Shown: positions 1 through 59,683 of the stretch, piece by piece
How the letters are laid out: each line of letters opens with the position of its first letter
How positions within the stretch are numbered: position 1 is the first letter of the stretch
IMG/VR virus record: IMGVR_UViG_2509276001_000001
DNA: 59,683 nt
Direction: 5' to 3' (one strand)
From: an uncultured virus (IMG/VR IMGVR_UViG_2509276001_000001)
Lineage: Duplodnaviria > Heunggongvirae > Uroviricota > Caudoviricetes
Translations under genes and position numbers: made by a program
Notes under the pieces: generated by a model
Databases searched by the model: none
Seen by the model: the letters and a program-made list of their open reading frames with translations, nothing else
Told to the model about the DNA's origin: nothing

Positions 1-46
1 GCCATCAGAATCTACCACGCCGTTTTGTTGCTTCGATTGAAGCGAG

Positions 47-118
47 TACCGCATAGGAGTTTCGATCTCCTTCCTGCTGCCTGAGAAGCAGCCGACCTAG
101 CCAGTAGTCGAATGCGGC
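47..118 (-). tRNA. tRNA-Glu(CUC), atypical T-loop
   Basis: Acceptor GCCGCAT/ATGCGGT; anticodon arm GCTGC-TT CTC AG-GCAGC; T-arm GGAG-ATCGAAA-CTCC. Confidence 0.8.
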
Positions 119-129
119 GTTCTTGAAAG

Positions 130-202
130 CGATGGCAACGGGAGTCGAACCCGCAGCGACTTGATAGACAATCAAGCTTCCTTCCCAGAGGAAATTGCCA
201 CC
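130..202 (-). tRNA. tRNA-Asp(GUC)
   Basis: Acceptor GGTGGCA/TGCCATC; CTTGA-TT GTC TA-TCAAG; GCGGG-TTCGACT-CCCGT. Confidence 0.85.
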
Positions 203-219
203 GAAAATGTTTGCACGAG

Positions 220-295
220 GGTGACCAACCGGAATTGAACCGGCGACAAACTCATTCACAGTGAGTCTCTGGAAACCAACACCAGATCTGGCCAC
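220..295 (-). tRNA. tRNA-His(GUG)
   Basis: Acceptor GTGGCCA/TGGTCAC with C discriminator; CTCA-CT GTG AA-TGAG; CCGG-TTCAATT-CCGG. Confidence 0.8.
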
Positions 296-297
296 AG

Positions 298-372
298 CAC
301 CGGAGACTGGAATCGAACCAATGAACTCCTCGTTCAGAGCGAGGTGCAGCGACCAACAACTGCTACTCCGGC
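298..372 (-). tRNA. tRNA-Gln(CUG)
   Basis: GCCGGAG/CTCCGGT; CCTCG-CT CTG AA-CGAGG; TTCGATT loop. Confidence 0.85.
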
Positions 373-393
373 GTTTGGTCTTCAATACATCAG

Positions 394-461
394 CACTCCG
401 TCCGGGAATTGAACCCGACCTGCGAGCTTCAAAGGCTCACGTCGCGACTACGCGCCGGAGA
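394..461 (-). tRNA. tRNA-Gln(UUG), degenerate with short D-arm
   Basis: TGAGC-CT TTG AA-GCTCG; CGGG-TTCAATT-CCCG; mismatched acceptor stem. Confidence 0.65.
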
Positions 462-480
462 GAGTTTTCACAATCAAAAG

Positions 481-552
481 AGTGTCCTGTGGGAGTCGAA
501 CCCACCTAGCCGGATTGGAAGTCCGGAACCTTTGCCGCTCGGCCAAGGACAC
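481..552 (-). tRNA. tRNA-Gly(UCC)
   Basis: GTGTCCT/AGGACAC; CCGGA-CT TCC AA-TCCGG; GTGGG-TTCGACT-CCCAC. Confidence 0.92.
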
Positions 553-562
553 GAAATATGCG

Positions 563-631
563 GAAGCTTGAAGGGCGAGGTGTGAAACGAAGCGATTTAT
601 TCCACACATCTCGCTTCACCCTTCAAACTTC
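563..631. repeat. Heptamer-based inverted repeat (hairpin) in a tRNA spacer
   Basis: GAAGCTT GAAGGGC GAGGTGT ... CACACAT CTCGCTT CACCCTT CAAACTTC; the arms are reverse-complementary. Confidence 0.7.
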
Positions 632-637
632 GTGAAG

Positions 638-709
638 CTCCGGCGGATGGACTCGAACCATCACTCGTCTCCTTAACAGGGAGCCGCCTTACCATTGGGC
701 CACACCGGA
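638..709 (-). tRNA. tRNA-Asn(GUU)
   Basis: TCCGGTG/CGCCGGA; CTCC-CT GTT AA-GGAG; GATGG-TTCGAGT-CCATC. Confidence 0.92.
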
Positions 710-717
710 TTCTGCAA

Positions 718-788
718 AGCGCCCAGTGGGAGTCGAACCCACACTTCCGCCATGGCAAGGCAGCAGGCTACCGCTACATCATGGGCGC
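718..788 (-). tRNA. tRNA-Gly(GCC)
   Basis: GCGCCCA/TGGGCGC; CTGCC-TT GCC AT-GGCGG; GTGGG-TTCGACT-CCCAC. Confidence 0.9.
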
Positions 789-808
789 AAAAATGCATCA
801 CTACCAAA

Positions 809-821
809 TTGTCAAAGATCA
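809..821 (-). promoter_or_regulatory. boxA-like antitermination motif
   Basis: TGATCTTTGACAA on the tRNA strand, close to rrn boxA TGCTCTTTAACA. Confidence 0.55.
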
Positions 822-842
822 ATAACGCCGAAGCGTCTTAAG

Positions 843-913
843 AGCACCGAGCCGGAATCGAACCCGCATCACCTCGTTACGACGGAGGATTCTTGCCGTT
901 AGACCATCAGTGC
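843..913 (-). tRNA. tRNA-Thr(CGU), degenerate
   Basis: GCACTGA/TCGGTGC; CCTCC-GT CGT AA-CGAGG (one mismatch); mismatch in T stem. Confidence 0.65.
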
Positions 914-933
914 TTGTTTCAAAATGTCTCAAG

Positions 934-952
934 TGGGATCGGTGAGAATCGA
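934..952 (-). pseudogene. 3' fragment of host tRNA-Lys(CUU) (att junction)
   Basis: TCGATTCTCACCGATCCCA completes the T-arm and acceptor of the 5' part at 12087-12147. Confidence 0.9.
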
Positions 953-1006
953 GGTTTACTACCAACGGTCCCCACTGGGTCTTTCCTTTTTCTGCCAAGT
1001 CGTAAA

Positions 1007-1078
1007 TGGGATTGCAGGGATTCGAACCCCGACCCGTCTGGTTAAGAGCCAGCGATGCTGCCGTAACACCTCAATCCC
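1007..1078 (-). tRNA. Element-borne intact tRNA-Lys(CUU)
   Basis: GGGATTG/CAATCCC-A; CTGG-CT CTT AA-CCAG; CGGGG-TTCGAAT-CCCTG. Confidence 0.92.
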
Positions 1079-1080
1079 AT

Positions 1081-1111
1081 AAAAAAAGCCCGACGTCTTG
1101 CGACATCGAGC
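1081..1111 (-). terminator. Attenuator-type intrinsic terminator before the element tRNA
   Basis: GCTCGATGTC-GCAA-GACGTCGGGC followed by T7. Confidence 0.75.
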
Positions 1112-1142
1112 GTTGAGGCTTGGACCAACAATGCAACAAATA

Positions 1143-1250
1143 TCACAAACGACGTGGATACACATCGAGCAGACTCAGATGGCCGGCGGATTCACCGCCT
1201 AAGCCGAGCATGCTCTGATTCGTATTTCGTTGTTCTTGTTGCAGTGTCAT
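1143..1250 (-). CDS. Putative 35-aa leader peptide (MTLQ...GG...VYPRRL)
   Basis: Short ORF directly upstream of the terminator; same motif pattern as the ORF at 12832-12948. Confidence 0.6.
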   Translation of the reverse strand: MTLQQEQRNTNQSMLGLGGESAGHLSLLDVYPRRL

Positions 1251-1621
1251 TGAATCGTCGAGTCGCAAAGTCGGTTGTTGATCGTTTTCGCCAACCACAC
1301 GCTGGCGACAGCAGATAAGAAGCCGAGAATCGCGAAAGGTTCGCGGATCATAAAAGAAAGATGCAAAAGAGCAGGCTTTTATTTCATCACTCGCAAAAAA
1401 AGACGCGGCTGCGTCGTGTACCCGCTGCTCGATCTGTGGGGTTTTACGGAGCACCACCCAAACACGCGTTACACGCTGCGACAACCGGCTTCGGTGCCGT
1501 CTCCTGTCGCATACACGAAGGTACTAACAACGCTGGGCTAGGTTGGCCAACCGAAAAGCGGATAGCTCCTCCGCCTGCCCTCAGCGTTTTCCATTGGAGC
1601 GTTTGGATTGGAGCACCAATC

Positions 1622-2197
1622 ATGCGAAAGCGACTATCTTTCTGGGACTTCAATAGTCCTGGCGATGCAACTCAATTTATTACCCAGGCAAATATCAAAT
1701 CTGGTGATCACATAGTTCTAGTGTGCCGAGTTTCTGGATGTGAACAAGGCAGAAGGAATAATCACCATGACCAGGAAGCAGCACTTCGAGAGCTGGTCAG
1801 CAATTGTGACGGGATCGTTGTTGGTGTTATTAGAATCGTCATCTCTGGATTCAACCCGTACTGGCTATCACGAGCAGTTGCACTAGCTGAAGAGCATGAC
1901 GCGAAAATCTTGGCAGAGTCGACGGATCGCCTTATTCGCCATCCTGCATACCATTCAAGCGAATGCCCCGATGCTCAGCCGTCAATCAGTCATTTGCGGG
2001 GCTTGAATGACTGGACAGAGGGTATTGAGTTACTAACGCTGCTTGACCCGAATGCGACGCCAAAAGAAGTTCGCAGCTATCAACGCAAACGCGGCCAACG
2101 AATGAAAGGCAACAAAGGCGGCAGACCACCGACGCCCGCGCACGTTGCTCTAAGGCGTGCAGTGTTGCAAAAACTACGCTCCACCCCATCAGGGTAG
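1622..2197 (+). CDS. Serine recombinase catalytic-domain protein
   Basis: VCRVS..EQ, ISG and ESTDRLIR resolvase motifs; no clear DNA-binding domain. Confidence 0.65.
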   Translation: MRKRLSFWDFNSPGDATQFITQANIKSGDHIVLVCRVSGCEQGRRNNHHDQEAALRELVSNCDGIVVGVIRIVISGFNPYWLSRAVALAEEHDAKILAESTDRLIRHPAYHSSECPDAQPSISHLRGLNDWTEGIELLTLLDPNATPKEVRSYQRKRGQRMKGNKGGRPPTPAHVALRRAVLQKLRSTPSG

Positions 2198-2400
2198 AAG
2201 GGTCGTCGATTTGGTGTGATCGCAAAACGATGATGGACTGGTAAATAACGAGGCGGCATGCCAACGGCGGCGCCCTAATCGGTTCGACAAAACCATTAGG
2301 TTGGAAGCCGGTACTTCACTCAGAATTCGCGAGGGAAAAGTTCTTGAAAACCTGTTATTGCCGCATGCTTCTACTTGGGATTGAAATCGAGGACACATGA

Positions 2401-3633
2401 CTAGGGGGCCAACTCTCGACGCGGGTGGTTCTCAAGTTTGGGGTTAGGAAATTCTGTAATGCAAATTCGTGCTTTCGAGTGAACTGCTGGATGTGGTGCT
2501 CTCACCAACAGAACGCGAGCGTCCGGTTCAAGGGGATTTGTTACTTTCATTGCTTTGTGCTTTTTTGCCAGTTCCACTAGCCGTAATTCTGCTGCACTCG
2601 CGTAATCAAATTTTTCCAAGCTCATTGCAATACTGCAATTAGTCGATTCGTAGAAATCAAGCAACTTCGATGGTGAAACGGGCACAGAATCAGGAGCCAT
2701 TAGCGTCTTGAGTCTTGTGAATTGCTTTATCGAGTCTAGATCGGAATCACGGAGCGGAATATCAAATAGAAGAATCGTTTGTAATCCACGTGCAAACGCG
2801 AAGTTCTCATTAAAGCTACCAGCTTCAAGCTCTAACTCTCGCAGCGTTAGGAATTGGATTTGCTCTATGTCGACTGCCCATGACAGATCGTAAAAGTCCT
2901 GTCTTTCCAATGAAAGGCTTCGGATCGTCGATAGCTCTCCAAGAATCTTCGCTTCCTCCATGCCTATATGGTTGTTTTTAAGCGTGAGGTTCTCGGGTGA
3001 AAGTGCAACCAGCAAGTCCATGTCAACCTGAGCTAGCCGCATCCCGTCTAAAACAATTTCTTCGATATTGCACTTGTCAAGAACAGCGAGGGCTTCGAGA
3101 GTGTCGCGAACGTATTGCCCCGATTCGTCGGAGCATTTGTAGGTGACCGCTGGCGGTTCCGCAGTGAAATCGACATCCACCGTTGAACGGTAGGCTTTGC
3201 TCTGCTTATTCGAGAGAGCGACGAGTACCTCATTCGTACTCAGTTTAACCTTGTACGAAGCCAGTTGCTTCTTGAGATCTTCGAGCACTACCTTGCCCTT
3301 ATCCGCGTTTTCTTTTGCAACCAAGACTTCTTTCTGGAACTTAGATTTTTCAGCGGAGAGTTCTAATCGCTTGGCATCCAACAAACCTGTTTTCCACGTC
3401 ACAAACAAAATCCCTAGACCGATAACGAGTGGGACTAGCTGCCCCAGCGAAATCCTCCAGCTAAACCATCTGTTGGCTTCCTCGATTTGCCTTATCTCAG
3501 CACGCAACTTCTCCTCCTGAAGTTCCCCCAAGCTAACCGACGCTAAGTTTTTGCCAGCTACTCCACCCTCGGTTGGTTCTTCGGCGACCGCATCGACTGT
3601 TGATTCGGGTTCTGCTTCTTCTTGATCTGACAT
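2401..3633 (-). CDS. Membrane-anchored coiled-coil/leucine-rich-repeat protein
   Basis: TM segment LVPLVIGLGILFVTW, coiled coil, then LxxLxL repeats. Confidence 0.65.
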   Translation of the reverse strand: MSDQEEAEPESTVDAVAEEPTEGGVAGKNLASVSLGELQEEKLRAEIRQIEEANRWFSWRISLGQLVPLVIGLGILFVTWKTGLLDAKRLELSAEKSKFQKEVLVAKENADKGKVVLEDLKKQLASYKVKLSTNEVLVALSNKQSKAYRSTVDVDFTAEPPAVTYKCSDESGQYVRDTLEALAVLDKCNIEEIVLDGMRLAQVDMDLLVALSPENLTLKNNHIGMEEAKILGELSTIRSLSLERQDFYDLSWAVDIEQIQFLTLRELELEAGSFNENFAFARGLQTILLFDIPLRDSDLDSIKQFTRLKTLMAPDSVPVSPSKLLDFYESTNCSIAMSLEKFDYASAAELRLVELAKKHKAMKVTNPLEPDARVLLVRAPHPAVHSKARICITEFPNPKLENHPRRELAP

Positions 3634-4070
3634 AAAAACACCTTAATTGTTGAACAAAACCTGCACCTTCATTCTTAGGCTTAATCGTGGCGGAGCAAGG
3701 GCGGGAAAAAGGGGAGCTAGTGAAGACAATTCGCCCTGCTGCAAATGAATGGGCATCGATTCAAGCAGGGCATCCACCTACCGGTATAAATCCTTAGAAC
3801 GCGAGGCGACGCGACCACCTTTCCCCAATCAAAATGGGCAAAACACAGTGATTCAACGCCAAAACCATCTTGAAAGTTTCTTCGCCTTGACTTTGGCCGA
3901 TTGGAGCCAGATACTGATGACATAATCCGTTGCCCTCTTCGTCGGAGAGCACTTGATTCAACCGACCCGCAGCCTTCGCCGGTTTGCGACAACCGAATCT
4001 CGACACCACGGGTTGCTTTCACGGCAATTCTACAAGGCTGATCCATGGCTAAAAAAAGCCGGGTTCAGGT

Positions 4071-4589
4071 GTGCGACGACGCACGCCTGTAACCTCACGT
4101 ACATCGAGTACGACGGTTTCGACTTCCAGTTCTACTGGAAGCACAGATTCCACTTCTAAACTCAAGCCCCGGCTAATCTCCAAGGATACTGCTGAGTCCT
4201 TGGAGATGCTCAGGCAGCACATCGTTCTTGCAGAGCAACACCTTTCGAACATGCCAGGTGCGTACGAACCACGAGCAAAAGTTGATGTTGGAGATCTGTT
4301 TAATGGGTTAGCTCTCATCTTAGATTCCCCCGACTACTTTATGGCACTGAGGGACGACTCGATTCAGATTGTGACCGCAACGTATCTTGGGAAAGAAGAC
4401 GAGTACGATGAACAAGATTCAAAGAGGATCTTAGACTATGGGACTCGGCAGAAGGTAGAGTTCGCGAAGAGAATCCCTGATCTGATTAGAGCCGCAAAAG
4501 AAGCGGAAGGTAATCTGAAATCAGAATCGGATAAAGCGATTACTGATATTCAAGCAGCAATCGACCAATCGAAGGAGTACTACGAATGA
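4071..4589 (+). CDS. Hypothetical protein (true start may be ATG 4045 across an A7 frameshift)
   Basis: 172-aa ORF with protein-like composition. Confidence 0.5.
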   Translation: MRRRTPVTSRTSSTTVSTSSSTGSTDSTSKLKPRLISKDTAESLEMLRQHIVLAEQHLSNMPGAYEPRAKVDVGDLFNGLALILDSPDYFMALRDDSIQIVTATYLGKEDEYDEQDSKRILDYGTRQKVEFAKRIPDLIRAAKEAEGNLKSESDKAITDIQAAIDQSKEYYE

Positions 4590-4726
4590 GTCGTAAACGT
4601 AACTCCAAGCCCAAGCGTCGCAAACGACCTGCCAAGCCAGAAGACCCAGACGTGAAAAAAGAGAAGTACAGGTTTTGGACATCCCTATTTAGTTTCGCCG
4701 GAGTCGTTGTGCGTCTGTTTCTATAA
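4586..4726 (+). CDS. Small basic protein with hydrophobic C-terminus (46 aa)
   Basis: ATGA overlap with upstream stop; MSRKRNSKPKRRKR...FWTSLFSFAGVVVRLFL. Confidence 0.45.
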   Translation: MSRKRNSKPKRRKRPAKPEDPDVKKEKYRFWTSLFSFAGVVVRLFL

Positions 4727-4867
4727 AGCACTTGCAAACTGCCGAGCGGGGACACGCACGCCGTGCCCCGCTGTCAATCGCACGTAACCACCAACGCTCT
4801 CCATACTCGCCCTCCACCGCTCGCACGCTACCAGCGAAGCGACAGGCCGCTCGTTCGCCAGCTAACG

Positions 4868-5116
4868 CTACCACTTGCTGCCGTCGGAGTTGAGTTTAGC
4901 AAGCCTCCGTACCATCTTCGCAGGATCTTCGCCGGTCACCCGCACGATCTCTACAAATTCGATAACGTCGAGTTTACGCTCACCGCGTTCGTATTTTGAA
5001 ACGAATGATTGAGGCCGTCCGAGATACTCGCCCATTTCTACCTGGGTGATGTCGGCAGCAACACGTGCATCGACAAGCATATCTCGCATCAGTTCGTATC
5101 TAACGTCGTCTTCCAT
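4868..5116 (-). CDS. XRE-family HTH regulator
   Basis: ITQVEMGEYLGRPQSFVSKYERGERKLDVIEF. Confidence 0.9.
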   Translation of the reverse strand: MEDDVRYELMRDMLVDARVAADITQVEMGEYLGRPQSFVSKYERGERKLDVIEFVEIVRVTGEDPAKMVRRLAKLNSDGSKW

Positions 5117-5150
5117 TGGTCGCAGATGTCCGAATCAGATGAGATGAAGA

Positions 5151-5212
5151 AACCCAACTCAGGATATCCACTCCTTCAAATATCCCAATACCGGTTTAAC
5201 CCAATATGGGAT
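5151..5212. promoter_or_regulatory. Three 15-bp pseudo-palindromic operator-like sites
   Basis: AACCCAACTCAGGAT, ATCCCAATACCGGTT and AACCCAATATGGGAT upstream of the XRE gene. Confidence 0.55.
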
Positions 5213-5429
5213 AAAAGATCCAAATAGTATCTCATTGAAAATAAATCCGAAAGTTTTAAGACGAGCGATCACAACATCTTATGAACCAAAACGATAAAAC
5301 AGCATCGCTAAACGCCCAAATTTAAAGAGGGCTAACACGATTATAGGACGTGGCACTTGTGTTTAATGCGTTCCGCTTGACTAGTTTTTGGCCACAGTCG
5401 ATTCAACACCGATTTTGGAGTAACAACAA

Positions 5430-5912
5430 ATGCAGAGAAACGAAACACTAGCCCGCGATAAGGAGGCCTGCCAGACAACGAAGGACATCACGTTGTCGCT
5501 TAGCATGAGCGTACCAAAGCGAGAAGCATTGCGAGTCCCAGCAAATCAAGAATTGCGAGTACACGCTCTAGTCCTACTGATCGACACCTTGCTTGAAAAT
5601 TCATCGGCCAAGGACGTGAAGCTGGAACGCACCAACGACAACTACAAAATCGATGACGACATGCCTCCGTTCCAAACAAAGTATTACTGGACAGCAAGCT
5701 ACCACGACGAGTGCCGTGCCAAGCGAGTCGGAGCAATTGCCTACGAGCAGTTTGCTGCACACGCTAGCGATGAAAAACTACTGGCCCCTGTTCTTGATGC
5801 TCTCTCCCATTCCGTGTGGTGCGATGAGGAAGTCTATCAGGGCGACGGTACTTGGTTGCAGTTCCCTCTAGACGAGAACAAGCCAGAGGAGCAGGCAAAC
5901 GTCTCCACCTGA
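5430..5912 (+). CDS. Hypothetical protein
   Basis: 160-aa ORF with GGAG RBS. Confidence 0.65.
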   Translation: MQRNETLARDKEACQTTKDITLSLSMSVPKREALRVPANQELRVHALVLLIDTLLENSSAKDVKLERTNDNYKIDDDMPPFQTKYYWTASYHDECRAKRVGAIAYEQFAAHASDEKLLAPVLDALSHSVWCDEEVYQGDGTWLQFPLDENKPEEQANVST

Positions 5913-6156
5913 TCGATCACCCAACCCAAGCATCACGAGCGATCAAAAGCCCAGACTGTAAAGTTTGGGGTGGTCGATCGAATCGGCTGTGATCGAGCGG
6001 TAAAGCCCGTGGACTGGGGCAACGGGTCATTTTCGATATGCGTAAACCGAATTGTGTACCCGGGCTTTACACCCCTCTTGAGAGGGGGTAGTGTTGGTGT
6101 GGGGTTGGTAGCAGCGTGTTACCAACCGACCACCACAACCACACGGAGCAAGAGAC

Positions 6157-6468
6157 ATGGCCGCCAAAAAGACCACCGCCGCGAAGAAAACAAACGCAAC
6201 GAAAACCACCGACACCAAAACGACCAAGAAGGAGCCCGCAGCAAAAGACAAGCTGGGTTGCCGCGTTGGATCACAGTCCGCAGCGATTAACGCGACGCTG
6301 ACCGCCAAAGCTAAAGACGTTGCCACGATCGCTGAGGCCTCAGGTTGCACTGCCGCCCGTGTGCGTAACCACTTGAGGCACCTGATGGCGAAAGAGCTGG
6401 TTTTCCAAGTCGACGATGGCTACACAACCAAGGCACCAGCCAAGCGTACCCGCAAAGCCGCAAGCTGA
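6157..6468 (+). CDS. Small Lys/Thr-rich winged-helix DNA-binding protein
   Basis: VATIAEASGCTAARVRNHLRHL helix-turn-helix. Confidence 0.7.
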   Translation: MAAKKTTAAKKTNATKTTDTKTTKKEPAAKDKLGCRVGSQSAAINATLTAKAKDVATIAEASGCTAARVRNHLRHLMAKELVFQVDDGYTTKAPAKRTRKAAS

Positions 6469-6649
6469 GCCGGTTTGCCGGGCGTGTAACGCTACCCAGT
6501 TAGCGAGCACGCCAAACGACACCCCAACGCCGCCAAACGATTTGCCGGCCCCTTACAAGCGATCGACCAACAGCCCTGCCTAACACGCGGGGCTGTTGTC
6601 GTTGATGGAGTACATGAGAAATCCCTTTATCCAAACAGGAACAACAACG

Positions 6650-7282
6650 ATGACCAAGAAAAAGAAGTACGTCGCCGTCTACATCCGCGTCAGCACGGTG
6701 GGACAGAACGAAGCAGGACAACGAAAGGAATTGGAACGCTGGGTCGACAACCACGGAATCGAGAACGTGCGTTGGTACGTCGACAAGGAATCCGGCGACA
6801 GCCTCGATCGACCAGCGTTCAAGAAAATGCAGAGAGCGATCTTCGATGGGAGGGTTAGCACGGTGGTTATTTGGAAGCTCGATCGACTCAGCCGCCAGCT
6901 ACGCGAAGGCATAGACACGATTTGCGATTGGTGTGACCAGGGCATTCGCATCGTAGCGGTAACACAGGAGATTGATTTCCACGGGACGGTCGGAAAGATC
7001 ATCGCATCAGTGCTGTTGGGCATTGGGCAGATGGAGCAAGAGACTAGGCGTGAACGCCAAGCAGTCGGAATCAAAGCCGCACTCGCTGAAGTGAAGGCAG
7101 GCAAACGCAAACCTTGGGGCGGTTCCAAACCGGGCACACGGAAGAAGCTGACCGCTGACAAGATCGAGATCATCCAAGACATGAAATCGAAGAACAAACC
7201 GATCGCCGCTATTGCCCGTGCTGTTGGTGTGTCGCGACCAACCATCTACAGCGTTCTAAATGAGCCCACGGCTCCGGTGTAA
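6650..7282 (+). CDS. Resolvase/invertase-type serine recombinase
   Basis: YIRVST..Q, ESG, DRP, WKLDRLSR; C-terminal HTH IARAVGVSRPTIY. Confidence 0.95.
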   Translation: MTKKKKYVAVYIRVSTVGQNEAGQRKELERWVDNHGIENVRWYVDKESGDSLDRPAFKKMQRAIFDGRVSTVVIWKLDRLSRQLREGIDTICDWCDQGIRIVAVTQEIDFHGTVGKIIASVLLGIGQMEQETRRERQAVGIKAALAEVKAGKRKPWGGSKPGTRKKLTADKIEIIQDMKSKNKPIAAIARAVGVSRPTIYSVLNEPTAPV

Positions 7283-7370
7283 AGAATCGCTCTCGACAGA
7301 TTTACAGAAGAGGGTAGTTTGCTTACCGCTTGCTCGCAGACACCAACCCAGATGGGAGGTAGATACACCG

Positions 7371-7736
7371 ATGGCAAAGCACAAAAAGAAGCCTGTTGAG
7401 ATCGCCAAAAAGTTCGTGCCCAAGTTCTGGGAGGACATTGACCAGCGTTGCTCCATCGTTCGCGAAGTGCGTACACGCTACGCAAACCTGATTGAACAAG
7501 CGGGTGCCGATAGCGTTCAAAAGACGATGCTCGCTCAGCGTGCCGTCTTTATCAACATCCGACTTGAGACGATGGAGTGCGAAGCAGCCCAGGGCGGTGC
7601 CTTCGATGAAGGCGTTTACACCCAGATGGTGAATACGCTGACGGGACTGCTGAAGTCGCTGGGCCTGAATCGACAACAGGCCGACGCAACCATGAACCTG
7701 AAAGCATACGTCAAGCACGCGGGAGCCAAGCAGTGA
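7371..7736 (+). CDS. Putative terminase small subunit
   Basis: Helical 121-aa ORF coupled (GTGA overlap) to terL; ...LLKSLGL motif. Confidence 0.55.
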   Translation: MAKHKKKPVEIAKKFVPKFWEDIDQRCSIVREVRTRYANLIEQAGADSVQKTMLAQRAVFINIRLETMECEAAQGGAFDEGVYTQMVNTLTGLLKSLGLNRQQADATMNLKAYVKHAGAKQ

Positions 7737-9169
7737 GCCGCATCAGCATCATCGACGCTTGCGAGGACGAGAACCTGTTCTTGCCATACCTTGGGAACGA
7801 CCTCAAGACATGGCGACGCTGGCTCGTAATGCTCCGAACTCTCTATGGCCTTCATCCCAGGAAATGGACATCGAAGGAACGCAAACTCATCAAGCATTGC
7901 ACTGGACGTGATGCCAGCACGCTTCCAACCGAAGGCTTCGCGACCAGTGTTTGCTTGACCGGCCGACGCTCAGGCAAGTCGAGAATAGCCGCAGTGATCG
8001 GTGCCTATGAAGCGGTCCTCGCTGGGCACGAATCGAAACTCTCGCCCGGCGAAACCGGCGTCGTCCCAATTATTTCGCCAACGAAACATCAAAGCCGCAT
8101 CGTCAAGAACTACCTGCGTGCCATCTTTGATGCGCCCCTACTTAGGAGCGAAGTCGCCGGGGAGACTCGCGAAGGGTTTGAGCTAAAGAACGGAACGCGA
8201 ATTGAGATCCTTGCTGGCGACTGGAGGACCATTCGAGGATTTACGCTCTTAGCGGCAGTAATTGATGAGGCATGCTTCTTTCAATACGAAGCTGATTCCA
8301 AAGTCCGCTCAGACACTGAACTTGTCAGGGCGATCCAACCATCGCTTGCAACAGTCGGCGGACGGCTGAGTTTGATTAGCAGCCCGTACGCCAAGAAGGG
8401 CTACTGCTACCAAGCCTGGAAAAAGAACTTCGGGAACGACACCGGGCGGACGCTCGTTTGGAACTGCTCAAGTCGGACGATGAATCCGACGCTGCCGCAG
8501 TCAGTTGTTGACGATGCAATGGCTGAAGATTTGCAGGCGGCCAAGTCAGAGTATCTAGGTGAGTTCCGCGATGATGTCGTTCAGTTCTTGGATCGTGCGT
8601 TGATCGAACAATACGTCATCCCACACCGCAGCGAACTGCAACCGCGACGCGACAGAGACTATTTCGCATTCGCCGACCTATCCGGTGGACGTGGCGACGA
8701 CGCTGCCTTGGCGATCGCACACCGCGACAGCCGAAAGCTGATCCTTGATTTCGTACGACGATGGCGACCACCATTCGACCCGCGACATGTTTGCGAAGAA
8801 ATGGTTGAGGAACTGAAGCGATTCAGCATTCGCCGCGTCAGGGGCGACAACTACGCGGCGGAATTTGTCGCCGGTGCATTTCGATCGAACGGCGTTCGCT
8901 ACACCAAATCAGAACTGCCCGCTTCGGGCCTTTACCTCGAATTGCTTCCGCGACTATGCAGCGGCGAAATTGAATTGCTCGACAACGAAACACTCATCGC
9001 ACAACTCGCTGGCCTGGAACGAAAGACCCGTTCAGGAGGCAAGGACAAAATCGATCACCCATCCGGCGGACACGACGACGTTGCCAATGCTGTAGCAGGC
9101 GTCTGCGTATCCGCATCCAAACAACGTCAAAGGGTTGGAGCTCCATTCCAACGAAAGGTAACGGCATGA
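7733..9169 (+). CDS. terL: Terminase large subunit
   Basis: Walker A GRRSGKS, Walker B AVIDEA, ISSP, RNase H-like ADLSGGRGD and HDDVANA. Confidence 0.88.
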   Translation: MSRISIIDACEDENLFLPYLGNDLKTWRRWLVMLRTLYGLHPRKWTSKERKLIKHCTGRDASTLPTEGFATSVCLTGRRSGKSRIAAVIGAYEAVLAGHESKLSPGETGVVPIISPTKHQSRIVKNYLRAIFDAPLLRSEVAGETREGFELKNGTRIEILAGDWRTIRGFTLLAAVIDEACFFQYEADSKVRSDTELVRAIQPSLATVGGRLSLISSPYAKKGYCYQAWKKNFGNDTGRTLVWNCSSRTMNPTLPQSVVDDAMAEDLQAAKSEYLGEFRDDVVQFLDRALIEQYVIPHRSELQPRRDRDYFAFADLSGGRGDDAALAIAHRDSRKLILDFVRRWRPPFDPRHVCEEMVEELKRFSIRRVRGDNYAAEFVAGAFRSNGVRYTKSELPASGLYLELLPRLCSGEIELLDNETLIAQLAGLERKTRSGGKDKIDHPSGGHDDVANAVAGVCVSASKQRQRVGAPFQRKVTA

Positions 9170-9651
9170 ACATTCTGTCAATTCAAAGCAACATCGACAA
9201 GTTTTTCGATGAACACGGCAAATACGTCACAACGGGAGCCAACGGAAGTTGGTTCCTATTCGAGGACGGTGCCATGTACGAGAACGTTCCCTCGCTCATG
9301 GGTTGGATGAAGGAGCCACCGGAAGATCCGTTGGAGCGATGGACATTGATCGCCCAATACCGCGAAATCCGACTTGCGAACTCGGTTGACGAGTTTGATA
9401 GGGAACACCGCCGCTTGGACAAGGACAACTACGCATGGCGAGATGCTGAAAAGAACTTCCTCCGCTTAGAAAAGCTCAAGGAGAAAGTGAAAAAGCAAAA
9501 GCGGTCGCTCGCAACGGCAACGCGGAAACGCAACAGACTCGACCCGAAGTGGATTTCGCCAGAAGAGCATCTCAAGCATGCCAAAGAACGAGATCGCAAC
9601 GAAGGACGAAAAGCAAGCTTCAAAAACAAACTTAAGAAATTCCAAGTCTAG
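9166..9651 (+). CDS. Hypothetical coiled-coil protein
   Basis: 161-aa ORF overlapping the terL stop. Confidence 0.65.
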   Translation: MNILSIQSNIDKFFDEHGKYVTTGANGSWFLFEDGAMYENVPSLMGWMKEPPEDPLERWTLIAQYREIRLANSVDEFDREHRRLDKDNYAWRDAEKNFLRLEKLKEKVKKQKRSLATATRKRNRLDPKWISPEEHLKHAKERDRNEGRKASFKNKLKKFQV

Positions 9652-9663
9652 GAGACATTAGAG

Positions 9664-10221
9664 ATGACCAGTATCCGAAGAATGACATTTGAGTCGCACG
9701 GCACTGTCGGCGTCGTTGAAGGGCCCTCGGCGGGCGTTGATCAGTTTCTACGCAACGCACACCCGAACGCGAATCGCGGCAAGTCAAAGTTTGTGAATGC
9801 GACAGACCAGCAACTTGTGAACAACGGTGGCGACACGGTGAAGGTAACGACTTATGAACCCGTTGCATCAAAGTCAGAGCCGCTCGGCACACCTTCAATC
9901 AACTCGCTGTTTGATGAGCCGCCAGTGGTGAGCGAATCGGTACTTCAACCGCTCGACTACCAAACGACCGTGGCAGCTCAAGTGCAGCCACCCACGAAGG
10001 TATCACGACCACCGCTCCGCATCGGTAATTCGAGTCCAGGTTTGCGGCTACCGACGATTAACGATCTGTTTGACAAGCCCGCTGAGACGCCCGGTAACGA
10101 GCGAGCACCCGCTAACTCGACAACCGAGCGGGGGCCGCAACACAACACGCGACGAGCGATGACAAAAGGCGGCGAGCCGCTTGGGTTGCCAACGCTCTTT
10201 GAGACAGGAGATCAGCCGTAA
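9664..10221 (+). CDS. Hypothetical Pro-rich protein with three short repeats
   Basis: GGAG RBS; EPLGTPSINSLFD / PGLRLPTINDLFD / EPLGLPTLFE. Confidence 0.6.
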   Translation: MTSIRRMTFESHGTVGVVEGPSAGVDQFLRNAHPNANRGKSKFVNATDQQLVNNGGDTVKVTTYEPVASKSEPLGTPSINSLFDEPPVVSESVLQPLDYQTTVAAQVQPPTKVSRPPLRIGNSSPGLRLPTINDLFDKPAETPGNERAPANSTTERGPQHNTRRAMTKGGEPLGLPTLFETGDQP

Positions 10222-10458
10222 GTGGAGACCCGGCACGTTGGGAACCGTGCCGGATTGAGGCGACTGCTGATGGATCGGCCCTTTGGGCATCCTTCAAGCG
10301 AGAAGTCGGCAGTCGTCTTTCTATTGACTAGAGATTTCAGTTTTTAATGTGGGTGGCACGGCTTCGGCGTAGCTACCAGAGTCGGGTTCATTTTCCTTTG
10401 ACCGATTGAACCGGCCACCCACACTTTTTCAAATCGGTTAAAGGAAGGTCAACGTCAG

Positions 10459-12113
10459 ATGACTGCTAAACGAAAACTTAAAAACGCTGTGCTTTACCTG
10501 CGGGCGAGCAGCAAGAAACAAGATACGTCGGTTGCCGAGCAGCGTGTTGCATTGGAGAAGTACGCCAAAGAGAAAGGCTATAAGATCGTCGATGAATATG
10601 TCGACGATGGAATCAGCGGGGATGACACTGAGAACCGCTCAGGCTTTCTGCAAATGAGAGAAGACGCTGCATCACATAGGTTCCACGTGATCTTGTGTTG
10701 GGATCAAGATCGATATGGTCGATTCGATTCAATTGACGCTGGCTATTACACAAAACCGATCCGTGACGCAGGTGTTTCGCTCGAAACAGCAAACGAAGGC
10801 TTGTGTGACTGGGAGGACAGCATTGGCCGATCGATGTACGGGTTGAAACAGGAAGGCAAGCATCAGTTCCTGCATGACCTAAGCCGGAACGTGACACGCG
10901 GAATCATCGAGTCCGCCAAGTCTGGTAGCTGGCATGGCAAAGCTCCCTTCGGCTACGAAATAGTTGGCGAGCGTAAACACAAACGTCTTGAAGTCGTCCC
11001 AGGGAAATCAGCGATCGTGCAACGCATCTTTCGTGAGTACGTCCAAGAAGGAAACTCGATGAATCAGATCGCAAAGCGACTGACCGCTGATGGCATACCC
11101 ACATCAACCGTAAAGAAGAAAAATGGGATTGCGGTTCTGTACGATTCATCTTGGAGAACCGAGCATACGTCGGAGATCGTGTTGCCAATAAACAGACGAG
11201 AGCGAAATACAATCACATCCAAGGCGAAGAAGTGGTCGCTGGCTCAAAGCAAGGCAAGAATGATCCCAAGGATTGGATCATCGTCGAAGGTACGCACGAA
11301 GCAATCATCGACCCCGAAACATTCGCCAAGGCACAGGCGGAACGGGCCAACGGCACAAAACGAAACAACCAGCACCCGCCCGAATCCAATCCCTACCTGT
11401 TTACCGGAGTGCTTCGCTGTGGCTCGTGCGGTGCAAACATGCACGGTGAGAAGCAAACGTCAAACGGTCGACGCTTTTACGAATGCAGCGAACAAAAGAA
11501 AGACCGAAATGCTTGCACTGGATCGAAGATTCCGCAGGACAAATTGATTGAAACCATCGTCGAAACGATTGACCAAGAGTTCGGAAGCAAATTGATGGGG
11601 CGGTTTTGCGGAACCAGACAGGGGTTTGATAGACGCCTCGACCAAGCTAGCGACTTGATTGCGAAGCTTGAGCGAATGTTGCTTCCACCCAAATCAGCGA
11701 AGGTGAATTTAGCGTCTCTGAAAAAGCAGATTGCGAATTTGGAGGGCAGAATAAAGACTGCTAGACGAAATCTTGCCGCGATCAATGATCCAAAAAACAT
11801 CCCTGCCATTGAGGATCAGATTCGCACCTGGGAATCAAATTGCGACGAGCTTCGGAAGAGTGTCACCAATCAACCGAATGAGAAAACAATCCGTGCTCGA
11901 GTGCGAGAGATTTTCCAAGCACTGGCCGAACTACAAACGCAGGATGAAGACTTGGTTCGTAGAGTCGCCAAACAAATCGACAAGATCGTCATACGCTGTG
12001 GTCGAAGCGGCAAGAGGGGGAACGGAATTCGCTATCACTTTCGATGCGGCGAAATTCACTTTAATCGAGTGGGGGCGGTTGGTAGTGAATCGAACTCACA
12101 TCGCTCGGATTAA
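10459..12113 (+). pseudogene. Large serine recombinase (integrase), frameshift near 11110
   Basis: YLRASS..Q, DDGISG, DQDRYGR, APFGY; second frame continues WDCGSVRFILENRAYVG, HEAII, Zn ribbon CGSC..C..C and coiled coil. Confidence 0.92.
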
Positions 12114-12147
12114 GAGTCCGATGCATTACCTTGTCTGCCACAATCCC
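12087..12147 (-). pseudogene. 5' part of split host tRNA-Lys(CUU)
   Basis: GGGATTG...TCGGA-CT CTT AA-TCCGA...GTGAG-TTCGATT; T stem and acceptor are not restored by element sequence. Confidence 0.9.
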
Positions 12148-12172
12148 ATGTGTCGTCGTTGTTTCGTTTCAG

Positions 12173-12245
12173 TCGGCGTGGCGGGAATTGAACCCGCGAC
12201 CGTCGCCTTATAAGGACGCCGCTCTCACCCCTGAGCTACACGCCG
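12173..12245 (-). tRNA. tRNA-Ile(UAU)
   Basis: CGGCGTG/CACGCCG; GCTC/GAGC D stem; CGTC-CT TAT AA-GGCG; GCGGG-TTCAATT-CCCGC. Confidence 0.85.
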
Positions 12246-12257
12246 ATGCGTAGCCAA

Positions 12258-12352
12258 TGGGGCCGAAGGGAGTTGAACCCTCACCTACACGACGACCAAC
12301 GCTGCGCGTCGGTGCCCGAAGTCCGTCATGCTGCCAGTTACACCACAGCCCC
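12258..12352 (-). pseudogene. tRNA gene (probably Lys) with a hairpin inserted in the anticodon loop
   Basis: GGGGCTG/CGGCCCC acceptor and intact T-arm; anticodon arm is 21 nt too long. Confidence 0.75.
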
Positions 12353-12428
12353 GATTTTCAGTCGCGGCTATGCGTTTCAATCGCAGTGCAGGCAGCATGT
12401 TGTTTTCCTTTCGTATCGTTGTCGTAAG

Positions 12429-12500
12429 TGGTAGCCCTGAGGATCGAACTCAGCGCGACCCGCGTATCAGGCGGATTTGGGCGACCAGCCCTCGACTACC
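12429..12500 (-). tRNA. tRNA-Ile(GAU), short D-loop
   Basis: GGTAGTC/GGCTACC; CCGC-CT GAT AC-GCGG; CTGAG-TTCGATC-CTCAG. Confidence 0.8.
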
Positions 12501-12517
12501 GTTGTCGTTTCAAAAAG

Positions 12518-12590
12518 TCGGACACCTCGGAGTCGAACCGAGACCCTCCTGGTCCCAAACCAGGCGTGCTTCCATCTGCACCTGTATCCG
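12518..12590 (-). tRNA. tRNA-Pro(UGG)
   Basis: CGGATAC/GTGTCCG-A; CCTGG-TT TGG GA-CCAGG. Confidence 0.9.
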
Positions 12591-12647
12591 ATGTTGTTCG
12601 TCGTCTTCGCCGCGGACGATTCCGTCGGCGCATATCTTCCTTGTCAG

Positions 12648-12719
12648 TGGGCCGGGAGGCGCTCGAATCCTCGTCTGCGGTTCTTCAGACCGCCGCTAGA
12701 CCGTCTCAGCTACCAGCCC
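12648..12719 (-). tRNA. tRNA-Phe(GAA), first gene of the array
   Basis: GGGCTGG/CCGGCCC; GCGGT-CT GAA GA-ACCGC. Confidence 0.85.
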
Positions 12720-12762
12720 AAGTTGGGTTCGTTGTTGGGGTTGCCCGTTCGATGCGGACACG

Positions 12763-12796
12763 AAAAAAGGCTCAGGTGTCTGCGTGACACCGAGCC
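12763..12796 (-). terminator. Attenuator-type terminator upstream of the tRNA array
   Basis: GGCTCGGTGTC-ACGCA-GACACCTGAGCC followed by T6. Confidence 0.8.
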
Positions 12797-12831
12797 TTCA
12801 TGAAGAAGTCGTTCGCTAATGAAAGCGAGTG

Positions 12832-12948
12832 TCACATCAGACGCGGATACGCCGGGGCATTATCTGTATTCAACGGTTGCCCGCCGAACGCATAGCCTTC
12901 GTGTATCTGTTCGAGTCGACTGGATTGAATATTCAATTGTAAAAACAT
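12832..12948 (-). CDS. Putative 38-aa leader peptide (MFLQ...GG...AYPRLM)
   Basis: Short ORF ending about 35 nt before the terminator; homologous pattern to 1143-1250. Confidence 0.6.
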   Translation of the reverse strand: MFLQLNIQSSRLEQIHEGYAFGGQPLNTDNAPAYPRLM

Positions 12949-13118
12949 CAGAAAGCTCGTTACTCGCTTGTCTATGAATGTGACTTGTGTGTTCGGATAG
13001 ATAGACGCTTTCGCATCACCAGGGTTCGCACGAAATTGTTTTTTCGCGAGAATGTTTGTGGGCGTGCTTCCCGACCACAACTGCTAAACCCCACACATCC
13101 GCAAAAGTACTCGATCGC

Positions 13119-13508
13119 ATGAACGAAATCAAATCTTTTCTCGCCGCCAAGACTTACGCTGTCGCCGGCGCATCGGCTCGCACCCACAAGTACGGATACA
13201 AAGTCTTCAAAGCCCTGCTGACCTCCGACCGCGAAACCTATCCGCTCAACCCGGTCACCGAAGAGATTGACGGGCACAAGGCATACCCGAAGATCGCCGA
13301 TCTGCCCGTCGCTGCCGAATCGCTGTCAATCATCACGCCACCCGAAGTCACTCGCCAAGTCGTGGCCGAAGCGATCGCAGCCGGGGTAAAGCACATCTGG
13401 ATGCAACCTGGAGCCGAAGACGCACAAGCCAGCGAATCTGCACGAGAAGCCGGTATCAACGTGATCGACGACGGCAGCTGCGTCCTTGTGCTGCTGGCGC
13501 TTGAGTAA
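13119..13508 (+). CDS. CoA-binding protein (YccU-like)
   Basis: AVAGAS...KYGYKV, YPLNP, IWMQPG motifs. Confidence 0.9.
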   Translation: MNEIKSFLAAKTYAVAGASARTHKYGYKVFKALLTSDRETYPLNPVTEEIDGHKAYPKIADLPVAAESLSIITPPEVTRQVVAEAIAAGVKHIWMQPGAEDAQASESAREAGINVIDDGSCVLVLLALE

Positions 13509-13533
13509 CGCCGGTCGGTAGGTCGCGGTCCTC

Positions 13534-13779
13534 TTAGCGGCGCCGCGTACCAGCTCGCTTCAGTCCCTTGGCGACAAAGTCGAATGCGTCGACAGGCTTT
13601 TGGTCTTCGAGAACGTCGAAAAAGCACGCCAGCACTCGCTTGGTCTCAGCGACGTTGATTTTCACGCCTTGCGTGTCGGCTTTTCTCGAAACCTGATCGT
13701 AGATGTCGCTGAGCGTTGATGGCTTCTTCTTGGCAGTTGTTTTCTTAGACGCTGCCTTCTTTGCTTTCTTCTTAGCCAC
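13534..13779 (-). CDS. Small basic histone/HU-like protein
   Basis: Lys/Ala-rich N-terminus plus helical core; GGAG RBS. Confidence 0.65.
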   Translation of the reverse strand: MAKKKAKKAASKKTTAKKKPSTLSDIYDQVSRKADTQGVKINVAETKRVLACFFDVLEDQKPVDAFDFVAKGLKRAGTRRR

Positions 13780-13872
13780 TTCGTGTCTCCATGTTGAATT
13801 GAAACGCCCCGTTACGAAGTGCTAGTTGTACATTCCCATCAACCGGTCGAATACCGGCGACGCCAAACGAAA

Positions 13873-13895
13873 CAAGCCAGCGTGATGCTGGCTTG
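13873..13895 (-). terminator. Putative terminator at the end of the prophage operon
   Basis: CAAGCCAGC/GCTGGCTTG stem followed by TTTCGTTT on the minus strand. Confidence 0.5.
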
Positions 13896-13924
13896 CGTGG
13901 AGAGGTTTTGCATGACCGAGGGTT

Positions 13925-14329
13925 TTACCCGTCGCCCGCGCCACCGGGATGCACGACGGGATAAGGCGGCATCTCTGGGTAGTAGTGTCCTGGATGCCCG
14001 TCGGGCAAGTTGTCCGGATACGAATGGCCCGGAGGCACGTGATACGGATGATCCGGTGGGAGTCGCGGCCAGATGATTGCTGGTAGCGGCGGTGGCGATT
14101 CGATCACGACCGGTTCTTCGGGCTGCGGTGGCCAAGGAACGTCGTCGGGCCACCAGTCAGGACGCTCGCCGACGGACGTGTCGTCATCGGAACTTGAGCC
14201 TTCTGGTGGATGAAGTGGCGTCGGAGGAGATGGACTGCCGGAAGTATCGAAGGGCGGATCGAATGGTGGAACAAAGGGATACCATGGCGGCGGGATGTCG
14301 TCGCTGCTTGATCCAGGTAGGAAAGTCAT
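13925..14329 (-). CDS. Proline-rich protein
   Basis: ATGA coupling to the radical SAM gene; Pro/Asp/Ser-rich. Confidence 0.6.
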   Translation of the reverse strand: MTFLPGSSSDDIPPPWYPFVPPFDPPFDTSGSPSPPTPLHPPEGSSSDDDTSVGERPDWWPDDVPWPPQPEEPVVIESPPPLPAIIWPRLPPDHPYHVPPGHSYPDNLPDGHPGHYYPEMPPYPVVHPGGAGDG

Positions 14330-15132
14330 CGAATCTCACTCCTTTGAGTCGGATCGGGATGAGTGAACGGAACACGCTTGCTAGGACAAAGTCCGCATTG
14401 AGAAATGGCCTTGGTTTCAACAAACGTGCGAAGTTCATCTTCGCTGGCGTTCGGAGAGCAGGCCTTGTAGTCGCGAAACAACTGCCAAGCCGGCAACTTT
14501 TCAAGATGCAGTCGCTGTTCCAGCATCGCGTGGTACGCCAGTGCCGGGCATTTCCAAAGGCAGTCGCGAAACAACTGCGTGCATGTCTTTTGCATGCAGA
14601 CTTTGTAGGCAGCAGCGGGATTGGAATCGAATGGCATCGGCTTGCCGTCTTCGACTCGGTATTGTCGCATCCAACCTCGGTGAGACTGACGAATCTTGAT
14701 CTGGATGCCGGGATAGTCGGCCCGCCATTGCCACACCGCCTTCTTCGCTTCGTTGAAACGAGTCAGATAGGGTTCGTGCGTGCCGTGCTGGCTGACTTCG
14801 AGTCGGCAGTCGGTTTCGACGAGTGTTGCGGGCAGGTCGGGGTGGCGATTGAAAAAGAATCCATTGGTGACGAGCATCAAATCGGAGTCGGGCCACGATT
14901 GACGAGCCAACCGCAAGTGTTCGATCAGGTGAGGATTCAAAAGCGGCTCGCCGCCAAGCAGCGCAAACCGCTTCGGTCGAATTCGATTCGACCAGTGCGA
15001 GTACTCACGTCTCGCGTCATCCAGCGTCGGCATTTTCCCAGCGAGATGGAAGTTGCTGTAGTGACTGCATTGCTGACACGAAAGGTTGCATCCGTGGGCA
15101 AGGTGGTACTCAAGAGCCTGGATTTCAATCAT
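14326..15132 (-). CDS. Radical SAM protein
   Basis: CNLSCQQC, LGGEPLL, VTNG, C-terminal Cys cluster. Confidence 0.9.
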   Translation of the reverse strand: MIEIQALEYHLAHGCNLSCQQCSHYSNFHLAGKMPTLDDARREYSHWSNRIRPKRFALLGGEPLLNPHLIEHLRLARQSWPDSDLMLVTNGFFFNRHPDLPATLVETDCRLEVSQHGTHEPYLTRFNEAKKAVWQWRADYPGIQIKIRQSHRGWMRQYRVEDGKPMPFDSNPAAAYKVCMQKTCTQLFRDCLWKCPALAYHAMLEQRLHLEKLPAWQLFRDYKACSPNASEDELRTFVETKAISQCGLCPSKRVPFTHPDPTQRSEIR

Positions 15133-15842
15133 CGCCAGACCACCTTCCGCAGTCCGTGCTTTTTCAAACCGGCTTCTAGGAACTCAGGGCGGTGGCGAAC
15201 GTAGCCTGGTGGATTGACGTGTTCGTGCTTGAACGAGTGATTCAAATCGACCGCAACATTCACACCGGCGATTTTTGCTCGCCAGAAGAAGTCCCAGTGT
15301 TCTTCGACTTTCAGGGACTCGTCCCAGCGGATCGCTTGCAGGATGTCGCGATAGGCAACAAAGCAGTTCCCGACATAGTGACACCAGCGAACCGAGCGAT
15401 GCTGCTTGTAGCTTCCATGGGCAATTCGCAGCACACGGTCTTCAACTCGTAGCGTCCTCGGTCGCTCTGCGTCGTTACTGAGTGCCGCAAGCAAATCGAG
15501 ATCGTGATGTCGATTCAGCGTCCCGATCAGCTCAGGCAATCGCGTTTTGTTCGTGACGAGGTGATCGTCGTCAGTGAATATGACGACCGGAGTGTCGCCG
15601 ATGTCGAGCAGTCGATTCCGACCGGCAGACAACCCAATGTCGTATTCGGTCTCAATCAGCCGATCGACCATTGCCGATTCATCAGGGCACACAGCCGAAA
15701 ACCGCATCTCGGGTTTGCCATCGTCGAGGACGTGGATCTGCGGACGTTCGTCGCCGTAGTGGTCATGGATGCTACGAACGAGTGCGGCGCAGCAGTGCGG
15801 GCGATGGATCGTCTTGATGCAGAAAGTGGCTTGGTTACGCAC
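15129..15842 (-). CDS. Glycosyltransferase family 2
   Basis: IKTIHRP, VLDDG, GLSAGRN, FTDDD, EHWDFF. Confidence 0.85.
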   Translation of the reverse strand: MRNQATFCIKTIHRPHCCAALVRSIHDHYGDERPQIHVLDDGKPEMRFSAVCPDESAMVDRLIETEYDIGLSAGRNRLLDIGDTPVVIFTDDDHLVTNKTRLPELIGTLNRHHDLDLLAALSNDAERPRTLRVEDRVLRIAHGSYKQHRSVRWCHYVGNCFVAYRDILQAIRWDESLKVEEHWDFFWRAKIAGVNVAVDLNHSFKHEHVNPPGYVRHRPEFLEAGLKKHGLRKVVWR

Positions 15843-16596
15843 GGACGATTTGACCTCCTGGATAACGCATCGAATGGAAACCGTGCTTGCGAAGTCCGAT
15901 CGCTCGGAACTTCGATCTCCCCCGCAGGTTGCCGTAGTTAGTGCCCTCCACGTGTGCATGACCGACTGAACAATCCGTCGCGACCGCAATTTCCAGATCG
16001 GCAAGGTGACTCGCCCTGTAGAAGAACTCCCAGTGCTCGTAGGTTTTCAGGGCCTCGTCCCACCGGAGCGTCGCGATCGTTTCTTTCCGAGCAAGAAACG
16101 AGTTGCTGACCATGTCACACCAGGCGACGGTTCCGACACGTTTCGTTTCGCCACGATGCATCCAGATGCGTTTGCCGTTCATCAACGGCGAGAGCATCGT
16201 GGGCCGACCGCCTCCGCCTTGCCGGACGGCAAGGATGTCGAGTTCGTGCGTCGTGAAGTACTCGCAAACACGGTCGATGTGAAAGTCGGGCGTGATAACG
16301 TGGTCGTCGTCGAGCAGGAAGATGTACTCGGTCCCCGCCGCGTCGATTGCCGCGTTGCGTCCAACTCCAACGCCCACGTCGTGCCGATCGAGGTTGATGA
16401 CCGTGCAATGCGCAGCGGTTTCGCGGTACTTCTCACTGAAACGAAGCTCGGGCCGGCCGTCGTCGACAACAACGATCGTTGGATCGGCAATTTGCTCACG
16501 CAGCGATTTGACCAGGCGATGGCAGGACCAAGGTCGGTGAATCGTCTTGATGCAGAACGTGATATCGGCCAACTTAGGTTGGTTGGTTGCACTCAT
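15835..16596 (-). CDS. Glycosyltransferase family 2 (tandem paralog)
   Basis: IKTIHRP, VVDDG, GVGVGRN, LLDDD, EHWEFF. Confidence 0.85.
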   Translation of the reverse strand: MSATNQPKLADITFCIKTIHRPWSCHRLVKSLREQIADPTIVVVDDGRPELRFSEKYRETAAHCTVINLDRHDVGVGVGRNAAIDAAGTEYIFLLDDDHVITPDFHIDRVCEYFTTHELDILAVRQGGGGRPTMLSPLMNGKRIWMHRGETKRVGTVAWCDMVSNSFLARKETIATLRWDEALKTYEHWEFFYRASHLADLEIAVATDCSVGHAHVEGTNYGNLRGRSKFRAIGLRKHGFHSMRYPGGQIVRA

Positions 16597-16723
16597 TGCA
16601 AAACGTACTCTCAAAAAGGTCGAACCAGCTGCCAGCAACTATCGAGACATTTCGACTAGAATCATGGACACGCGAATCACTTCAGAGTCCAAAAACATGC
16701 CATTTCAAAATAGGAACCATCCA

Positions 16724-17296
16724 GTGAAACGAATCCTTGGTTGCTTACTGATCCTCACCACGATTCCTGGATTGCTGTTCGCTGACAATTGGGATGCCAA
16801 CGACGACACTTTCGATCCCACGATTCATTCGGTTGTGATCGAAGATACGTCCTGGCTCGGTGATCCCTCGCCTTTCGTTCATGCCGAGCTGTCGCGAACC
16901 GGCTACACCCACGTGAATCCGACCAACTACGCAGGGTTCCCGCCTTCCCTACAAATCTCCCTGATGGTTCCCTTGAAGCCGGGCGAAACAACACCATCGG
17001 CTGGCGGAATGCTGATGTTCGACAAGACTCAGACAGAAGAACTCATCAAGGCTCTTGAGGCGGGATTGAAGTCAGCACCCAAAGACGACTTAAAGCGAAT
17101 TCAATTGAGAACGGCATTTAAGGACGCTGACTGGTCACTGGCATTCGCTACCGACAATGAGCAGCAGTTTGTTGAGTTGAGGAACAAGACGAAGGAGAAA
17201 GTGGACACGTATCGTTTCTCGATCAACGCATCCAAAAAACTGCTCGGCGCGGTACGGCACACGCTCACGAAGGTCGAGGCACCAAAGAAGCAATAG
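16724..17296 (+). CDS. Secreted hypothetical protein
   Basis: Signal-peptide-like MKRILGCLLILTTIPGLLFA. Confidence 0.65.
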   Translation: MKRILGCLLILTTIPGLLFADNWDANDDTFDPTIHSVVIEDTSWLGDPSPFVHAELSRTGYTHVNPTNYAGFPPSLQISLMVPLKPGETTPSAGGMLMFDKTQTEELIKALEAGLKSAPKDDLKRIQLRTAFKDADWSLAFATDNEQQFVELRNKTKEKVDTYRFSINASKKLLGAVRHTLTKVEAPKKQ

Positions 17297-17318
17297 GGCA
17301 ACATTGAATCCGTGCTGC

Positions 17319-18545
17319 TCACCCAAACTTCCGGAGATCAGGATTGACGTGTTCGATCGCTGACTGGATTTCATCTTGAGTTGGCGTGATTCCGAGGAAC
17401 TCGATCAGATTTCCAATCACTTCTTCGGGATAGGTCACCAACTCGGCGAACTCGATCCGTAACACCGGCACGTCCGGATGCTCGGCGATGAAGTTGTCTC
17501 GGTGGTCGCGCAGACTTCGTTGCAGAAGCTCGCACTCCTCATCGTTCGCTGCGAACCATTGGCCCCGATGTTTCTCGCTGCGATTCTGCAGCGACCGAAT
17601 CGACGCTTCGATGTCGCGTTCGACCGAGATGATTCGCAGTGAATCGCCCAGTCCTGCGTGAAGATGGTTCACGAACCGACACAGATGCGGATACTTCGCC
17701 CCGGCGACTGTCTTGTCGCGGTTGGCTTCCGATTTGCGACCGACGACCCACGACTTGAGCATTTGAGTCAGTTGGTCGTCGCTGACATTCGGATCGCTAA
17801 GCGGGAAACGCATCACCTTTTCGCAAAGCTGTGCCAGTCCGATCGCTTCTCCGCCTCCCGTCGCTTCGTAGCCGCCGAGTTGGTTTCCCATGTGGACGCC
17901 CAGGTGATGCATGACCATCGCGACGCACGACGTTCCGGCGCGGTGGGGGCCGAGCACGGCGAAAAACGGTGCGTCCGAATGATCTGCGTTTCTGGCGTCA
18001 TTGAAGAATCGCGTTTGACTCCATTTGCGACCGCAGATGTTCGACTTGGTTGGCAATTGCCCGACGAGCCACCGATCCGGTGTGTAAACCCCGATGGATT
18101 CCTTTTGAATGTTCTTCCCCTGGACCAGAGCTTGGTAGCGTCGTTGGACCAATCGACCGAGGTGATGGTCGATGTGATGCTTGGAATGCCAATCGTTCCA
18201 AGTCAAATGACGATAGAGCGTCTTCATCGCATCACGACCGCGCACCATAAACGCGTGCGTGCGATTCACGTTGTACGGTCGATAGACATGTTCGCTAACC
18301 TTGTGCGGCGGGTTCTTGCCGGCGTAGAGGTGTTGGCCGCCGAGATACGCCATTCCCCAGTCGGCCGGCAGTTCCGCGATGAACTGTTGCAGCCGCTCGC
18401 AAAAGTCGTCCCCGAATCCTGCGTCATCTTCAAAGACGACATACGAGTCGATGTGTTCGAGCAGACACTTTTCGAGAATCAGTAAGTGAGATCGGTAACA
18501 CCCCCACGCACCATTGCCTGCTCGCCACTGCGGTGGCGTGGCGAC
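17319..18545 (-). pseudogene. GT25-like glycosyltransferase fused to a sulfotransferase-like domain, 5'-truncated
   Basis: Frame is open to 18545 with GAWGCYRSH and VFEDD, but has no start or N-terminus; VLGPHRAGTS PAPS-loop motif. Confidence 0.75.
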
Positions 18546-18619
18546 TCATTGGTGAGTTCAAACTGCCAATTAGTCGCTACAATTAAAAAGAAAACTAGGC
18601 CAAAGGCCGCCTAAAACAC

Positions 18620-21600
18620 ATGACTAAATCCATTTACAAGGACGACCCGACTGCCACCTACCGTGGCTACCGACGCCAGGCGTTGTATTGCCTACACCGC
18701 CTCTTCGAGGATACGCTTCCTGAAGATTTTATACTTCAACCTGAGGGTATCGAGGACCTCGCAATTCTCGATCGCGACAAAAAGTTGATCGAGATCGTTC
18801 AGGTCAAGGACCATTCGGACAACCTGACGATCTCGAAATTAGAGAAGTTCTTTCGCCGTGTTTCACCGTATTGCAAGCCTGGGTCCGGAGTGGTCGTAAG
18901 AATCGTCTCGTTTGGTCCAGTCGGCCCAGATGTCTCAGCAGCCTTTGACAACAATAAAGAAACACCCAATCGAGTCATCGAAACGCTTACGAAAGACCGA
19001 GTTGTTGAGGATCGGAAAGGTCAGACATCTTCTATAAGATGGGTCTCAAAGAAAGCCGCGAACGAGATTCTTTCGCACATGAGTGTTCCCACCGTAGTTG
19101 ACGAACCTAGACTCTCGAAGTCGCTGTCGCAGCTGCTTGGAAAAACAATCACAGCGGGTAGTCCAGAAACCGCTTTTGAAAACTTGATGTATTGGCTCAT
19201 TCGAGCCGCGGAGAAGCAGCAGCAGCTAACTCGCGCAAAAGTTGTTAAAAAGATCAATCAAATTGGTGAGTTTACGTCGCAGATTGCTGCGTTCAACTAT
19301 GAATGGAACGTGTCAATCAAGCCTGTTGCCCCAAAGTATGAAGGAAATGTCGAAAGGCTAGGCCAGGAGTTCTTTGAAGCCGGTCGCGTGCAGATCGAAC
19401 ACATTGCGCAAAACCTTGACGTTCCTCGGAACGCACTGCTTAAGGAAATACGGACAGCATTTAACCGTGAAAACGTCGTTGTCGTCCGCGCTGCGTCTGG
19501 CCAGGGAAAGACGACTCTCGCTTTACGCTATCTGTTGAACTTTACGCCGGCGGATTTCCGTTTTCGACTTTTGAAGGCGACCGATGTCCAGCACGCTCGC
19601 CGGATGGCATTGGCGATTACTGGTCACGCAATTTCTGTAGACGTTCCTACGATTGTCTATATCGACGTTCATCCAGGCGACTTGCTCTGGCGAGAAGTAG
19701 TTCGCGAGCTGTCGGGAGCTAGTGGAATTCAAGTTCTCGTAACGATCCGTCAAGAAGACTGGTTTCGCTCGCGGGTGAGTTTAGATGATTTCTCATTTGT
19801 TGAAGTCGAATTACCTTTTGATGCGGACGTCGGTCGAGGAATCTACGAAAGCCTTATTGAACGCAACCCGTCGTCGCAGTTTCTCGATTTTGAGGATGCT
19901 TGGGCACGGATGGGAGACCGCCAATCTCTATTTGAGTTTGTCTACCTTTTGACTCAATCGGAAGCGTTGTCGAGTAAGATAAGCACGCAAATTTTTGCTC
20001 TGCAAGATGACGTAAACGAAGGACTACTTGGCCGAAAAGAGTTGAAGCTCTTGCGTTTAGTCAGCATTGCCTCAGCTTATGAGGCTCGCTTGCTCTTGAA
20101 CCGACTTGTCGAAAAATGCGGAATTCCTGAGCCAAAACGAACCTTGGAACGTTTTCAAAAAGAATTCCTAATCCGCACGAGCGATGACGGCAACTTTGTA
20201 GAGGGATTTCACGCGATAAGAAGTGAGATCGTCGCAGAGTCTTTGCTCGATCCGTCTTTTGACAGTTGGGAATCACACGCCGTCTCACTTCTCGATCTAC
20301 TTGATGAAGAAGATTTGGAATCGTTTCTCCTTTGTTCGTTTGCTCGTCGTGTTGACGCTCGGAACGGCATAGTGAAGGCACTCAGCGAATTCACACCTAA
20401 GACTTGGGTTGGGTTTCGTGGTGTGCTTGTCTCATTGCAATGGCTTGGACTGTGCGAATACGTAACTGAGAATGCAGAAGTTGTCGACAAGGTACGTCGC
20501 GCTTTTAGTGGCGGATGGTGGTTCATTTTAGACTGGGACCTAGCGAAAGTGCGGGGCGATCATGGTTTCGGCGTTGTCGAATCGCTTAGCAACGTCTCCA
20601 AAGAATTTGCATTCGCGGCTGAGTCAACATCGAACGTACGAAAGCAGCAGTCCGATAAAAACCGAGTGTTTATACGAATGCGTGAGTGGATTGCAAATGT
20701 CCGTGAGCGCCCGGCTCCGCCATCCACGGTTTCCGAATTCATTGCTCTCTCCGAGGTGATGTACTGGCTTGGTCACTTAGAAACTGCTGCAACAGCTACA
20801 GACTGGTCGATTGACGAGAATCTGCAGAGGGCATTTATGGCGTTGCCCATCCCTTTGTTCGCTGAATTTTGCTCCGCTGTGCGTGCGATTTCAGAGGTGG
20901 AATACGCTAGCTGGTTTGAAAAAAATCAATCACGCTTGGTCCAGGCAATCCGTCGCAAGGCTGGAGTGATTGCGACACAAGACGAGGACCAAAGTCTGAT
21001 TGCGCATTACCTCGTCGACATCGACCGCAGTGCTTCTTGTTTGGTGCAACAGGCTGATGCCGGCGCCAAAGCAAATGCGGAGATCAATCGACTGTCAGTT
21101 GAACGAGTCGAACTCTTTTCACGATGTGTACCAGGATACGACCGATACGGAACGGTTGCTTACGGCCACCGCATGTCGCTATTTGCTGGTCTTGGGGACG
21201 ATTCCGAGAAGCGAATGCCAAAGGAAAACATCGTTATGCCTTGGTTGCCCGAATTCAATTCGCTTGCACGCAGTATCGTCGAACTGCCTCAGCGTCCCAA
21301 GAACTGGGCCGAATATCTACAGCGGCTCGATAGGGTGCGTTTGAATGTTGTTGCTGCATTCGCGCAACTGAATGAAGCCGTCGGGCGAATGAAACTTGAA
21401 AGCACAATAGTGCTTCGCGACAACGACGCGTGGAACAAATGTAAGTCTGCTTTGAATGACGATTTTTTCCTTCCCCTCTGTGCAGTCGATGAATGGGGTT
21501 TTGTCTCAGAATCTCGGGCAAAAAGCCAACCCAAGGGAGGCCGTCGGTATCCTGCCGTTTCAAAATTCCAGCCGTTCAACAAGGCCGTGAACGAATACAC

Positions 21601-22854
21601 TCGAACGGTCGGGAACTTCATGAATCAAGCATTGGATTCACTGATTCTCGTCGTGAGCTTGCGGGGCGCGGACACGAGAGCAAAACGAAAAGCGGTACTC
21701 AAGAAGGCCGAAGATCTGGGCATCAAGGAGGCGTTTATACAGCTGTCTGTTTGCAATGGGATGGATGCGTGCCTAGCACTTGTAGAACTTCAACGGTGCG
21801 AAAAAAGTACTTTGAGGGTCGCTGTACCGAAATCGCCAACGCGGAGCTACGCAGCAACGAATTCGAGGCCTTCATGGAAACGATGCGCAAGTGGGGCATG
21901 TTTGCGTATCCAGAGCAGTTTCTGGACAAACGAGCGAAAACACATTCGCGCCACAAAGCACCCAAAGTTTCACTCAAAGACTGCCTGCGTTCCACGCTCA
22001 ATCGCCTTAGGTCGTCACTCGCCAAGTTGTCAACGGCGGGCATCACAGCAAGAGTCTTGACCGACGAAGTCGATTGGAACGGAGACACGGCCCTTTGGAT
22101 CGTGTTTGATACTTATCACCCATTAGCGTCACTAGCTGGACTTGAGTCGCTTTGGTTTGCAGTTTTTGACGCATTTGAACCCGATAGACAAAAGATCGTA
22201 CGAGCAAAGGCATTCGATCTATTTTGGAAACGAATCGTTCTGGTTCCCCTGGTTGCTGGGAAAAGTCTGGAGCAGCAAGCGTTTCCGAACATGAGTGGTG
22301 CGACGTACACATTCGACAGCAAGATTGAGAATCAGCTTTGGAGGTTTATCCCCGATAACATTCCGGAAACGGCCTGGAGCAGTCTTGGCTTGGAATCTTG
22401 GCCTAGAGATTCAACTCTAGACGTTTTCGATCAGTTTTCTGCGACGTATAGTGCACTGTTTCACCACGTCGATCACATTTCTGACTTCGCGCGCTGCGAC
22501 GTTGATCTAGATGAGCTTGGACAGGAAATTCTCCAACAGTATGTAACACACGAGATTCAACGGCTCCAACCAATTTTACAAGAGACCTTCGACTCAGCCG
22601 CGCGATTGCTCAATACGCTACCAGAAATCTCTGAGGCACTTCTTGCAACGAGGCCTAACATTATTCACTGCGCAAAATTGCTGATCGAAATGCGAGATGC
22701 ACTTTTACCCACGAACGACTTTCATGAACAAGCTTCCTTGAAAATTGACGATGTCGCTGAGTGGAAAGAGAGACTGCACGCGGGACTTGAGATCGTCGGG
22801 CAAGCCCGTTGCCTCTGGATAGCGGACGCCTTGCGGCTTCCTGGGTTCGACTAG
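18620..22854 (+). pseudogene. Avs/STAND-like protein: PD-(D/E)xK nuclease, P-loop NTPase and long helical C-terminus; frameshift at about 21801-21806
   Basis: GYRRQALY...EGIEDLAI...VQVKD; AASGQGKTT; IVYIDV; overlapping ORFs join if one A is added to the A6 run. Confidence 0.75.
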
Positions 22855-23070
22855 AACGCTGCAGAAATAGAACTCTGCTGAAACTGGTCGACGCACCGTT
22901 GCCATAGCATGCCCCCGGCAGATACTGCGTATCCCTCCCATGTTTCCAGTGTGGTCATTTACTAGAACCGAAAGCCATGCAAAATTGGTTGCGACTGGAT
23001 TCTGAAATCCATACATTTAAGCTCTACGATCAAGTTAGACTTATTTCAAAAATGGATTCGGGGGCGTTTT

Positions 23071-24735
23071 GTGAACAGGAAAACACGACGGAAAAAGACC
23101 GGGGAATCGCAAGACAAACTTGACCAAGTTCTTGAAGACCTCAACGATATGCAAAGTCAAGTTCTGGAACTCCAAAAGTCACGTAGAGAGGCAAGCCGTC
23201 AAATACGCGAGCAGTTAGAACGTATTGAGGAGTTGCAAACGCAACTCAATGGCGCAATTGGAAACGGCGAAGACTGTCCGCTAATTGATTTGACAAACCG
23301 AACGACCGGAATGGAGCAAAAAACAAAAGAGCTTCATGAGATGCAGGTCAGTTTAGCGGCCGTAATCGAAGCAGATCGAGCAAATTCACACGAATCATTG
23401 GACAGTGTTCAGGTCACGTTAAAGCAAGTCAACGAGGTCTTCGACGGATGCCAAGATGCTAATCGAACACAATTCAAAACGCTGAACGACAAGCGGCGCC
23501 GAGATCGGCGGAACAACAAATTGGCGTTTGGAGTTCTCGCAAGCTTCGCAGTTGCATTGTTCGGCCTAATATGGAGTTTGCTCGGCTCTGCAAATAACAC
23601 TGAGATTGATCGACTCGCAAAGATTGCGCAACGTTACGAGGAGACGGAGAAACGTCAGTCTGAGGAGCTGCTAGATTTCCAGAAAGCATCTTACGGTATC
23701 ACGTCAATAAGTGCAGTCCTGGATCAATCTTTGATCCAGCGAGTATACGACGACTTTGAAATCATGGTCGAGAGTCCGCCTTCTTCCTCTCGGCTTCAAA
23801 GCGAAGCTCGGACAATCGCCCGCGCGAAAGCCAATCACGAGATGCTGCGAAAGTTGAAAGGATCATTTCTTGATGAGAAATACGACATTGACGGCCTGCT
23901 GGCAACAAACCACGCCCTTCAGGTTTTTCACGAAACTGTTGGCCTAACTCCGCCCGGCCGTCTGTTTAGAATTGAGCAGTCGGAGCTTAACGCTGCGCTA
24001 CAGCAATTCGCACGAGTCTCTACACGAGACCTCATTTGCCTGGGAGAAATGCAGCCAAGATTTGAAGCGTTTTTTCAATATGCCGAAGGAGTAGTTCTAT
24101 TATTGAAGTCTAGAAAGACAGATGACGTCTTGCTGCAAAAAGCGATAAGTAATTTCATTAAGGTTGATCCGAAGTTCCATGATTTGCATGTGCGGGCGTG
24201 TGTCAATTTGGCGATCTGTAACAAGCAGCTGTTCAAACTAACCGCGGAGAGCGATACTACCGTCCAATCACGGCTAAGAATTGAGACGCTTAGATGGTGT
24301 AGAATAGCCGCAATGCACGCGGAGCTTGGCAATGAGAAATCGTTGGCGCTGAACACACACGCGGACGCACTTATTTTCTTCGCTGGAGTAGAAAAGGAAG
24401 AAGAGGCCAAAAAGTCGATGCTCGTGGAGGCAAGTAAGGTTCTTTCGGATGCGGAGTTGCTCACAAATTGCAATTGTGTCGTCCATTTAACGCATGCAGA
24501 ATGTCGTTCCGAGTTAGCTGGACTTGAGGGAACCGATAACTTGTCACCTAAAGACGCGAGAAGCTTAGCTGACGAAATTCTTCGTCTCGTGCGAAAATCT
24601 CGAGTGAATGGATTTGACTTTGAGGGCGTCGATTTGGACGACGTATTGGTGGACTCGCCAAGTCTAAGACAACTAGAAATACTGATACCCGACACGTGGG
24701 ATAACGAGTTGGAATTCGCACTCTTTGGAAGCTAG
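23071..24735 (+). CDS. Coiled-coil, single-TM, helical-repeat protein
   Basis: 554-aa ORF; TM LAFGVLASFAVALFGLIWSLL. Confidence 0.7.
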   Translation: MNRKTRRKKTGESQDKLDQVLEDLNDMQSQVLELQKSRREASRQIREQLERIEELQTQLNGAIGNGEDCPLIDLTNRTTGMEQKTKELHEMQVSLAAVIEADRANSHESLDSVQVTLKQVNEVFDGCQDANRTQFKTLNDKRRRDRRNNKLAFGVLASFAVALFGLIWSLLGSANNTEIDRLAKIAQRYEETEKRQSEELLDFQKASYGITSISAVLDQSLIQRVYDDFEIMVESPPSSSRLQSEARTIARAKANHEMLRKLKGSFLDEKYDIDGLLATNHALQVFHETVGLTPPGRLFRIEQSELNAALQQFARVSTRDLICLGEMQPRFEAFFQYAEGVVLLLKSRKTDDVLLQKAISNFIKVDPKFHDLHVRACVNLAICNKQLFKLTAESDTTVQSRLRIETLRWCRIAAMHAELGNEKSLALNTHADALIFFAGVEKEEEAKKSMLVEASKVLSDAELLTNCNCVVHLTHAECRSELAGLEGTDNLSPKDARSLADEILRLVRKSRVNGFDFEGVDLDDVLVDSPSLRQLEILIPDTWDNELEFALFGS

Positions 24736-24961
24736 GTTCCGCGAACGAGTCGTCATCCACGTCTTGCTGATTGGCTTTTGTTTTGCAAATCGCAAACAAC
24801 GGGTCGGCGAGCAGCAGCGGGTCGCTCGACAATCGCGGGATCAAGTCACCGTCGACCGCATCGAGCAAACGAACACCGGTGAGCGTTTTCACGCGGCGAA
24901 GCGTGGTTTTGTCGATGTCAACAATCCAAACGCGACCGTGGCGGTCAACGAACTTTTGCAT
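24736..24961 (-). pseudogene. Truncated phage tail-assembly-chaperone-like gene
   Basis: MQKFVDRHGRVW...DPLLLAD...DDDSFAE, then runs into the opposite-strand gene. Confidence 0.5.
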
Positions 24962-25088
24962 GGGACTTGCGCTGCGTCGGTTTGAGGTTTGCGCTAAACT
25001 GTGATTTATTGCTGAACGGATTGTCGTGTTTTGAGCGGCATGTTCACCGAGAACTGATTCGACGCCACTTTGTTTCAGGCCATTTGCT

Positions 25089-25286
25089 ATGACCCTTCAA
25101 GAGATTGAAAAAACGATCGCAGAGTTACCACCCAATGAATTGGCAAAGTTCCGTGAGTGGTTTCTAGACTTCGATGCCGAGCGGTTTGACAAACGCATTA
25201 AGATGGATGCCGGCGATGGACGTTTGGACTCGCTCGCTGACGCTGCGCTCCGCGATCATCAAACTGGCAAATCGACACCGCTATGA
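25089..25286 (+). CDS. Putative antitoxin; downstream toxin reduced to MKHASTID*
   Basis: EIEKTIAELP...FREWF...DGRLDSLADAAL...GKSTPL with ATGA-coupled stub. Confidence 0.6.
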   Translation: MTLQEIEKTIAELPPNELAKFREWFLDFDAERFDKRIKMDAGDGRLDSLADAALRDHQTGKSTPL

Positions 25287-25777
25287 AACACGCGAGTACG
25301 ATCGACTGATCAACGCGTAGTCATTGCCTGCGATAGATATCGCACGGTGCATCGCATCCGCTTTCCGATCAAGGTCCGCCACCACCGACATTCATGCCGC
25401 TGCCCGACGAAGACTGCGTCGGCTTCAACGTCATGACCTGCACCCAAAAAACTGATCCGCGCAAAGTGAGAAAATCGGACTAAAATCTGATCGGCATTTC
25501 CTAGGAGAAACCGCCGATGAAGAAGTCGAAATTTACGGACCAGCAGATTGCCTTCGCGTTGAAGCAGGCAGAAAGCGGAACGCCAATTGATGAGGTGTGT
25601 CGCAAGCTTGGAGTCAGCCAGCAGACGTTCTATCGCTGGAAGAAGAAGTTTGCAGGTCTGGGCACCGAAGAGCTTCGTCGGTTGAAGTCCTTGGAAGAAG
25701 AGAACAAGCGCTTAAAGTCATTGGTGGCCGACTTGAGTTTGGACAAACAGATCTTGCAGGATGTCTTGTCAAAAAAG

Positions 25778-27217
25778 AGTAATTGTCAAATGTTGTGTTC
25801 TGAGATTTAGAATTAGGCGGCAATTTCATCCTGCATGATTCCGTCTTTGAAGGAACGTCCTTCGATGACGAGGGTGATTTTCTCGTGGCAGTTAAGCCGT
25901 CTCCATTTCTTGGAAGCGGACTCTGCAAGTTTGAACATCATCGTCAAACTCGCTCGCCTCGTGCCGCTGCCTTTGGTCTTTCGATGACGAAGACGGATCG
26001 TCGCGAACGTTGACTCAATTGGGTTGGTCGTCCGCAGGTGGCTCCAGTGCTCCGCTGGAAAATCGTAAAACGTCAGCAACACGTCGCGGTCTTTCCGTAA
26101 GCATTCGCAAGCCCCGGCGTATTTCGCGCCGTACTTCTCCAAGAAGTGGTCAAACGCCTTGTTCGCATCGTCTTTCGTTTCAGCTTGCCAGATTTCGTGC
26201 AGGTCGCCTTTTGCTTTGGGCTGAACGCTCTTGGGCATCTTGTTCAAAACGTTGGCCGTCTTGTGAACCCAGCAGCGTTGTTCACGTGTCTCGGGGAACA
26301 CTTTTCGGATCGCCGCCCAGAAGCCCAACGCACCATCACCCACAGCGATCTTCGGTGCCATTTTCAAACCACGCTGCTTCAAGTCGATCAGCAACTCACT
26401 CCAGCTTTGTTCGCTTTCGCGATAACCGTCGAGCACCGCGATCAGTTCTTTGCGACCATCGGGCGTGGCTCCCATCAGTACCAGTAAACACTGTTTTTTG
26501 TTGGCATCGTCTTCCAATCGCACTTTGGCATGAATGCCGTCAGCCCAGACGTAAACGTAGTGTTTGTCGGACAGATCCCGCTTGCTCCAGTCGTCGTATT
26601 CGCCCGACCACTGCTCCTTGAGTCGGCAGACAACGTTGGCGCTCAAGCCTGCTGCACGTTCACCAACGAGCGACTGCAAGGCTTCACCGAAATCACCAGT
26701 GGAAATTCCTTTGAGGTAAAGCCATGGGATGAGTTCTTCGATAGCTTTGGTCTTTCGCAAGTAGCTTGGCAGCACACTCGGTGAGAACGCGACTCGCTTG
26801 CTGCGATCAGGATCGTTGTCGCGAACTCGCCCCTGAGTCACTGGGATGGCCCCGGCACCGGTGAGTATTTCCCGCTCGGGCAGGTTTCCGTTTTTGACGA
26901 CCAGCCGCCTGCCGTGCTCGTCAATGCGATCGGCATGCTGCTGGATGAACGCATCGACTTCGGCGTCGATCGCGGTTTGTAGCATTCGCCTGGCTCCTTC
27001 TTTGACAATTTCGTCGAGCGGACTCCGCTGATCGAAATGACTCCGAAAGGAAATCACTTCTGGATCGAGAGCCTCGTCCACTGGCACGTCGGGTCGGTCT
27101 GTTTTAGTCTTGTTCATGGCGTATTCCTTTGCCCACTTCGGGCCGTTGGAGGGTGATAGTTCCAACAGGATGCGCCACCTTTTTCATTCACTCAAGAACA
27201 CGACTTTCGACAATACC
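25778..27217 (-). mobile_element. IS256-family element
   Basis: IRs ATTGTCAAATGTTGTGTTC / GAACACGACTTTCGACAAT; flanking duplication TCAAAAAAG. Confidence 0.92.
25813..27117 (-). CDS. tnp: IS256 transposase
   Basis: YVWADG, VGDGALGFW, QRCWVH, TTNPIES. Confidence 0.95.
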   Translation of the reverse strand: MNKTKTDRPDVPVDEALDPEVISFRSHFDQRSPLDEIVKEGARRMLQTAIDAEVDAFIQQHADRIDEHGRRLVVKNGNLPEREILTGAGAIPVTQGRVRDNDPDRSKRVAFSPSVLPSYLRKTKAIEELIPWLYLKGISTGDFGEALQSLVGERAAGLSANVVCRLKEQWSGEYDDWSKRDLSDKHYVYVWADGIHAKVRLEDDANKKQCLLVLMGATPDGRKELIAVLDGYRESEQSWSELLIDLKQRGLKMAPKIAVGDGALGFWAAIRKVFPETREQRCWVHKTANVLNKMPKSVQPKAKGDLHEIWQAETKDDANKAFDHFLEKYGAKYAGACECLRKDRDVLLTFYDFPAEHWSHLRTTNPIESTFATIRLRHRKTKGSGTRRASLTMMFKLAESASKKWRRLNCHEKITLVIEGRSFKDGIMQDEIAA

Positions 27218-27700
27218 TCAAAAAAGCTCTGAGGCCTGCCCGTCTTCGTGAATGTGTCGAGGGCGCGAAGTCTTGCTACCGAATCAGCGAGCGTCGTGCT
27301 TGCGGTTTGGTTGGCTTGGCTCGCTCCAGTCATCGCTACCAATCGACGAAGGATGAGCAGGCCGCGCTAAGGATGCGATTGAAAGAACTCGCTGCGACCA
27401 GAGTTCATTACGGCTATCGACGTTTGCATATCTTGCTTCGTCGAGAAGGTTGGGATGTGAACGTCAAGCGAATTTATCGACTTTACCGCGAAGAGAACCT
27501 GGGCTTGCGAACAAAGACTCCGAAGCGAAGAGTCAGCTGTCGCACGCGTGTCGATCGCCCTGATGCCAATCACATAAACGATTGCTGGGCGATGGATTTC
27601 ATGTCAGATGAGCTCTTCGATGGCCGCCGAATCCGTCTCTTGACGATAGTCGATCACTTTACTCGCGAGAGTCTTGCGATTGAGGTGGGACAGCGGATGC

Positions 27701-28294
27701 NNNNNNNNNNNNNNNNNNNNNNNNNNNNNNNNNNNNNNNNNNNNNNNNNNNNNNNNNNNNNNNNNNNNNNNNNNNNNNNNNNNNNNNNNNNNNNNNNNNN
27801 NNNNNNNNNNNNNNNNNNNNNNNNNNNNNNNNNNNNNNNNNNNNNNNNNNNNNNNNNNNNNNNNNNNNNNNNNNNNNNNNNNNNNNNNNNNNNNNNNNNN
27901 NNNNNNNNNNNNNNNNNNNNNNNNNNNNNNNNNNNNNNNNNNNNNNNNNNNNNNNNNNNNNNNNNNNNNNNNNNNNNNNNNNNNNNNNNNNNNNNNNNNN
28001 NNNNNNNNNNNNNNNNNNNNNNNNNNNNNNNNNNNNNNNNNNNNNNNNNNNNNNNNNNNNNNNNNNNNNNNNNNNNNNNNNNNNNNNNNNNNNNNNNNNN
28101 NNNNNNNNNNNNNNNNNNNNNNNNNNNNNNNNNNNNNNNNNNNNNNNNNNNNNNNNNNNNNNNNNNNNNNNNNNNNNNNNNNNNNNNNNNNNNNNNNNNN
28201 NNNNNNNNNNNNNNNNNNNNNNNNNNNNNNNNNNNNNNNNNNNNNNNNNNNNNNNNNNNNNNNNNNNNNNNNNNNNNNNNNNNNNNNNNNNNNN
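27701..28294. other. Assembly gap with overlapping flanks
   Basis: N run; 27612-27700 is repeated at 28295-28383. Confidence 0.95.
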
Positions 28295-29341
28295 GCTCTT
28301 CGATGGCCGCCGAATCCGTCTCTTGACGATAGTCGATCACTTTACTCGCGAGAGTCTTGCGATTGAGGTGGGACAGCGGATGCGAGGTAAGGAAGTGGTC
28401 GCAGTCTTGGAGCATTTGGCGTGCAATCGCAAATTGCCAAAGTCGATCCGAGTCGACAATGGTCCCGAGTTCACATCAAAAGTTCTCGACCAGTGGGCTT
28501 ACGCGAATAGCGTAACGCTCGACTTCAGTAGGCCCGGAAAACCAACGGATAACGCTTTCATTGAATCCTTCAATGGAAGCGTCCGAGCTGAGTGCCTCAA
28601 TGAAAACTGGTTTTTGTCGCTTGACGACGCCAAGGAAAAGATCGAAGCTTGGCGAGTGGACTACAACGAACATCGTCCCCATAGCGCTTTGGGCAACCTG
28701 GCCCCCAAAGATTTCGCTTCATCTGGCCGGGCTAGCCCGGCCAGATGAAGCCCTGGTTTTCTCACTGAAGGTGGTACAGATTAGGGTAGCAGCTCATACC
28801 CAATCCCTACTCTCATAACCGTGGACCAACTTTAGGGGGCATTCCAGTATCACTCCGAAGACAGTAGCCCACTTTCATAGCCTAGCAGGTCAGTTTTTCG
28901 AGGACTCGTGCTCAGTGGCCTGGCTGGCTTCGCCGTGAATCGACGCCTCGGCTTCGCGCAGAAGAAATTCGGCGGTCAGGATGCGTTCATCGAATCGGAC
29001 CCGGGAGTCGCGCAAACAGTTCATCAGTTCGGAAGCCTAGTCCAACGCCTGTCGGGCCGCTTTTGGTGCGCCGAGTTGCTCCTGGGCCATTGGCGGCAGG
29101 ACGAGGTTCTTTTCCGGAACGAACGGGCGTGCTGTTGTGCTATCGCAATAGCCTGGACGACTCACATGGCGTCGGCTTGGCGATTGGTGATCGAGGCCTA
29201 AGGACCCCGAAGGAATGCGTTGGCCTCGCCTTCAGCGATCGCCTCGACCGCAAGCTTGTTGGGTAGTCGATCGAAAAGCAGCAGACATGCCATCCACAAT
29301 TCTCAATAGATTAATACCGCCCGACAACATGCTCCATCAAT

Positions 29342-31693
29342 TCAAGACGCGTCAGTGTCGTCGAAAACGGCCTCGTAAATGTGTACTACCGGCCCCTCAC
29401 TTCCGCAAATCAAGAGTCGGTCGGGGTCGCATGCTACATGGCTCAATCGTGCCGGAAGAAATCCGACCACCTGACCGTCTGAGGCTCGCACTTCTGTCTC
29501 AAGATCTTGATGGACGGCGCTCACAACTCCTAATAATCCTTCCAGTGACGTTCTTGTTTGCGGCGAGAAGCCCCCCTGCACCAGCATTTTCTTTTCCATG
29601 CTCTTAATATTTAGATGCCACACATCCTCCAGCTGAACAATCAATTCGTTTTTTGATGCGAGAAAACCGAGCTCTTTAACTGGGGAGTCAAACGGTTTTT
29701 CATAAGCGATTTGCAGCCCCAGATTTGGATCGTCTTCTGGAGCAGTAGCCCAACGGGCGCCGTCAAACGGATCCACGACTAGCCACACCGCAAGAGAGCC
29801 ATCAGAAGCCCCAGAGGCGAGCCGACTCCTATCATGCGAGAAACACAATGAAACAATGTCCGCATCGTGCCCCTCAAAGGTAATTACACGTGCTTTCGTC
29901 TCGACATCAACAATGTGGATGCGACGTAAACGATACCCTCCTTCGATGCCTCCTCCGATCCCAGTCGCAACTGCGAGCAACGCTCCTCCACCGTCCAATG
30001 ACATCGCCGTTACTTCCTCTTGACTGAAGTCGTAGTCCCACGTCTCCTGCCCATCTCGGTTGTAGCACCATACTCGATCTCCGCCCGCAACAAATATAGT
30101 CCGCCAGTCGCAAGACACTTCAAGGTGCGTGCAGAACTCAATATCCAAGAGCTTGGCAGCTTCCCCAGTTACAGTATCCCACAAGAGCACTTCTCTGCTC
30201 CAGGCGGCCGACAAAACCTCACCAGCTGGACCCCCAGCACGAATTGCAAAGACCTTTTCCGTGTGCATATTTGCAGAATCAATTCGAGAAATCGGGGTCG
30301 CTCCACGATCCGGATTCTTTTCCCAACTCCAGATTCGAACTGCATCATACCCACCGGATGCAACTAGTCGTCCCGTCGGGTCGAACGCTAATGCTCCCAC
30401 TCCGTGAGTATGAGCAGACTCCCAAAACACAGTCGAGCGTTCCTCTAAGTCCCAAATGACTACCTCCCCGAATCGACTTCCCGCCGCGAGGAACTTGCCG
30501 CAGGGAGAAAACGCTATTGTTTCGATCCCCAAAACTTCCTCCTGATCGATACTATAAAGTTCTTCCCCCGTCGCCACGGACCACACGACTATCTTCTTCC
30601 CGCGCGCGACGGCACCGTACATCTGCTCGTTAGGTGAGATCGTTACGGAGAAGGGTTTGTCGAAAGCCTGAATGTGAGCGGCCTCCTTCGAACGAAGGTC
30701 TATGAGTCGGACTGTGTCGACTTCGATATATGCGATTACGAGGAACTCGCCACTTGGAGCCAATGAGAAGTCACAGAACCGACCGCGTGCAGGGAGGTCC
30801 AAGACCGATTCTTCGCTTCCAACATCAAAGACGGTCACATCGGATCGTTCCCCGTATGAATAGACAATTCTCTTGGCATTCTTCGAGATCGCTGCCTCAA
30901 AGATGTCAAGCTCTCCGCTCGCTACGATAGAGGGTGGATGAACTTCCCGCAGCGCAAACGTGGCCTGTGTTCTACTCTGTCGCGTTGTCGCCAAGAAGAA
31001 GTCGCCCGATTGCGAAATGCAGTTTGTCATGGAGCCTGCCGCCATCACTTCCTCGTGTATTGCCTCACCGGTGAATGCATCCCACGTCATCACGCGGTCA
31101 ACGCTAGCTGACACGAGTCGCCGACTGTCACGGCTGAACGCAAGATGCGCAACAGAGCCAAGATGTCCGGACAGAGATAGCTCCAGGCAAGAAGCCTGCG
31201 ACGACTGCATCAGTGGAGGAGTGACCGCTCGAAGCCAACAATGAGTTTTGGGAGACTTTTTATGCTGCGTACGCCAGTTGACACAGAGTTCGCGAATCCG
31301 ATTGGAGTCCCCGTTGTCGAGCGAATGAAGGTCATTCCATACTGTTTGAAATAGCGATCCTGGATGCCGTGCGAGAAACTGCAGATTGCGGCGCAAACAA
31401 GCGTTTATGTGCTCGATTGCTGCGCGGTCACCGTCGCCGACAGGCAGTTGAACCGAACCCACCTTCATCGACAGACTTGCTTCGAAGACATCACGATTGA
31501 CGGAATGTTGCACAAACTCGAATGAAGTCAAAAACAATCGAATCGCTTTGCAATTACCCGCCATGGCAAAGTGCTGAATGCCATGGCCGACTAAGTAAGC
31601 CCGCTTCTCGTCACTCAAGCCATCCAGATTCACAGCACGCCCATAAGATTCAACTACGGTAAGTTCAGCCTTCGCACGATCCAATCCCGTCAT
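29342..31693 (-). CDS. WD40-repeat protein with N-terminal helical domain
   Basis: Multiple GH...AFS...WD repeats. Confidence 0.9.
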   Translation of the reverse strand: MTGLDRAKAELTVVESYGRAVNLDGLSDEKRAYLVGHGIQHFAMAGNCKAIRLFLTSFEFVQHSVNRDVFEASLSMKVGSVQLPVGDGDRAAIEHINACLRRNLQFLARHPGSLFQTVWNDLHSLDNGDSNRIRELCVNWRTQHKKSPKTHCWLRAVTPPLMQSSQASCLELSLSGHLGSVAHLAFSRDSRRLVSASVDRVMTWDAFTGEAIHEEVMAAGSMTNCISQSGDFFLATTRQSRTQATFALREVHPPSIVASGELDIFEAAISKNAKRIVYSYGERSDVTVFDVGSEESVLDLPARGRFCDFSLAPSGEFLVIAYIEVDTVRLIDLRSKEAAHIQAFDKPFSVTISPNEQMYGAVARGKKIVVWSVATGEELYSIDQEEVLGIETIAFSPCGKFLAAGSRFGEVVIWDLEERSTVFWESAHTHGVGALAFDPTGRLVASGGYDAVRIWSWEKNPDRGATPISRIDSANMHTEKVFAIRAGGPAGEVLSAAWSREVLLWDTVTGEAAKLLDIEFCTHLEVSCDWRTIFVAGGDRVWCYNRDGQETWDYDFSQEEVTAMSLDGGGALLAVATGIGGGIEGGYRLRRIHIVDVETKARVITFEGHDADIVSLCFSHDRSRLASGASDGSLAVWLVVDPFDGARWATAPEDDPNLGLQIAYEKPFDSPVKELGFLASKNELIVQLEDVWHLNIKSMEKKMLVQGGFSPQTRTSLEGLLGVVSAVHQDLETEVRASDGQVVGFLPARLSHVACDPDRLLICGSEGPVVHIYEAVFDDTDAS

Positions 31694-31701
31694 GGTCGAC
31701 T

Positions 31702-33441
31702 CTAATCGTACGTGGACGACTCTGAACGGAACAGATCGCTCCACATGCTGTCCGCGATGCGTTTGTGCGCTTCTGTCATATTCACACGCTCATCCTTAAC
31801 TTGTTCTTTTTGGGAAATAAAGTCATGGAAGCTGGCGTGATACATCCGATATCTTTTTTGGATGTGTTCCTCACACTCGACAGTCTCCTCGCTTAAGAAC
31901 TGCCACCAATCTTGGAGCACTGACCTTATTCGTGGTCTTTCGGCTACACCTGAGAATTCTGAAATCATGTCGATCGAAACTGGTTCCTTAATAACAGTAA
32001 GAGCCATGATAACGGGCAGCTTGTGGGCGAACCAATCGTCGACATTCTTTCCCTTCATTTGTCGCCAGTGGTCTTCATAGTACGCCATCAAGCCAAGCGG
32101 TAGGTCATCAAAATCGGTCTTCTGGTAGCGTCCTCGTGCGATTTCTGGAATGACATAGTGAAGGTACATGAAATTACCTTGACTCTTGGCAGCAAGTGTT
32201 TGGACAAACTCCGAGACGCTTATTTCATGGTTCGATAGATATAGCTGCACCCGACGTCTATTGACGGCAGCCTTTAGGAATTCACCAATGTCGGAAATGT
32301 TGCCAGCGTCGTCTTGCTCGATGTCGAACGTAGACATTTCACATTCAATTTGGAGTGGTATCGTGTCCCTCCTAGATGTTGCCACTACAAAAACACGTTC
32401 GGGCAACGACCTCGGAAACATGAGGATGTTTGTGCCTTCGGGCTGTGTCGTTGTGTCAACTTCATCGAGGCCATCTACGACGATGACAAGCCGTTCGTCA
32501 CCGGTCAACATGTTGCTGATCTCTGTGAGTAGTTGCTTCAGAAAGCCGGAATCTTGAGACGCTTCCGGCGGCGGCGAAGATATTTTCAGCCCGTATCGCG
32601 AGATCAGCTGCGCGCAAGTGTTCCTCAGGAACAACCCGGCACTATTTATACCTTCAGCGCGGACATTGAAGTGATGGACGTAGCCCCGCATTTTCACAAG
32701 TTGCGCAGCCATTGCTGATTTGCCAATTCCCGGATCACCCCGCACGATGAAATAACCGCTATTGGCTTTGCCCACAAACTGGTCGATTGCTTCGAACACG
32801 AAACGCCGCCCGACAAAACCACGGGTCTTTTCATCGATAAGTTGCGACTGGTCGCGAATACGTTCGCGGATGCCCGGCGACGCTTCTGAGATTAGCTGGG
32901 CGGTACGCCCAAACTCCGATTGCAGTACTTCTTGCAGGTTTCTTAGTGAGGCAAGGATATCGGCCAGTGTGTCATCCGCACTATCGACCGATTGGGCGAT
33001 TCGGCTAATGTCTTTCGCCACGAATACTGGACGAAATGTTCCACTTGATCGCAATGCATCCTCAAAATGATGGAGCAACAATTGCGATTCCGTTGTAAAA
33101 TCGCACCAGTAAGGTGGGTTGATCATTGCGGCTTTCCACTGTTCTCCAATGACTTCCGCGTCCGGTCGTCGAGCAAACAAAAGTGTCTCCGCAAGTTCGT
33201 TCGCAACCGATTCCTCCGCCAGGAAATTCTTTGATTCTTCCAGGAGTGGACCGGCAAGAAGCAGCTTGCCTCCGGACAATGTGTATCGCTGAATCGCTGA
33301 ACCAAGAGCCTCCTGAAATGCCACTTTGGTCAAATCGCGATCGAGCTTCCCTAGTACCTCTCCGCTCGCTTTGGACAAAAGGGCACTTAGAAATTTCTCG
33401 GCAACGAAACCAAGTGCTGTAACTATGCCTGCGGTGGACAT
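31702..33441 (-). CDS. NACHT/STAND ATPase
   Basis: FVGR, GDPGIGKS, VIVVDGLDE, SQGNFMY, YHASFHDF. Confidence 0.9.
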   Translation of the reverse strand: MSTAGIVTALGFVAEKFLSALLSKASGEVLGKLDRDLTKVAFQEALGSAIQRYTLSGGKLLLAGPLLEESKNFLAEESVANELAETLLFARRPDAEVIGEQWKAAMINPPYWCDFTTESQLLLHHFEDALRSSGTFRPVFVAKDISRIAQSVDSADDTLADILASLRNLQEVLQSEFGRTAQLISEASPGIRERIRDQSQLIDEKTRGFVGRRFVFEAIDQFVGKANSGYFIVRGDPGIGKSAMAAQLVKMRGYVHHFNVRAEGINSAGLFLRNTCAQLISRYGLKISSPPPEASQDSGFLKQLLTEISNMLTGDERLVIVVDGLDEVDTTTQPEGTNILMFPRSLPERVFVVATSRRDTIPLQIECEMSTFDIEQDDAGNISDIGEFLKAAVNRRRVQLYLSNHEISVSEFVQTLAAKSQGNFMYLHYVIPEIARGRYQKTDFDDLPLGLMAYYEDHWRQMKGKNVDDWFAHKLPVIMALTVIKEPVSIDMISEFSGVAERPRIRSVLQDWWQFLSEETVECEEHIQKRYRMYHASFHDFISQKEQVKDERVNMTEAHKRIADSMWSDLFRSESSTYD

Positions 33442-33738
33442 GCAAGTTGCTCCCCAACTCTACTGAATACGCGATCGGAAATACTGGCAGTGTCGCATCC
33501 CTAGTGGCCAACCACAATCCTGTGGAAGGGATGTGAAAGCCCGAGCGTCATCAATATAGTATACTGCTTTTGCCCCCTCGAAGATGCTCTGGGGGTTATC
33601 CCGGCACTTTCCATTGTTCCCATCCGCCTTCCTCATTAAACCGTGTCGAGACCGACAGGAGTTTTGGCATTGGACAAGTCGCCGCCGTTGGACAAACCGA
33701 TAACTTTTAGTCGACAAGCAAGCTCTTTTCGGTCGAGG

Positions 33739-36090
33739 CTAAGGACGAAAATCCCAACGAACTGGCCTCCGCTGGCTGACACCGTAAGTTCTCATCAAAT
33801 ACACCGCGAGACACTTTGTATCTACCCTTTCCTTCGCCGCTGAAGCTCCTTGAAGCTCCTTGAAGCTCACTCGCTTTCGTCGGTTTGCTGCAAGACCATC
33901 AGTACCAAACAGCAGAGCCCCTTGCATCGAGGCGGCGACAGCGGTGCCTACTAGGCAGTCGAGCCAGTGGTTGTCGGGTTGTTCGGGGCGGGCTTTCCAT
34001 TCGTCGACGGTTCGGCCTCGGCCTTCGGTTTTGATGAAGTACTCGGCGGTGATTTGCTCGGCGAACATTCGGTGTTGCTCGGCGCGGTCACCGAAAACTG
34101 ACAGGCAGCCTCGGTCTCCCATTGCGACGGCGAGGCGTGCGTGTGTGAAGGATTTCCACCAGTTGGTGTCGTAGATGACGTGGCGGATCGCTCGTTTGCC
34201 GTGGATCGAGGGGACTCGCCAGTTGAGGCCGACGCGATCGCCCGGCCGGCGTTTGTATTCGCTGAATGGACTGGACGATGCGCCGACGAAGCGGCCGTGA
34301 GACGGAAGCAGGATCGAGGCGTGAGGACTTTGCCGGCAGAACTGATAGACGACGTTGGTGGAGTGACCCCAGTTGGCGTCGATGAGGCAGCGTTCGATCT
34401 TCATCGCCGCACCATCGTCACGTTGCCATTCTCGACCGAGCAAATCGGTGGTTAGTTTTTCCATGCCGGCATAGAGCGAACCCTCGAGGCCGGTGCCTTC
34501 GGTCGCGAGCGTGTGCCGCGCGTCGCGGAGCGTAAAGTATGGACGTTTCTGGTCGGGGAACGAACCGTAGTCGACGATGTAGCCGGTGAAGTCGTCTTCC
34601 CATGCGGCGACGACGTAGAAGAGCATCTTGCCTTGGACGTCGATGAACGCGGTCAGGTGGTTGGCGGCGATCGGGATGCAGCAGCGATCCATTCCGTTGA
34701 TCTTGCCGGCGACTTGTTCGGCGGTGAGTTGATCGGCGTCGACTGTTTCGGCCGGCAGCGGTTCATTTTGGTATTCGGCGAAGAACGCGGCTTCGTCTTG
34801 AAGCTTTAGGTTCATCGCGTGTTGGATCGCGGACAGTTCGTCGTGATTGAAACGCTCTTTCCAGGCGACGTCGGCACCTTCGTCCATCGCAGCCTTGTTT
34901 TTGCGATAGAACTCGGTGCCGGCGGTTCCGCCATCACCGGCTCGCAAACCTTCGCTGCGGATTTCGGCGTAGCGTTCCCACAGGGTTTCGTTGGTGGGGA
35001 ACGAGTTGACCATTCGCGTTCGCGAGCCGTTCCATTCGGGATGCTTGTCGCGGTCCAGGATGTTGTCGGCCATGTCGCCGGGACGAATGATCGTGCACGG
35101 CATGATTCCGGAGATCTTTTTGCCTGGGCCGGCGAGCCCGAGCACCGCGCCGGCGAGGATGGCTTCGCGATTGGCACACTGCGATAGCGAACGAGCAGAC
35201 TCGTCGGTTTGCGGATCATCGAGTACGACCAGCGACGGTCGGACCGTTTTACCATCAGGGCGTTTGAACTTCATGCCTCGGATGCGTCCGGTGAGGCCGG
35301 CGACCTTGATGATTGCGCCGCTCGCCTTGCTTCCCTCGATACTGGGGAGGACAACTTCCTTCGCGGTCCAGCCGATTTGCGTGCGTTTTCCTTGGTGGAG
35401 TTGTCCGTTGGCTCGGTTGGCGATTCCATCGAGGGCTTGGATGGGAAAGCAGACCTCGGGGTAGTCGGCCAAAAGCAGGTCGTTGCCGTCTAGCTCGGTC
35501 TTGATGGACTCGAGCATGTCGCAGGCATGACCTTCGTCGCTACCGATCAGGCAGACGAAATCGCGGTAGCCGTTGAGGACTGCCCAAATGCATGCGACTT
35601 CGGCGAGCGAACTTTTACCGCTGCCTCGAGCCATCGCGAGCGAGAACAAACCGCCTCGAACGACGGCCTCTTCGATTTTGTTGATGACGGTGATGTGGTC
35701 GGGCGACCACGAAAGGTGAAACGTCAGCGAGAAGTAGGCTTCGCAAAAGTACCGAAAGCTGCCGGCGGCTTTTGCTTTGCGTTCAGCGTCGGCGACCGGT
35801 GGAAGCTCACCAATGTCACGACCAGCGAGTGACTTCGCTGCGTTTCGTTCACGCGAGTAGTCCTTGTGCTTCTCGTAGGCATCGGTGTCGTCGGCTTTCG
35901 GCCGGTGACGCTCTTCGATCAGCAGCCCGGCGAACTTTAGCAAGTGAACGCTCTTGCCGTCACCGATGCGATGACCTGCTCGCGTTCGATAGCGGTGAAG
36001 TTGTCGTTCGTTGATGACTTCGCCAAGCGCCGTGCTATTGAGTAACCGGCAGCACTCGCTCGGTCGAAGTTTCGCTGGGTCAAGTTGCAC
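33739..36090 (-). CDS. terL: Phage terminase large subunit (GpA family)
   Basis: ARGSGKS, VLDDPQ, AEYQNEP, FIDVQ, DNHWLDC; C-terminus altered by a 10-bp duplication. Confidence 0.9.
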   Translation of the reverse strand: MQLDPAKLRPSECCRLLNSTALGEVINERQLHRYRTRAGHRIGDGKSVHLLKFAGLLIEERHRPKADDTDAYEKHKDYSRERNAAKSLAGRDIGELPPVADAERKAKAAGSFRYFCEAYFSLTFHLSWSPDHITVINKIEEAVVRGGLFSLAMARGSGKSSLAEVACIWAVLNGYRDFVCLIGSDEGHACDMLESIKTELDGNDLLLADYPEVCFPIQALDGIANRANGQLHQGKRTQIGWTAKEVVLPSIEGSKASGAIIKVAGLTGRIRGMKFKRPDGKTVRPSLVVLDDPQTDESARSLSQCANREAILAGAVLGLAGPGKKISGIMPCTIIRPGDMADNILDRDKHPEWNGSRTRMVNSFPTNETLWERYAEIRSEGLRAGDGGTAGTEFYRKNKAAMDEGADVAWKERFNHDELSAIQHAMNLKLQDEAAFFAEYQNEPLPAETVDADQLTAEQVAGKINGMDRCCIPIAANHLTAFIDVQGKMLFYVVAAWEDDFTGYIVDYGSFPDQKRPYFTLRDARHTLATEGTGLEGSLYAGMEKLTTDLLGREWQRDDGAAMKIERCLIDANWGHSTNVVYQFCRQSPHASILLPSHGRFVGASSSPFSEYKRRPGDRVGLNWRVPSIHGKRAIRHVIYDTNWWKSFTHARLAVAMGDRGCLSVFGDRAEQHRMFAEQITAEYFIKTEGRGRTVDEWKARPEQPDNHWLDCLVGTAVAASMQGALLFGTDGLAANRRKRVSFKELQGASAAKERVDTKCLAVYLMRTYGVSQRRPVRWDFRP

Positions 36091-36286
36091 GTCGTGCCTC
36101 CTGTAGTAGCCACGCGACGTAGGAGACCACGTCGAGCGTTCCGTCGGCGTTGGTTGGTGCGCCGGCGGCAACGTCGGCCTCGATTTGCTCGGACGTGATT
36201 CGTGTTTGGTAGGCGTTACTGATCGCGGTCGCGGCGTCTTTGATCGGCAGCGAGTTAATCGTCACTGCTTTGCGTTTTTCTTCCAT
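36080..36286 (-). CDS. Small phage DNA-binding protein upstream of terminase
   Basis: GAPTNADGTLDVVSYVAWL. Confidence 0.6.
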   Translation of the reverse strand: MEEKRKAVTINSLPIKDAATAISNAYQTRITSEQIEADVAAGAPTNADGTLDVVSYVAWLLQEARRAT

Positions 36287-36560
36287 GACGGCTCTTGTTT
36301 CGAGGGCTTCGCGACACGCCGCACACGTTGGCGACTGTCGCGAATGCTTGCATGTTTGGCGTGGTTAGCCGCATGTTTTCGGACGCCACGTTGGCCCAAA
36401 ACTGGCCCCGTGTTGGGGTCCAAAAAAACATGCGAAATCATTCAAAACGTTGGGCAGACTTCGCTTGATGTGTTCCGAAACCCATGGCTCATGTGTCACA
36501 CGCGGCCGGCAAAACGCCACGCGAAACACAACTACCTAGCCACCTTTCGGAGACCCAACC

Positions 36561-37418
36561 ATGCACGCCAACGACATCGCCTTCGGTATCGAAATCGAAA
36601 CTCACCTGCCCGGACACGACACCACGCCGATCGGCGGATACCACAACGGCTTGCCTGTAGCTTGGCTGCCCGAAGGCTGGAAAGCAGAACGCGACAGCAG
36701 CATTCGCACGCCGGTAGGACGCAAGAACGCTGAGTTCGTATCGCCTATCCTTCGCGGCTACGACGGACTTCAAAACGTAGAGAGAGCGGTCGACGCGATC
36801 AAAGCACGCGGGGCTCGGGTCAACGAAAGCTGCGGCCTTCACATCACGATCACCTGGAACGGCGACGCGGCAGCCTTGGCTCGGCTGATAAGCCTGATCG
36901 GAAACCACGAACGAGCCATCTACGCTTCGACGGGAACTAAGCGACGCGAACGCAACACTTGGGCGAAGCAAATCAAGAGCTACGGCAACAAGGACGCAGC
37001 CAAGCGAAACTGCGAAGCAGACCGCTACCACCTTTTGAATCTGACGCACCTCGCTCGCGGGCGAAACCGGATCGAGATTCGAGCCTTCGTCGGCACGCTC
37101 AACAAAACCAAACTGCTCGGCTACATCCAAATGGTACTGGGTTTAGCCGAGCTGGCTTTGACCACGCGACGCTGCAGCGGATGGGAATACACCAAGCGAC
37201 CTGGCACCAAGAGCTGCTGGGATCGCAACGGCGCGGGCGAAGGCGAAACGGAACTCAACCGCTTGTACTACCGCCTTGGCTGGACCATCGGCTGGCGTAA
37301 GGGAGCCCTTCGCACCAAACGATACGGTGAGCTTTCGGCCGGCGAACAAACTTGCGACTGGAAACCGGTCAAGAAGAAGCTTTTGCAAATGGCTCGCAAG
37401 TACGACCAAGCGGTCTAA
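36561..37418 (+). CDS. Putative amidoligase (COOH-NH2 ligase type)
   Basis: FGIEIE, DSSI, EFVSPIL, SCGLHI, RIEIR. Confidence 0.88.
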   Translation: MHANDIAFGIEIETHLPGHDTTPIGGYHNGLPVAWLPEGWKAERDSSIRTPVGRKNAEFVSPILRGYDGLQNVERAVDAIKARGARVNESCGLHITITWNGDAAALARLISLIGNHERAIYASTGTKRRERNTWAKQIKSYGNKDAAKRNCEADRYHLLNLTHLARGRNRIEIRAFVGTLNKTKLLGYIQMVLGLAELALTTRRCSGWEYTKRPGTKSCWDRNGAGEGETELNRLYYRLGWTIGWRKGALRTKRYGELSAGEQTCDWKPVKKKLLQMARKYDQAV

Positions 37419-37725
37419 ACGGCTGGCCAACTTCTTTCCATCTAGCGCCGCGGCCTACACCGCGGCTTTTCTTTTGCGCATTCGTTTCCTTCCAAACGTT
37501 GGCGTTTTCTGGCGCACGTGTCGCGTCGTTCGCATAAGTAACCCTAAGGGGCCGAGTGTTTCGAGCACGCCGACACGAGGCCTTTGTGGGGCACGTCGGC
37601 GAGATCGAGAAACATGCGAAAAGACTGCAATTTGCAAGGTGAATGCGCTTGCTGTGTCGCGAAAACCATGGCTCATGTGTGTCAACGCAAGACGAATTTT
37701 CCTTCCCAAAAACGGAGACCCAACG

Positions 37726-38001
37726 ATGACGATTGACGCCCTGATCGACCTGCTGAGCGAGTACCGCGAGCAACACGGACCGGATGCCGAAGTGCGTTTG
37801 ATGACGCAAGAGACTTGGCCCTTTGAAAACCGAATCGCCGGCATCACCAGCGGCGCGGAAATGAACGAAGCGAGCGAGGAGGACCCCAGCGAGTACTTCG
37901 ACGACCAAGACGTAGAAGAAGACGCGATCATCTACATCGTCGAAGGCGGGCAGATTTGCTACGGCAGCAAACGAGCCTGGGAAACCTGCCGCGACTGCTA
38001 G
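37726..38001 (+). CDS. Small acidic hypothetical protein
   Basis: GGAG RBS; MTIDALIDLL... Confidence 0.75.
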   Translation: MTIDALIDLLSEYREQHGPDAEVRLMTQETWPFENRIAGITSGAEMNEASEEDPSEYFDDQDVEEDAIIYIVEGGQICYGSKRAWETCRDC

Positions 38002-38088
38002 CCGCGGGTCTTTGTCAGCAGGGCCTTTCCAACGCGGGCTTCGCTCGAAGCCCGCTTCCATTCCTTTTTCAAACCGAGATACACAACC

Positions 38089-38298
38089 ATGGCCAACGCC
38101 AAACTCGAACACGCCTACACCGCCGCGCACATTCAAGCCCTCACCTTGTTGGAAGACCTGCACGAATCGGTCGAAGACTTGCCGGCACCAGGTAGCGAAA
38201 CCGCACCGCTGAATTGGGAGCACGTCGGTTCCTTGCAGCATCTTTGTGAACAGCTCCGCGAATTGAAGGAATATTTCGGAAAAAACTTCCGAGCGTGA
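38089..38298 (+). CDS. Hypothetical protein
   Basis: 69 aa; LNWEHVGSL. Confidence 0.7.
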   Translation: MANAKLEHAYTAAHIQALTLLEDLHESVEDLPAPGSETAPLNWEHVGSLQHLCEQLRELKEYFGKNFRA

Positions 38299-38456
38299 AT
38301 TCGCAACACGCTCGGGAGTTATGCGAGTTCTGGAAAAACGTTTGGAAACATTGCCAGAACTCGCTGAGATTCGCTTGATGTGTTTTGAAAACCATGGCTC
38401 ATGTGTCTTAACGCCAAGCAGCGAACGCAACCAACCTTTCCACCGGAGAACGAACC

Positions 38457-38711
38457 ATGCCAATGAACGAAACCCAAAAGGCCCGCGCCGAAGCCCTTGC
38501 CCCACTCTTCCGAAACATGGACGCACATACCGCCCAGGAAATTCGCGAGAGCTACTACCGCATCGCCGAGAACCTTCGGCCTTTGGTAAACGCCCTTGAA
38601 ATTGCGGACCTTGACCACGGCGGACCGGCCGGCCCGCTGCTCGAAGAGCACTACATCTTTTGCGAGCTGCTGGAAAAGCTCGACAAGAGCGTTTTGGGTG
38701 CGGTCCTGTAA
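38457..38711 (+). CDS. Hypothetical protein
   Basis: 84 aa; GGAG RBS. Confidence 0.7.
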   Translation: MPMNETQKARAEALAPLFRNMDAHTAQEIRESYYRIAENLRPLVNALEIADLDHGGPAGPLLEEHYIFCELLEKLDKSVLGAVL

Positions 38712-38816
38712 ACCAAAGCCGAAACGCCAGCACGGAGGCTTGGCGTAGCGGCGGGTGGTACCCGTCGCCTGACGATGGCAGCCAACCACGACCCTTTCCC
38801 TTTCGGAGAACGAACG

Positions 38817-39323
38817 ATGAAGAAGGCAGACGTAAAAGTAGGCGGCGAGTACTACGCCAACGTGACCAACAAGAAAGTCGTCGTACGAATCGACTCGACG
38901 AATTCCGCCGGCGGCTGGAACGCCACGAACCTTACCACCAACAAGAAGGTGCGGATCAAGACGGCTCAGCGGTTGCAAGGAAGAGCACGAGCGGCGACGT
39001 CGGCCAGTGCGGCCGGCGAAACGCGAGCCCGCAAACGAGTCGCGAAGAAGACGAACGGCGGAGACGCGGCGAGTGTGGCGGCGACGGCCGGCGTCAAGAA
39101 GCTGTCGTGTATCGAAGCGGCTTTGAAAGTTCTGGGCGAGACCGAGGAAACGATGAACGCCCAGGAAATGATTGCCGCGATGACGGACGCCGGCTATTGG
39201 ACGAGCCCTGGAGGGAAGACGCCGCACGCGACTTTGTACTCGGCGATCCTTCGTGAGCTTGCCAAGGGCGACGAGAGCCGTTTCATCAAAGTCGAACGCG
39301 GTCGCTTTGCGGCGCGAGCGTAG
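38817..39323 (+). CDS. HARE-HTH-like winged-helix protein
   Basis: LSCIEAALKVL...GKTPHATLYSAILRE...RFIKVERGRF. Confidence 0.8.
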   Translation: MKKADVKVGGEYYANVTNKKVVVRIDSTNSAGGWNATNLTTNKKVRIKTAQRLQGRARAATSASAAGETRARKRVAKKTNGGDAASVAATAGVKKLSCIEAALKVLGETEETMNAQEMIAAMTDAGYWTSPGGKTPHATLYSAILRELAKGDESRFIKVERGRFAARA

Positions 39324-39335
39324 GGAGACGAAACC

Positions 39336-39569
39336 GTGAAACACTTCTATGACCTGCGGACCGTCGAGGACTTGCAAGAAGGCGAAACCGCGACGCCGGA
39401 ACCGGGCGTCGAATACGAACTGCGGTCGATCTGCAACGAAACGATCGACGCCGGGCCAGTGTGCGACGTGATTCGGCGCGGTGACGTCTTGTACGCCAGG
39501 ACGAACGCCGGCAAGTCCTTTCCGGTGTCCGGAAAGAACTCGCATGTCTTGGTACCGATCGGCTTGTAG
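39336..39569 (+). CDS. Hypothetical protein
   Basis: 77 aa; GGAG RBS. Confidence 0.65.
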   Translation: MKHFYDLRTVEDLQEGETATPEPGVEYELRSICNETIDAGPVCDVIRRGDVLYARTNAGKSFPVSGKNSHVLVPIGL

Positions 39570-39830
39570 CCGGCCGACTCCCTTCTCTTGGCGAACCTTC
39601 GCCGACAACGCCCAACGTCCCCTCACGTCGGGCGTTTTGTCGTGACTCGAAGCACAACGGCCGACTTGCCAACGACGCGACACGAGGCCACGTCGCGGCT
39701 CGTTGGGAACGCCGAAAAAGAATGCGAATTCTGAGGCGTGTTTCGCAGACTTCGCTTGATGTGTTTGGAAAGTCATGGCTCATGTGTGGTTGTACGAACG
39801 GTTTTCAAACAACACGAACGGAGAAACGAA

Positions 39831-40064
39831 ATGGCAAAGATCGAAACGCTCGCCGCGCGGCCGGTCGAGCCGGCAGCGGCTTACGACAACGCTCACCAAA
39901 TTTCACGCGACCTGCTGCAACACATCGAATTGCAACTCGATCGCATGTTGAAACCCGACAACAAGGCGTTGCGTTGGACGCATGTCCGAGCGTTGAACCT
40001 GATCAACGCCCAGCTTTCGGAAGTCGCCGCCCTGGTCGACGAAACCAACAACGCTCGCAACTGA
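39831..40064 (+). CDS. Hypothetical protein
   Basis: 77 aa; GGAG RBS; weakly similar to 38089. Confidence 0.7.
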   Translation: MAKIETLAARPVEPAAAYDNAHQISRDLLQHIELQLDRMLKPDNKALRWTHVRALNLINAQLSEVAALVDETNNARN

Positions 40065-40074
40065 GAACGCTGCT

Positions 40075-40296
40075 ATGCCAACCATCCCCAAGGCGGGCGA
40101 CCGCGTCCGCCTGGTTTCGATGACCGACGACCCCGACCCGATTCCCGCCGGCACCACCGGCACGGTCGCCGGCGTGTATCCACAAAACGGCTGGATGCAA
40201 GTCGATGTCGATTGGGACACCGGCCGGTCATTGATGCTTTCCATTCCACCGGATGTTGTCGAGCGGATCGGACCGCTGGCGGCCGACTCGCAATAA
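40075..40296 (+). CDS. DUF4314-like protein
   Basis: GDRVRLVSMTDDP...GTTGTV...VDWDTGRSL. Confidence 0.8.
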   Translation: MPTIPKAGDRVRLVSMTDDPDPIPAGTTGTVAGVYPQNGWMQVDVDWDTGRSLMLSIPPDVVERIGPLAADSQ

Positions 40297-40308
40297 GGAT
40301 TTGAAACC

Positions 40309-40671
40309 ATGTCGACACGAGCCACGATCGCAGTCCGCCGGCCAGGCGGTGATTACCTGGCGGTCTACCTTCACTACGACGGCTACCCCGAACACGCAGG
40401 TCGGCTGTTGGCCGCCAACTATCAAACCAGCGAAGAAGCGGAAACGTTGATCGCCGGCGGTGACATTCGTAGCTTGGATGCCGAGCTTGGCGAAGCGGAT
40501 CGTTTTTCCAACGGGCCGGCGGCGTCGGTGATTCCGACGCATGATTCGCTGGTCGATTTCGCGAAGAACTGCGGCGCGGCGTTTCTGTACGTTTTCGACG
40601 AAGACAGAAGTGTCGGTCATCCCGACCGACGCCTGCCAAAATCCTGGCAATGTCAGAAGCTAAGATTCTGA
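40309..40671 (+). CDS. Conserved phage-type hypothetical protein
   Basis: MSTRATIA...YLHYDGYP. Confidence 0.75.
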   Translation: MSTRATIAVRRPGGDYLAVYLHYDGYPEHAGRLLAANYQTSEEAETLIAGGDIRSLDAELGEADRFSNGPAASVIPTHDSLVDFAKNCGAAFLYVFDEDRSVGHPDRRLPKSWQCQKLRF

Positions 40672-42327
40672 TTGTTGAGCGAGCGCGGCGACAGGAGCCA
40701 AACCGTCGTCCTCAGGCGATTTACTCGTTGCCTTTAAGTACCGGCGTCCGTTGAGAAGAACTCCGAGCCAAGTCCTCCTGACGAGCAGCTGATAACTCAA
40801 CAGGAGCATTACAGTCGAAACCGAACACACCACAAAGAACTTGACGGCTCCGTTGACGTCCCAGTCACGCACAATCAATTGCATGTACAGCACCAACGGG
40901 ATATGCACTAGATACAGCCAATACGATGAATCCGATAGATAGCGAACCCACGAACGATTCTTGGAAAAGAAGTTGTGAAACAAACCAATCAAGCCGAATG
41001 ACATCAGCCATGCGTAGGTCACCTGAATAAGCGAAAACAACAAACGCTCGCCGCCTGGCTCCGGTTGCTGCATGCTCAGTCCGGCTGGGAGACATACGAG
41101 CAACGCACCCGCGAGTGGCCATCCGAAGTGCCGGCCAACAGCGGCCTCACGATCATCCGAGCTGAAATAGACCGCCCCGAACCCAAAGAAGATCGCGTAG
41201 TACGCCAGCACGACTGGAAGTGGCAACAGACCGATGGATGTATCCGGTCCGAACGCACCCGGCGTGCGAGCCATGAAGTATTGGGGCAACGCAGCCAGCG
41301 GAATCAGCCAGAGATAACGCCACGATGATCTAATCAAAAGGTTGGGAATGGAGGGTAGACGCAGCACTTCGCTGGCCTTTGCGATGATAATGAAGCCAAT
41401 GACAAGCCAGCAGAGGAACCAAAGAAACCAGAGGTGGTTGAAGACGGGATAATAGAACAGGAGTCCGACCAAGCCGTTCCAAATGGCAACGCTAGAATCC
41501 TTAGGTGTGGCATCGACGGTTCTTCCCGTTGCATCGGCAATTACCATGGCAATCTGCTCTCGCCCGTCGAGCACATCGGTCTTTTCGAGCGGCAGTTGCA
41601 GCAACTTTGCGATGTACTCAGTCGTCGCCCAGTCAATCGTCAGTAGCTGCTCGGGAGTTTGTCCTTCGTTGTTGGTTGCTTCCAAACTGGCATCAGCCTC
41701 AAGCAATAACTCTGCCGCATCCGATTTCCCGAAGAAGCAAGCGATATGAAGTGGGGTTGCCCCGGTCGTTGGATTGTTCGCGTTAACATCGCCACCTTCG
41801 TTGAGGTAGCGTCGTATTGCTTCGTCGTCACCCATCGTGACGGCTTCCCAAACATCGACCGTGATCGTGCCGGGCGACTCGATTCGTTCTTCCTGTTCGT
41901 CCGAATCGCTCACGGCAGTCGTAGCGTTTACCTGCGGGCTCTGTTGTGACCGAACGTAGCCCGAGACAAACCACATCAGTGGGATGATGGTCACCATGGA
42001 CAACAGCAAAGGCAGAAAGATGCGTTTGAAGCGATGGACGAGCAATGCTCGAAGCCCCCGCTTCTTCCAAAGCATCGCGGTAAAGAAGCCGCTGACGAGA
42101 AAGAACAGAGGCATTCTCCATCCATGGATGCCAGAGAACATCACCTTAAATGAATCGGAGGCCCTCGAATCCTGCACTCCCCACATCAGTCCCACGCCGG
42201 GGAGAAAGGACATCGCACCGTGAAGCACGATGCCGAGAAGCATGGCGAATCCTCTGAGCGCGTCGAGATCATGTCGCCTTGCAGATTGGGCTGCGACGCC
42301 CGGTGGTTGATTTTCAGCAGTGGCCAT
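40660..42327 (-). CDS. OpgC-like acyltransferase-3 with ankyrin insertion
   Basis: DLDALR, MPLFFLVSGFF, HLWFL, SSYWLYLVH; internal GATPLHIAC ankyrin repeat. Confidence 0.88.
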   Translation of the reverse strand: MATAENQPPGVAAQSARRHDLDALRGFAMLLGIVLHGAMSFLPGVGLMWGVQDSRASDSFKVMFSGIHGWRMPLFFLVSGFFTAMLWKKRGLRALLVHRFKRIFLPLLLSMVTIIPLMWFVSGYVRSQQSPQVNATTAVSDSDEQEERIESPGTITVDVWEAVTMGDDEAIRRYLNEGGDVNANNPTTGATPLHIACFFGKSDAAELLLEADASLEATNNEGQTPEQLLTIDWATTEYIAKLLQLPLEKTDVLDGREQIAMVIADATGRTVDATPKDSSVAIWNGLVGLLFYYPVFNHLWFLWFLCWLVIGFIIIAKASEVLRLPSIPNLLIRSSWRYLWLIPLAALPQYFMARTPGAFGPDTSIGLLPLPVVLAYYAIFFGFGAVYFSSDDREAAVGRHFGWPLAGALLVCLPAGLSMQQPEPGGERLLFSLIQVTYAWLMSFGLIGLFHNFFSKNRSWVRYLSDSSYWLYLVHIPLVLYMQLIVRDWDVNGAVKFFVVCSVSTVMLLLSYQLLVRRTWLGVLLNGRRYLKATSKSPEDDGLAPVAALAQQSES

Positions 42328-42514
42328 TTCGTTATCGTTTCGTGCTTTTGTGTCGAGTTGGATTCTTTATTCAGCGTGTCAACCTCACCAAGAACAGGAT
42401 TGGTCGAGGCATTCCGATCGCTGCCCCGTACGTCGTTCTGCTTTATCCGCTACCGCGAGCGAATCCTGCCACAAAATCGAAAACTAAAGACTACTTCATC
42501 AGAGGGGCTCTCGG

Positions 42515-42736
42515 CTATTTCCAGATGATCCCTGCCGCCCACAAAGCTCCAAACACGACAAGGATGAGTCCAGAGACTTGGTAGAAGCGATGCACGGCAT
42601 CGCCTTCACCCCACAGAATCCGTGAGCGAGCCACAAGAAGTTCGTACACAACAAACTTGCTCTTCATCGTTCCGCAAACGAGCATGAAGAGCCCGATTGC
42701 TGCCATTACTAGACCCCAAATCGTATTCATTGGCAT
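42515..42736 (-). CDS. Small membrane protein
   Basis: Two hydrophobic segments. Confidence 0.65.
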   Translation of the reverse strand: MPMNTIWGLVMAAIGLFMLVCGTMKSKFVVYELLVARSRILWGEGDAVHRFYQVSGLILVVFGALWAAGIIWK

Positions 42737-42740
42737 TCCC

Positions 42741-45007
42741 TCAGTTGTTGGACGTGTCTGGTTTGGCCTTCAGGAATACCGACATCCTGGGCGCGTTGTA
42801 TCTTGCTTTGTGTTGATAGTCATCGCCCACAATGCGACGGCCCTTTCCACGAGCGGGAGGAATGACCCATTCAGCGCCGTCCACTTTTCCGGGGCCTTTG
42901 ATCCAGGCATCAAGCAACGCTTGATAGTCATCTTTCAGGCTACCCGGGTCGTTCGGCGGCATTCCCTCGTGAACATCCCAACCCGCTCCAGCGAACAGCT
43001 CGATCGTTTTCATGCCGACACGATGACACTCAAAACAGGCGTTGCCTTCGATGTGGATCGTTCGCATGTCCCAGTCCTCGCCGCCGATCACGTAGTAGGG
43101 TGCGTCCGCGTCGAGGAACGGTACAACGCTTTCATCGGTGCCCGGGATCTTGGCTGCATTCACAAACGGACTGGTAATGAATGGATCCGCTTGATGGCAT
43201 GAATTGCACTGAGTCTTCACGTCCGCGGGCGTCACGAAGACTTTGTTGAACTCCTCGGGCTCGTTGATCCAGGGAATCTCGCCTCGCATCCGCAGCGTAG
43301 TCTCATCCTGGGTGATCCACGCGTTCAAATCCTTACCGGCAGTCGCGCTGGTTTCAAAGAACGCAGTGGAACCGGTTTTCCTCTGGTATCCGATCATCTG
43401 CACCGAACCGACGAATCTTTGATGGTCGCCGTCTTGGTTCTCATTTCGGCCAAAAGCCACCCAAATAACGTCCGGCAGAGGTTTGCCGTCGACGGTTTTT
43501 CCTTCGTATCGCTGAATCACGGAACCCGATGCGGTTCCGCCTTTGCCCAATCGTGTCGGGTTGTCAATCGTGTCGTTCTTGAAGACTCCGTGCTTCTGAA
43601 CGCCGCCCGCGTACAGCGGGATTTCGATGCAGTCGCCAAGAATGATTTTGGGAGGGACACCAAGTTGCGGCTCGACCAGCTTGGCGTACTCAAAAGCAGT
43701 CATTGGAGAAACATCTACGTTTGATCCAGCTTGGCCGAGCTTCTGTCTCAGTAACTCCAAAATTTCTTTGCGCCCCGCACCGATGTCGGCCAAGTCACAT
43801 TCCAAACCGAGCGATCCATAGACAAATTGATAGGCTGCGATCAGGTTTGCATCGAGCTTCATCTCGGCTGAATCCAAAGGCGTTAGATTCTTGTCATTCG
43901 TCTTGTTCGGATCAGCGCCAGCTTCAAGCAACAATTCCAGAACGCCCGGTCGAAGGAAAAAGCACGCTTGATGGAGCGCCGTCCCCGGGACTTGTTCTGC
44001 ACATCAAGGTCCACGCCCGCGTTGATCAGTGTTCTCGCGATCTCGGTCTTGCCGAAGATCGTTGCCAGAAGCAAAGGCGTGTTGCCACCGAAACTTTCTT
44101 TCTGATTCAGGTCTGTCCCTGCCGCCACGTGTTGCACAACCGCCGACAAGTTGCCCGCAAGAATCGCATCGAAGATATTGATGTCCGGAGCGGTGCCCTT
44201 GGCGACATCGGTTGCATTGACCAGTAGTTTCAAGGCCAGCGGGCGACGCTTGCGAATCCGCTGGAGATCAAAATCTGTCTGAAGGCGATCTGCGAGGGCA
44301 ATCAAGTATTCCTCAAGCTGCGCGTTCCACGGTGATGCCGCGACATCGACTGAGCTGAAGCCAAGCTCGTTTCGCCGCATCGGATCCGCACCGACATCTA
44401 GGAGTTGCTTGACAATACTCGTGTTTCCAAGAAAGGCGGCCATGTGCAACGCTGTGTTGCCTTCGCCATCGGAAATGTCAAATTCAGCTCCTTCATTCAG
44501 AAGCCGCTCGGACGCGTTCACCTGACCAAACAACGCCGCAACGTGCAAGGGCGTCAGTTCGTCGAACAATTTTGCATCAACTGACACGCCGCTGCGAAGC
44601 TCGTCATCAAGCATCGCCATGTCGCCTGTACCTGCAGCAACCCAAATACTCTTTGTAAGAGGGAACTGAATTGCCATATTTCCTAGCGATGCGAATGCCA
44701 TCGCGGATCTCTGCTGCGGAAAGCTTGACAAGACAAATGCAAGCAAGACAGTTGCGGCCAGCGTCGAGATGCCCGATACCCATTTCCAAAGGATCTGTGG
44801 TTGCTTCCGAACTAAAGCGATTGGTTCCTCGCTGACCCCACTCGATTGAGCCATCTGAAGCAAATGAGCATCAAGTTCCGCATGTAGCACGAGTTCATCT
44901 TCGAGTTTTCGATCGGCCCGCAGTCGACGCTCAAGCTCATCGACTTCCTCGACAGTTGCAGCTCCAATGAGATAACGCTGAATGAGTTCATTTGAATTCA
45001 TGGTCAC
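42741..45007 (-). pseudogene. Anti-sigma/TM/ankyrin protein with two CxxCH motifs; frameshift near 43985
   Basis: ELIQRYL anti-sigma start, TM, TPLH/TALH repeats; second frame continues TALHQAC...LLEAGADPN, CNSCH, CFECH. Confidence 0.75.
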
Positions 45008-45546
45008 TTGGCCTCCGCTTCAACTCGCGTTTGAATGCAATCGGCAAGCTGCTCGCGAAGTCGTGCCAGCAACTTGTACAGCGCGTTGGGTGTCTTTCGT
45101 CGACGTTCAGCGAGCTGAGCAACCGTTGTCGTCGAACGATGCGGTGCCAGCAGCAACTCGCGATGGTCGGCGGAGAATTGACTTAGGCAAGTCGGAAGCA
45201 TTCTTTCTCGAGCAGATATCTCCTCGACGGTGCGATTCGCAGCTCGCTCAGCAAGGTTCTCGAGCATCTCGTCACTCAGTAGCGGTCGACTTGCACGCAG
45301 ATTTTCCAACTGCCGCAAACACTTGAACCGCAGAATCACTCGTGCCCACGGTACGAACCCATCAGCACTTTCCAATTGGCCTCGCTTTTGCCACATCGTG
45401 ACGCTGGCTTCCTGCAATGCCTCATCGACCAAATCCCAATCCGGAACCAACACTCGCGCATAAGCCCGAAGCGCCAGTTCATGCTTGACCAGCAACGCCA
45501 GAAAATCAGGCTCCGTCAGCTCAAATTGTGTTTGTTCGGCATCCAT
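45004..45546 (-). CDS. ECF sigma-70 factor (planctomycete type)
   Basis: LRAYARVLV..DEALQE, FVPWAR, NALYKLLARLR. Confidence 0.9.
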   Translation of the reverse strand: MDAEQTQFELTEPDFLALLVKHELALRAYARVLVPDWDLVDEALQEASVTMWQKRGQLESADGFVPWARVILRFKCLRQLENLRASRPLLSDEMLENLAERAANRTVEEISARERMLPTCLSQFSADHRELLLAPHRSTTTVAQLAERRRKTPNALYKLLARLREQLADCIQTRVEAEAK

Positions 45547-45622
45547 ACGGGCTATATCCGTCGGCAAGGCTAAACCTGCCACAAATCTAATAAGAAATTC
45601 TGAGAAGCCTGAGTTTAGCTGC

Positions 45623-46933
45623 TTATCTCATGTTCTCCTCGCGGGCACCGACCAGAATCGGTGACTCGCCGGTTCGTCCCAGGATCGCCGGCTTACCGGT
45701 GAAGCGTTGATAACGGTCGACGATCACGTCGCAGTACGGTGGATCGAGTTCCATCAAGAACGCCTTGCGTCCGGTTTGCTCGGCGGCGATCAGCGTCGAA
45801 CCGCTGCCGCCGAACAAGTCCAGCACGTTCTCGCCCTTGCGGCTTGAGTATTGCATCGCCGTCACCGCCAGTTCGGCCGGCTTGCCGGTTAGGTGTTCCA
45901 ACTGTTGCGGCGGAATCTTCTTGACGTGCCACAGGTCAGTCGCGTTGTTCGGCCCGAAGAACTTGTGGCCGGCTCCTTCCCGCCAACCGTAGAACGCCCA
46001 TTCGTGGCCCGACATGAAATCTTTTCGATTGATGACCGGGTGCATCTTGTCCCAGATGATCGTCTGCGACAGATACAGCCCACTGGTGGCCAGGGCCGGC
46101 GGATAGCAGCCAATGTTGGAGAAGCCGCCCCAAATATAGAAGCACCGCCCCGGTTCCAACACGCGGCCGATGTTGCCAAACCAAGCGGCGAGCATTTTCT
46201 CGAACTCAGCATCGCTGACCTTGTCGTTCGCCAGCACGCGGTCTTTAGCCCGCATCTTCTTTTCGCCCGCTTTCGTTTTGCTTTCGCCGGCGGGAAACGA
46301 ACTATTGCCGGCCGCGATCGCGTTCTTGCTGCGGGGTTCAACGTTCACGTTGTACGGCGGATCCGTATTCACCATGTGAATCTTCGCGCCAGCGAGCAAG
46401 CGATCGACGTTTTCCGCTTTGGACGAGTCACCGCAGAGCAAACGGTGATCGCCAAGGATCCAAATGTCGCCGGGCTGGGTCACTGCTTCGTCGGGCGGCT
46501 CCGGGACTTCGTTAGGATCCGTGAGTCCTTGTTCTACGCCGGGATCGAGCAGCTTTGCCAGTTCATCGCTGTCAAAGCCAAGCAACTCGCAATCGAAACC
46601 ACTGTCCTGCAGGGCACCGATCTCGATCGGCAGCAAGTCAAAATCCCACTCGGCGTTTTCGCCGGTGCGGTTGTCGGCGATCCGGTAGGCCCGCACCGCT
46701 TCAGGTTCCATGTCGGTTGCGACGTGAACCGGGACTTCTGCGAGGTTCAAAACCTTGGCGGCTTTGAACCGGGTGTGGCCGACGATGATGACGCCGGCGG
46801 TATCGACAACAATCGGCTGGCGAAAACCAAACTCGTTGATGCTTTGCACCACGTCGGCGACCGCATCGTCGTTGATGCGAGGATTTTTTTCGTAAGGCTT
46901 GATCCGATCAAGCGTCCACATTTCGACCTGCAT
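45623..46933 (-). CDS. ParB-like domain fused to an amino-DNA methyltransferase
   Basis: KNPR, FGFRQPI, GHTR, ADNR; TDPPY; LDLFGGSGST. Confidence 0.92.
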   Translation of the reverse strand: MQVEMWTLDRIKPYEKNPRINDDAVADVVQSINEFGFRQPIVVDTAGVIIVGHTRFKAAKVLNLAEVPVHVATDMEPEAVRAYRIADNRTGENAEWDFDLLPIEIGALQDSGFDCELLGFDSDELAKLLDPGVEQGLTDPNEVPEPPDEAVTQPGDIWILGDHRLLCGDSSKAENVDRLLAGAKIHMVNTDPPYNVNVEPRSKNAIAAGNSSFPAGESKTKAGEKKMRAKDRVLANDKVSDAEFEKMLAAWFGNIGRVLEPGRCFYIWGGFSNIGCYPPALATSGLYLSQTIIWDKMHPVINRKDFMSGHEWAFYGWREGAGHKFFGPNNATDLWHVKKIPPQQLEHLTGKPAELAVTAMQYSSRKGENVLDLFGGSGSTLIAAEQTGRKAFLMELDPPYCDVIVDRYQRFTGKPAILGRTGESPILVGAREENMR

Positions 46934-47127
46934 ATTTTGGCCCTTCCAAGGCGAGACATTGAGACGGGAAGGGTTCGTTCGGTCGTTGGCTGGCTGGGTA
47001 GATCTTTGGTTAGGGATCCGATGCGTTCGGACGGACGAAAGTTTCATTCGGACAAATAAAACAAACTGTGCCTAATAAGGCTGCTGTTCCCGTGGCCCTG
47101 ACCAGAGAACGGATCGGCCGGGAGTAC

Positions 47128-47427
47128 CTAAACGTCTCGGGTGAGACCGCACACGGCGGCGTCGGTCGTATCGTCCTGCGATGCCGCGTCGAGTGCGGCG
47201 GTGGCTCGGTCAGCGCGACGTTGGCCCGCACACGCGATCCGTGGGGCGAACTCGCCGCACCAATCAGACCCCCAAACGGTCGGGAAAATACCGAAGTTGC
47301 TTACCGATTCGCTATGTGCATCATAAGGTGCGCGTGGCGGGCGACGCCGGCAATGGCCGTTGCCGACGCTTCGTTCACTGGAAGGTTGCATTTCCTGATA
47401 GAAGCGGCAAGTTGAACACTGTGGCAT
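47128..47427 (-). CDS. Small Cys-rich phage protein
   Basis: CSTC...CRRRPP...DWCGEF. Confidence 0.6.
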   Translation of the reverse strand: MPQCSTCRFYQEMQPSSERSVGNGHCRRRPPRAPYDAHSESVSNFGIFPTVWGSDWCGEFAPRIACAGQRRADRATAALDAASQDDTTDAAVCGLTRDV

Positions 47428-47460
47428 TGCAAAGAACTCCAAAGGTTGGAAGGAAACTGA

Positions 47461-47735
47461 CGTGTCACCGAAACCTGTCACTCCTTCCCCCGCGTACGCG
47501 CAAACACGCATCGCAGGGGTGTGGGCGTGACAGGGTGACAGATAGAAAGAGAGAGAGTTTTTATTAATGAATAGGGGCATTTCCTGCTTTGCGAAGTGTC
47601 ACCCAAGTGTCACCCAAGTGTCACTGGGGCCGGTGACACTTCGGGACAGATTCGCTCGGGCGGGGCTTCAAATGCGTTTTCAAGGCGTCGACGTGTCCCG
47701 AAGTCGTGACACTTGGTGACACTTCGGTGACGCTT
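47461..47735. repeat. GTGTCAC iteron cluster, putative replication origin
   Basis: AAGTGTCACCC tandem at 47594-47625 and inverted GTGACACTT copies, downstream of the primase gene. Confidence 0.75.
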
Positions 47736-47737
47736 CC

Positions 47738-49915
47738 TCAGGCACCAGCAACCGTGTAAGCCTGCGTTGAGCGGGCGGACGTTTGAATCGAGGCTGGTTC
47801 GATCTCGCCTTGTTGAACCAACGTCAAAACGACTTGATCGAACTCGGCGGACTTGAGTTTCATCGTTCGCATCAAGTCACGTCGGGCAACGGTTTTGTCT
47901 TTCGCTTCGGTAAGCTTGTTGAGGAACTTCAAGCACTCTTTGTGAAACGGGTTCTCGGCGACGTGGACGGAGGCTAGATAGAGTTGCCGGCGGGTTTGGT
48001 GCAGAGCGAACTCGCTGGCCCAGCGGACGGCGGCGACGGTGATTTGTGGGGTTTCGTGACTCTCGCTGCAGGCGTAGATCAATGCGAGCTTTTTGGCGTG
48101 CTCGCATGTTCGGCTCCAGGCGGCTCGGGCGACCTCGTCTCCGGCATCGTCGGCTTTGTCGTATTCGACCTCGGTTTGCAGTCGCAGATCGGTGATCGCG
48201 GTTTCGGCGTCTGGAGTGAACGGGACGACTGCCGGCTTGGGATGGACGGACATGAAGTTCCCGCCATTGGGCGAGAAGTCGGACCACCACTTGGCGACGT
48301 CGAGAATGCGTTCTGGGATGTCGCGGGCAGAGCCAGGCGATTGGCCCTTGCCACGTTTACCGACGTCAATGATGTTGAGCCGGGCAAAGAAGCCGTTGGT
48401 CAGCATGCGGCGAGACAGCGATTCGTAGAAGTATTGCGGCGTCGCGGTGCCGAACAGCGTGAGGTGAGGTTGGTCGACGTGCAGGGCTTCTTTCTGGTTC
48501 GCTTTGACGCGGATCGGATAGACATCGCCAGCGGATGTGTAGAGCGTCAACAGAATGTTCGGGATGGACTCGCGGCTGTTGTCACGATCGAGGTTGATCT
48601 GACGAAGCACACCGTCCATTTCGTCGTTTTGGAACAGCATTCGGCCGGATCGCATTAAAGCGTCTTGGATGCCTTCGCCGGATGCGAACTTGTCACCCAG
48701 GCCGGATGCTTCGCCGATTTGGAAAAGGACTTGCGAATTGACTTTGCGAGGAAATTCCTTGCCGGTACCGCTGCCGGCGAGCGCGAGTAGGTAAATGTTG
48801 GTTCGCAGATCGCCAGTGGTTGCGACTTTGCGTCCAGCGAGGAACGATTGCAGTGCCATCGCTCCGCAGAACGCCAATCCGATGTTTGGATAGGGAGCGC
48901 CCGCGAGCGTGAAGTCCATGACTTCGCGGACGAAGCCGGGCACCTCGAACATCGACTCGGGCAAACGGCCTGGGTCGGTGCATTCGTCGATTTTGGGTGG
49001 TGGCGGTTCCGCTTCGACGACCTTCGGTGCAACCATAAACCCGCTGAGGTCGACGTCGTCGGCCGTTTCGATTGGTCCGTCATCGCGAAGCCATCCGAAA
49101 GTGCGATCGTGTGACTTGGTCGCGGCTTGGTTGATTTTGTGTTGCAGTTCGCGATCAGACCATGGCGGTGAGCATCGTGGGTTGTAGTCTGACGTGAGGA
49201 TCGACAACGCTCGATCGGGGGCGATGCCGAATCCGTGCACTAGAGCGGTTGCGGCGGCGAAGGTTTGCGAGTGACCGCTGCTACCGGAAACCGCCGGCGG
49301 CATGGCGTTCAGGTACGCGATCGCTCGGGCTTCGACGTCACCATCGACTGCCGGCCGCGAACATTGCATTTGCGGCTTGATCGTTGCTGGCACGCCGCGT
49401 TTGACAATGACGGCATCGGCGAGCGCTTTCACGCACGCCGCCAACATCGGTGCAGGAACGATTGCAGGTTCACCATCAAGAACATCGTACGGTTCGCCAT
49501 CAGGGTGTATGCTCGGACCGACGACGGTCTGTGTTCCCGTCGACCGCAACTCGACGATCATCGAACCGTCGTTTGGGTCGGTGTGCTTCTCGGTGGTCGC
49601 GCCAGTGGCGATATACCAACGATGTGAACGCGGTGCTGATGTCCGTCCGGTGATCGCTGGCGTCGGAGGCAAGTAGCTGTCGGCCAGCTCGATCGCTTCG
49701 ACGCAATCGAGATCAATGTCGACGAGCCAGCCCGACGGCTCACCCAAGATGATGCCAACGTTGTCTTTGGCTGAGAATGACGTCTTGATGTCGTCAGTTT
49801 CGATGCGAACGTTGGGCCAATCATTCCGCACTGGCGACTTGGACCGAGGGCGCAGCGGTACACAGTACCAGCCACGCTGACGATAGATCGCGACTTGCTC
49901 TCTAACACCATTCAC
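47738..49915 (-). CDS. Bifunctional primase/polymerase with DUF3987-like domain
   Basis: NVGIILG..LVDIDLD, TVVGPSIHP; AGSGTGK. Confidence 0.88.
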   Translation of the reverse strand: MNGVREQVAIYRQRGWYCVPLRPRSKSPVRNDWPNVRIETDDIKTSFSAKDNVGIILGEPSGWLVDIDLDCVEAIELADSYLPPTPAITGRTSAPRSHRWYIATGATTEKHTDPNDGSMIVELRSTGTQTVVGPSIHPDGEPYDVLDGEPAIVPAPMLAACVKALADAVIVKRGVPATIKPQMQCSRPAVDGDVEARAIAYLNAMPPAVSGSSGHSQTFAAATALVHGFGIAPDRALSILTSDYNPRCSPPWSDRELQHKINQAATKSHDRTFGWLRDDGPIETADDVDLSGFMVAPKVVEAEPPPPKIDECTDPGRLPESMFEVPGFVREVMDFTLAGAPYPNIGLAFCGAMALQSFLAGRKVATTGDLRTNIYLLALAGSGTGKEFPRKVNSQVLFQIGEASGLGDKFASGEGIQDALMRSGRMLFQNDEMDGVLRQINLDRDNSRESIPNILLTLYTSAGDVYPIRVKANQKEALHVDQPHLTLFGTATPQYFYESLSRRMLTNGFFARLNIIDVGKRGKGQSPGSARDIPERILDVAKWWSDFSPNGGNFMSVHPKPAVVPFTPDAETAITDLRLQTEVEYDKADDAGDEVARAAWSRTCEHAKKLALIYACSESHETPQITVAAVRWASEFALHQTRRQLYLASVHVAENPFHKECLKFLNKLTEAKDKTVARRDLMRTMKLKSAEFDQVVLTLVQQGEIEPASIQTSARSTQAYTVAGA

Positions 49916-51576
49916 TAAAACGGAGCCTCTTCCAACGCGGCGTTTAGGATCTCAGCAAGAGATTGTTTAATGATGCGGTCGTATTTTTGGCCGGCGATCG
50001 AGCGGACGGTGATCGTCTCGGGGGCAGCGAGGAGTCCGGCATCGGCCAGATCGAGGGCTTCCTCGGCATTGGTTGGACATGGATCGAGACATCGTTCACT
50101 CCACCAAGCTTCGGCTTTGCGGCGGGCGAAGCCGGAGTGCTCGATGCAGATGAATTCGCTCTGCCATTTGTCCAGGCCGATCATGTAGTCGACTCGCAGG
50201 CATCGCGGGGCATCTTCGTCGGCGTCGCGTTTGCGATGGATGCGATAGATCACGTCTTGGACGTCGTACTCGGTGTCGGTGACTTCGCCCGAAAGCACTC
50301 CGGCTTCGCTGGCTTTGGCACCGTGGGCTTCGCGATCCGGTGGCGGGAATGGATGACCGCACTCGGGACAGTTCGCATAGCCGCAGGCTACGAGAGCGTG
50401 ACACTTCTCACACTCCTTCGCCGGCGGTTCTTGGCCAGGGCGAACGGCTTTGTCCTTGGGTTTGATTTGGTCAATCGGTCCGTGACGTTCGATGTTGCCA
50501 CCGAAATCGAGGACCAGGCAGTTCTGTTTGTCGGGATGCAGTCGAAAACCGCGTCCTACGCATTGGTAGAGCAAGCCCGGCGACATTGTGGGACGCAGCA
50601 TCACGACGCAATCAACACGCGGTGCGTCGAAGCCGGTGGTGAGAACATTGACGTTGCAAAGGAATCGCAATGGTTCGTCGGCCAGCAGTGATGTCGGCTG
50701 ATCGCCACGACAACGAGCGAGCAACTCGTCGCGTTCGTCCGCCGGCGTTTGTCCGGTGACGAAACCGCATTCGATGTCGTGGTTGACTCGCAATGCTTCG
50801 ACGACTTGCCGCCCGTGCGCCACCGACGACGCAAAGATCAACACAGCCCGGCGGTCAGCCGATAGTTCAACGATCTCGGCACACGCGGCCGACACGAGGG
50901 CGTCGTCGCCGGCCAGTTGTTCCACATCCGCCGTCACAAATTCGCCAGCACGAACGCGAAGATCACCAAAGTCCGCTCGATTGACGCCGGCTTTGGAAAC
51001 CAGCGGGCAAAGATAGCCATCGCGAATCAGCTCCTTGATTCCGATTTCGTAGCAGATGCTGTTTAGAAAATGGTCCGGCGAGCAGATCATGCCGGAATCT
51101 AGACGAAACGGCGTCGCGGTCAGCCCGATGACACGCACGTTCGGGTTGATGACTTTGCAATCGGCCAGAAACTGCCGATACATGCCGTCGCCCCTTTTTG
51201 AGATCAGGTGTGCTTCATCGACAACAATCAAGTCGAACGGGTCGAGATCACACGCTCGCTTGTAGACGCTTTGAATGCCGGCAACCAACACGGATGTGTT
51301 CGTGTCTCGCTTCTTCAAACCAGCAGAGTACAATCCAACGTCGATGTCGGGACAGAGTCGGCGAACCTTGTCGGCATTCTGGTCGAGCAATTCCTTGACG
51401 TGGGCCAAGATCAGAACGCGACCATTCCACTGGTTCACAGCATCCGAAGCAATCTTCGCCAGCACGAGCGATTTGCCTGCACCAGTGGGCAATACGGCGA
51501 CCGGGTTGTCGTCGCGGTTGCGGAGATGATCGTAGACCGCGTCCACGGCGGCTTGCTGGTAGGTTCGCAGCTGCAT
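49915..51576 (-). CDS. SF2 DEAH helicase with Zn ribbon
   Basis: PTGAGKS, DEAH, TAT, QCVGRGFR. Confidence 0.93.
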   Translation of the reverse strand: MQLRTYQQAAVDAVYDHLRNRDDNPVAVLPTGAGKSLVLAKIASDAVNQWNGRVLILAHVKELLDQNADKVRRLCPDIDVGLYSAGLKKRDTNTSVLVAGIQSVYKRACDLDPFDLIVVDEAHLISKRGDGMYRQFLADCKVINPNVRVIGLTATPFRLDSGMICSPDHFLNSICYEIGIKELIRDGYLCPLVSKAGVNRADFGDLRVRAGEFVTADVEQLAGDDALVSAACAEIVELSADRRAVLIFASSVAHGRQVVEALRVNHDIECGFVTGQTPADERDELLARCRGDQPTSLLADEPLRFLCNVNVLTTGFDAPRVDCVVMLRPTMSPGLLYQCVGRGFRLHPDKQNCLVLDFGGNIERHGPIDQIKPKDKAVRPGQEPPAKECEKCHALVACGYANCPECGHPFPPPDREAHGAKASEAGVLSGEVTDTEYDVQDVIYRIHRKRDADEDAPRCLRVDYMIGLDKWQSEFICIEHSGFARRKAEAWWSERCLDPCPTNAEEALDLADAGLLAAPETITVRSIAGQKYDRIIKQSLAEILNAALEEAPF

Positions 51577-52163
51577 CACAGTGCCTTCCCGTTGTGACGT
51601 TTGCCGAGCCAAGTTGGGACGGCGTTGCGCGACATCTGACGTTGTTCTGGATTGCAGTCACTGCAGATTCGGTTGGCGGGGCCGGTCGACAAGAACGGCT
51701 GGTCACACTTCAAACAAACGCGTTCCATTCTTGGTGCGCTCTCCGTGTCGACTTGGGTGAGCCAGACGAGTGCTTCGCCTTCAAATCGCTTTGGTAGTTC
51801 GACGCCGGCTTCGATTTCTTCTTTCGTTCGGCGTTTCAGTTTTCCTTTCGGTTTCACTTCCGGCAGGATCTTTTCGATCGCCAGTCGGAAGATCTGGTTG
51901 TCGTCCTCGAACACGCCGCCCCATTGCAGGGAATCGAGCATCGCTTTGAGAACGTTGTCGATGTCACGCCGGCGACGATCGGGTGTGTACAGTTCGATGT
52001 TGATTGACAACGGGCCAATCAGCTTTTCGATGTCTCGCGATTGCAGGTACTGAATCACCTTCTTGCGATAGTTGCGTCCGCCGCGACTGATTAACACTCG
52101 CGAACCGACGTATCGCCAGTAGGTATTGAGGGTCGGTGGATAGGGAAGTTTCAATTTCAGCAT
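51576..52163 (-). CDS. rusA: RusA-family Holliday junction resolvase
   Basis: RRRDIDNVLKAMLDSL...DDNQI. Confidence 0.9.
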   Translation of the reverse strand: MLKLKLPYPPTLNTYWRYVGSRVLISRGGRNYRKKVIQYLQSRDIEKLIGPLSINIELYTPDRRRRDIDNVLKAMLDSLQWGGVFEDDNQIFRLAIEKILPEVKPKGKLKRRTKEEIEAGVELPKRFEGEALVWLTQVDTESAPRMERVCLKCDQPFLSTGPANRICSDCNPEQRQMSRNAVPTWLGKRHNGKAL

Positions 52164-52284
52164 GGTGCAGCGTCAAAGAGTGGGCGAACAAAAACAGCCG
52201 ACCGGCAATCCGTGCCGGTCGGCTGTCGAGCCTTGGCGAGCCAAAGACTCTGGGCCTGGAAGCGATCAAACAGAGGCCGCGCGG

Positions 52285-52743
52285 CTATCGCTTCCAGGGG
52301 GCGTCCGTGCCACGAATTTCGGACGCCGGCTTTGGTTCGGCCGTCGCGCCGACCTTCGCGTAGCCCTTCACCTCGTTCTGCAATTCGCCAGTGTCATTGC
52401 GGCGTTTCAACTTGACCGTGATCGTGCACGGCAAGTTGTGCAGGTCAGTCGAATCGCTCGGCGTCAGCACACCGACCGCCCGGCAGATCGACGACAACTC
52501 GCGGCGAGCGATGTCGACGGCGGTCGCGTTGGGGTTGTCGAGGTTCAGCCGCACCCACAGCAAGCGATTCTTTTGATCGCCTTCGACGATGGTGAACGTC
52601 AGCTGGAGATAGCTGCCCGTGCCGGCTTTCGTCGGCTTCATTTCGCTGTCGGTGATCACCGCGACGTACTTGCCGTCGGGGATCGGTTCCATGTCGTTGG
52701 CGGGTTCGACAGTGTTGGCATCAAAGCCTTGGAGGTTGGCCAT
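52285..52743 (-). CDS. DUF669 family (SSB-like) phage protein
   Basis: IPDGKYVAVI...NEVKGY. Confidence 0.85.
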   Translation of the reverse strand: MANLQGFDANTVEPANDMEPIPDGKYVAVITDSEMKPTKAGTGSYLQLTFTIVEGDQKNRLLWVRLNLDNPNATAVDIARRELSSICRAVGVLTPSDSTDLHNLPCTITVKLKRRNDTGELQNEVKGYAKVGATAEPKPASEIRGTDAPWKR

Positions 52744-52796
52744 CTGGATGGTTCCTTGGTTGAGTGGAAAGGGAGAGTGAGTGAATCGGTGGTCGG

Positions 52797-53555
52797 TTAG
52801 CTGGTCGTCATCGCGCCGACGAAGGCGGACCAGGACAATGGCAATTCTTCAGAAATGCCGTAGCGGTTCTTCGCCACACACGTCGGCGATCCGTAGGCAC
52901 GCACGACTCGTTCGCCGCCTTCCTTGCCGATGGCGTGAGCGATGGTGCGTTTGCGGTTGAATCCGCCATCCTCGGTTTGCGTCCGCATCTTGCGGGTGGC
53001 GAAGAGCACCGCGTCGCACCACTCTTTGATGAGTGCTGCCGCGTGCTTGTGCAGTCGCGGCGAATACCGATCGTAGGGGGAGGATTCCGGATCCTCGAAG
53101 CGTTCGACCTTGGAATGGGCGATCAACACGATCACCATGCCGCGAGAACGCAAAACGCCGAGCAGGTCGAGGATTTCACGCCACAGAGAGAGGGCGTGCA
53201 TGTAACCGCGTGCGTACCCGCCGTCGACCTTTTCGATCGACTCGACGGCGTACTGCTGACAGAGTTTGTCCCAGACAAGACGCTCCAGCCAATCGAGCGA
53301 GTCGATCACGACGGATTCGTAGTCGTGCTTCTCGTTGACGAGCGTTTTCAAAGCGGCGACGACATCATCGAACTTCGTCGCCAGCGGAAAGCGGTCGCAT
53401 TCGATTTCGTCGAGGCCGTCTTCGGTTTGAATGAAGATCGGCTTAGGGGCTTCGCTGCCGAAGGTCGACTTGCCGATGCCTTCGACGCCGTAGAGCAAGA
53501 CACGGGGAGGCTTCGATTGCCGGCCGGATTGGATGGTTTCGAGTAGGTTGGTCAC
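52797..53555 (-). CDS. AAA_24/Sak4-like ATPase
   Basis: YGVEGIGKST, VIDSLD, AKNRY. Confidence 0.88.
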   Translation of the reverse strand: MTNLLETIQSGRQSKPPRVLLYGVEGIGKSTFGSEAPKPIFIQTEDGLDEIECDRFPLATKFDDVVAALKTLVNEKHDYESVVIDSLDWLERLVWDKLCQQYAVESIEKVDGGYARGYMHALSLWREILDLLGVLRSRGMVIVLIAHSKVERFEDPESSPYDRYSPRLHKHAAALIKEWCDAVLFATRKMRTQTEDGGFNRKRTIAHAIGKEGGERVVRAYGSPTCVAKNRYGISEELPLSWSAFVGAMTTS

Positions 53556-53594
53556 GGGACTATTGACTCCTTGATTAATTCGATAGTTGGTTGG

Positions 53595-53864
53595 TTAGAG
53601 GGTTTGAATCTGTTCGACATCGAAATTACCGTCGCGATCACTGGTCACGAGGTAGTGCTTGAAGTCGGCTTGGACAACGAACCGCTGTTCAGTGCTGAGA
53701 TGTTGGCGAAGCGATTTACACGCTCCGGTGAACTCGCGAGAGGCTTCGTTGAAGCGTTCGGCGGATCGCAGGTAACGTCCGACGGCGAGTGAAAGAGCGA
53801 CGCGGCGTTCGATGTCGAGTGGTTTCATGAGATCTCGTTTGATCGTGTTGGTTGGTGTTTGCAT
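53595..53864 (-). CDS. Phage hypothetical protein
   Basis: GGAGG RBS; 89 aa. Confidence 0.7.
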   Translation of the reverse strand: MQTPTNTIKRDLMKPLDIERRVALSLAVGRYLRSAERFNEASREFTGACKSLRQHLSTEQRFVVQADFKHYLVTSDRDGNFDVEQIQTL

Positions 53865-53943
53865 GACGTGTTCCCTCCTGGGTTACTTAGGCGAACGGGA
53901 CGGGGGCATGACCAGAAAATGAAGAGCGATTCGATTGACACTG

Positions 53944-54648
53944 TTATTTCCAGCGTTTGTCGCGAGGTGGCGTGATGCCGGCTTCGATGAACCGCTGCTG
54001 GATGTCCTGCAACATCGAGTGGAAGGCGCGACGGGTCATGCCAGACTGCTTTTGCGTTGCAATGCGTCCGTGTTCCATCACTTGCTTGCAGAACTCCCGC
54101 TGATGTTCGGGCAACTCAGCGAAGACGACGCGGAACGCTTCGACTTCCTCGAATACCGCTTCTTCACTGCGAGTTTCTCTGCCGATGGCGCGGTCGCGAT
54201 CTTCGAGCGAAAGTGCCGACGACAGCTCCATTGGCGGACCACCGTCGGGATCGTCGACCATCGTTGTTAGTGAAACGACTGGGCCGCCGGGCGGAGTGCG
54301 AAACGCGGTTTTGCGAGTGTCAAGAATCCTGGCGAGTGCCCGCGAGACGATCATGTCGATGTACGTTTTGAACGTCGCACGCTCGGGCGTGAAATCGGCG
54401 AGATACCGCTCGACCATCGCCCACAACGATTGTTCGATGTCGCGGAGTTCTTGCCGGGCGTACGCACCGGCCTTGTAGCCACGCCACGCTTGACAGCGGA
54501 TATTGGCCTGGATGTACTTCCAGTCGGTGTCGCTGTCTTTTGAAATGTCCTGCGTTTTCAAACGAATATCCTCCGGCTGGAGGTTCGTTCGACGACTCCG
54601 GCCGGCGAAAACCGTGCTGCGAACCAACGATTGTTCGTAGAGAAACAC
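53944..54648 (-). CDS. Sigma-factor-like phage protein (start uncertain)
   Basis: DIEQSLW...FTPERATFKTYI; LPEHQREFC. Confidence 0.65.
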   Translation of the reverse strand: MFLYEQSLVRSTVFAGRSRRTNLQPEDIRLKTQDISKDSDTDWKYIQANIRCQAWRGYKAGAYARQELRDIEQSLWAMVERYLADFTPERATFKTYIDMIVSRALARILDTRKTAFRTPPGGPVVSLTTMVDDPDGGPPMELSSALSLEDRDRAIGRETRSEEAVFEEVEAFRVVFAELPEHQREFCKQVMEHGRIATQKQSGMTRRAFHSMLQDIQQRFIEAGITPPRDKRWK

Positions 54649-54747
54649 GGGCCAGCGGGATCAGCTCGAAGGCGAATCTCTCAGCTGAAGTCACGGCGAC
54701 TCATGACGTGAGTCTTTGGCACATCGCGTGAGTCCTTTGGAAAGTTC

Positions 54748-55935
54748 TCAGAATTCCCAGCAAAGATCTTCCGTGGGTCGGTAACACATCGCATCGCCTT
54801 TGAATGCGAGCTTCAAGTGCTCAGCCAGATCAGCGTGATGCTCGGCGATGCGTTTGATATCGCGATTGACGGCTTGACGGACGTTTTTGCGCGATCTTGA
54901 TTCATCCGTCACGACTCGGGCTCTACCGTTCTTACCAATGTCTTTCTGCAGTTGGTGCAGAATCGCGTACTGTTCGGCTTGCAGAGTTTCGAGCGTGACG
55001 ACATCGTCGTTGCGTTCGGCTTCAGCGATGCGAGCGCCAAGATCGGCCAGGGTTCGCTTGTAATCGCGGCGTGCTTCTTGGTCGAAGGCTTCCCCAGAAC
55101 CGCTGGTGGAAGATCGTGCGGCGATCCCCGCGCGAGCGTTCTCGAGTTCGACGGGGTGCAACGGTTTGCCAGGGCGAGACAAGAACTCAGCGAGGTACCA
55201 CATGCCGATGGCGTCCGAGAGCACGAACCGCCTCTTTTGGAAACAGATTTCCCAGTGATCGCCTGTCATGCGGAAACAGTTAGGCGGAGAGTCTTCGCCT
55301 AGCCCGAGTCGGTACCGAAGCTCGACGATGGCGTCGGGGTTGATCGCGATCCCGTGGTCCTGCGTGAAAAACACTTCGTCAGCAGCAATGATGGTGATCT
55401 TGAAGTTGCGTTCGATGGCGTCGAGATCCACGGAATTGCGATGCATCGACGGGACCATCACAACTGCTGGTGATCCGACGCTAGTCGCAGCCTTGATTAG
55501 CGAAGACTCGTCGGTCCGTAGATATAGATGTAATGGTGATGCAGCGAGCCTTGCTGGCAACCGACCCAAGCGGTGAACATCCCGATTGGATTCGCTGCCA
55601 ACGTATTCGACGCGACCTCCAAGCAAACGCATCAACACCTCACCGAGCTTTCGCAGATTTAGCCGCAGGACGACCAAATCATCCCGAGCGATGTCGAACG
55701 CCTCGCCTTGCAAACGATCGATCGCGACGAAGGTTCGATCGTCATGCGCAACGACTTCGCAAGGCGTGACACCGTCACTGGCCAGCGTCCATGCAGCCAG
55801 ATCGGGTGTCGCGGAAAGGAACTGGTGGCACAGTTCCCAATGTTCACCCAGCTCGACCTGCCATACTCGCCGAGGTGCTCGCAGGCTTGGGATCCGAGAG
55901 AGCGTTTGCCAGAGACGAAGACGATGCGGGGTCAC
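54748..55935 (-). CDS. Hypothetical protein with regulator-type C-terminal helical domain
   Basis: 395 aa; YLAEFLSRPG...SRKNVRQAV...LAEHL. Confidence 0.65.
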   Translation of the reverse strand: MTPHRLRLWQTLSRIPSLRAPRRVWQVELGEHWELCHQFLSATPDLAAWTLASDGVTPCEVVAHDDRTFVAIDRLQGEAFDIARDDLVVLRLNLRKLGEVLMRLLGGRVEYVGSESNRDVHRLGRLPARLAASPLHLYLRTDESSLIKAATSVGSPAVVMVPSMHRNSVDLDAIERNFKITIIAADEVFFTQDHGIAINPDAIVELRYRLGLGEDSPPNCFRMTGDHWEICFQKRRFVLSDAIGMWYLAEFLSRPGKPLHPVELENARAGIAARSSTSGSGEAFDQEARRDYKRTLADLGARIAEAERNDDVVTLETLQAEQYAILHQLQKDIGKNGRARVVTDESRSRKNVRQAVNRDIKRIAEHHADLAEHLKLAFKGDAMCYRPTEDLCWEF

Positions 55936-57085
55936 GAGCGGGCAGTCCGATAGTTTTGATTCCGTGATGAGTCATCCAAGCTTCGACCAGATCGACGCCA
56001 ACTTGTCGCGAGTACGTAATGATGTTGCCTGAGTGAATCGTCACGGCGACTTCGGGATATTCGATAAACGTGAACCGAAACTTTGCCTTCGTGATGCGAG
56101 TGCCCTGCGTGAGTTGTTGTTGATGCTCACGAAGCTGGGCGAAAATTCGCTTGCCTCGAAAGATCTTCGTCAGGCTCTGACTTCCCATAAACAATTCAGT
56201 GATCTCGTCAAGCTGTACCGCCTCGATCCCGTCGATGAACGCAGGTGACTCAATGTCTTCACCCAGTTCGTGAATCGGACCCAAGTCGAAGAGTTCTGCC
56301 GTTGGAAAGAAGCCTTCGTCGCCAAATAGATACTCCCCAAACGCCCGGCAGTACTCGCGGTGTTCCGAGATCAGCGAGGCGTGAACGTGCAATTCGCCGA
56401 GCGGCTTCTGAACGAGAATCGTGTCGTAGCCAGCTGGCCGTTGAACCTGAAATCGGCTCGTGTCGCCTTCGATGTACTCGCCTCGCTTGAGGTTTTCACC
56501 GCGACGCACGACGAATGCGGTGACGTCACCTACGTCATGCATCCATAACGCCGTCCCGCCGCCTCGGTGCCGATCGCGATTGAAAGTTGCCAATCGTTTC
56601 GTCATCGCATCAAGAATATCGGGCGTCGGCAACTGAAACGGCATCGGATTTTGATGTCGATTCAAGTAGTGCCGAAACGATCGCTGACTTGTGGCGATGC
56701 GTTCATAGTTGCTGCGGCGCAACAAGTCGGGATGATGCATCCAAGTACGCATCGCCAAATCGGCCGGCGTCAGTTGGTCGTCGTCGGGAAGGGGAATACC
56801 AGCTTTGGCGTGCGCCAGAATCAAGGACTCCATACCCTGATCGTTGGCGACTTCGTCGATGTGAAATTGAGCCTCGATCAACTCGCTGGGTGCGGCGCGG
56901 GTCGGCGTGCGTAGCAATCGGGAGAGCTTTTTGAATTGTTCCTCGTCGAATTCCGTTTCGGCAGAAATCGGGAATTTCCGCGCGGTGAAGTAATCGGCGA
57001 ACGGAAGCAGGAAATCACGCAGTAGGGTAAAGTCGACGGAACCCAGGGCATGGTTGAGGAAACTTGGTGGTCGGTAAGCGGGCAT
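55844..57085 (-). CDS. Hypothetical protein
   Basis: 413-aa ORF in operon. Confidence 0.65.
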   Translation of the reverse strand: MPAYRPPSFLNHALGSVDFTLLRDFLLPFADYFTARKFPISAETEFDEEQFKKLSRLLRTPTRAAPSELIEAQFHIDEVANDQGMESLILAHAKAGIPLPDDDQLTPADLAMRTWMHHPDLLRRSNYERIATSQRSFRHYLNRHQNPMPFQLPTPDILDAMTKRLATFNRDRHRGGGTALWMHDVGDVTAFVVRRGENLKRGEYIEGDTSRFQVQRPAGYDTILVQKPLGELHVHASLISEHREYCRAFGEYLFGDEGFFPTAELFDLGPIHELGEDIESPAFIDGIEAVQLDEITELFMGSQSLTKIFRGKRIFAQLREHQQQLTQGTRITKAKFRFTFIEYPEVAVTIHSGNIITYSRQVGVDLVEAWMTHHGIKTIGLPARDPASSSSLANALSDPKPASTSASMAGRAG

Positions 57086-57235
57086 GAAACACTCAATCAA
57101 ACAACATTGGCGATGGACATCCTTGGAGAACGACTGGGCGGCCAGCGGTTGCTAGCAAACTCCGTGCACATGTTCATAAGAGGCATGTCCCATGACACGT
57201 TTGGTCCAACATCGCCAACACCTCCTTCGGAGCCG

Positions 57236-57637
57236 TTACGACAGGCCCCGTTTTGTTCCTGATCTAGCTCGAAGTTCAGCCCACAGAACACGTTGCTTTT
57301 CCCAGTCCATTTCCATTGTCAACCGTCGCAGAAGTTTCTCCGAGATTTCCGGTTTGCCCTTCGTCATTCGAGGCAGGAACAGCAGCTCTTCTTGAATTTC
57401 GGGAGCCAACATTGTCAGGCTAAGAATCTGCGAAACACGAGGCTGCGAGACGTGACCGATCTCAGCGATGTGCTGCAATCCCGTCGCCCGCCCAGATCGC
57501 AACAGTTCATCAAACCGAATCGCGAGTGCCATCAGCCGCGTGATTCGCGGAAGCGTACCAGGGATGGCTTCCTTCTCATCGATCACCTTGTGCCGACGCG
57601 ATGTGGTCACCGCGATCGTCTTGCGTACGGTAATCAT
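57236..57637 (-). CDS. Recombinase-associated HTH protein
   Basis: PRITRLMALA...VSQPRVSQILSLTMLAPEIQE. Confidence 0.75.
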   Translation of the reverse strand: MITVRKTIAVTTSRRHKVIDEKEAIPGTLPRITRLMALAIRFDELLRSGRATGLQHIAEIGHVSQPRVSQILSLTMLAPEIQEELLFLPRMTKGKPEISEKLLRRLTMEMDWEKQRVLWAELRARSGTKRGLS

Positions 57638-59192
57638 GCCACCGATTCCTCGCACTCTTCGACAAGCGAAGTGATCGCGGATGGGTGATACGAGATCTCC
57701 ATCGAACCCGCGTCCGGATCGTAGACCACTTTCGCGACCAGCAATTCAACAAGATGAACTCGCTCCTTCGCCGTCAGCGACGCCCAAACGACGTCGAAGT
57801 CTGCCATCGCAATGTCGATGTCGAGCCGCGAAAGCTGGCGGGCGGCCGCTTGCTTCAGTTTGTCGGTTGCGACGACAACCTCCGTTTCCGCCGTAGTGAT
57901 TCGTTGTCTCAAGTCCGCGGTACGCACCTCGTTTAGATTCTCGAACGCTTCGTGCTTCAGGATTCGTCGAACCTCTTCGGTGTCTCGGTTGATCTGAGCC
58001 TTCAGCTGTGCCAACTGTGTTTCGACTTCCGCCTGCTCTTTATCGCCACATGCCTTCGACCGTTGGTACACGGCGTCACGCAAGCCTTCGTCAGTGACAA
58101 CGACACGAAGCTCGTTCACCACGGCCGCTTCGATCATCGCTGCGGATACAGAACCCATCTCGCAAGCATCGCATCCACCTTTCACCGTCGTTTGGCAGTT
58201 GTAGTAGCGATAGACGCTCGATTTGTTCTTCGTTGTCTTATGAACCATTCGGCGTTCACAATGCGGACAGACGAGCAAGCCTTTCAGCAAAGCGGAGTAC
58301 TTGTTGACCAATCGCTGGCCTCTCGCCTTGCGATGCGACTTCAACATTTTGCCGACCGCATCGAACGTTTCTTGGTCGACGATTCCGTCGTGCTCGCCTT
58401 CGTACTCGTTCTCTTTGTGTTTGATTTTCCCGACGTACAATGGATTGGTGAGCAGCGTATGCACGGCGGGCTTGTCGAACACTCGTCCGCCGCGAGTGCG
58501 ACCGCCACGCGTTCGCCAAACCTTATTTGGCCAGCCGAGTTCTTGCAGTTTCTGCACGACTGGCAAGAGCGAACGCAGTTCCAAATACATCGCAAATATC
58601 TGTCGGACCTGTTTGGCCTCGGCCGCGTTGACGACCAGTTTGGGACTCGGCCCGGAACGATCGACGTCATAACCAAGCACAGGCATCCCGCCGGACCACT
58701 TGCCCTTGGCTCGCATCGCTGCGATCTTGTCGCGAATCCGCTCACCAATGATTTCACGCTCGAATTGGGCAAAGGAAAGCAGGATATTCAGCGTCAGCCG
58801 GCCCATTGAATGAGTCGTATTGAAATGCTGGGTCACCGAAACAAAGGACACGCCATGCTTGTCGAAAGTCTCCATCACTCGCGAAAAGTCCATCAACGAT
58901 CGGCTGAGACGGTCAACCTTGTAAACGACCACACAGTCGATCTTCCCAGCTTCGATGCCTCCCATCAATCGCTTCATCGCTGGACGTTCCAGGTTTCCAC
59001 CAGAGAACCCGCCGTCGTCGTACATCTCCGGTAAGCAACGCCAGCCTTCTGGCTTGCGATGTATGCTTCGGCGGCTTCACGCTGTGCATCAAGCGAATTG
59101 AACTCTTGCTGCAAGCCCTCTTCAGTCGACTTACGAGTGTAAATGGCACAGCGGATCGTTTTTGCCGATGATGTTTCGTCCTTCTTACTCAT
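57634..59192 (-). pseudogene. Large serine recombinase, frameshift near 59045
   Basis: CAIYTRKSTEEGL..NSLDAQRE in one frame; YDDGGFSGG, YKVDRLSRS and Zn ribbon in the next. Confidence 0.92.
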
Positions 59193-59683
59193 ACGGTTTC
59201 TCCCAATTTGAAGAATCGGAAGCCGCTCATGTGGTTTCCTGTGATTGATTTGGCGACCGCCGACAGAGAGTCGAAACGCTCGTCCTCATACTCAAAGCCC
59301 TCGGTCAGAATCAGCACGCGCCGAATCTTGCCCTTGTATCGCCGTTCGACAAAGCTGCCTGGCGGCGGAATCCGAGGATCCCAGTTCGGTGGCATCTTGG
59401 TTCGCACCACATCGCCACCGACTTTCGGTTTCGGCGGCGTCACTCGGATCACCGACTCGTCAGCGATTGGTCCGGCGCGAAGCAACGCTCGTTTGCTCAG
59501 GCCGCCTTCTTCGTTCGCTTGAATCCGCCAAGCGATGCGGCGAACCAGAAAGCCGCGATTGCGAGAGCGACATTGCTCTTGGTGGACCTCCTCGTACTTC
59601 GCCACCAGTTGGTCGATCGTCAAGTCGGCCAACTCGGCGATTGCAAATGCTGCACTGTTTTTGCTTTTAGGGTTGGGACTCAT
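59189..59683 (-). CDS. DUF2924 domain protein
   Basis: LVRRIAWRIQA..EGGLS; SLSAVAKSITG..SGFRFF. Confidence 0.88.
   Translation of the reverse strand: MSPNPKSKNSAAFAIAELADLTIDQLVAKYEEVHQEQCRSRNRGFLVRRIAWRIQANEEGGLSKRALLRAGPIADESVIRVTPPKPKVGGDVVRTKMPPNWDPRIPPPGSFVERRYKGKIRRVLILTEGFEYEDERFDSLSAVAKSITGNHMSGFRFFKLGETV

Follow-up and report, generated by a model that had tools for sequence, protein, structure and literature searches.

An 11,141-bp element (positions 953-12093) interrupts a tRNA-Lys(CUU) gene within a Pirellulaceae tRNA array in the window, the whole 59,683-nt stretch of DNA analysed here (IMG/VR record IMGVR_UViG_2509276001_000001). Because the crossover at GA in the T-loop duplicates nothing, this copy of the tRNA is destroyed by the serine-integrase element and is not rebuilt. 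Just inside its left end, the element carries a whole tRNA-Lys(CUU) behind a leader ORF and a terminator. Comparison of the sequences makes it rather probable that this cassette substitutes for the lost tRNA, as a serine-integrase counterpart of tRNA-dependent lysogeny in which the leaders of both the host array and the element would be ribosome-dependent attenuators.

Insertion site and crossover

The broken gene and the attachment sites are placed as follows.

934..952, minus strand: 3' fragment of the host tRNA-Lys(CUU) (half of the T-loop, 3' strands of the T-stem and acceptor stem, discriminator), on the host side of attL
946-952: attL shared core, with the GA crossover at 951-952
953..978: P' arm of attP, at the element's left end, 21/26 complementary to the P arm about GA
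12066..12093: P arm of attP with the shared core (12087-12093), with the GA crossover at 12092-12093 (attR)
12094..12147, minus strand: 5' three-quarters of the host tRNA-Lys(CUU) (acceptor, D arm, anticodon arm, variable region, 5' strand of the T-stem)

An earlier note, made from the sequence alone, had claimed that the element splits a tRNA-Lys(CUU) and that the tRNA is not regenerated at the junction. Joining 934-952 to 12094-12147 by script gave a full cloverleaf in ARAGORN, and the rejoined gene shows 100% identity to the intact gene of locus L023. ARAGORN calls no tRNA at attR, where 12080-12147 is a borderline Rfam match of 30.9 bits against a threshold of 29. Using a 30-nt piece of the 5' part of the tRNA as the query, we collected 27 related loci in Pirellulaceae genomes. 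The T-arm and 3' end are uninterrupted at 26 of them, as in an empty site, and the sole exception, L025, differs in its 3' part. When the window was compared with the 27 loci by BLAST, the match stopped at 952 and restarted at 12087, leaving a 7-bp overlap, and no match of at least 150 nt to the element interior was found at any of these loci.

The crossover GA corresponds to T55-C56 of the tRNA strand, in the T-loop. There is no target duplication beyond the shared core, which is 7 bp in the window and only GA in the homologous element L048. An attP with inverted arms around a central GA had also been proposed, with 19 of 22 positions matching, and the 21/26 complementarity found here agrees with it; random positions in the window gave a mean of 6.7 (sd 2.9), with 0.95% scoring at least 18. 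No attP circle joint was seen in the contigs of public runs, in which rare forms are dropped.

An intact junction, running from 945 to 12087, is present in the contigs of three of the four runs at about one third of the element depth, with two mismatches in the left flank. Because of these mismatches, this contig is probably a second array copy, and the host therefore probably keeps an intact copy of the tRNA; for the same reason, an excision product was not adopted as the explanation. The same public runs contain a 6.9-kb contig of another array paralogue. Related genomes have one to three copies of the tRNA, with two to three in 6 of 19, and in three of five genomes checked BLAST detects no copy other than the array-type tRNA-Lys(CUU). 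In genome G033, a second Gly(GCC) is present. The need for a replacement tRNA is thus doubtful. The earlier claim that the element compensates with a full gene stands in that a whole tRNA-Lys(CUU) lies at attL, and is weakened by anticodon mismatches in the element family, by two members without a tRNA and by the copy that the host probably keeps.

Integrase and other genes of the element

10459..12113, plus strand: large serine integrase with Resolvase, Recombinase and Zn-ribbon domains; the ORF crosses attR into the host tRNA fragment

The integrase matched PF00239 (E 9.7e-24), PF13408 (E 2.4e-14) and, in PHROGs, the PHROG 95 integrase. In the window it is read as two ORFs with a -1 break near 11118, and PF07508 is divided between them. 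The contigs of three of the four public runs (X1, X3 and X5) have one extra A after 11118, which gives a single frame and is absent in X6. The apparent frameshift is a homopolymer assembly error, and on this ground a pseudogene was rejected. Homologues have open frames of 558-602 aa. By its domains, frame and attP form, the protein belongs to the large serine recombinases, and it is predicted to catalyse attP x attB recombination.

The remaining element genes are these.

1531..1600, plus strand: int-alpA RNA motif RF02996 (48.5 bits, threshold 35.8), also found in L043 and L066
1622-2197, plus strand: 191-codon ORF downstream of the int-alpA motif, with a weak Resolvase N-terminal match (Pfam E 0.098)
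2401..3633, minus strand: cargo ORF of 410 aa, possibly leucine-rich-repeat-like, a lead only (Atlas <0.8, TM ~0.5)
4868..5116, minus strand: HTH_3 (XRE/CI-type) repressor-like gene (Pfam E 1.2e-7), divergent from the rightward operon
6157-6468, plus strand: winged-HTH ORF, conserved within the element family; the domain call is a weak lead, below threshold (Pfam TrmB E 0.0041, NCBIfam E 0.0016)
6596-7282, plus strand: small serine recombinase/invertase, conserved in the element family
Within 7260..9169, plus strand: ORF of 158 aa, small-terminase lead only (Atlas 0.90)
7733-9169, plus strand: large terminase subunit TerL (PHROG 2, E 3.7e-28), 52-70% identity in six homologous elements
9166..10221, plus strand: two ORFs of 161 and 185 aa with no assigned function, conserved in four and two family elements, respectively

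The 410-aa ORF has no match in Pfam, PHROG, PADLOC or NCBIfam. As read from its gene content, the element is satellite-like: it is of satellite size and has an XRE-type repressor, a recombinase, TerL and an integrase, but no recognisable capsid genes and no full virion module. It resembles the PICI and cf-PICI satellites in size, integrase, repressor, packaging genes and the lack of a full virion module; it differs from them, as they are described in PMC13612085, in that no primase, replication or capsid gene was recognised (Pfam, PHROGs and NCBIfam for primase and replication) and in combining TerL with two or three serine recombinases.

The tRNA array, its leader and the element cassette

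The host array and the element cassette have the following parts.

46..913, minus strand: nine host tRNAs downstream of the insertion, Thr(CGU), Gly(GCC), Asn, Gly(UCC), Gln(UUG), Gln(CUG), His, Asp and Glu(CUC) (ARAGORN, Rfam)
12172..12719, minus strand: five host array genes upstream of the insertion, Phe, Pro, Ile(GAU), a 95-nt tRNA-Lys(UUU)-derived gene and Ile(UAU) (ARAGORN, Rfam)
12763..12948, minus strand: host array leader, with an ORF of 38 codons (12832-12948) and a terminator (12763-12796) about 43 nt before tRNA-Phe
1006..1079, minus strand: element tRNA-Lys(CUU), with an intact cloverleaf and discriminator A (ARAGORN; Rfam 49.1 bits)
1081..1111, minus strand: intrinsic-terminator-like hairpin and U7 run, with a 10-bp stem (1088-1111) and the U7 ending 2 nt before the tRNA; attenuator-like segments 3 and 4
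1143..1250, minus strand: leader ORF of 35 codons, with segments 1 (1161-1170) and 2 (1150-1156) within its last codons

The window, which is cut at its start, holds 14 array tRNA genes, and the order at 46..913 matches that of L023, whose syntenic array has 32 tRNA genes in 5.4 kb, only about two of the 32 being Lys genes. The interrupted locus is a long tRNA gene array by the definition of at least 20 tRNA genes at a density of at least two per kb (PMC4758250). Planctomycetes are among the phyla known to have such arrays, and as in those, about 30 tRNA genes form one operon-like array here (PMC4758250, PMC8421152). The Anabaena array is described as induced under translational stress via promoter repeats, whereas the candidate control here is a translated leader with a terminator (PMC4758250, PMC8421152).

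The host leader ORF has 35-43 codons, its frame is intact in 26 of 26 loci, and it is followed by a terminator; leader terminators were located by scan and by eye. All six distinct gap runs within the ORF are multiples of 3, and those just outside it are 1, 2, 5, 7 and 14 nt. Variable sites fall at the three codon positions in numbers of 17, 21 and 19, without a third-position excess, and variant codons are synonymous in 12 cases and non-synonymous in 61. The UGA of the ORF sits in a strand able to pair with the 5' arm of the terminator. The minimum-free-energy fold of the leader is the competing long-range pairing (z -4.2); since the conserved strands are invariant, they carry no covariation signal.

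The intact, divergent tRNA-Lys(CUU) that had been reported just inside attL, aimed at the distal host tRNAs, was confirmed. It lies 53 nt from the crossover (31 nt past the 22-nt arm first drawn) and points the same way as the nine host tRNAs (46-913). It has 59% identity to the host tRNA-Lys(CUU), and 93%, 88% and 75% identity to the tRNAs carried by the homologous elements L043, L047 and L046, respectively. Element-free relatives (the 27 loci and the genomes G001 and G002) are without the module.

The leader ORF and terminator of the element had been likened to those of the host array. A covariance model built on the host leaders matches 1081-1173 with 23.9 bits (E ~3e-4), against at most 17 bits anywhere in 886 kb of control DNA, which bears out the likeness. 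The element leaders of L047 and L043 scored 11.3 and 6.7 bits with this model, within background, and a sequence-only nhmmer profile of the host leaders gave no match to the element leader. Segments 1 and 2 of the element leader can pair, and the 5' arm of the terminator is an alternative partner for segment 2. The leader ORFs of three elements have 35, 35 and 29 codons and share a Tyr-Pro-(Arg/Leu) ending.

Leader-peptide transcription attenuators are known from the trp, his and pheL operons and the erm leaders. Like these, the leaders described here have a short ORF whose stop codon lies beside the competing strand, together with a putative intrinsic terminator and candidate hairpins that would exclude one another. 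They differ in that the putative control is of tRNA genes and not of amino-acid biosynthesis or resistance, and in that the leader ORFs have no run of one regulatory codon. The peptides are mixed in composition; two of the three element leader peptides have no Lys codon and that of L043 has one.

Homologous elements and alternative explanations

A homologue of the C-terminal half of the integrase was found in 8 of 401 sampled Pirellulaceae genomes. The six closest homologous elements all lie within tRNA arrays, where they too interrupt tRNA genes, with inserts of 10.0-12.1 kb; their integrases show 57-62% identity in the N-terminal half, and the C-terminal DNA-binding half has diverged to 28-45%. 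Their junctions were read by eye, because an automated join-and-ARAGORN scan is noisy, any two tRNAs joining at the T-loop. In the window and in five homologues whose two ends are both available, the central dinucleotide is GA, and the attP arms are symmetrical at 13-21 of 26 positions. The group as a whole targets Lys(CUU), Lys(UUU), Gly(GCC) and Trp genes.

The expectation that homologous elements would carry a tRNA matching their target was borne out in part. Among six elements with both ends seen, window included, four have a tRNA-Lys at attL, lying 38-62 nt inside it and always co-oriented with the array. The other two, L045 (in which Lys(CUU) is broken) and L048 (Trp), carry no tRNA, and their left ends have no nucleotide similarity to the leader-tRNA cassette. 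The anticodon matches that of the broken tRNA in two of the four carriers, window included (CUU/CUU). It differs in L043, which breaks Lys(UUU) and carries Lys(CUU), the same amino acid, and in L046, which breaks Gly(GCC) and carries Lys(UUU).

Wider searches gave little more. N-terminal integrase homologues (~50% identity, order-wide) were matched in 23 of 401 genomes, and none of the nine examined has a tRNA nearby. Genus-level searches (1, 3 and 23 genomes) added no family members, and a TerL profile found only relatives of at most 36% identity in IMG/VR. Metagenome and viral scans yielded 141 TerL loci, 89 of at least 5 kb, and among these only L066 lies in a tRNA array. The serine integrase of its element is a different one, the element has direct repeats of 16 nt, and no tRNA is split, as none of 19,001 trial joins produced a tRNA. 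Ten further TerL-module elements in the family lie outside arrays.

The carried tRNA-Lys might instead be cargo that benefits the element or a helper phage, either as a spare against an anticodon nuclease cutting tRNA-Lys or for codon-use tuning, its position at attL being incidental. Every carried tRNA is a tRNA-Lys, even where the broken gene is Gly(GCC), as in L046; the cargo tRNAs form a separate lineage, 75-93% identical to that of the window and 52-59% identical to host Lys(CUU); and the host appears to keep other copies. The same idea is raised in the discussion of PMC10865867, which names PrrC, a cutter of tRNA-Lys-TTT. However, all four carriers have the tRNA at most 62 nt from attL and co-oriented with the array, and counter-defence needs neither. 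A Lys tRNA is the target of five of the seven elements, although Lys genes make up only about two of 32 in an array, and the cassette leader is similar to that of the host array. Searches of the element with PADLOC and NCBIfam yielded neither a defence nor a nuclease gene, and the anticodon loops of the cargo tRNAs are ordinary by eye. We consider this explanation unlikely.

Alternatively, the cassette might mainly relieve polarity, as an outward copy of the array promoter-leader unit that re-drives about 25 distal tRNAs cut off by the 11-kb insert, with the tRNA as a passenger. It does face outward, no minus-strand terminator was found between 1006 and 913, and its leader is similar to that of the host array. 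Leader and tRNA are also conserved as one block, the window (1007-1254) and L043 sharing 76% identity over 248 nt, with conservation extending to L047. Against this, the terminator adjoins the element tRNA, so read-through must be conditional. In addition, a sigma-70 consensus scan identified no promoter at the element or host leader, although planctomycete promoters may differ; two family members without the cassette persist in arrays; and arrays may have internal promoters. Relief of polarity as the main function seems improbable.

A tRNA and leader without present function, a relic such as host DNA captured in an earlier imprecise event, would fit the absence of the cassette from two relatives but is very improbable, as the cloverleaf is intact in four elements despite 7-25% divergence, with changes that preserve the stems, the leader ORF frame is kept in three elements, and no donor is evident in the element-free genomes G001 and G002, where the element-type tRNA was not found.

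In the preferred explanation, replacement of the lost tRNA, the integrase would cross over at GA in the T-loop of the array tRNA-Lys(CUU) and break that copy. The cassette, consisting of the 35-codon leader ORF, the alternative hairpins with the terminator and the whole tRNA-Lys(CUU), would land in line with the operon at the place of the broken gene. The element tRNA would then substitute for the lost one, and transcripts passing the cassette terminator would also feed the distal host tRNAs. A ribosome at the leader UGA would cover the strand that competes with the terminator, so that transcription stops, and slow translation of the leader would lead to read-through.

A broader version can be put forward only tentatively. 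Pirellulaceae arrays may be controlled by an attenuator with a translated leader peptide, through which lagging ribosomes would increase the transcription of the tRNAs, and satellite-like elements whose serine integrases cut at the universal T-psi-C dinucleotide may carry a portable attenuator-tRNA-Lys copy. Insertion would then repair both the decoder and the regulated distal transcription, an "operon patch" that lets the integrases hop among tRNA targets.

Comparison with known systems and implications

The T-loop is a known sublocation of integration in tRNA genes. Known large serine integrases, such as those of A118 (in comK) and SPbeta, mostly target protein-coding genes, whereas the group described here centres on the near-universal tRNA T-loop. 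It shares with large serine integrases, among them those of phiC31 and Bxb1 (PMC12884075), the same set of domains, an attP of about 50 bp whose inverted arms are imperfect, a dinucleotide at the centre and the disruption of the target gene. Islands and prophages that use tyrosine integrases restore their target tDNA via a copy of its 3' part in attP (Islander, PMC4383910; Williams 2002 as cited in PMC12884075). A tRNA gene is likewise the target here, but nothing is duplicated.

The closest parallel is the tRNA-dependent lysogeny of the actinobacteriophages Fionnbharth, LeBron and Gaia (Guerrero-Bustamante and Hatfull 2024, PMC10865867), in which the replacement tRNAs are functional and required; the requirement is putative in the present case. 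According to that account, attB lies over a host tRNA gene that is not restored at the junction, and close relatives vary in carrying the tRNA, all as found here. As in the window element, a whole tRNA of the same isotype is carried, there often tRNA-Lys-TTT (PMC10865867). However, the actinophages use tyrosine integrases with 8-17-bp cores, and the present element a large serine integrase with a 2-bp T-loop crossover; the former are complete temperate phages whose hosts have single essential tRNA copies, and the latter is an 11-kb capsid-less element in a multi-copy tRNA array. Here, unlike in PMC10865867, the tRNA lies at attL, in line with the operon and behind an attenuator-like leader, and not every family member keeps to the isotype match. 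By this comparison, the element appears to be a serine-integrase version of the tRNA replacement already shown in mycobacterial phages, and the idea is not new in kind.

So far, actinophages with tyrosine integrases are the only elements for which replacement of a broken host tRNA by a carried one has been shown. Its probable recurrence in a small satellite-like element of another phylum, which uses a serine integrase, suggests that integration without duplication is generally answered in this way. A leader ORF and terminator before a 30-gene tRNA operon would be a control of tRNA genes of a kind not found in full-text literature searches. The integrase crosses over within the most conserved five bases of tRNAs, and its relatives have been retargeted among at least four tRNA species. 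As only the DNA-binding half has diverged, this group offers a natural series for studying the specificity of large serine recombinases.

Interruption of a tRNA-Lys(CUU) gene and its empty site in relatives

The first 13 kb of the window holds a minus-strand tRNA array in two halves, with nine tRNAs called by ARAGORN at 46-913, five more at 12172-12719 and 11 kb of protein-coding DNA between them. An earlier note had proposed that this DNA splits a tRNA-Lys(CUU) gene. Scripted joining of 934-952 to 12094-12147 indeed gave a canonical tRNA-Lys(CUU), 100% identical to the gene in the related locus L023. A 30-nt piece of the 5' part of this tRNA was found in 27 loci from 19 Pirellulaceae genomes (by record titles). 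In 26 of the 27, the piece lies in an array of similar gene order and the T-arm and 3' end match the reconstruction exactly; the exception in both respects is locus L025. When the window was compared with these loci by BLAST, the match ended at 952 and restarted at 12087, with a 7-bp overlap, and the element interior had no match of at least 150 nt in any of the 27 loci. The inserted DNA thus spans 953-12093 (11,141 bp), and the uninterrupted site in the 26 loci is the empty attB that the earlier note had suggested looking for.

Two further features were observed among these loci. Locus L025 contains, at about 5850-6060 and with no surrounding array, consecutive 5' fragments of tRNA-Lys(CUU) and then tRNA-Trp, each cut in the T-arm, which look like leftovers of earlier insertions of the same kind. 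A palindromic insert of about 70-90 nt with abundant TAGC-like repeats occupies the spacer just 3' of tRNA-Lys(CUU) in six loci (L001, L005, L008, L014, L022 and L027) and may be a small mobile repeat using the same neighbourhood.

Integrase, attachment sites and other element genes

The domains of a large serine integrase, Resolvase, Recombinase and Zn-ribbon, are spread over two ORFs, 10459-11547 and 11151-12113, whose frames meet in an A-run near 11118. Contigs from three of four public sequencing runs (X1, X3 and X5; not X6) have one more A after 11118, which brings both halves into a single frame, and relative to these runs the window also lacks one homopolymer letter at each of 1394, 4050 and 12402. 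The break is accordingly taken to be an assembly error in an intact gene. At 4050, the missing letter has probably divided a single minus-strand gene into ORFs 3717-4046 and 4049-4318.

The element ends are complementary at 21 of 26 positions around a central GA (random positions: mean 6.7, sd 2.9), in agreement with the proposed attP of inverted arms about this dinucleotide. On the tRNA strand, the GA crossover corresponds to T55-C56 of the T-loop, and insertion produced no target duplication. At attR, the right junction, ARAGORN called no tRNA and the Rfam score was only at threshold; the tRNA is not regenerated there, as the earlier note had stated, and this host gene copy is lost. The integrase ORF extends through the P arm and the crossover (12066-12113) to a stop codon in host DNA, so the final residues that it encodes must change when the element is excised. 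The same seems true of the homologous elements L043 and L047, in which the integrase alignment ends at or beyond the crossover.

Other features recognised in the element are:

1531-1600, plus strand: int-alpA RNA motif (Rfam), before an ORF of 191 codons whose N-terminus weakly resembles Resolvase
4868-5116, minus strand: XRE-type HTH gene
6596-7282: small serine recombinase
7733-9169: large terminase subunit (TerL)
158-aa ORF: a small-terminase lead at best

The int-alpA motif also occurs in L043 (6763-6827) and in contig L066 (2022-2091); in all three elements it lies some 450-600 nt in from the left end. No capsid, portal, tail, replication or defence genes were recognised in the window element, which is probably satellite-like.

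The element family and its cargo tRNA-Lys

A survey of 401 sampled Pirellulaceae genomes, using the C-terminal half of the integrase as query, found homologues in eight. The six closest integrases share 57-62% identity in the catalytic half and only 28-45% in the DNA-binding half. All six are housed in tRNA arrays, in inserts of 10.0-12.1 kb, and share a module of small recombinase, 158-aa ORF, TerL and integrase. For the elements known at both ends (the window element and five homologues), the dinucleotide at the centre is GA.

tRNA gene broken and tRNA carried just inside attL, the left junction, in the window element and six homologues (L043-L048)
Window: breaks Lys(CUU); carries Lys(CUU)
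L043: breaks Lys(UUU); carries Lys(CUU)
L047: breaks Lys(UUU); carries Lys(UUU)
L046: breaks Gly(GCC); carries Lys(UUU)
L045: breaks a different Lys(CUU); no cargo tRNA
L048: breaks Trp(CCA); no cargo tRNA
L044: breaks Lys(UUU); left end beyond the contig

In four of the six elements with both ends in hand, the window included, an intact tRNA-Lys gene is thus carried 38-62 nt inward of attL, in every case (4/4) pointing the same way as the array genes. Neither ARAGORN nor Rfam found an internal tRNA in L045 or L048. The earlier note had called for a survey of integrase homologues for a co-carried isoacceptor matching the target; a carried tRNA-Lys proved common, and the exact anticodon match was limited to the window and L047. 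The cargo tRNAs are most closely related to one another (75-93% identity to that of the window), and they are nearer to the array Lys(UUU) type (69-74% identity) than to the array Lys(CUU) type (52-59%). Element-free relatives might already have carried the cassette, as the earlier note had considered, but the cargo-type tRNA is missing from the element-free genomes G001 and G002.

The TerL module was found in ten further genomes of the 401 and in many metagenome contigs, mostly with other integrases and outside arrays. The small recombinase, 158-aa ORF and TerL thus belong to a wider family of terminase-bearing islands, represented by loci L202-L211 and L052-L066.

Leaders of the element and the host array

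The element tRNA is preceded on the minus strand by a 10-bp hairpin and a U7 run that ends 2 nt before it, and a 35-codon leader ORF (1143-1250) lies upstream of this terminator-like hairpin. The host array leader is laid out alike: the 330 nt upstream of tRNA-Phe are strongly conserved between genera and close with a hairpin and U-run some 43 nt short of this tRNA; in L006 and L007 the stem sequence differs and the stem itself is preserved (by eye). The host leader (12763-12948, minus strand, in the window) contains an ORF of 35-43 codons that stays open in all 26 loci (25 distinct sequences). Inside the ORF there are six distinct gap runs, each a multiple of three in length (6, 6, 3, 15, 3 and 3 nt); those upstream of its ATG are 1, 1 and 1 nt, and those downstream of the stop include 1, 2, 5, 7 and 14 nt. 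This pattern is a coding signature of the frame, not of the peptide sequence. Variable sites number 17, 21 and 19 over the three codon positions, and the residue is changed in most variant codons. A frame that is kept while the peptide is free is expected if translation itself matters. Furthermore, the UGA of the ORF lies within a conserved strand complementary to the 5' arm of the terminator, and the minimum-free-energy fold of the leader is this competing structure (z -4.2). The conserved ORF and terminator before the whole array are a candidate ribosome-dependent attenuator of the tRNA operon. Searches of open-access full text turned up no tRNA operon reported to have a leader-peptide attenuator.

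A covariance model built on 25 host leaders gave 22-23 bits for the divergent leaders of the L044 and L045 host arrays and 23.9 bits (E about 3e-4) for the window element leader; the best score in 886 kb of other DNA was 17 bits. The L047 and L043 element leaders were matched where expected but with no more than 11.3 and 6.7 bits, and a sequence-only profile of the host leaders matched none of the three element leaders. The window element leader has the classical four segments (1161-1170, 1150-1156, 1102-1111 and 1088-1097). Host and element leader ORFs share an ending of aromatic/Ala, Pro, Arg/Leu/Pro, Arg/Leu, one or two residues and UGA; that of L027 has His at the Arg/Leu position. The tRNA and leader block of the window is 76% identical to that of L043 over 248 nt. 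From these comparisons, the likeness to the host leader and terminator described in the earlier note therefore stands for the window, with moderate support.

Is a replacement needed?

BLAST detected no tRNA-Lys(CUU) copy beyond the array-type one in three of the five related genomes examined, and two or three tRNA-Lys(CUU) copies occur in six of the 19 related genomes. In three of the four public runs, a short contig joins 945 to 12087 as an unbroken tRNA-Lys(CUU) at about one third of the depth of the element contig. Its 51-nt left part has two mismatches, which argue for a second array copy rather than an excision product. A 6,919-nt contig (6.9 kb) in runs X1, X5 and X6 represents a paralogous, diverged array in the same DNA samples, with 639 nt between tRNA-Gly(GCC) and tRNA-Ile(GAU); the window minus the element would have about 500 nt. 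Alternatively, the short contig may come from an element-free subpopulation. Among the relatives, genome G033, with a broken Gly(GCC), holds a second Gly(GCC). In G053, with a broken Trp, BLAST found no other array-type tRNA-Trp, although a divergent stand-alone gene could escape such a search.

The place of Lys(UUU) in the window array is taken by a 95-nt derivative with an anticodon-arm insert (12258-12352, minus strand), which leaves the element tRNA as this array's one ordinary lysine tRNA. The 95-97-nt derivative has the acceptor, D and T arms of the array tRNA-Lys(UUU); about 22-24 extra nucleotides stand in place of the anticodon loop and the 3' strand of its stem and fold into a hairpin of their own with a variable loop, and ARAGORN reads a four-letter anticodon. 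It also occurs in L023 (5758-5852), L019 (6247-6341), L007 (5712-5808) and L048 (18386-18482). The window (12172-12245, minus strand) and most related arrays have a tRNA-Ile(UAU) beside tRNA-Ile(GAU). Such a tRNA is unusual for bacteria, in which AUA is mostly read by a lysidine-modified CAU tRNA.

Proposed compensation and its relation to tRNA-dependent lysogeny

In the proposed mechanism, the cargo tRNA would be expressed from its own attenuator-controlled unit and would decode AAG in place of the lost gene, and read-through transcripts from the cassette would also carry the distal host tRNAs. Five of the seven elements break a Lys tRNA, every cargo tRNA is Lys, and the cassette is in each case in line with the operon at the break; these facts make compensation more likely than an unrelated role for the cargo. 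Relatives with a mismatched cargo or none, together with the redundancy of arrays, show that it is not obligatory, and retargeting seems to have outrun the cargo. The split tRNA, the element and the cargo tRNA described in the earlier note were confirmed, and its interpretation was partly supported.

Long tRNA arrays in Planctomycetes are on record (PMC4758250 and PMC8421152). We found no report of a serine-integrase form of tRNA-dependent lysogeny in open-access full text. The principle itself is published: in PMC10865867, phages carry a cognate tRNA required for lysogeny, close relatives vary, and Lj965 and a PrrC counter-defence idea are mentioned. As described there, these phages do not rebuild the host tRNA and carry a tRNA, as does the window element; however, they use a tyrosine integrase with 8-17-bp cores, whereas the window element has a large serine integrase. 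By analogy, this element would be a variation on the already published principle of tRNA-dependent lysogeny.

Follow-up and report, generated by a model that had tools for sequence, protein, structure and literature searches.

Putative ribosome-dependent attenuators at the head of mobile long tRNA arrays in Pirellulaceae

A split tRNA array and its two leaders

The DNA analyzed here (the window) is a stretch of 59,683 nt from an uncultured virus in IMG/VR. On its minus strand lies a tRNA array in two parts, each headed by a leader (here referred to as copy A and copy B), with a mobile element inserted between them. The array and the element comprise the following features:

12080..12719, minus strand: tRNA array part 1, with Phe(GAA), Pro(UGG), Ile(GAU), a 95-nt tRNA-like gene, Ile(UAU), and Lys(CUU) with an altered 3' end (12147-12080) (ARAGORN and Rfam)
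46..1079, minus strand: tRNA array part 2, with Lys(CUU), Thr, Gly, Asn, Gly, Gln, Gln, His, Asp, and Glu, running off the window (ARAGORN)
1361..12113, no strand assigned: inserted mobile element splitting the array (Pfam, PHROGs, Rfam)
1531-1600: int-alpA RNA within the element (Rfam)
6596-7282 and 10459-12113: two serine recombinases within the element
7733-9169: terminase large subunit within the element

In related arrays, Ile(UAU) is directly followed by Lys(CUU), without an insertion. The tRNA-Lys of part 1 diverges past the T-arm, near position 12085, when aligned with relative L035. Over window positions 952-1, identity to the A-type arrays of L035, L044, and L052, found in other genera, amounts to 96-97%, and positions 1254-1001 show kinship to B-type modules only. 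Judged by these kinships, copy B is a separate lineage of the leader family that was brought by the 11-kb insertion, and not a diverged duplicate of copy A. As many as 31 tRNAs occur in related arrays within the 4 kb examined, and A-type loci are near-identical (~90% or more) across several genera, a conservation that reflects recent transfer as much as selection. The array thus qualifies as a long tRNA array (L-array) spread by horizontal transfer, i.e., dense, supernumerary, and common to distant hosts.

Both leaders had been reported in the first-pass annotation, and their coordinates and sequences on the minus strand were confirmed to the base. The shared architecture stands as well, in which an ATG-to-UGA ORF of 38 or 35 codons is followed at 31-34 nt by a strong terminator and then by a tRNA. 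Copy A consists of the following features, in the order of transcription:

13002..13027, minus strand: promoter-like motif GAACC-N15(-16)-CGTCTA, with ECF-sigma-like -35 and -10 elements (motif scan)
12977..12984, minus strand: 5'-UTR box GUCACAUU, which is complementary to GAUGUGAC at 12838-12831 and is thus a candidate for region 1 (anti-antiterminator)
12832..12948, minus strand: leader ORF of 38 codons plus UGA (ATG 12948-12946, TGA 12834-12832)
12869..12888, minus strand: mid-ORF hairpin P1, UUCGGCGG-GCAA-CCGUUGAA, indicated by self-complementary replacements in relatives and paired changes
12828..12838, minus strand: region 2, the stop-codon region GAUGUGACACU and 5' strand of the antiterminator, pairing with 12791-12783
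12763..12796, minus strand: intrinsic terminator with stem 12796-12769, i.e., 5' arm 12796-12786 (region 3), loop, and 3' arm 12780-12769 (region 4), followed by U6 at 12768-12763

The encoded peptide is MFLQLNIQSSRLEQIHEGYAFGGQPLNTDNAPAYPRLM (38 aa). RNAalifold, applied to 28 A-type leaders, paired the 5'-UTR box with the stop region (-10.8 kcal/mol in copy A); the box is invariant across these 28 leaders and therefore yields no covariation. The alternative duplex of the stop region with the terminator 5' arm (2:3), which includes the reported pairing of GUGACAC (12835-12829) with GUGUCAC (12790-12784), amounts to -16.9 kcal/mol, and the helix of region 2 with 12791-12783 appears when the nascent transcript is folded without the 5' UTR. 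The terminator itself reaches -21.6 kcal/mol (RNAfold, 12799-12766). In A-type terminators, the 5' arm GCUCGGUGUC is conserved and the 3' arm is variable and uses G-U pairs. The gap between the U-tract and tRNA-Phe (12719-12647) is 43 nt. Copy B is arranged as follows:

1317..1342, minus strand: promoter-like motif GAACC-N15-CTTCTT (motif scan)
1143..1250, minus strand: leader ORF of 35 codons plus UGA (ATG 1250-1248, TGA 1145-1143)
1128..1155, minus strand: region 2, the stop-codon region including UUGUGAUAUU (1148-1139), with two alternative pairings
1081..1111, minus strand: intrinsic terminator with stem 1111-1088, GCAA loop, and T7 at 1087-1081

Its peptide is MTLQQEQRNTNQSMLGLGGESAGHLSLLDVYPRRL (35 aa), and the ORF is kept in relatives L059 and L060 at 69% DNA identity. 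Region 1 corresponds to leader codons 1-11 (1250-1218), and in the 1:2 duplex (-18.8 kcal/mol) UGCAACAA pairs with UUGUUGCA. Region 2 may alternatively pair with positions 1107-1098, in the 5' arm and loop of the terminator (-11.3 kcal/mol); the pairing reported earlier, UUGUGAUAU (1148-1140) with AUGUCGCAA (1106-1098), is likewise present. The terminator has 10 pairs, 6 of them G-C, in a terminator scan, and -17.3 kcal/mol in RNAfold. This simple scan listed the copy B terminator but not that of copy A, the stem of which has a bulge. The tRNA-Lys(CUU) starts at 1079, 1 nt past the T-tract. Two further candidate helices were discarded: the copy B hairpin over the YPR codons (CGAUGUG-UAUC-CACGUCG) has a counterpart of only 3 bp in copy A, and a copy A helix AGUCG:CGACU shows one-sided variants without a matching change on the other side.

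A leader family at the head of tRNA arrays

The window contains TATCCNCGTNNNNNNTGA two times where 0.03 occurrences would be expected, and a 25-nt motif common to both copies was found at 26 loci in 596 Gb of genomes, all in records titled Pirellulaceae, its genera, Pirellulales, Planctomycetaceae, or Planctomycetota; chance can thus be excluded. Cultivable carriers of the 25-nt motif include Rhodopirellula europaea 6C, Stieleria marina K23_9, and Novipirellula species. Altogether, 83 distinct leader contexts were gathered, 77 of which have an in-frame ATG ORF of 32-49 codons. Among 401 sampled Pirellulaceae genomes, a first pattern (pattern 1) matched 32 genomes with no control matches, and an RNA-only pattern (pattern 2), which has the complementarity of regions 2 and 3 built into its ascertainment, matched 51 places in 40 genomes with 4 control matches. 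False places were removed manually, e.g., the pattern 1 matches L093 and L095 (YPHRM) and L094 (YPRRM), which have neither a terminator nor a tRNA, and the pattern 2 matches L101, L122, L135, L136, L137, and L144. This leaves about 59 of the 401 genomes as carriers. In a phylum-wide sample, pattern 2 matched 2 of 401 genomes, both chance-like, and among the genomes searched the family was not found outside Pirellulaceae. Of 31 stretches in viral contigs that matched a 19-nt motif, a single one (L016) is truly homologous, and the remaining 30 are matches by chance. The Rfam search gave no overlap with either leader even at E up to 1, and over window positions 900-13150 only tRNA and int-alpA, and no T-box, reached the gathering score. 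The family comprises dozens of diverged members with at least three architectures, and the peptides diverge almost wholly between leader types.

Leaders of this family almost always head a long tRNA array. A same-strand tRNA lies within 400 nt of the U-tract in 70 of 75 leaders (median distance 43 nt), the 1.5 kb after the leader contains a median of 10 tRNAs, and a same-strand tRNA upstream is present in only 2 of 59 leaders. Of 76 leaders, 51 have the motif GAAC[CT]-N14-18-[CGT][GT]TCT[ATC] at 129-211 nt upstream of the leader stop, compared with 3 of 1138 control windows; relatives L059, L065, L067, and L096 carry GAACC...CGTCT(A/T) at the position equivalent to the copy B motif. CGTC is described as a hallmark of ECF -10 elements and GGAAC as part of the sigma-E -35 element in PMC3397946. 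The promoter-like motif thus resembles ECF-sigma promoters, and may mark a promoter of this type.

Alternative pairings, reading frame, and a possible switch

RNAalifold analysis of 36 leaders recovered the 1:2 helix and the terminator, with compensatory changes in 6 of 19 pairs; the 1:2 helix was the sole long-range helix recovered. In the OFF structure, 81.0% of cells pair, compared with 33-43% when the strands are slid, and 64 cells are changed on both sides, compared with 33.2 in shuffles, none of 500 shuffles reaching 64. Covariation, which the first-pass annotation had put forward as a test, is found for two of the helices: 7 of 14 pairs of the 1:2 helix and 6 of 7 pairs of P1 are changed on both sides (alignment A2). 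In P1, moreover, relatives have swapped the distal part for CUGUC/GACAG, CAGUA/UACUG, CAGCA/UGCUG, or CUCGC/GCGAG. For the antiterminator 2:3, covariation is weak: 89.2% of its cells pair, against 30-52% when slid, but both sides are changed in only 4 of 11 pairs, and 80 of 500 shuffles give at least as many changed cells as the leaders do. Region 2 contains the stop codon in every case, and in 65 of 77 leaders the stretch that pairs best with the 5' arm of the terminator overlaps this codon, a figure to which the design of pattern 2 contributes. L038 and L039 carry a terminator that has replaced the usual one, and there CACAUCAGGC, a newly gained stretch, pairs with GUCUGAUGUG at the stop codon. 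The entire ORF folds as a rod with the mid-ORF hairpin. Region 1 is located in early ORF codons in copy B and most relatives, while in type A the 5'-UTR box is the sole candidate.

These observations are best explained, with a probability of about 0.7, by both loci being classical ribosome-dependent leader-peptide attenuators that head a horizontally transferred long tRNA array. Transcription would start at the ECF-sigma-like promoter and pass an ORF of 33-45 codons whose RNA folds as a rod. Region 2, containing the UGA, may then pair with either region 1, which in type A would be formed by the 5'-UTR box together with inner rod helices and in copy B and most relatives by early codons, or region 3, which includes the terminator 5' arm and loop. 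If no ribosome is present, 1:2 would form, followed by the 3:4 terminator, and transcription would stop before the first tRNA. A ribosome at the stop codon would cover region 2, again giving the 3:4 terminator. Only a ribosome held in roughly the first dozen codons would free region 2 for the 2:3 antiterminator, upon which RNA polymerase would enter the array; the first tRNA would be freed of its leader by RNase P. Slow or stalled elongation, e.g., due to damaged or depleted tRNAs or to translation inhibitors, would accordingly switch the array on. It had been proposed earlier that stalled or failed translation alike allows read-through. The comparison agrees with the first part and not with the second, since most members carry a candidate anti-antiterminator, so that failed translation should terminate and only an early-stalled ribosome should give read-through.

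The switch was modeled by a ribosome-mask scan, in which nascent transcripts without region 4 were folded with the ribosome footprint masked and the outcome categories were counted by hand. The textbook pattern, i.e., no antiterminator without a ribosome, an antiterminator only with the P-site in codons 1 to about 12, and none with a ribosome past about codon 12, was seen in 25 of 42 non-A leaders. The antiterminator formed even without a ribosome in 11 of the 42 non-A and 3 of 9 A-type leaders, and was then lost only with the P-site within about 5-6 codons of the stop. The latter leaders fit an alternative switch of three elements, with no effective anti-antiterminator and the antiterminator as default, in which only a ribosome at or near the stop terminates and both stalled and absent translation leave the array on. 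The type A region 1 is compatible with it too, as it lies in the 5' UTR, outside the ribosome footprint, and its duplex is weaker than 2:3. We nevertheless regard such a switch as unlikely: the 1:2 helix is recovered by RNAalifold with half of its pairs changed on both sides, the 1:2 duplex of copy B is stronger than its antiterminator, and the 25 textbook leaders require a ribosome on early codons for the antiterminator to form.

For the copies in the window, the mask scan gave the antiterminator rarely in copy A and almost never in copy B. With full-length RNA and a masked ribosome, the terminator formed at every position in 4 of 6 leaders folded, including copy A, and many ribosome positions in copy B and L096 were without a clear state. 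Any switch must therefore be kinetic, on which such full-length equilibrium folds carry no information, and the folding of the window's own two copies is, in these models, ambiguous. Roughly one quarter of the sequence words were present in six metatranscriptome runs, and contigs of four runs cover the copy A leader and bridge the terminator into tRNA-Phe (e.g., 12715-12921 and 12624-12802), possibly owing to DNA carry-over. Contigs also reach 13029-13036, beyond the presumed start of copy A. As the contigs run into the promoter region and may derive from carried-over DNA, they say nothing on transcription, its strand, ends, or level, or regulation.

The ORF is probably translated. Frame 0 runs open through the 33 codons that precede the UGA in 80 of 83 contexts, as opposed to 9 and 15 of 83 in the other frames, in line with the conserved ORF predicted for homologous leaders; among lineages less than 75% alike it is open in 28 of 31, as opposed to 6 and 9. 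A-type copies keep the frame in 26 of 27 cases, the 27th (L055) being 5'-truncated, and their length variants and indels are all of whole codons. The frame upstream of the A-type ATG is not conserved, and a 1-nt indel just 5' of the ATG indicates that the frame begins there.

It could be argued that the ORF is incidental and that the structured leader is an RNA-only switch, with a protein, a small RNA, a tRNA, or a ligand as its binding partner. Apart from the whole ORF being a rod, nearly all conserved peptide features map to paired RNA (LWSS to region 1, PAN to the 3' strand of P1, and RL-stop to region 2), which would suit such a switch. It is nonetheless quite improbable given the open frame, the conserved ATG, the in-frame indels, the constant placement of the stop codon in region 2, and the lack of a T-box or other Rfam match.

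The peptide itself offers less than had been claimed. The conserved YPR sequence was not upheld: in the 42 leaders found with the RNA-only pattern, YP occurs at -5/-4 in 4, R at -2 in 40, and L at -1 in 31, and the -2 Arg codons are synonymous (26 CGC, 8 CGT, and 6 CGA). The C-terminus shared almost universally is thus R-L-stop, with YPR being specific to a subfamily. The R-L-stop codons lie within the paired region 2, so peptide-level selection is not demonstrated, and a peptide motif conserved independently of the RNA, such as a 'YPR' arrest peptide, was not found in the 42-leader set.

A third explanation, in which the terminator is an unregulated stop, either that of a stand-alone ORF or small RNA or a hairpin insulating a silent, decaying array whose tRNAs are expressed separately or never, might draw on truncated copies (L055, L063, and L123, the last a decayed leader), on the 5 of 75 leaders without a tRNA within 400 nt, and on parts of PMC4807772 that call planctomycete tRNA clusters degenerate and possibly dispensable, but it is the least probable of all, as the U-tract is followed by the tRNA within 8 nt in 17 leaders, and within 1 nt in copy B, leaving no room for a separate promoter, the conserved stop-region pairing, re-created after the terminator swap in L038 and L039, would be pointless, and peptides differ almost wholly between types. 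The comparison bears out the proposed arrangement of a leader ORF with its stop in the antiterminator strand and a terminator adjoining the first tRNA at array heads.

With regard to what the attenuators might sense, the leader sequences (codon runs, codon adaptation) give no indication. Runs of any single codon are absent from the leaders. Copies A and B each use 15-16 different amino acids, and the family mean of 16.7 exceeds the background of about 15 by only one standard deviation or so. In codon adaptation the two window leaders are unremarkable, ranking at the 14th and 30th percentiles among host-gene windows, and Shine-Dalgarno-like sequences are weak. A leader written in the codons of its array was dismissed in view of this ordinary adaptation and near-background diversity. 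In copy B and its relatives, the 12 codons that follow the start Met often specify Thr, Gln, Asn, Lys, His, and Glu, and the first tRNAs of the copy B array carry these same amino acids; because these codons also form region 1, the match is not counted as evidence.

More tentatively, the attenuators may be one half of a two-input stress gate for a mobile kit of spare tRNAs. An ECF sigma factor would open the promoter, and the attenuator would pass polymerase during early stalls in an ORF that samples most amino acids. A full replacement set of tRNAs could then be deployed, by the cell or by the mobile element, when the tRNA pool or the ribosomes are under attack, e.g., by anticodon nucleases, tRNA-depleting defences, or ribosome-targeting antibiotics. 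Elements integrating into arrays might bring their own attenuator and so re-head the severed tRNAs, as copy B would have done.

Comparison with known regulatory systems

In its described outline, the four-region model of leader-peptide attenuation rests on 1:2, 2:3, and 3:4 pairings (PMC3082878). Like trpL, hisL, pheL, thrL, and ilvL, the leaders described here have a short ORF and four predicted regions, with region 1 under early codons in copy B and most relatives, and, as in enterobacterial attenuators generally, the stop lies close to or inside region 2 and the terminator just before the regulated genes. The targets differ, namely, enzymes in Enterobacteria and 10 to over 30 tRNA genes here. 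In addition, the present leaders have no cognate codon run, their ORF, at 32-49 codons, exceeds those of the enterobacterial leaders in length and forms a rod with a conserved mid-ORF hairpin, an ECF-like promoter motif is present, and the element moves with a mobile array.

In leaders of the erm, cat, bmrCD, and vmlR type, a ribosome stalled on a short ORF causes downstream read-through, as is proposed here. Similarly, in E. coli, impaired elongation on the short uORF toiL upstream of topAI-yjhQ leads to read-through, in the account given in PMC12121999. These inhibitor-sensing leaders control resistance or toxin-antitoxin genes, several of them via arrest peptides, whereas here a set of tRNAs would be controlled and an arrest motif is not established. 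T-box riboswitches resemble the present leaders in that a terminator/antiterminator leader reads the state of the tRNA pool, but they recognize uncharged tRNA by direct binding and without the need for an ORF, and their targets are aminoacyl-tRNA synthetase and amino-acid genes.

Long tRNA arrays are found in many phyla, are spread by horizontal transfer, and are mostly silent. To our knowledge, Anabaena is the one studied case of array control, which is exerted by a repressor. The horizontally acquired trn operon of Anabaena sp. PCC 7120 is described as normally silent and induced by translational stress (PMC8421152, PMC10272220), so there is precedent for the signal proposed here. The control described involves the ribbon-helix-helix repressor TrcR on direct repeats over the -10 box (PMC8421152). 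The same article reports L-arrays for Planctomycetes, and contains none of the words leader, terminator, and attenuat-. The direct repeats TGTWNWWNWNNWGTANYNWA, which in Anabaena lie over the -10 box and the start, have no match in the window with up to 1 mismatch. A limited literature search found no publication on attenuator control of tRNA arrays, in agreement with the first-pass annotation.

Attenuation is known for amino-acid operons; in Pirellulaceae, the tRNAs of the array are probably made only when ribosomes falter. If this holds true, failing translation would be linked directly to the making of more tRNA without a protein regulator, and textbook attenuation would extend from amino-acid supply to the tRNA pool itself. 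With cultivable carriers and dozens of diverged members, the question is directly testable.

Two tRNA array leaders in the window and their relatives

Two tRNA arrays on the minus strand of the window are each headed by a leader, here referred to as copy A and copy B, and the leader elements lie exactly where the first-pass annotation placed them:

12948-12832, minus strand: copy A open reading frame (ORF), 38 codons, C-terminus YPRLM followed by UGA
12796-12769, minus strand: copy A terminator stem, -21.6 kcal/mol, with a U6 tract at 12768-12763
12719-12080, minus strand: tRNA array, opening with tRNA-Phe 43 nt beyond the U-tract
1250-1143, minus strand: copy B ORF, 35 codons, C-terminus YPRRL followed by UGA
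1111-1088, minus strand: copy B terminator stem, -17.3 kcal/mol, with a T7 tract at 1087-1081
1079-46, minus strand: tRNA array, opening with tRNA-Lys(CUU) 1 nt beyond the T-tract and continuing past the window edge

The copy B terminator was also returned by a separate terminator scan. DNA likeness between the copies is patchy, the conserved blocks being the terminator 5' arm and the stop region together with the codons that end the ORF, and a motif common to both is present at two sites of the window (expected number, 0.03). The two loci share one architecture. The stop region can pair with the terminator 5' arm in both, with duplex energies of -16.9 kcal/mol (copy A) and -11.3 kcal/mol (copy B); both pairings named earlier are real.

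A scan of prokaryotic genomes, one per species, with the 25-nt motif common to both copies gave 26 loci in 20 assemblies, with record titles that all name Pirellulaceae, its genera, Pirellulales, Planctomycetaceae or Planctomycetota. These 26 loci and one on a single IMG/VR contig have leaders of the copy A kind (type A), and each of them precedes a long array (up to 31 tRNAs in the 4 kb retrieved) with the recurrent order Phe, Pro, Ile, Lys, Ile(UAU), Lys(CUU), Thr, Gly, Asn, Gly, Gln, Gln, His, Asp, Glu, Glu, Trp, Val, Leu, Ala, and onward. In 401 genomes of the family, BLAST with copy B found diverged relatives (69% identity) ahead of arrays that open with tRNA-Lys(CUU). The same genomes were scanned with two patterns, namely, pattern 1, anchored on Tyr-Pro and the stop region (39 places in 32 genomes; no control matches), and pattern 2, built on RNA elements only, i.e., stop region, gap, and terminator arm (51 places in 40 genomes; 4 control matches). 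Matches in 3 and 6 genomes, respectively, were judged false, and the union of the scans leaves about 59 of the 401 genomes as true carriers. A phylum-wide sample of 401 genomes gave two matches, both apparently due to chance.

The pooled set of 106 candidate places comprises 83 distinct contexts, 77 of which have an in-frame ATG ORF of 32-49 codons. Position ahead of tRNA genes is a general trait: a same-strand tRNA lies within 400 nt past the U-tract in 70 of the 75 leaders with enough downstream sequence (median distance 43 nt; 8 nt or less in 17), and an upstream same-strand tRNA was seen in only 2/59. The array opens with tRNA-Phe in 53 cases, and a median of 10 tRNAs follow within the next 1.5 kb. 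Type A leader and array (L032-L057 compared with window 12640-13030) are near-identical DNA across Rhodopirellula, Aporhodopirellula, Novipirellula, Stieleria, Rubripirellula, Roseimaritima, and Neorhodopirellula, and several genomes hold two or three copies, which indicates that this module has spread horizontally in recent times.

Some further features were observed in the window. A 95-nt tRNA-like gene (12258-12352, minus strand), to which ARAGORN assigns a 4-base anticodon (tcgg), occupies the site of tRNA-Lys(UUU) in relatives; the same oddity occurs at two related loci (L048, L052), and the gene may have suffered an internal insertion or have decayed. A type II hammerhead ribozyme match at 38717-38787 (plus strand) scores 37.6 bits against the Rfam gathering score of 37, and positions 27701-28294 are a run of 594 N.

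Leader ORF and predicted switch

Comparison gives strong evidence for translation of the leader ORF. The 33 codons ahead of the UGA are free of stops in 80/83 contexts, compared with 9/83 and 15/83 in the other two frames, and among lineages less than 75% alike the frame is open in 28/31 versus 6/31 and 9/31. Of the 83 contexts, the three that depart from this comprise a 32-codon ORF, a decayed copy, and one chance match. Type A leaders are too similar across genera for a substitution-based argument on coding; their length variants, however, differ by whole codons (MFLQLNIQSS vs MLSKTQSS at the N-terminus; GGQPLN vs GAPVHSDSPLN, GASNQYCALN, and GGPSNHCCPLN in the middle; NTDNAPA vs NDKAPA nearer the C-terminus), and the frame is open in 26 of 27 copies, the 27th (L055) missing its 5' half. 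A 1-nt indel immediately 5' of the ATG puts relatives into different frames there, and the frame thus begins at this ATG.

The arrangement has the same four-region layout as classical attenuators (model per PMC3082878): region 1 lies in early ORF codons or a 5'-UTR box, region 2 is the stop-codon region, and regions 3 and 4 are the terminator arms, 1:2 pairing being the anti-antiterminator, 2:3 the antiterminator, and 3:4 the terminator. RNAfold of single leaders gives the ORF RNA as a rod that joins early codons to the stop codon plus about 12 bases beyond it (in L098, GUGGUCGAGUCUCAC with GUGACACUCGGCCAC) and whose tip is a conserved hairpin, P1. Covariation was assessed on an alignment of 36 leaders (A2), made of 35 of the 36 non-A representatives with R-x C-termini and copy A of the window; a near-duplicate (L127), six representatives with other C-termini, and the 26 other A-type representatives were excluded. 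RNAalifold returned exactly two helices on A2, 1:2 and the terminator, with compensatory change in 6/19 pairs. The OFF structure as defined by the author (1:2, rod, P1, and terminator) pairs in 81.0% of cells versus 33-43% with partners slid, and 64 cells have changes on both sides against 33.2 after shuffling, a value reached by none of 500 shuffles; such changes affect 7/14 pairs of the 1:2 helix and 6/7 of P1. For the antiterminator, in which region 2 binds the 5' arm and loop of the terminator, the paired share of cells is 89.2% versus 30-52% slid. It is mostly invariant (both-side changes in 4/11 pairs; the observed cell count was matched in 80/500 shuffles), and its complementarity is partly built into pattern 2 ascertainment. 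Independent support comes from every true pattern 1 match, where a complementary arm is present though this pattern omits the terminator, and from two loci of Rhodopirellula maiorica (L038, L039), where unrelated sequence replaces the terminator ~30-80 nt past the leader stop and a new stretch CACAUCAGGC, immediately 5' of the new stem, pairs with stop-codon GUCUGAUGUG. No Rfam model matched the leaders.

The ribosome was modeled as a 28-nt footprint masked codon by codon on nascent transcripts ending ahead of the terminator 3' arm, and fold patterns were counted by the author from the output. Among 42 non-A leaders, 25 follow the textbook pattern (no antiterminator without a ribosome, antiterminator with P-site codons 1 to ~12, none later), 11 form the antiterminator by default and lose it only within 5-6 codons of the stop, and six, including copy B, follow neither clearly. 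The first-pass annotation had expected absent translation to give read-through, which may hold for the 11 but is not predicted for the 25 that lack the antiterminator when ribosome-free. Nine A-type leaders form it by default (3/9) or hardly at all (6/9, copy A included). When six leaders were folded at full length, four of them, copy A included, had the terminator whatever the ribosome position, as is expected for a kinetic switch; copy B and L096 have no clear state at many positions.

Region 1 of copy B consists of codons 1-11, UGCAACAA pairing with UUGUUGCA, with -18.8 kcal/mol for 1:2, -11.3 kcal/mol for 2:3, and -17.1 kcal/mol for 3:4. For copy A, region 1 has one candidate, the invariant 5'-UTR box GUCACAUU (12984-12977), whose pairing with stop-codon GAUGUGAC has -10.8 kcal/mol; a ribosome translating the rod's 5' half might strip away the inner helices, which hold this outer helix closed. 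The three-element switch originally proposed is just as possible for copy A.

The YPR peptide, earlier regarded as the conserved core, turned out to be a subfamily trait. Peptides diverge almost completely between types. In the RNA-only pattern set, YP stands at -5/-4 in 4/42 leaders, R at -2 in 40/42 (codons CGC 26, CGT 8, CGA 6), and L at -1 in 31/42; type A ends in R-L-M instead. The conserved C-terminal codons fall within region 2 and the rod, the LWSS 'peptide' motif is region 1, and PAN is the P1 3' strand; given this overlap with paired RNA, the peptide itself may or may not be under selection. No run of any one codon was found in the leaders, codon adaptation is ordinary (copy A at the 14th percentile and copy B at the 30th among windows from host genes), and leaders contain a mean of 16.7 different amino acids versus ~15 in equal-length host windows, which points to a read-out of elongation in general rather than of one amino acid. 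Two codons of the type A leader, a conserved AUA and a UUA, are rare in the window's host genes.

Taken as predicted regulation, the reading of these leaders as putative leader-peptide transcription attenuators of tRNA arrays is well supported by comparison; this part of the earlier reading stood, while the roles of the peptide and of absent translation, and the origin of copy B, needed correction.

Origin of copy B

Copy B had been listed as a second copy. In relatives, Lys(CUU) directly follows Ile(UAU). The resident tRNA-Lys(CUU) of the window (12147-12080) departs from relatives past the T-arm and adjoins a serine recombinase gene, apparently in two overlapping frames (10459-11547 and 11151-12113), which may reflect a frameshift. 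An ~11-kb insertion (1361-12113) with two serine recombinases, a terminase large subunit, and an int-alpA RNA (1531-1600) splits the array, and at its end stand the B promoter, leader, and attenuator, followed by a different tRNA-Lys(CUU). Below position 952 the DNA again has 96-97% identity to A-type arrays, whereas positions 1254-1001 resemble B-type modules only; therefore, copy B arrived as part of the insertion, and the severed stretch of the array now lies behind it. Two complete modules stand in natural tandem at a related locus (L111, G032:C29, oriented positions ~830-1560), where the first ends in HPLRF and precedes tRNA-Phe and tRNA-Glu, and the second, with its own promoter and a leader ending in YPLRL, heads a Lys(CUU) array. 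A T-arm-like tRNA fragment at 10405-10427 (direct-repeat family D2), just upstream of the recombinase gene at 10459, may be an attachment-site remnant.

Candidate promoter and relation to known systems

In 51/76 leaders, versus 3/1138 control windows, the stop is preceded at a distance of 129-211 nt by the motif GAACC-N15-17-CGTCT(A/T):

13027-13002, minus strand: promoter-like motif of copy A
1342-1317, minus strand: promoter-like motif of copy B, one change from the motif

ECF-sigma promoters are characterized by CGTC at -10 and GGAAC at -35 (PMC3397946), and an ECF sigma factor may drive the array.

Long tRNA arrays are known to spread by transfer (PMC8421152, Planctomycetes included; PMC4758250), and degenerate tRNA clusters with tRNA-Ile(UAU) have been reported for planctomycetes (PMC4807772); this tRNA is present in the window (12172-12245, minus strand) and in arrays of relatives. 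The Anabaena array is silent and is induced by translational stress via the repressor TrcR (PMC8421152, PMC10272220). The terms 'leader', 'terminator', and 'attenuat-' are absent from PMC8421152, and the TrcR repeat motif is absent from the window. In agreement with the earlier statement that such control is undescribed for tRNA arrays, no description of a leader-peptide attenuator ahead of tRNA genes was found in the full texts searched, which include few subscription journals. The tRNA-Phe genes of E. coli are reportedly the subject of older work. The kind of mechanism is already known, and what would be new here is the predicted gating of a mobile tRNA set, together with the rod-shaped ORF and the ECF-like promoter.
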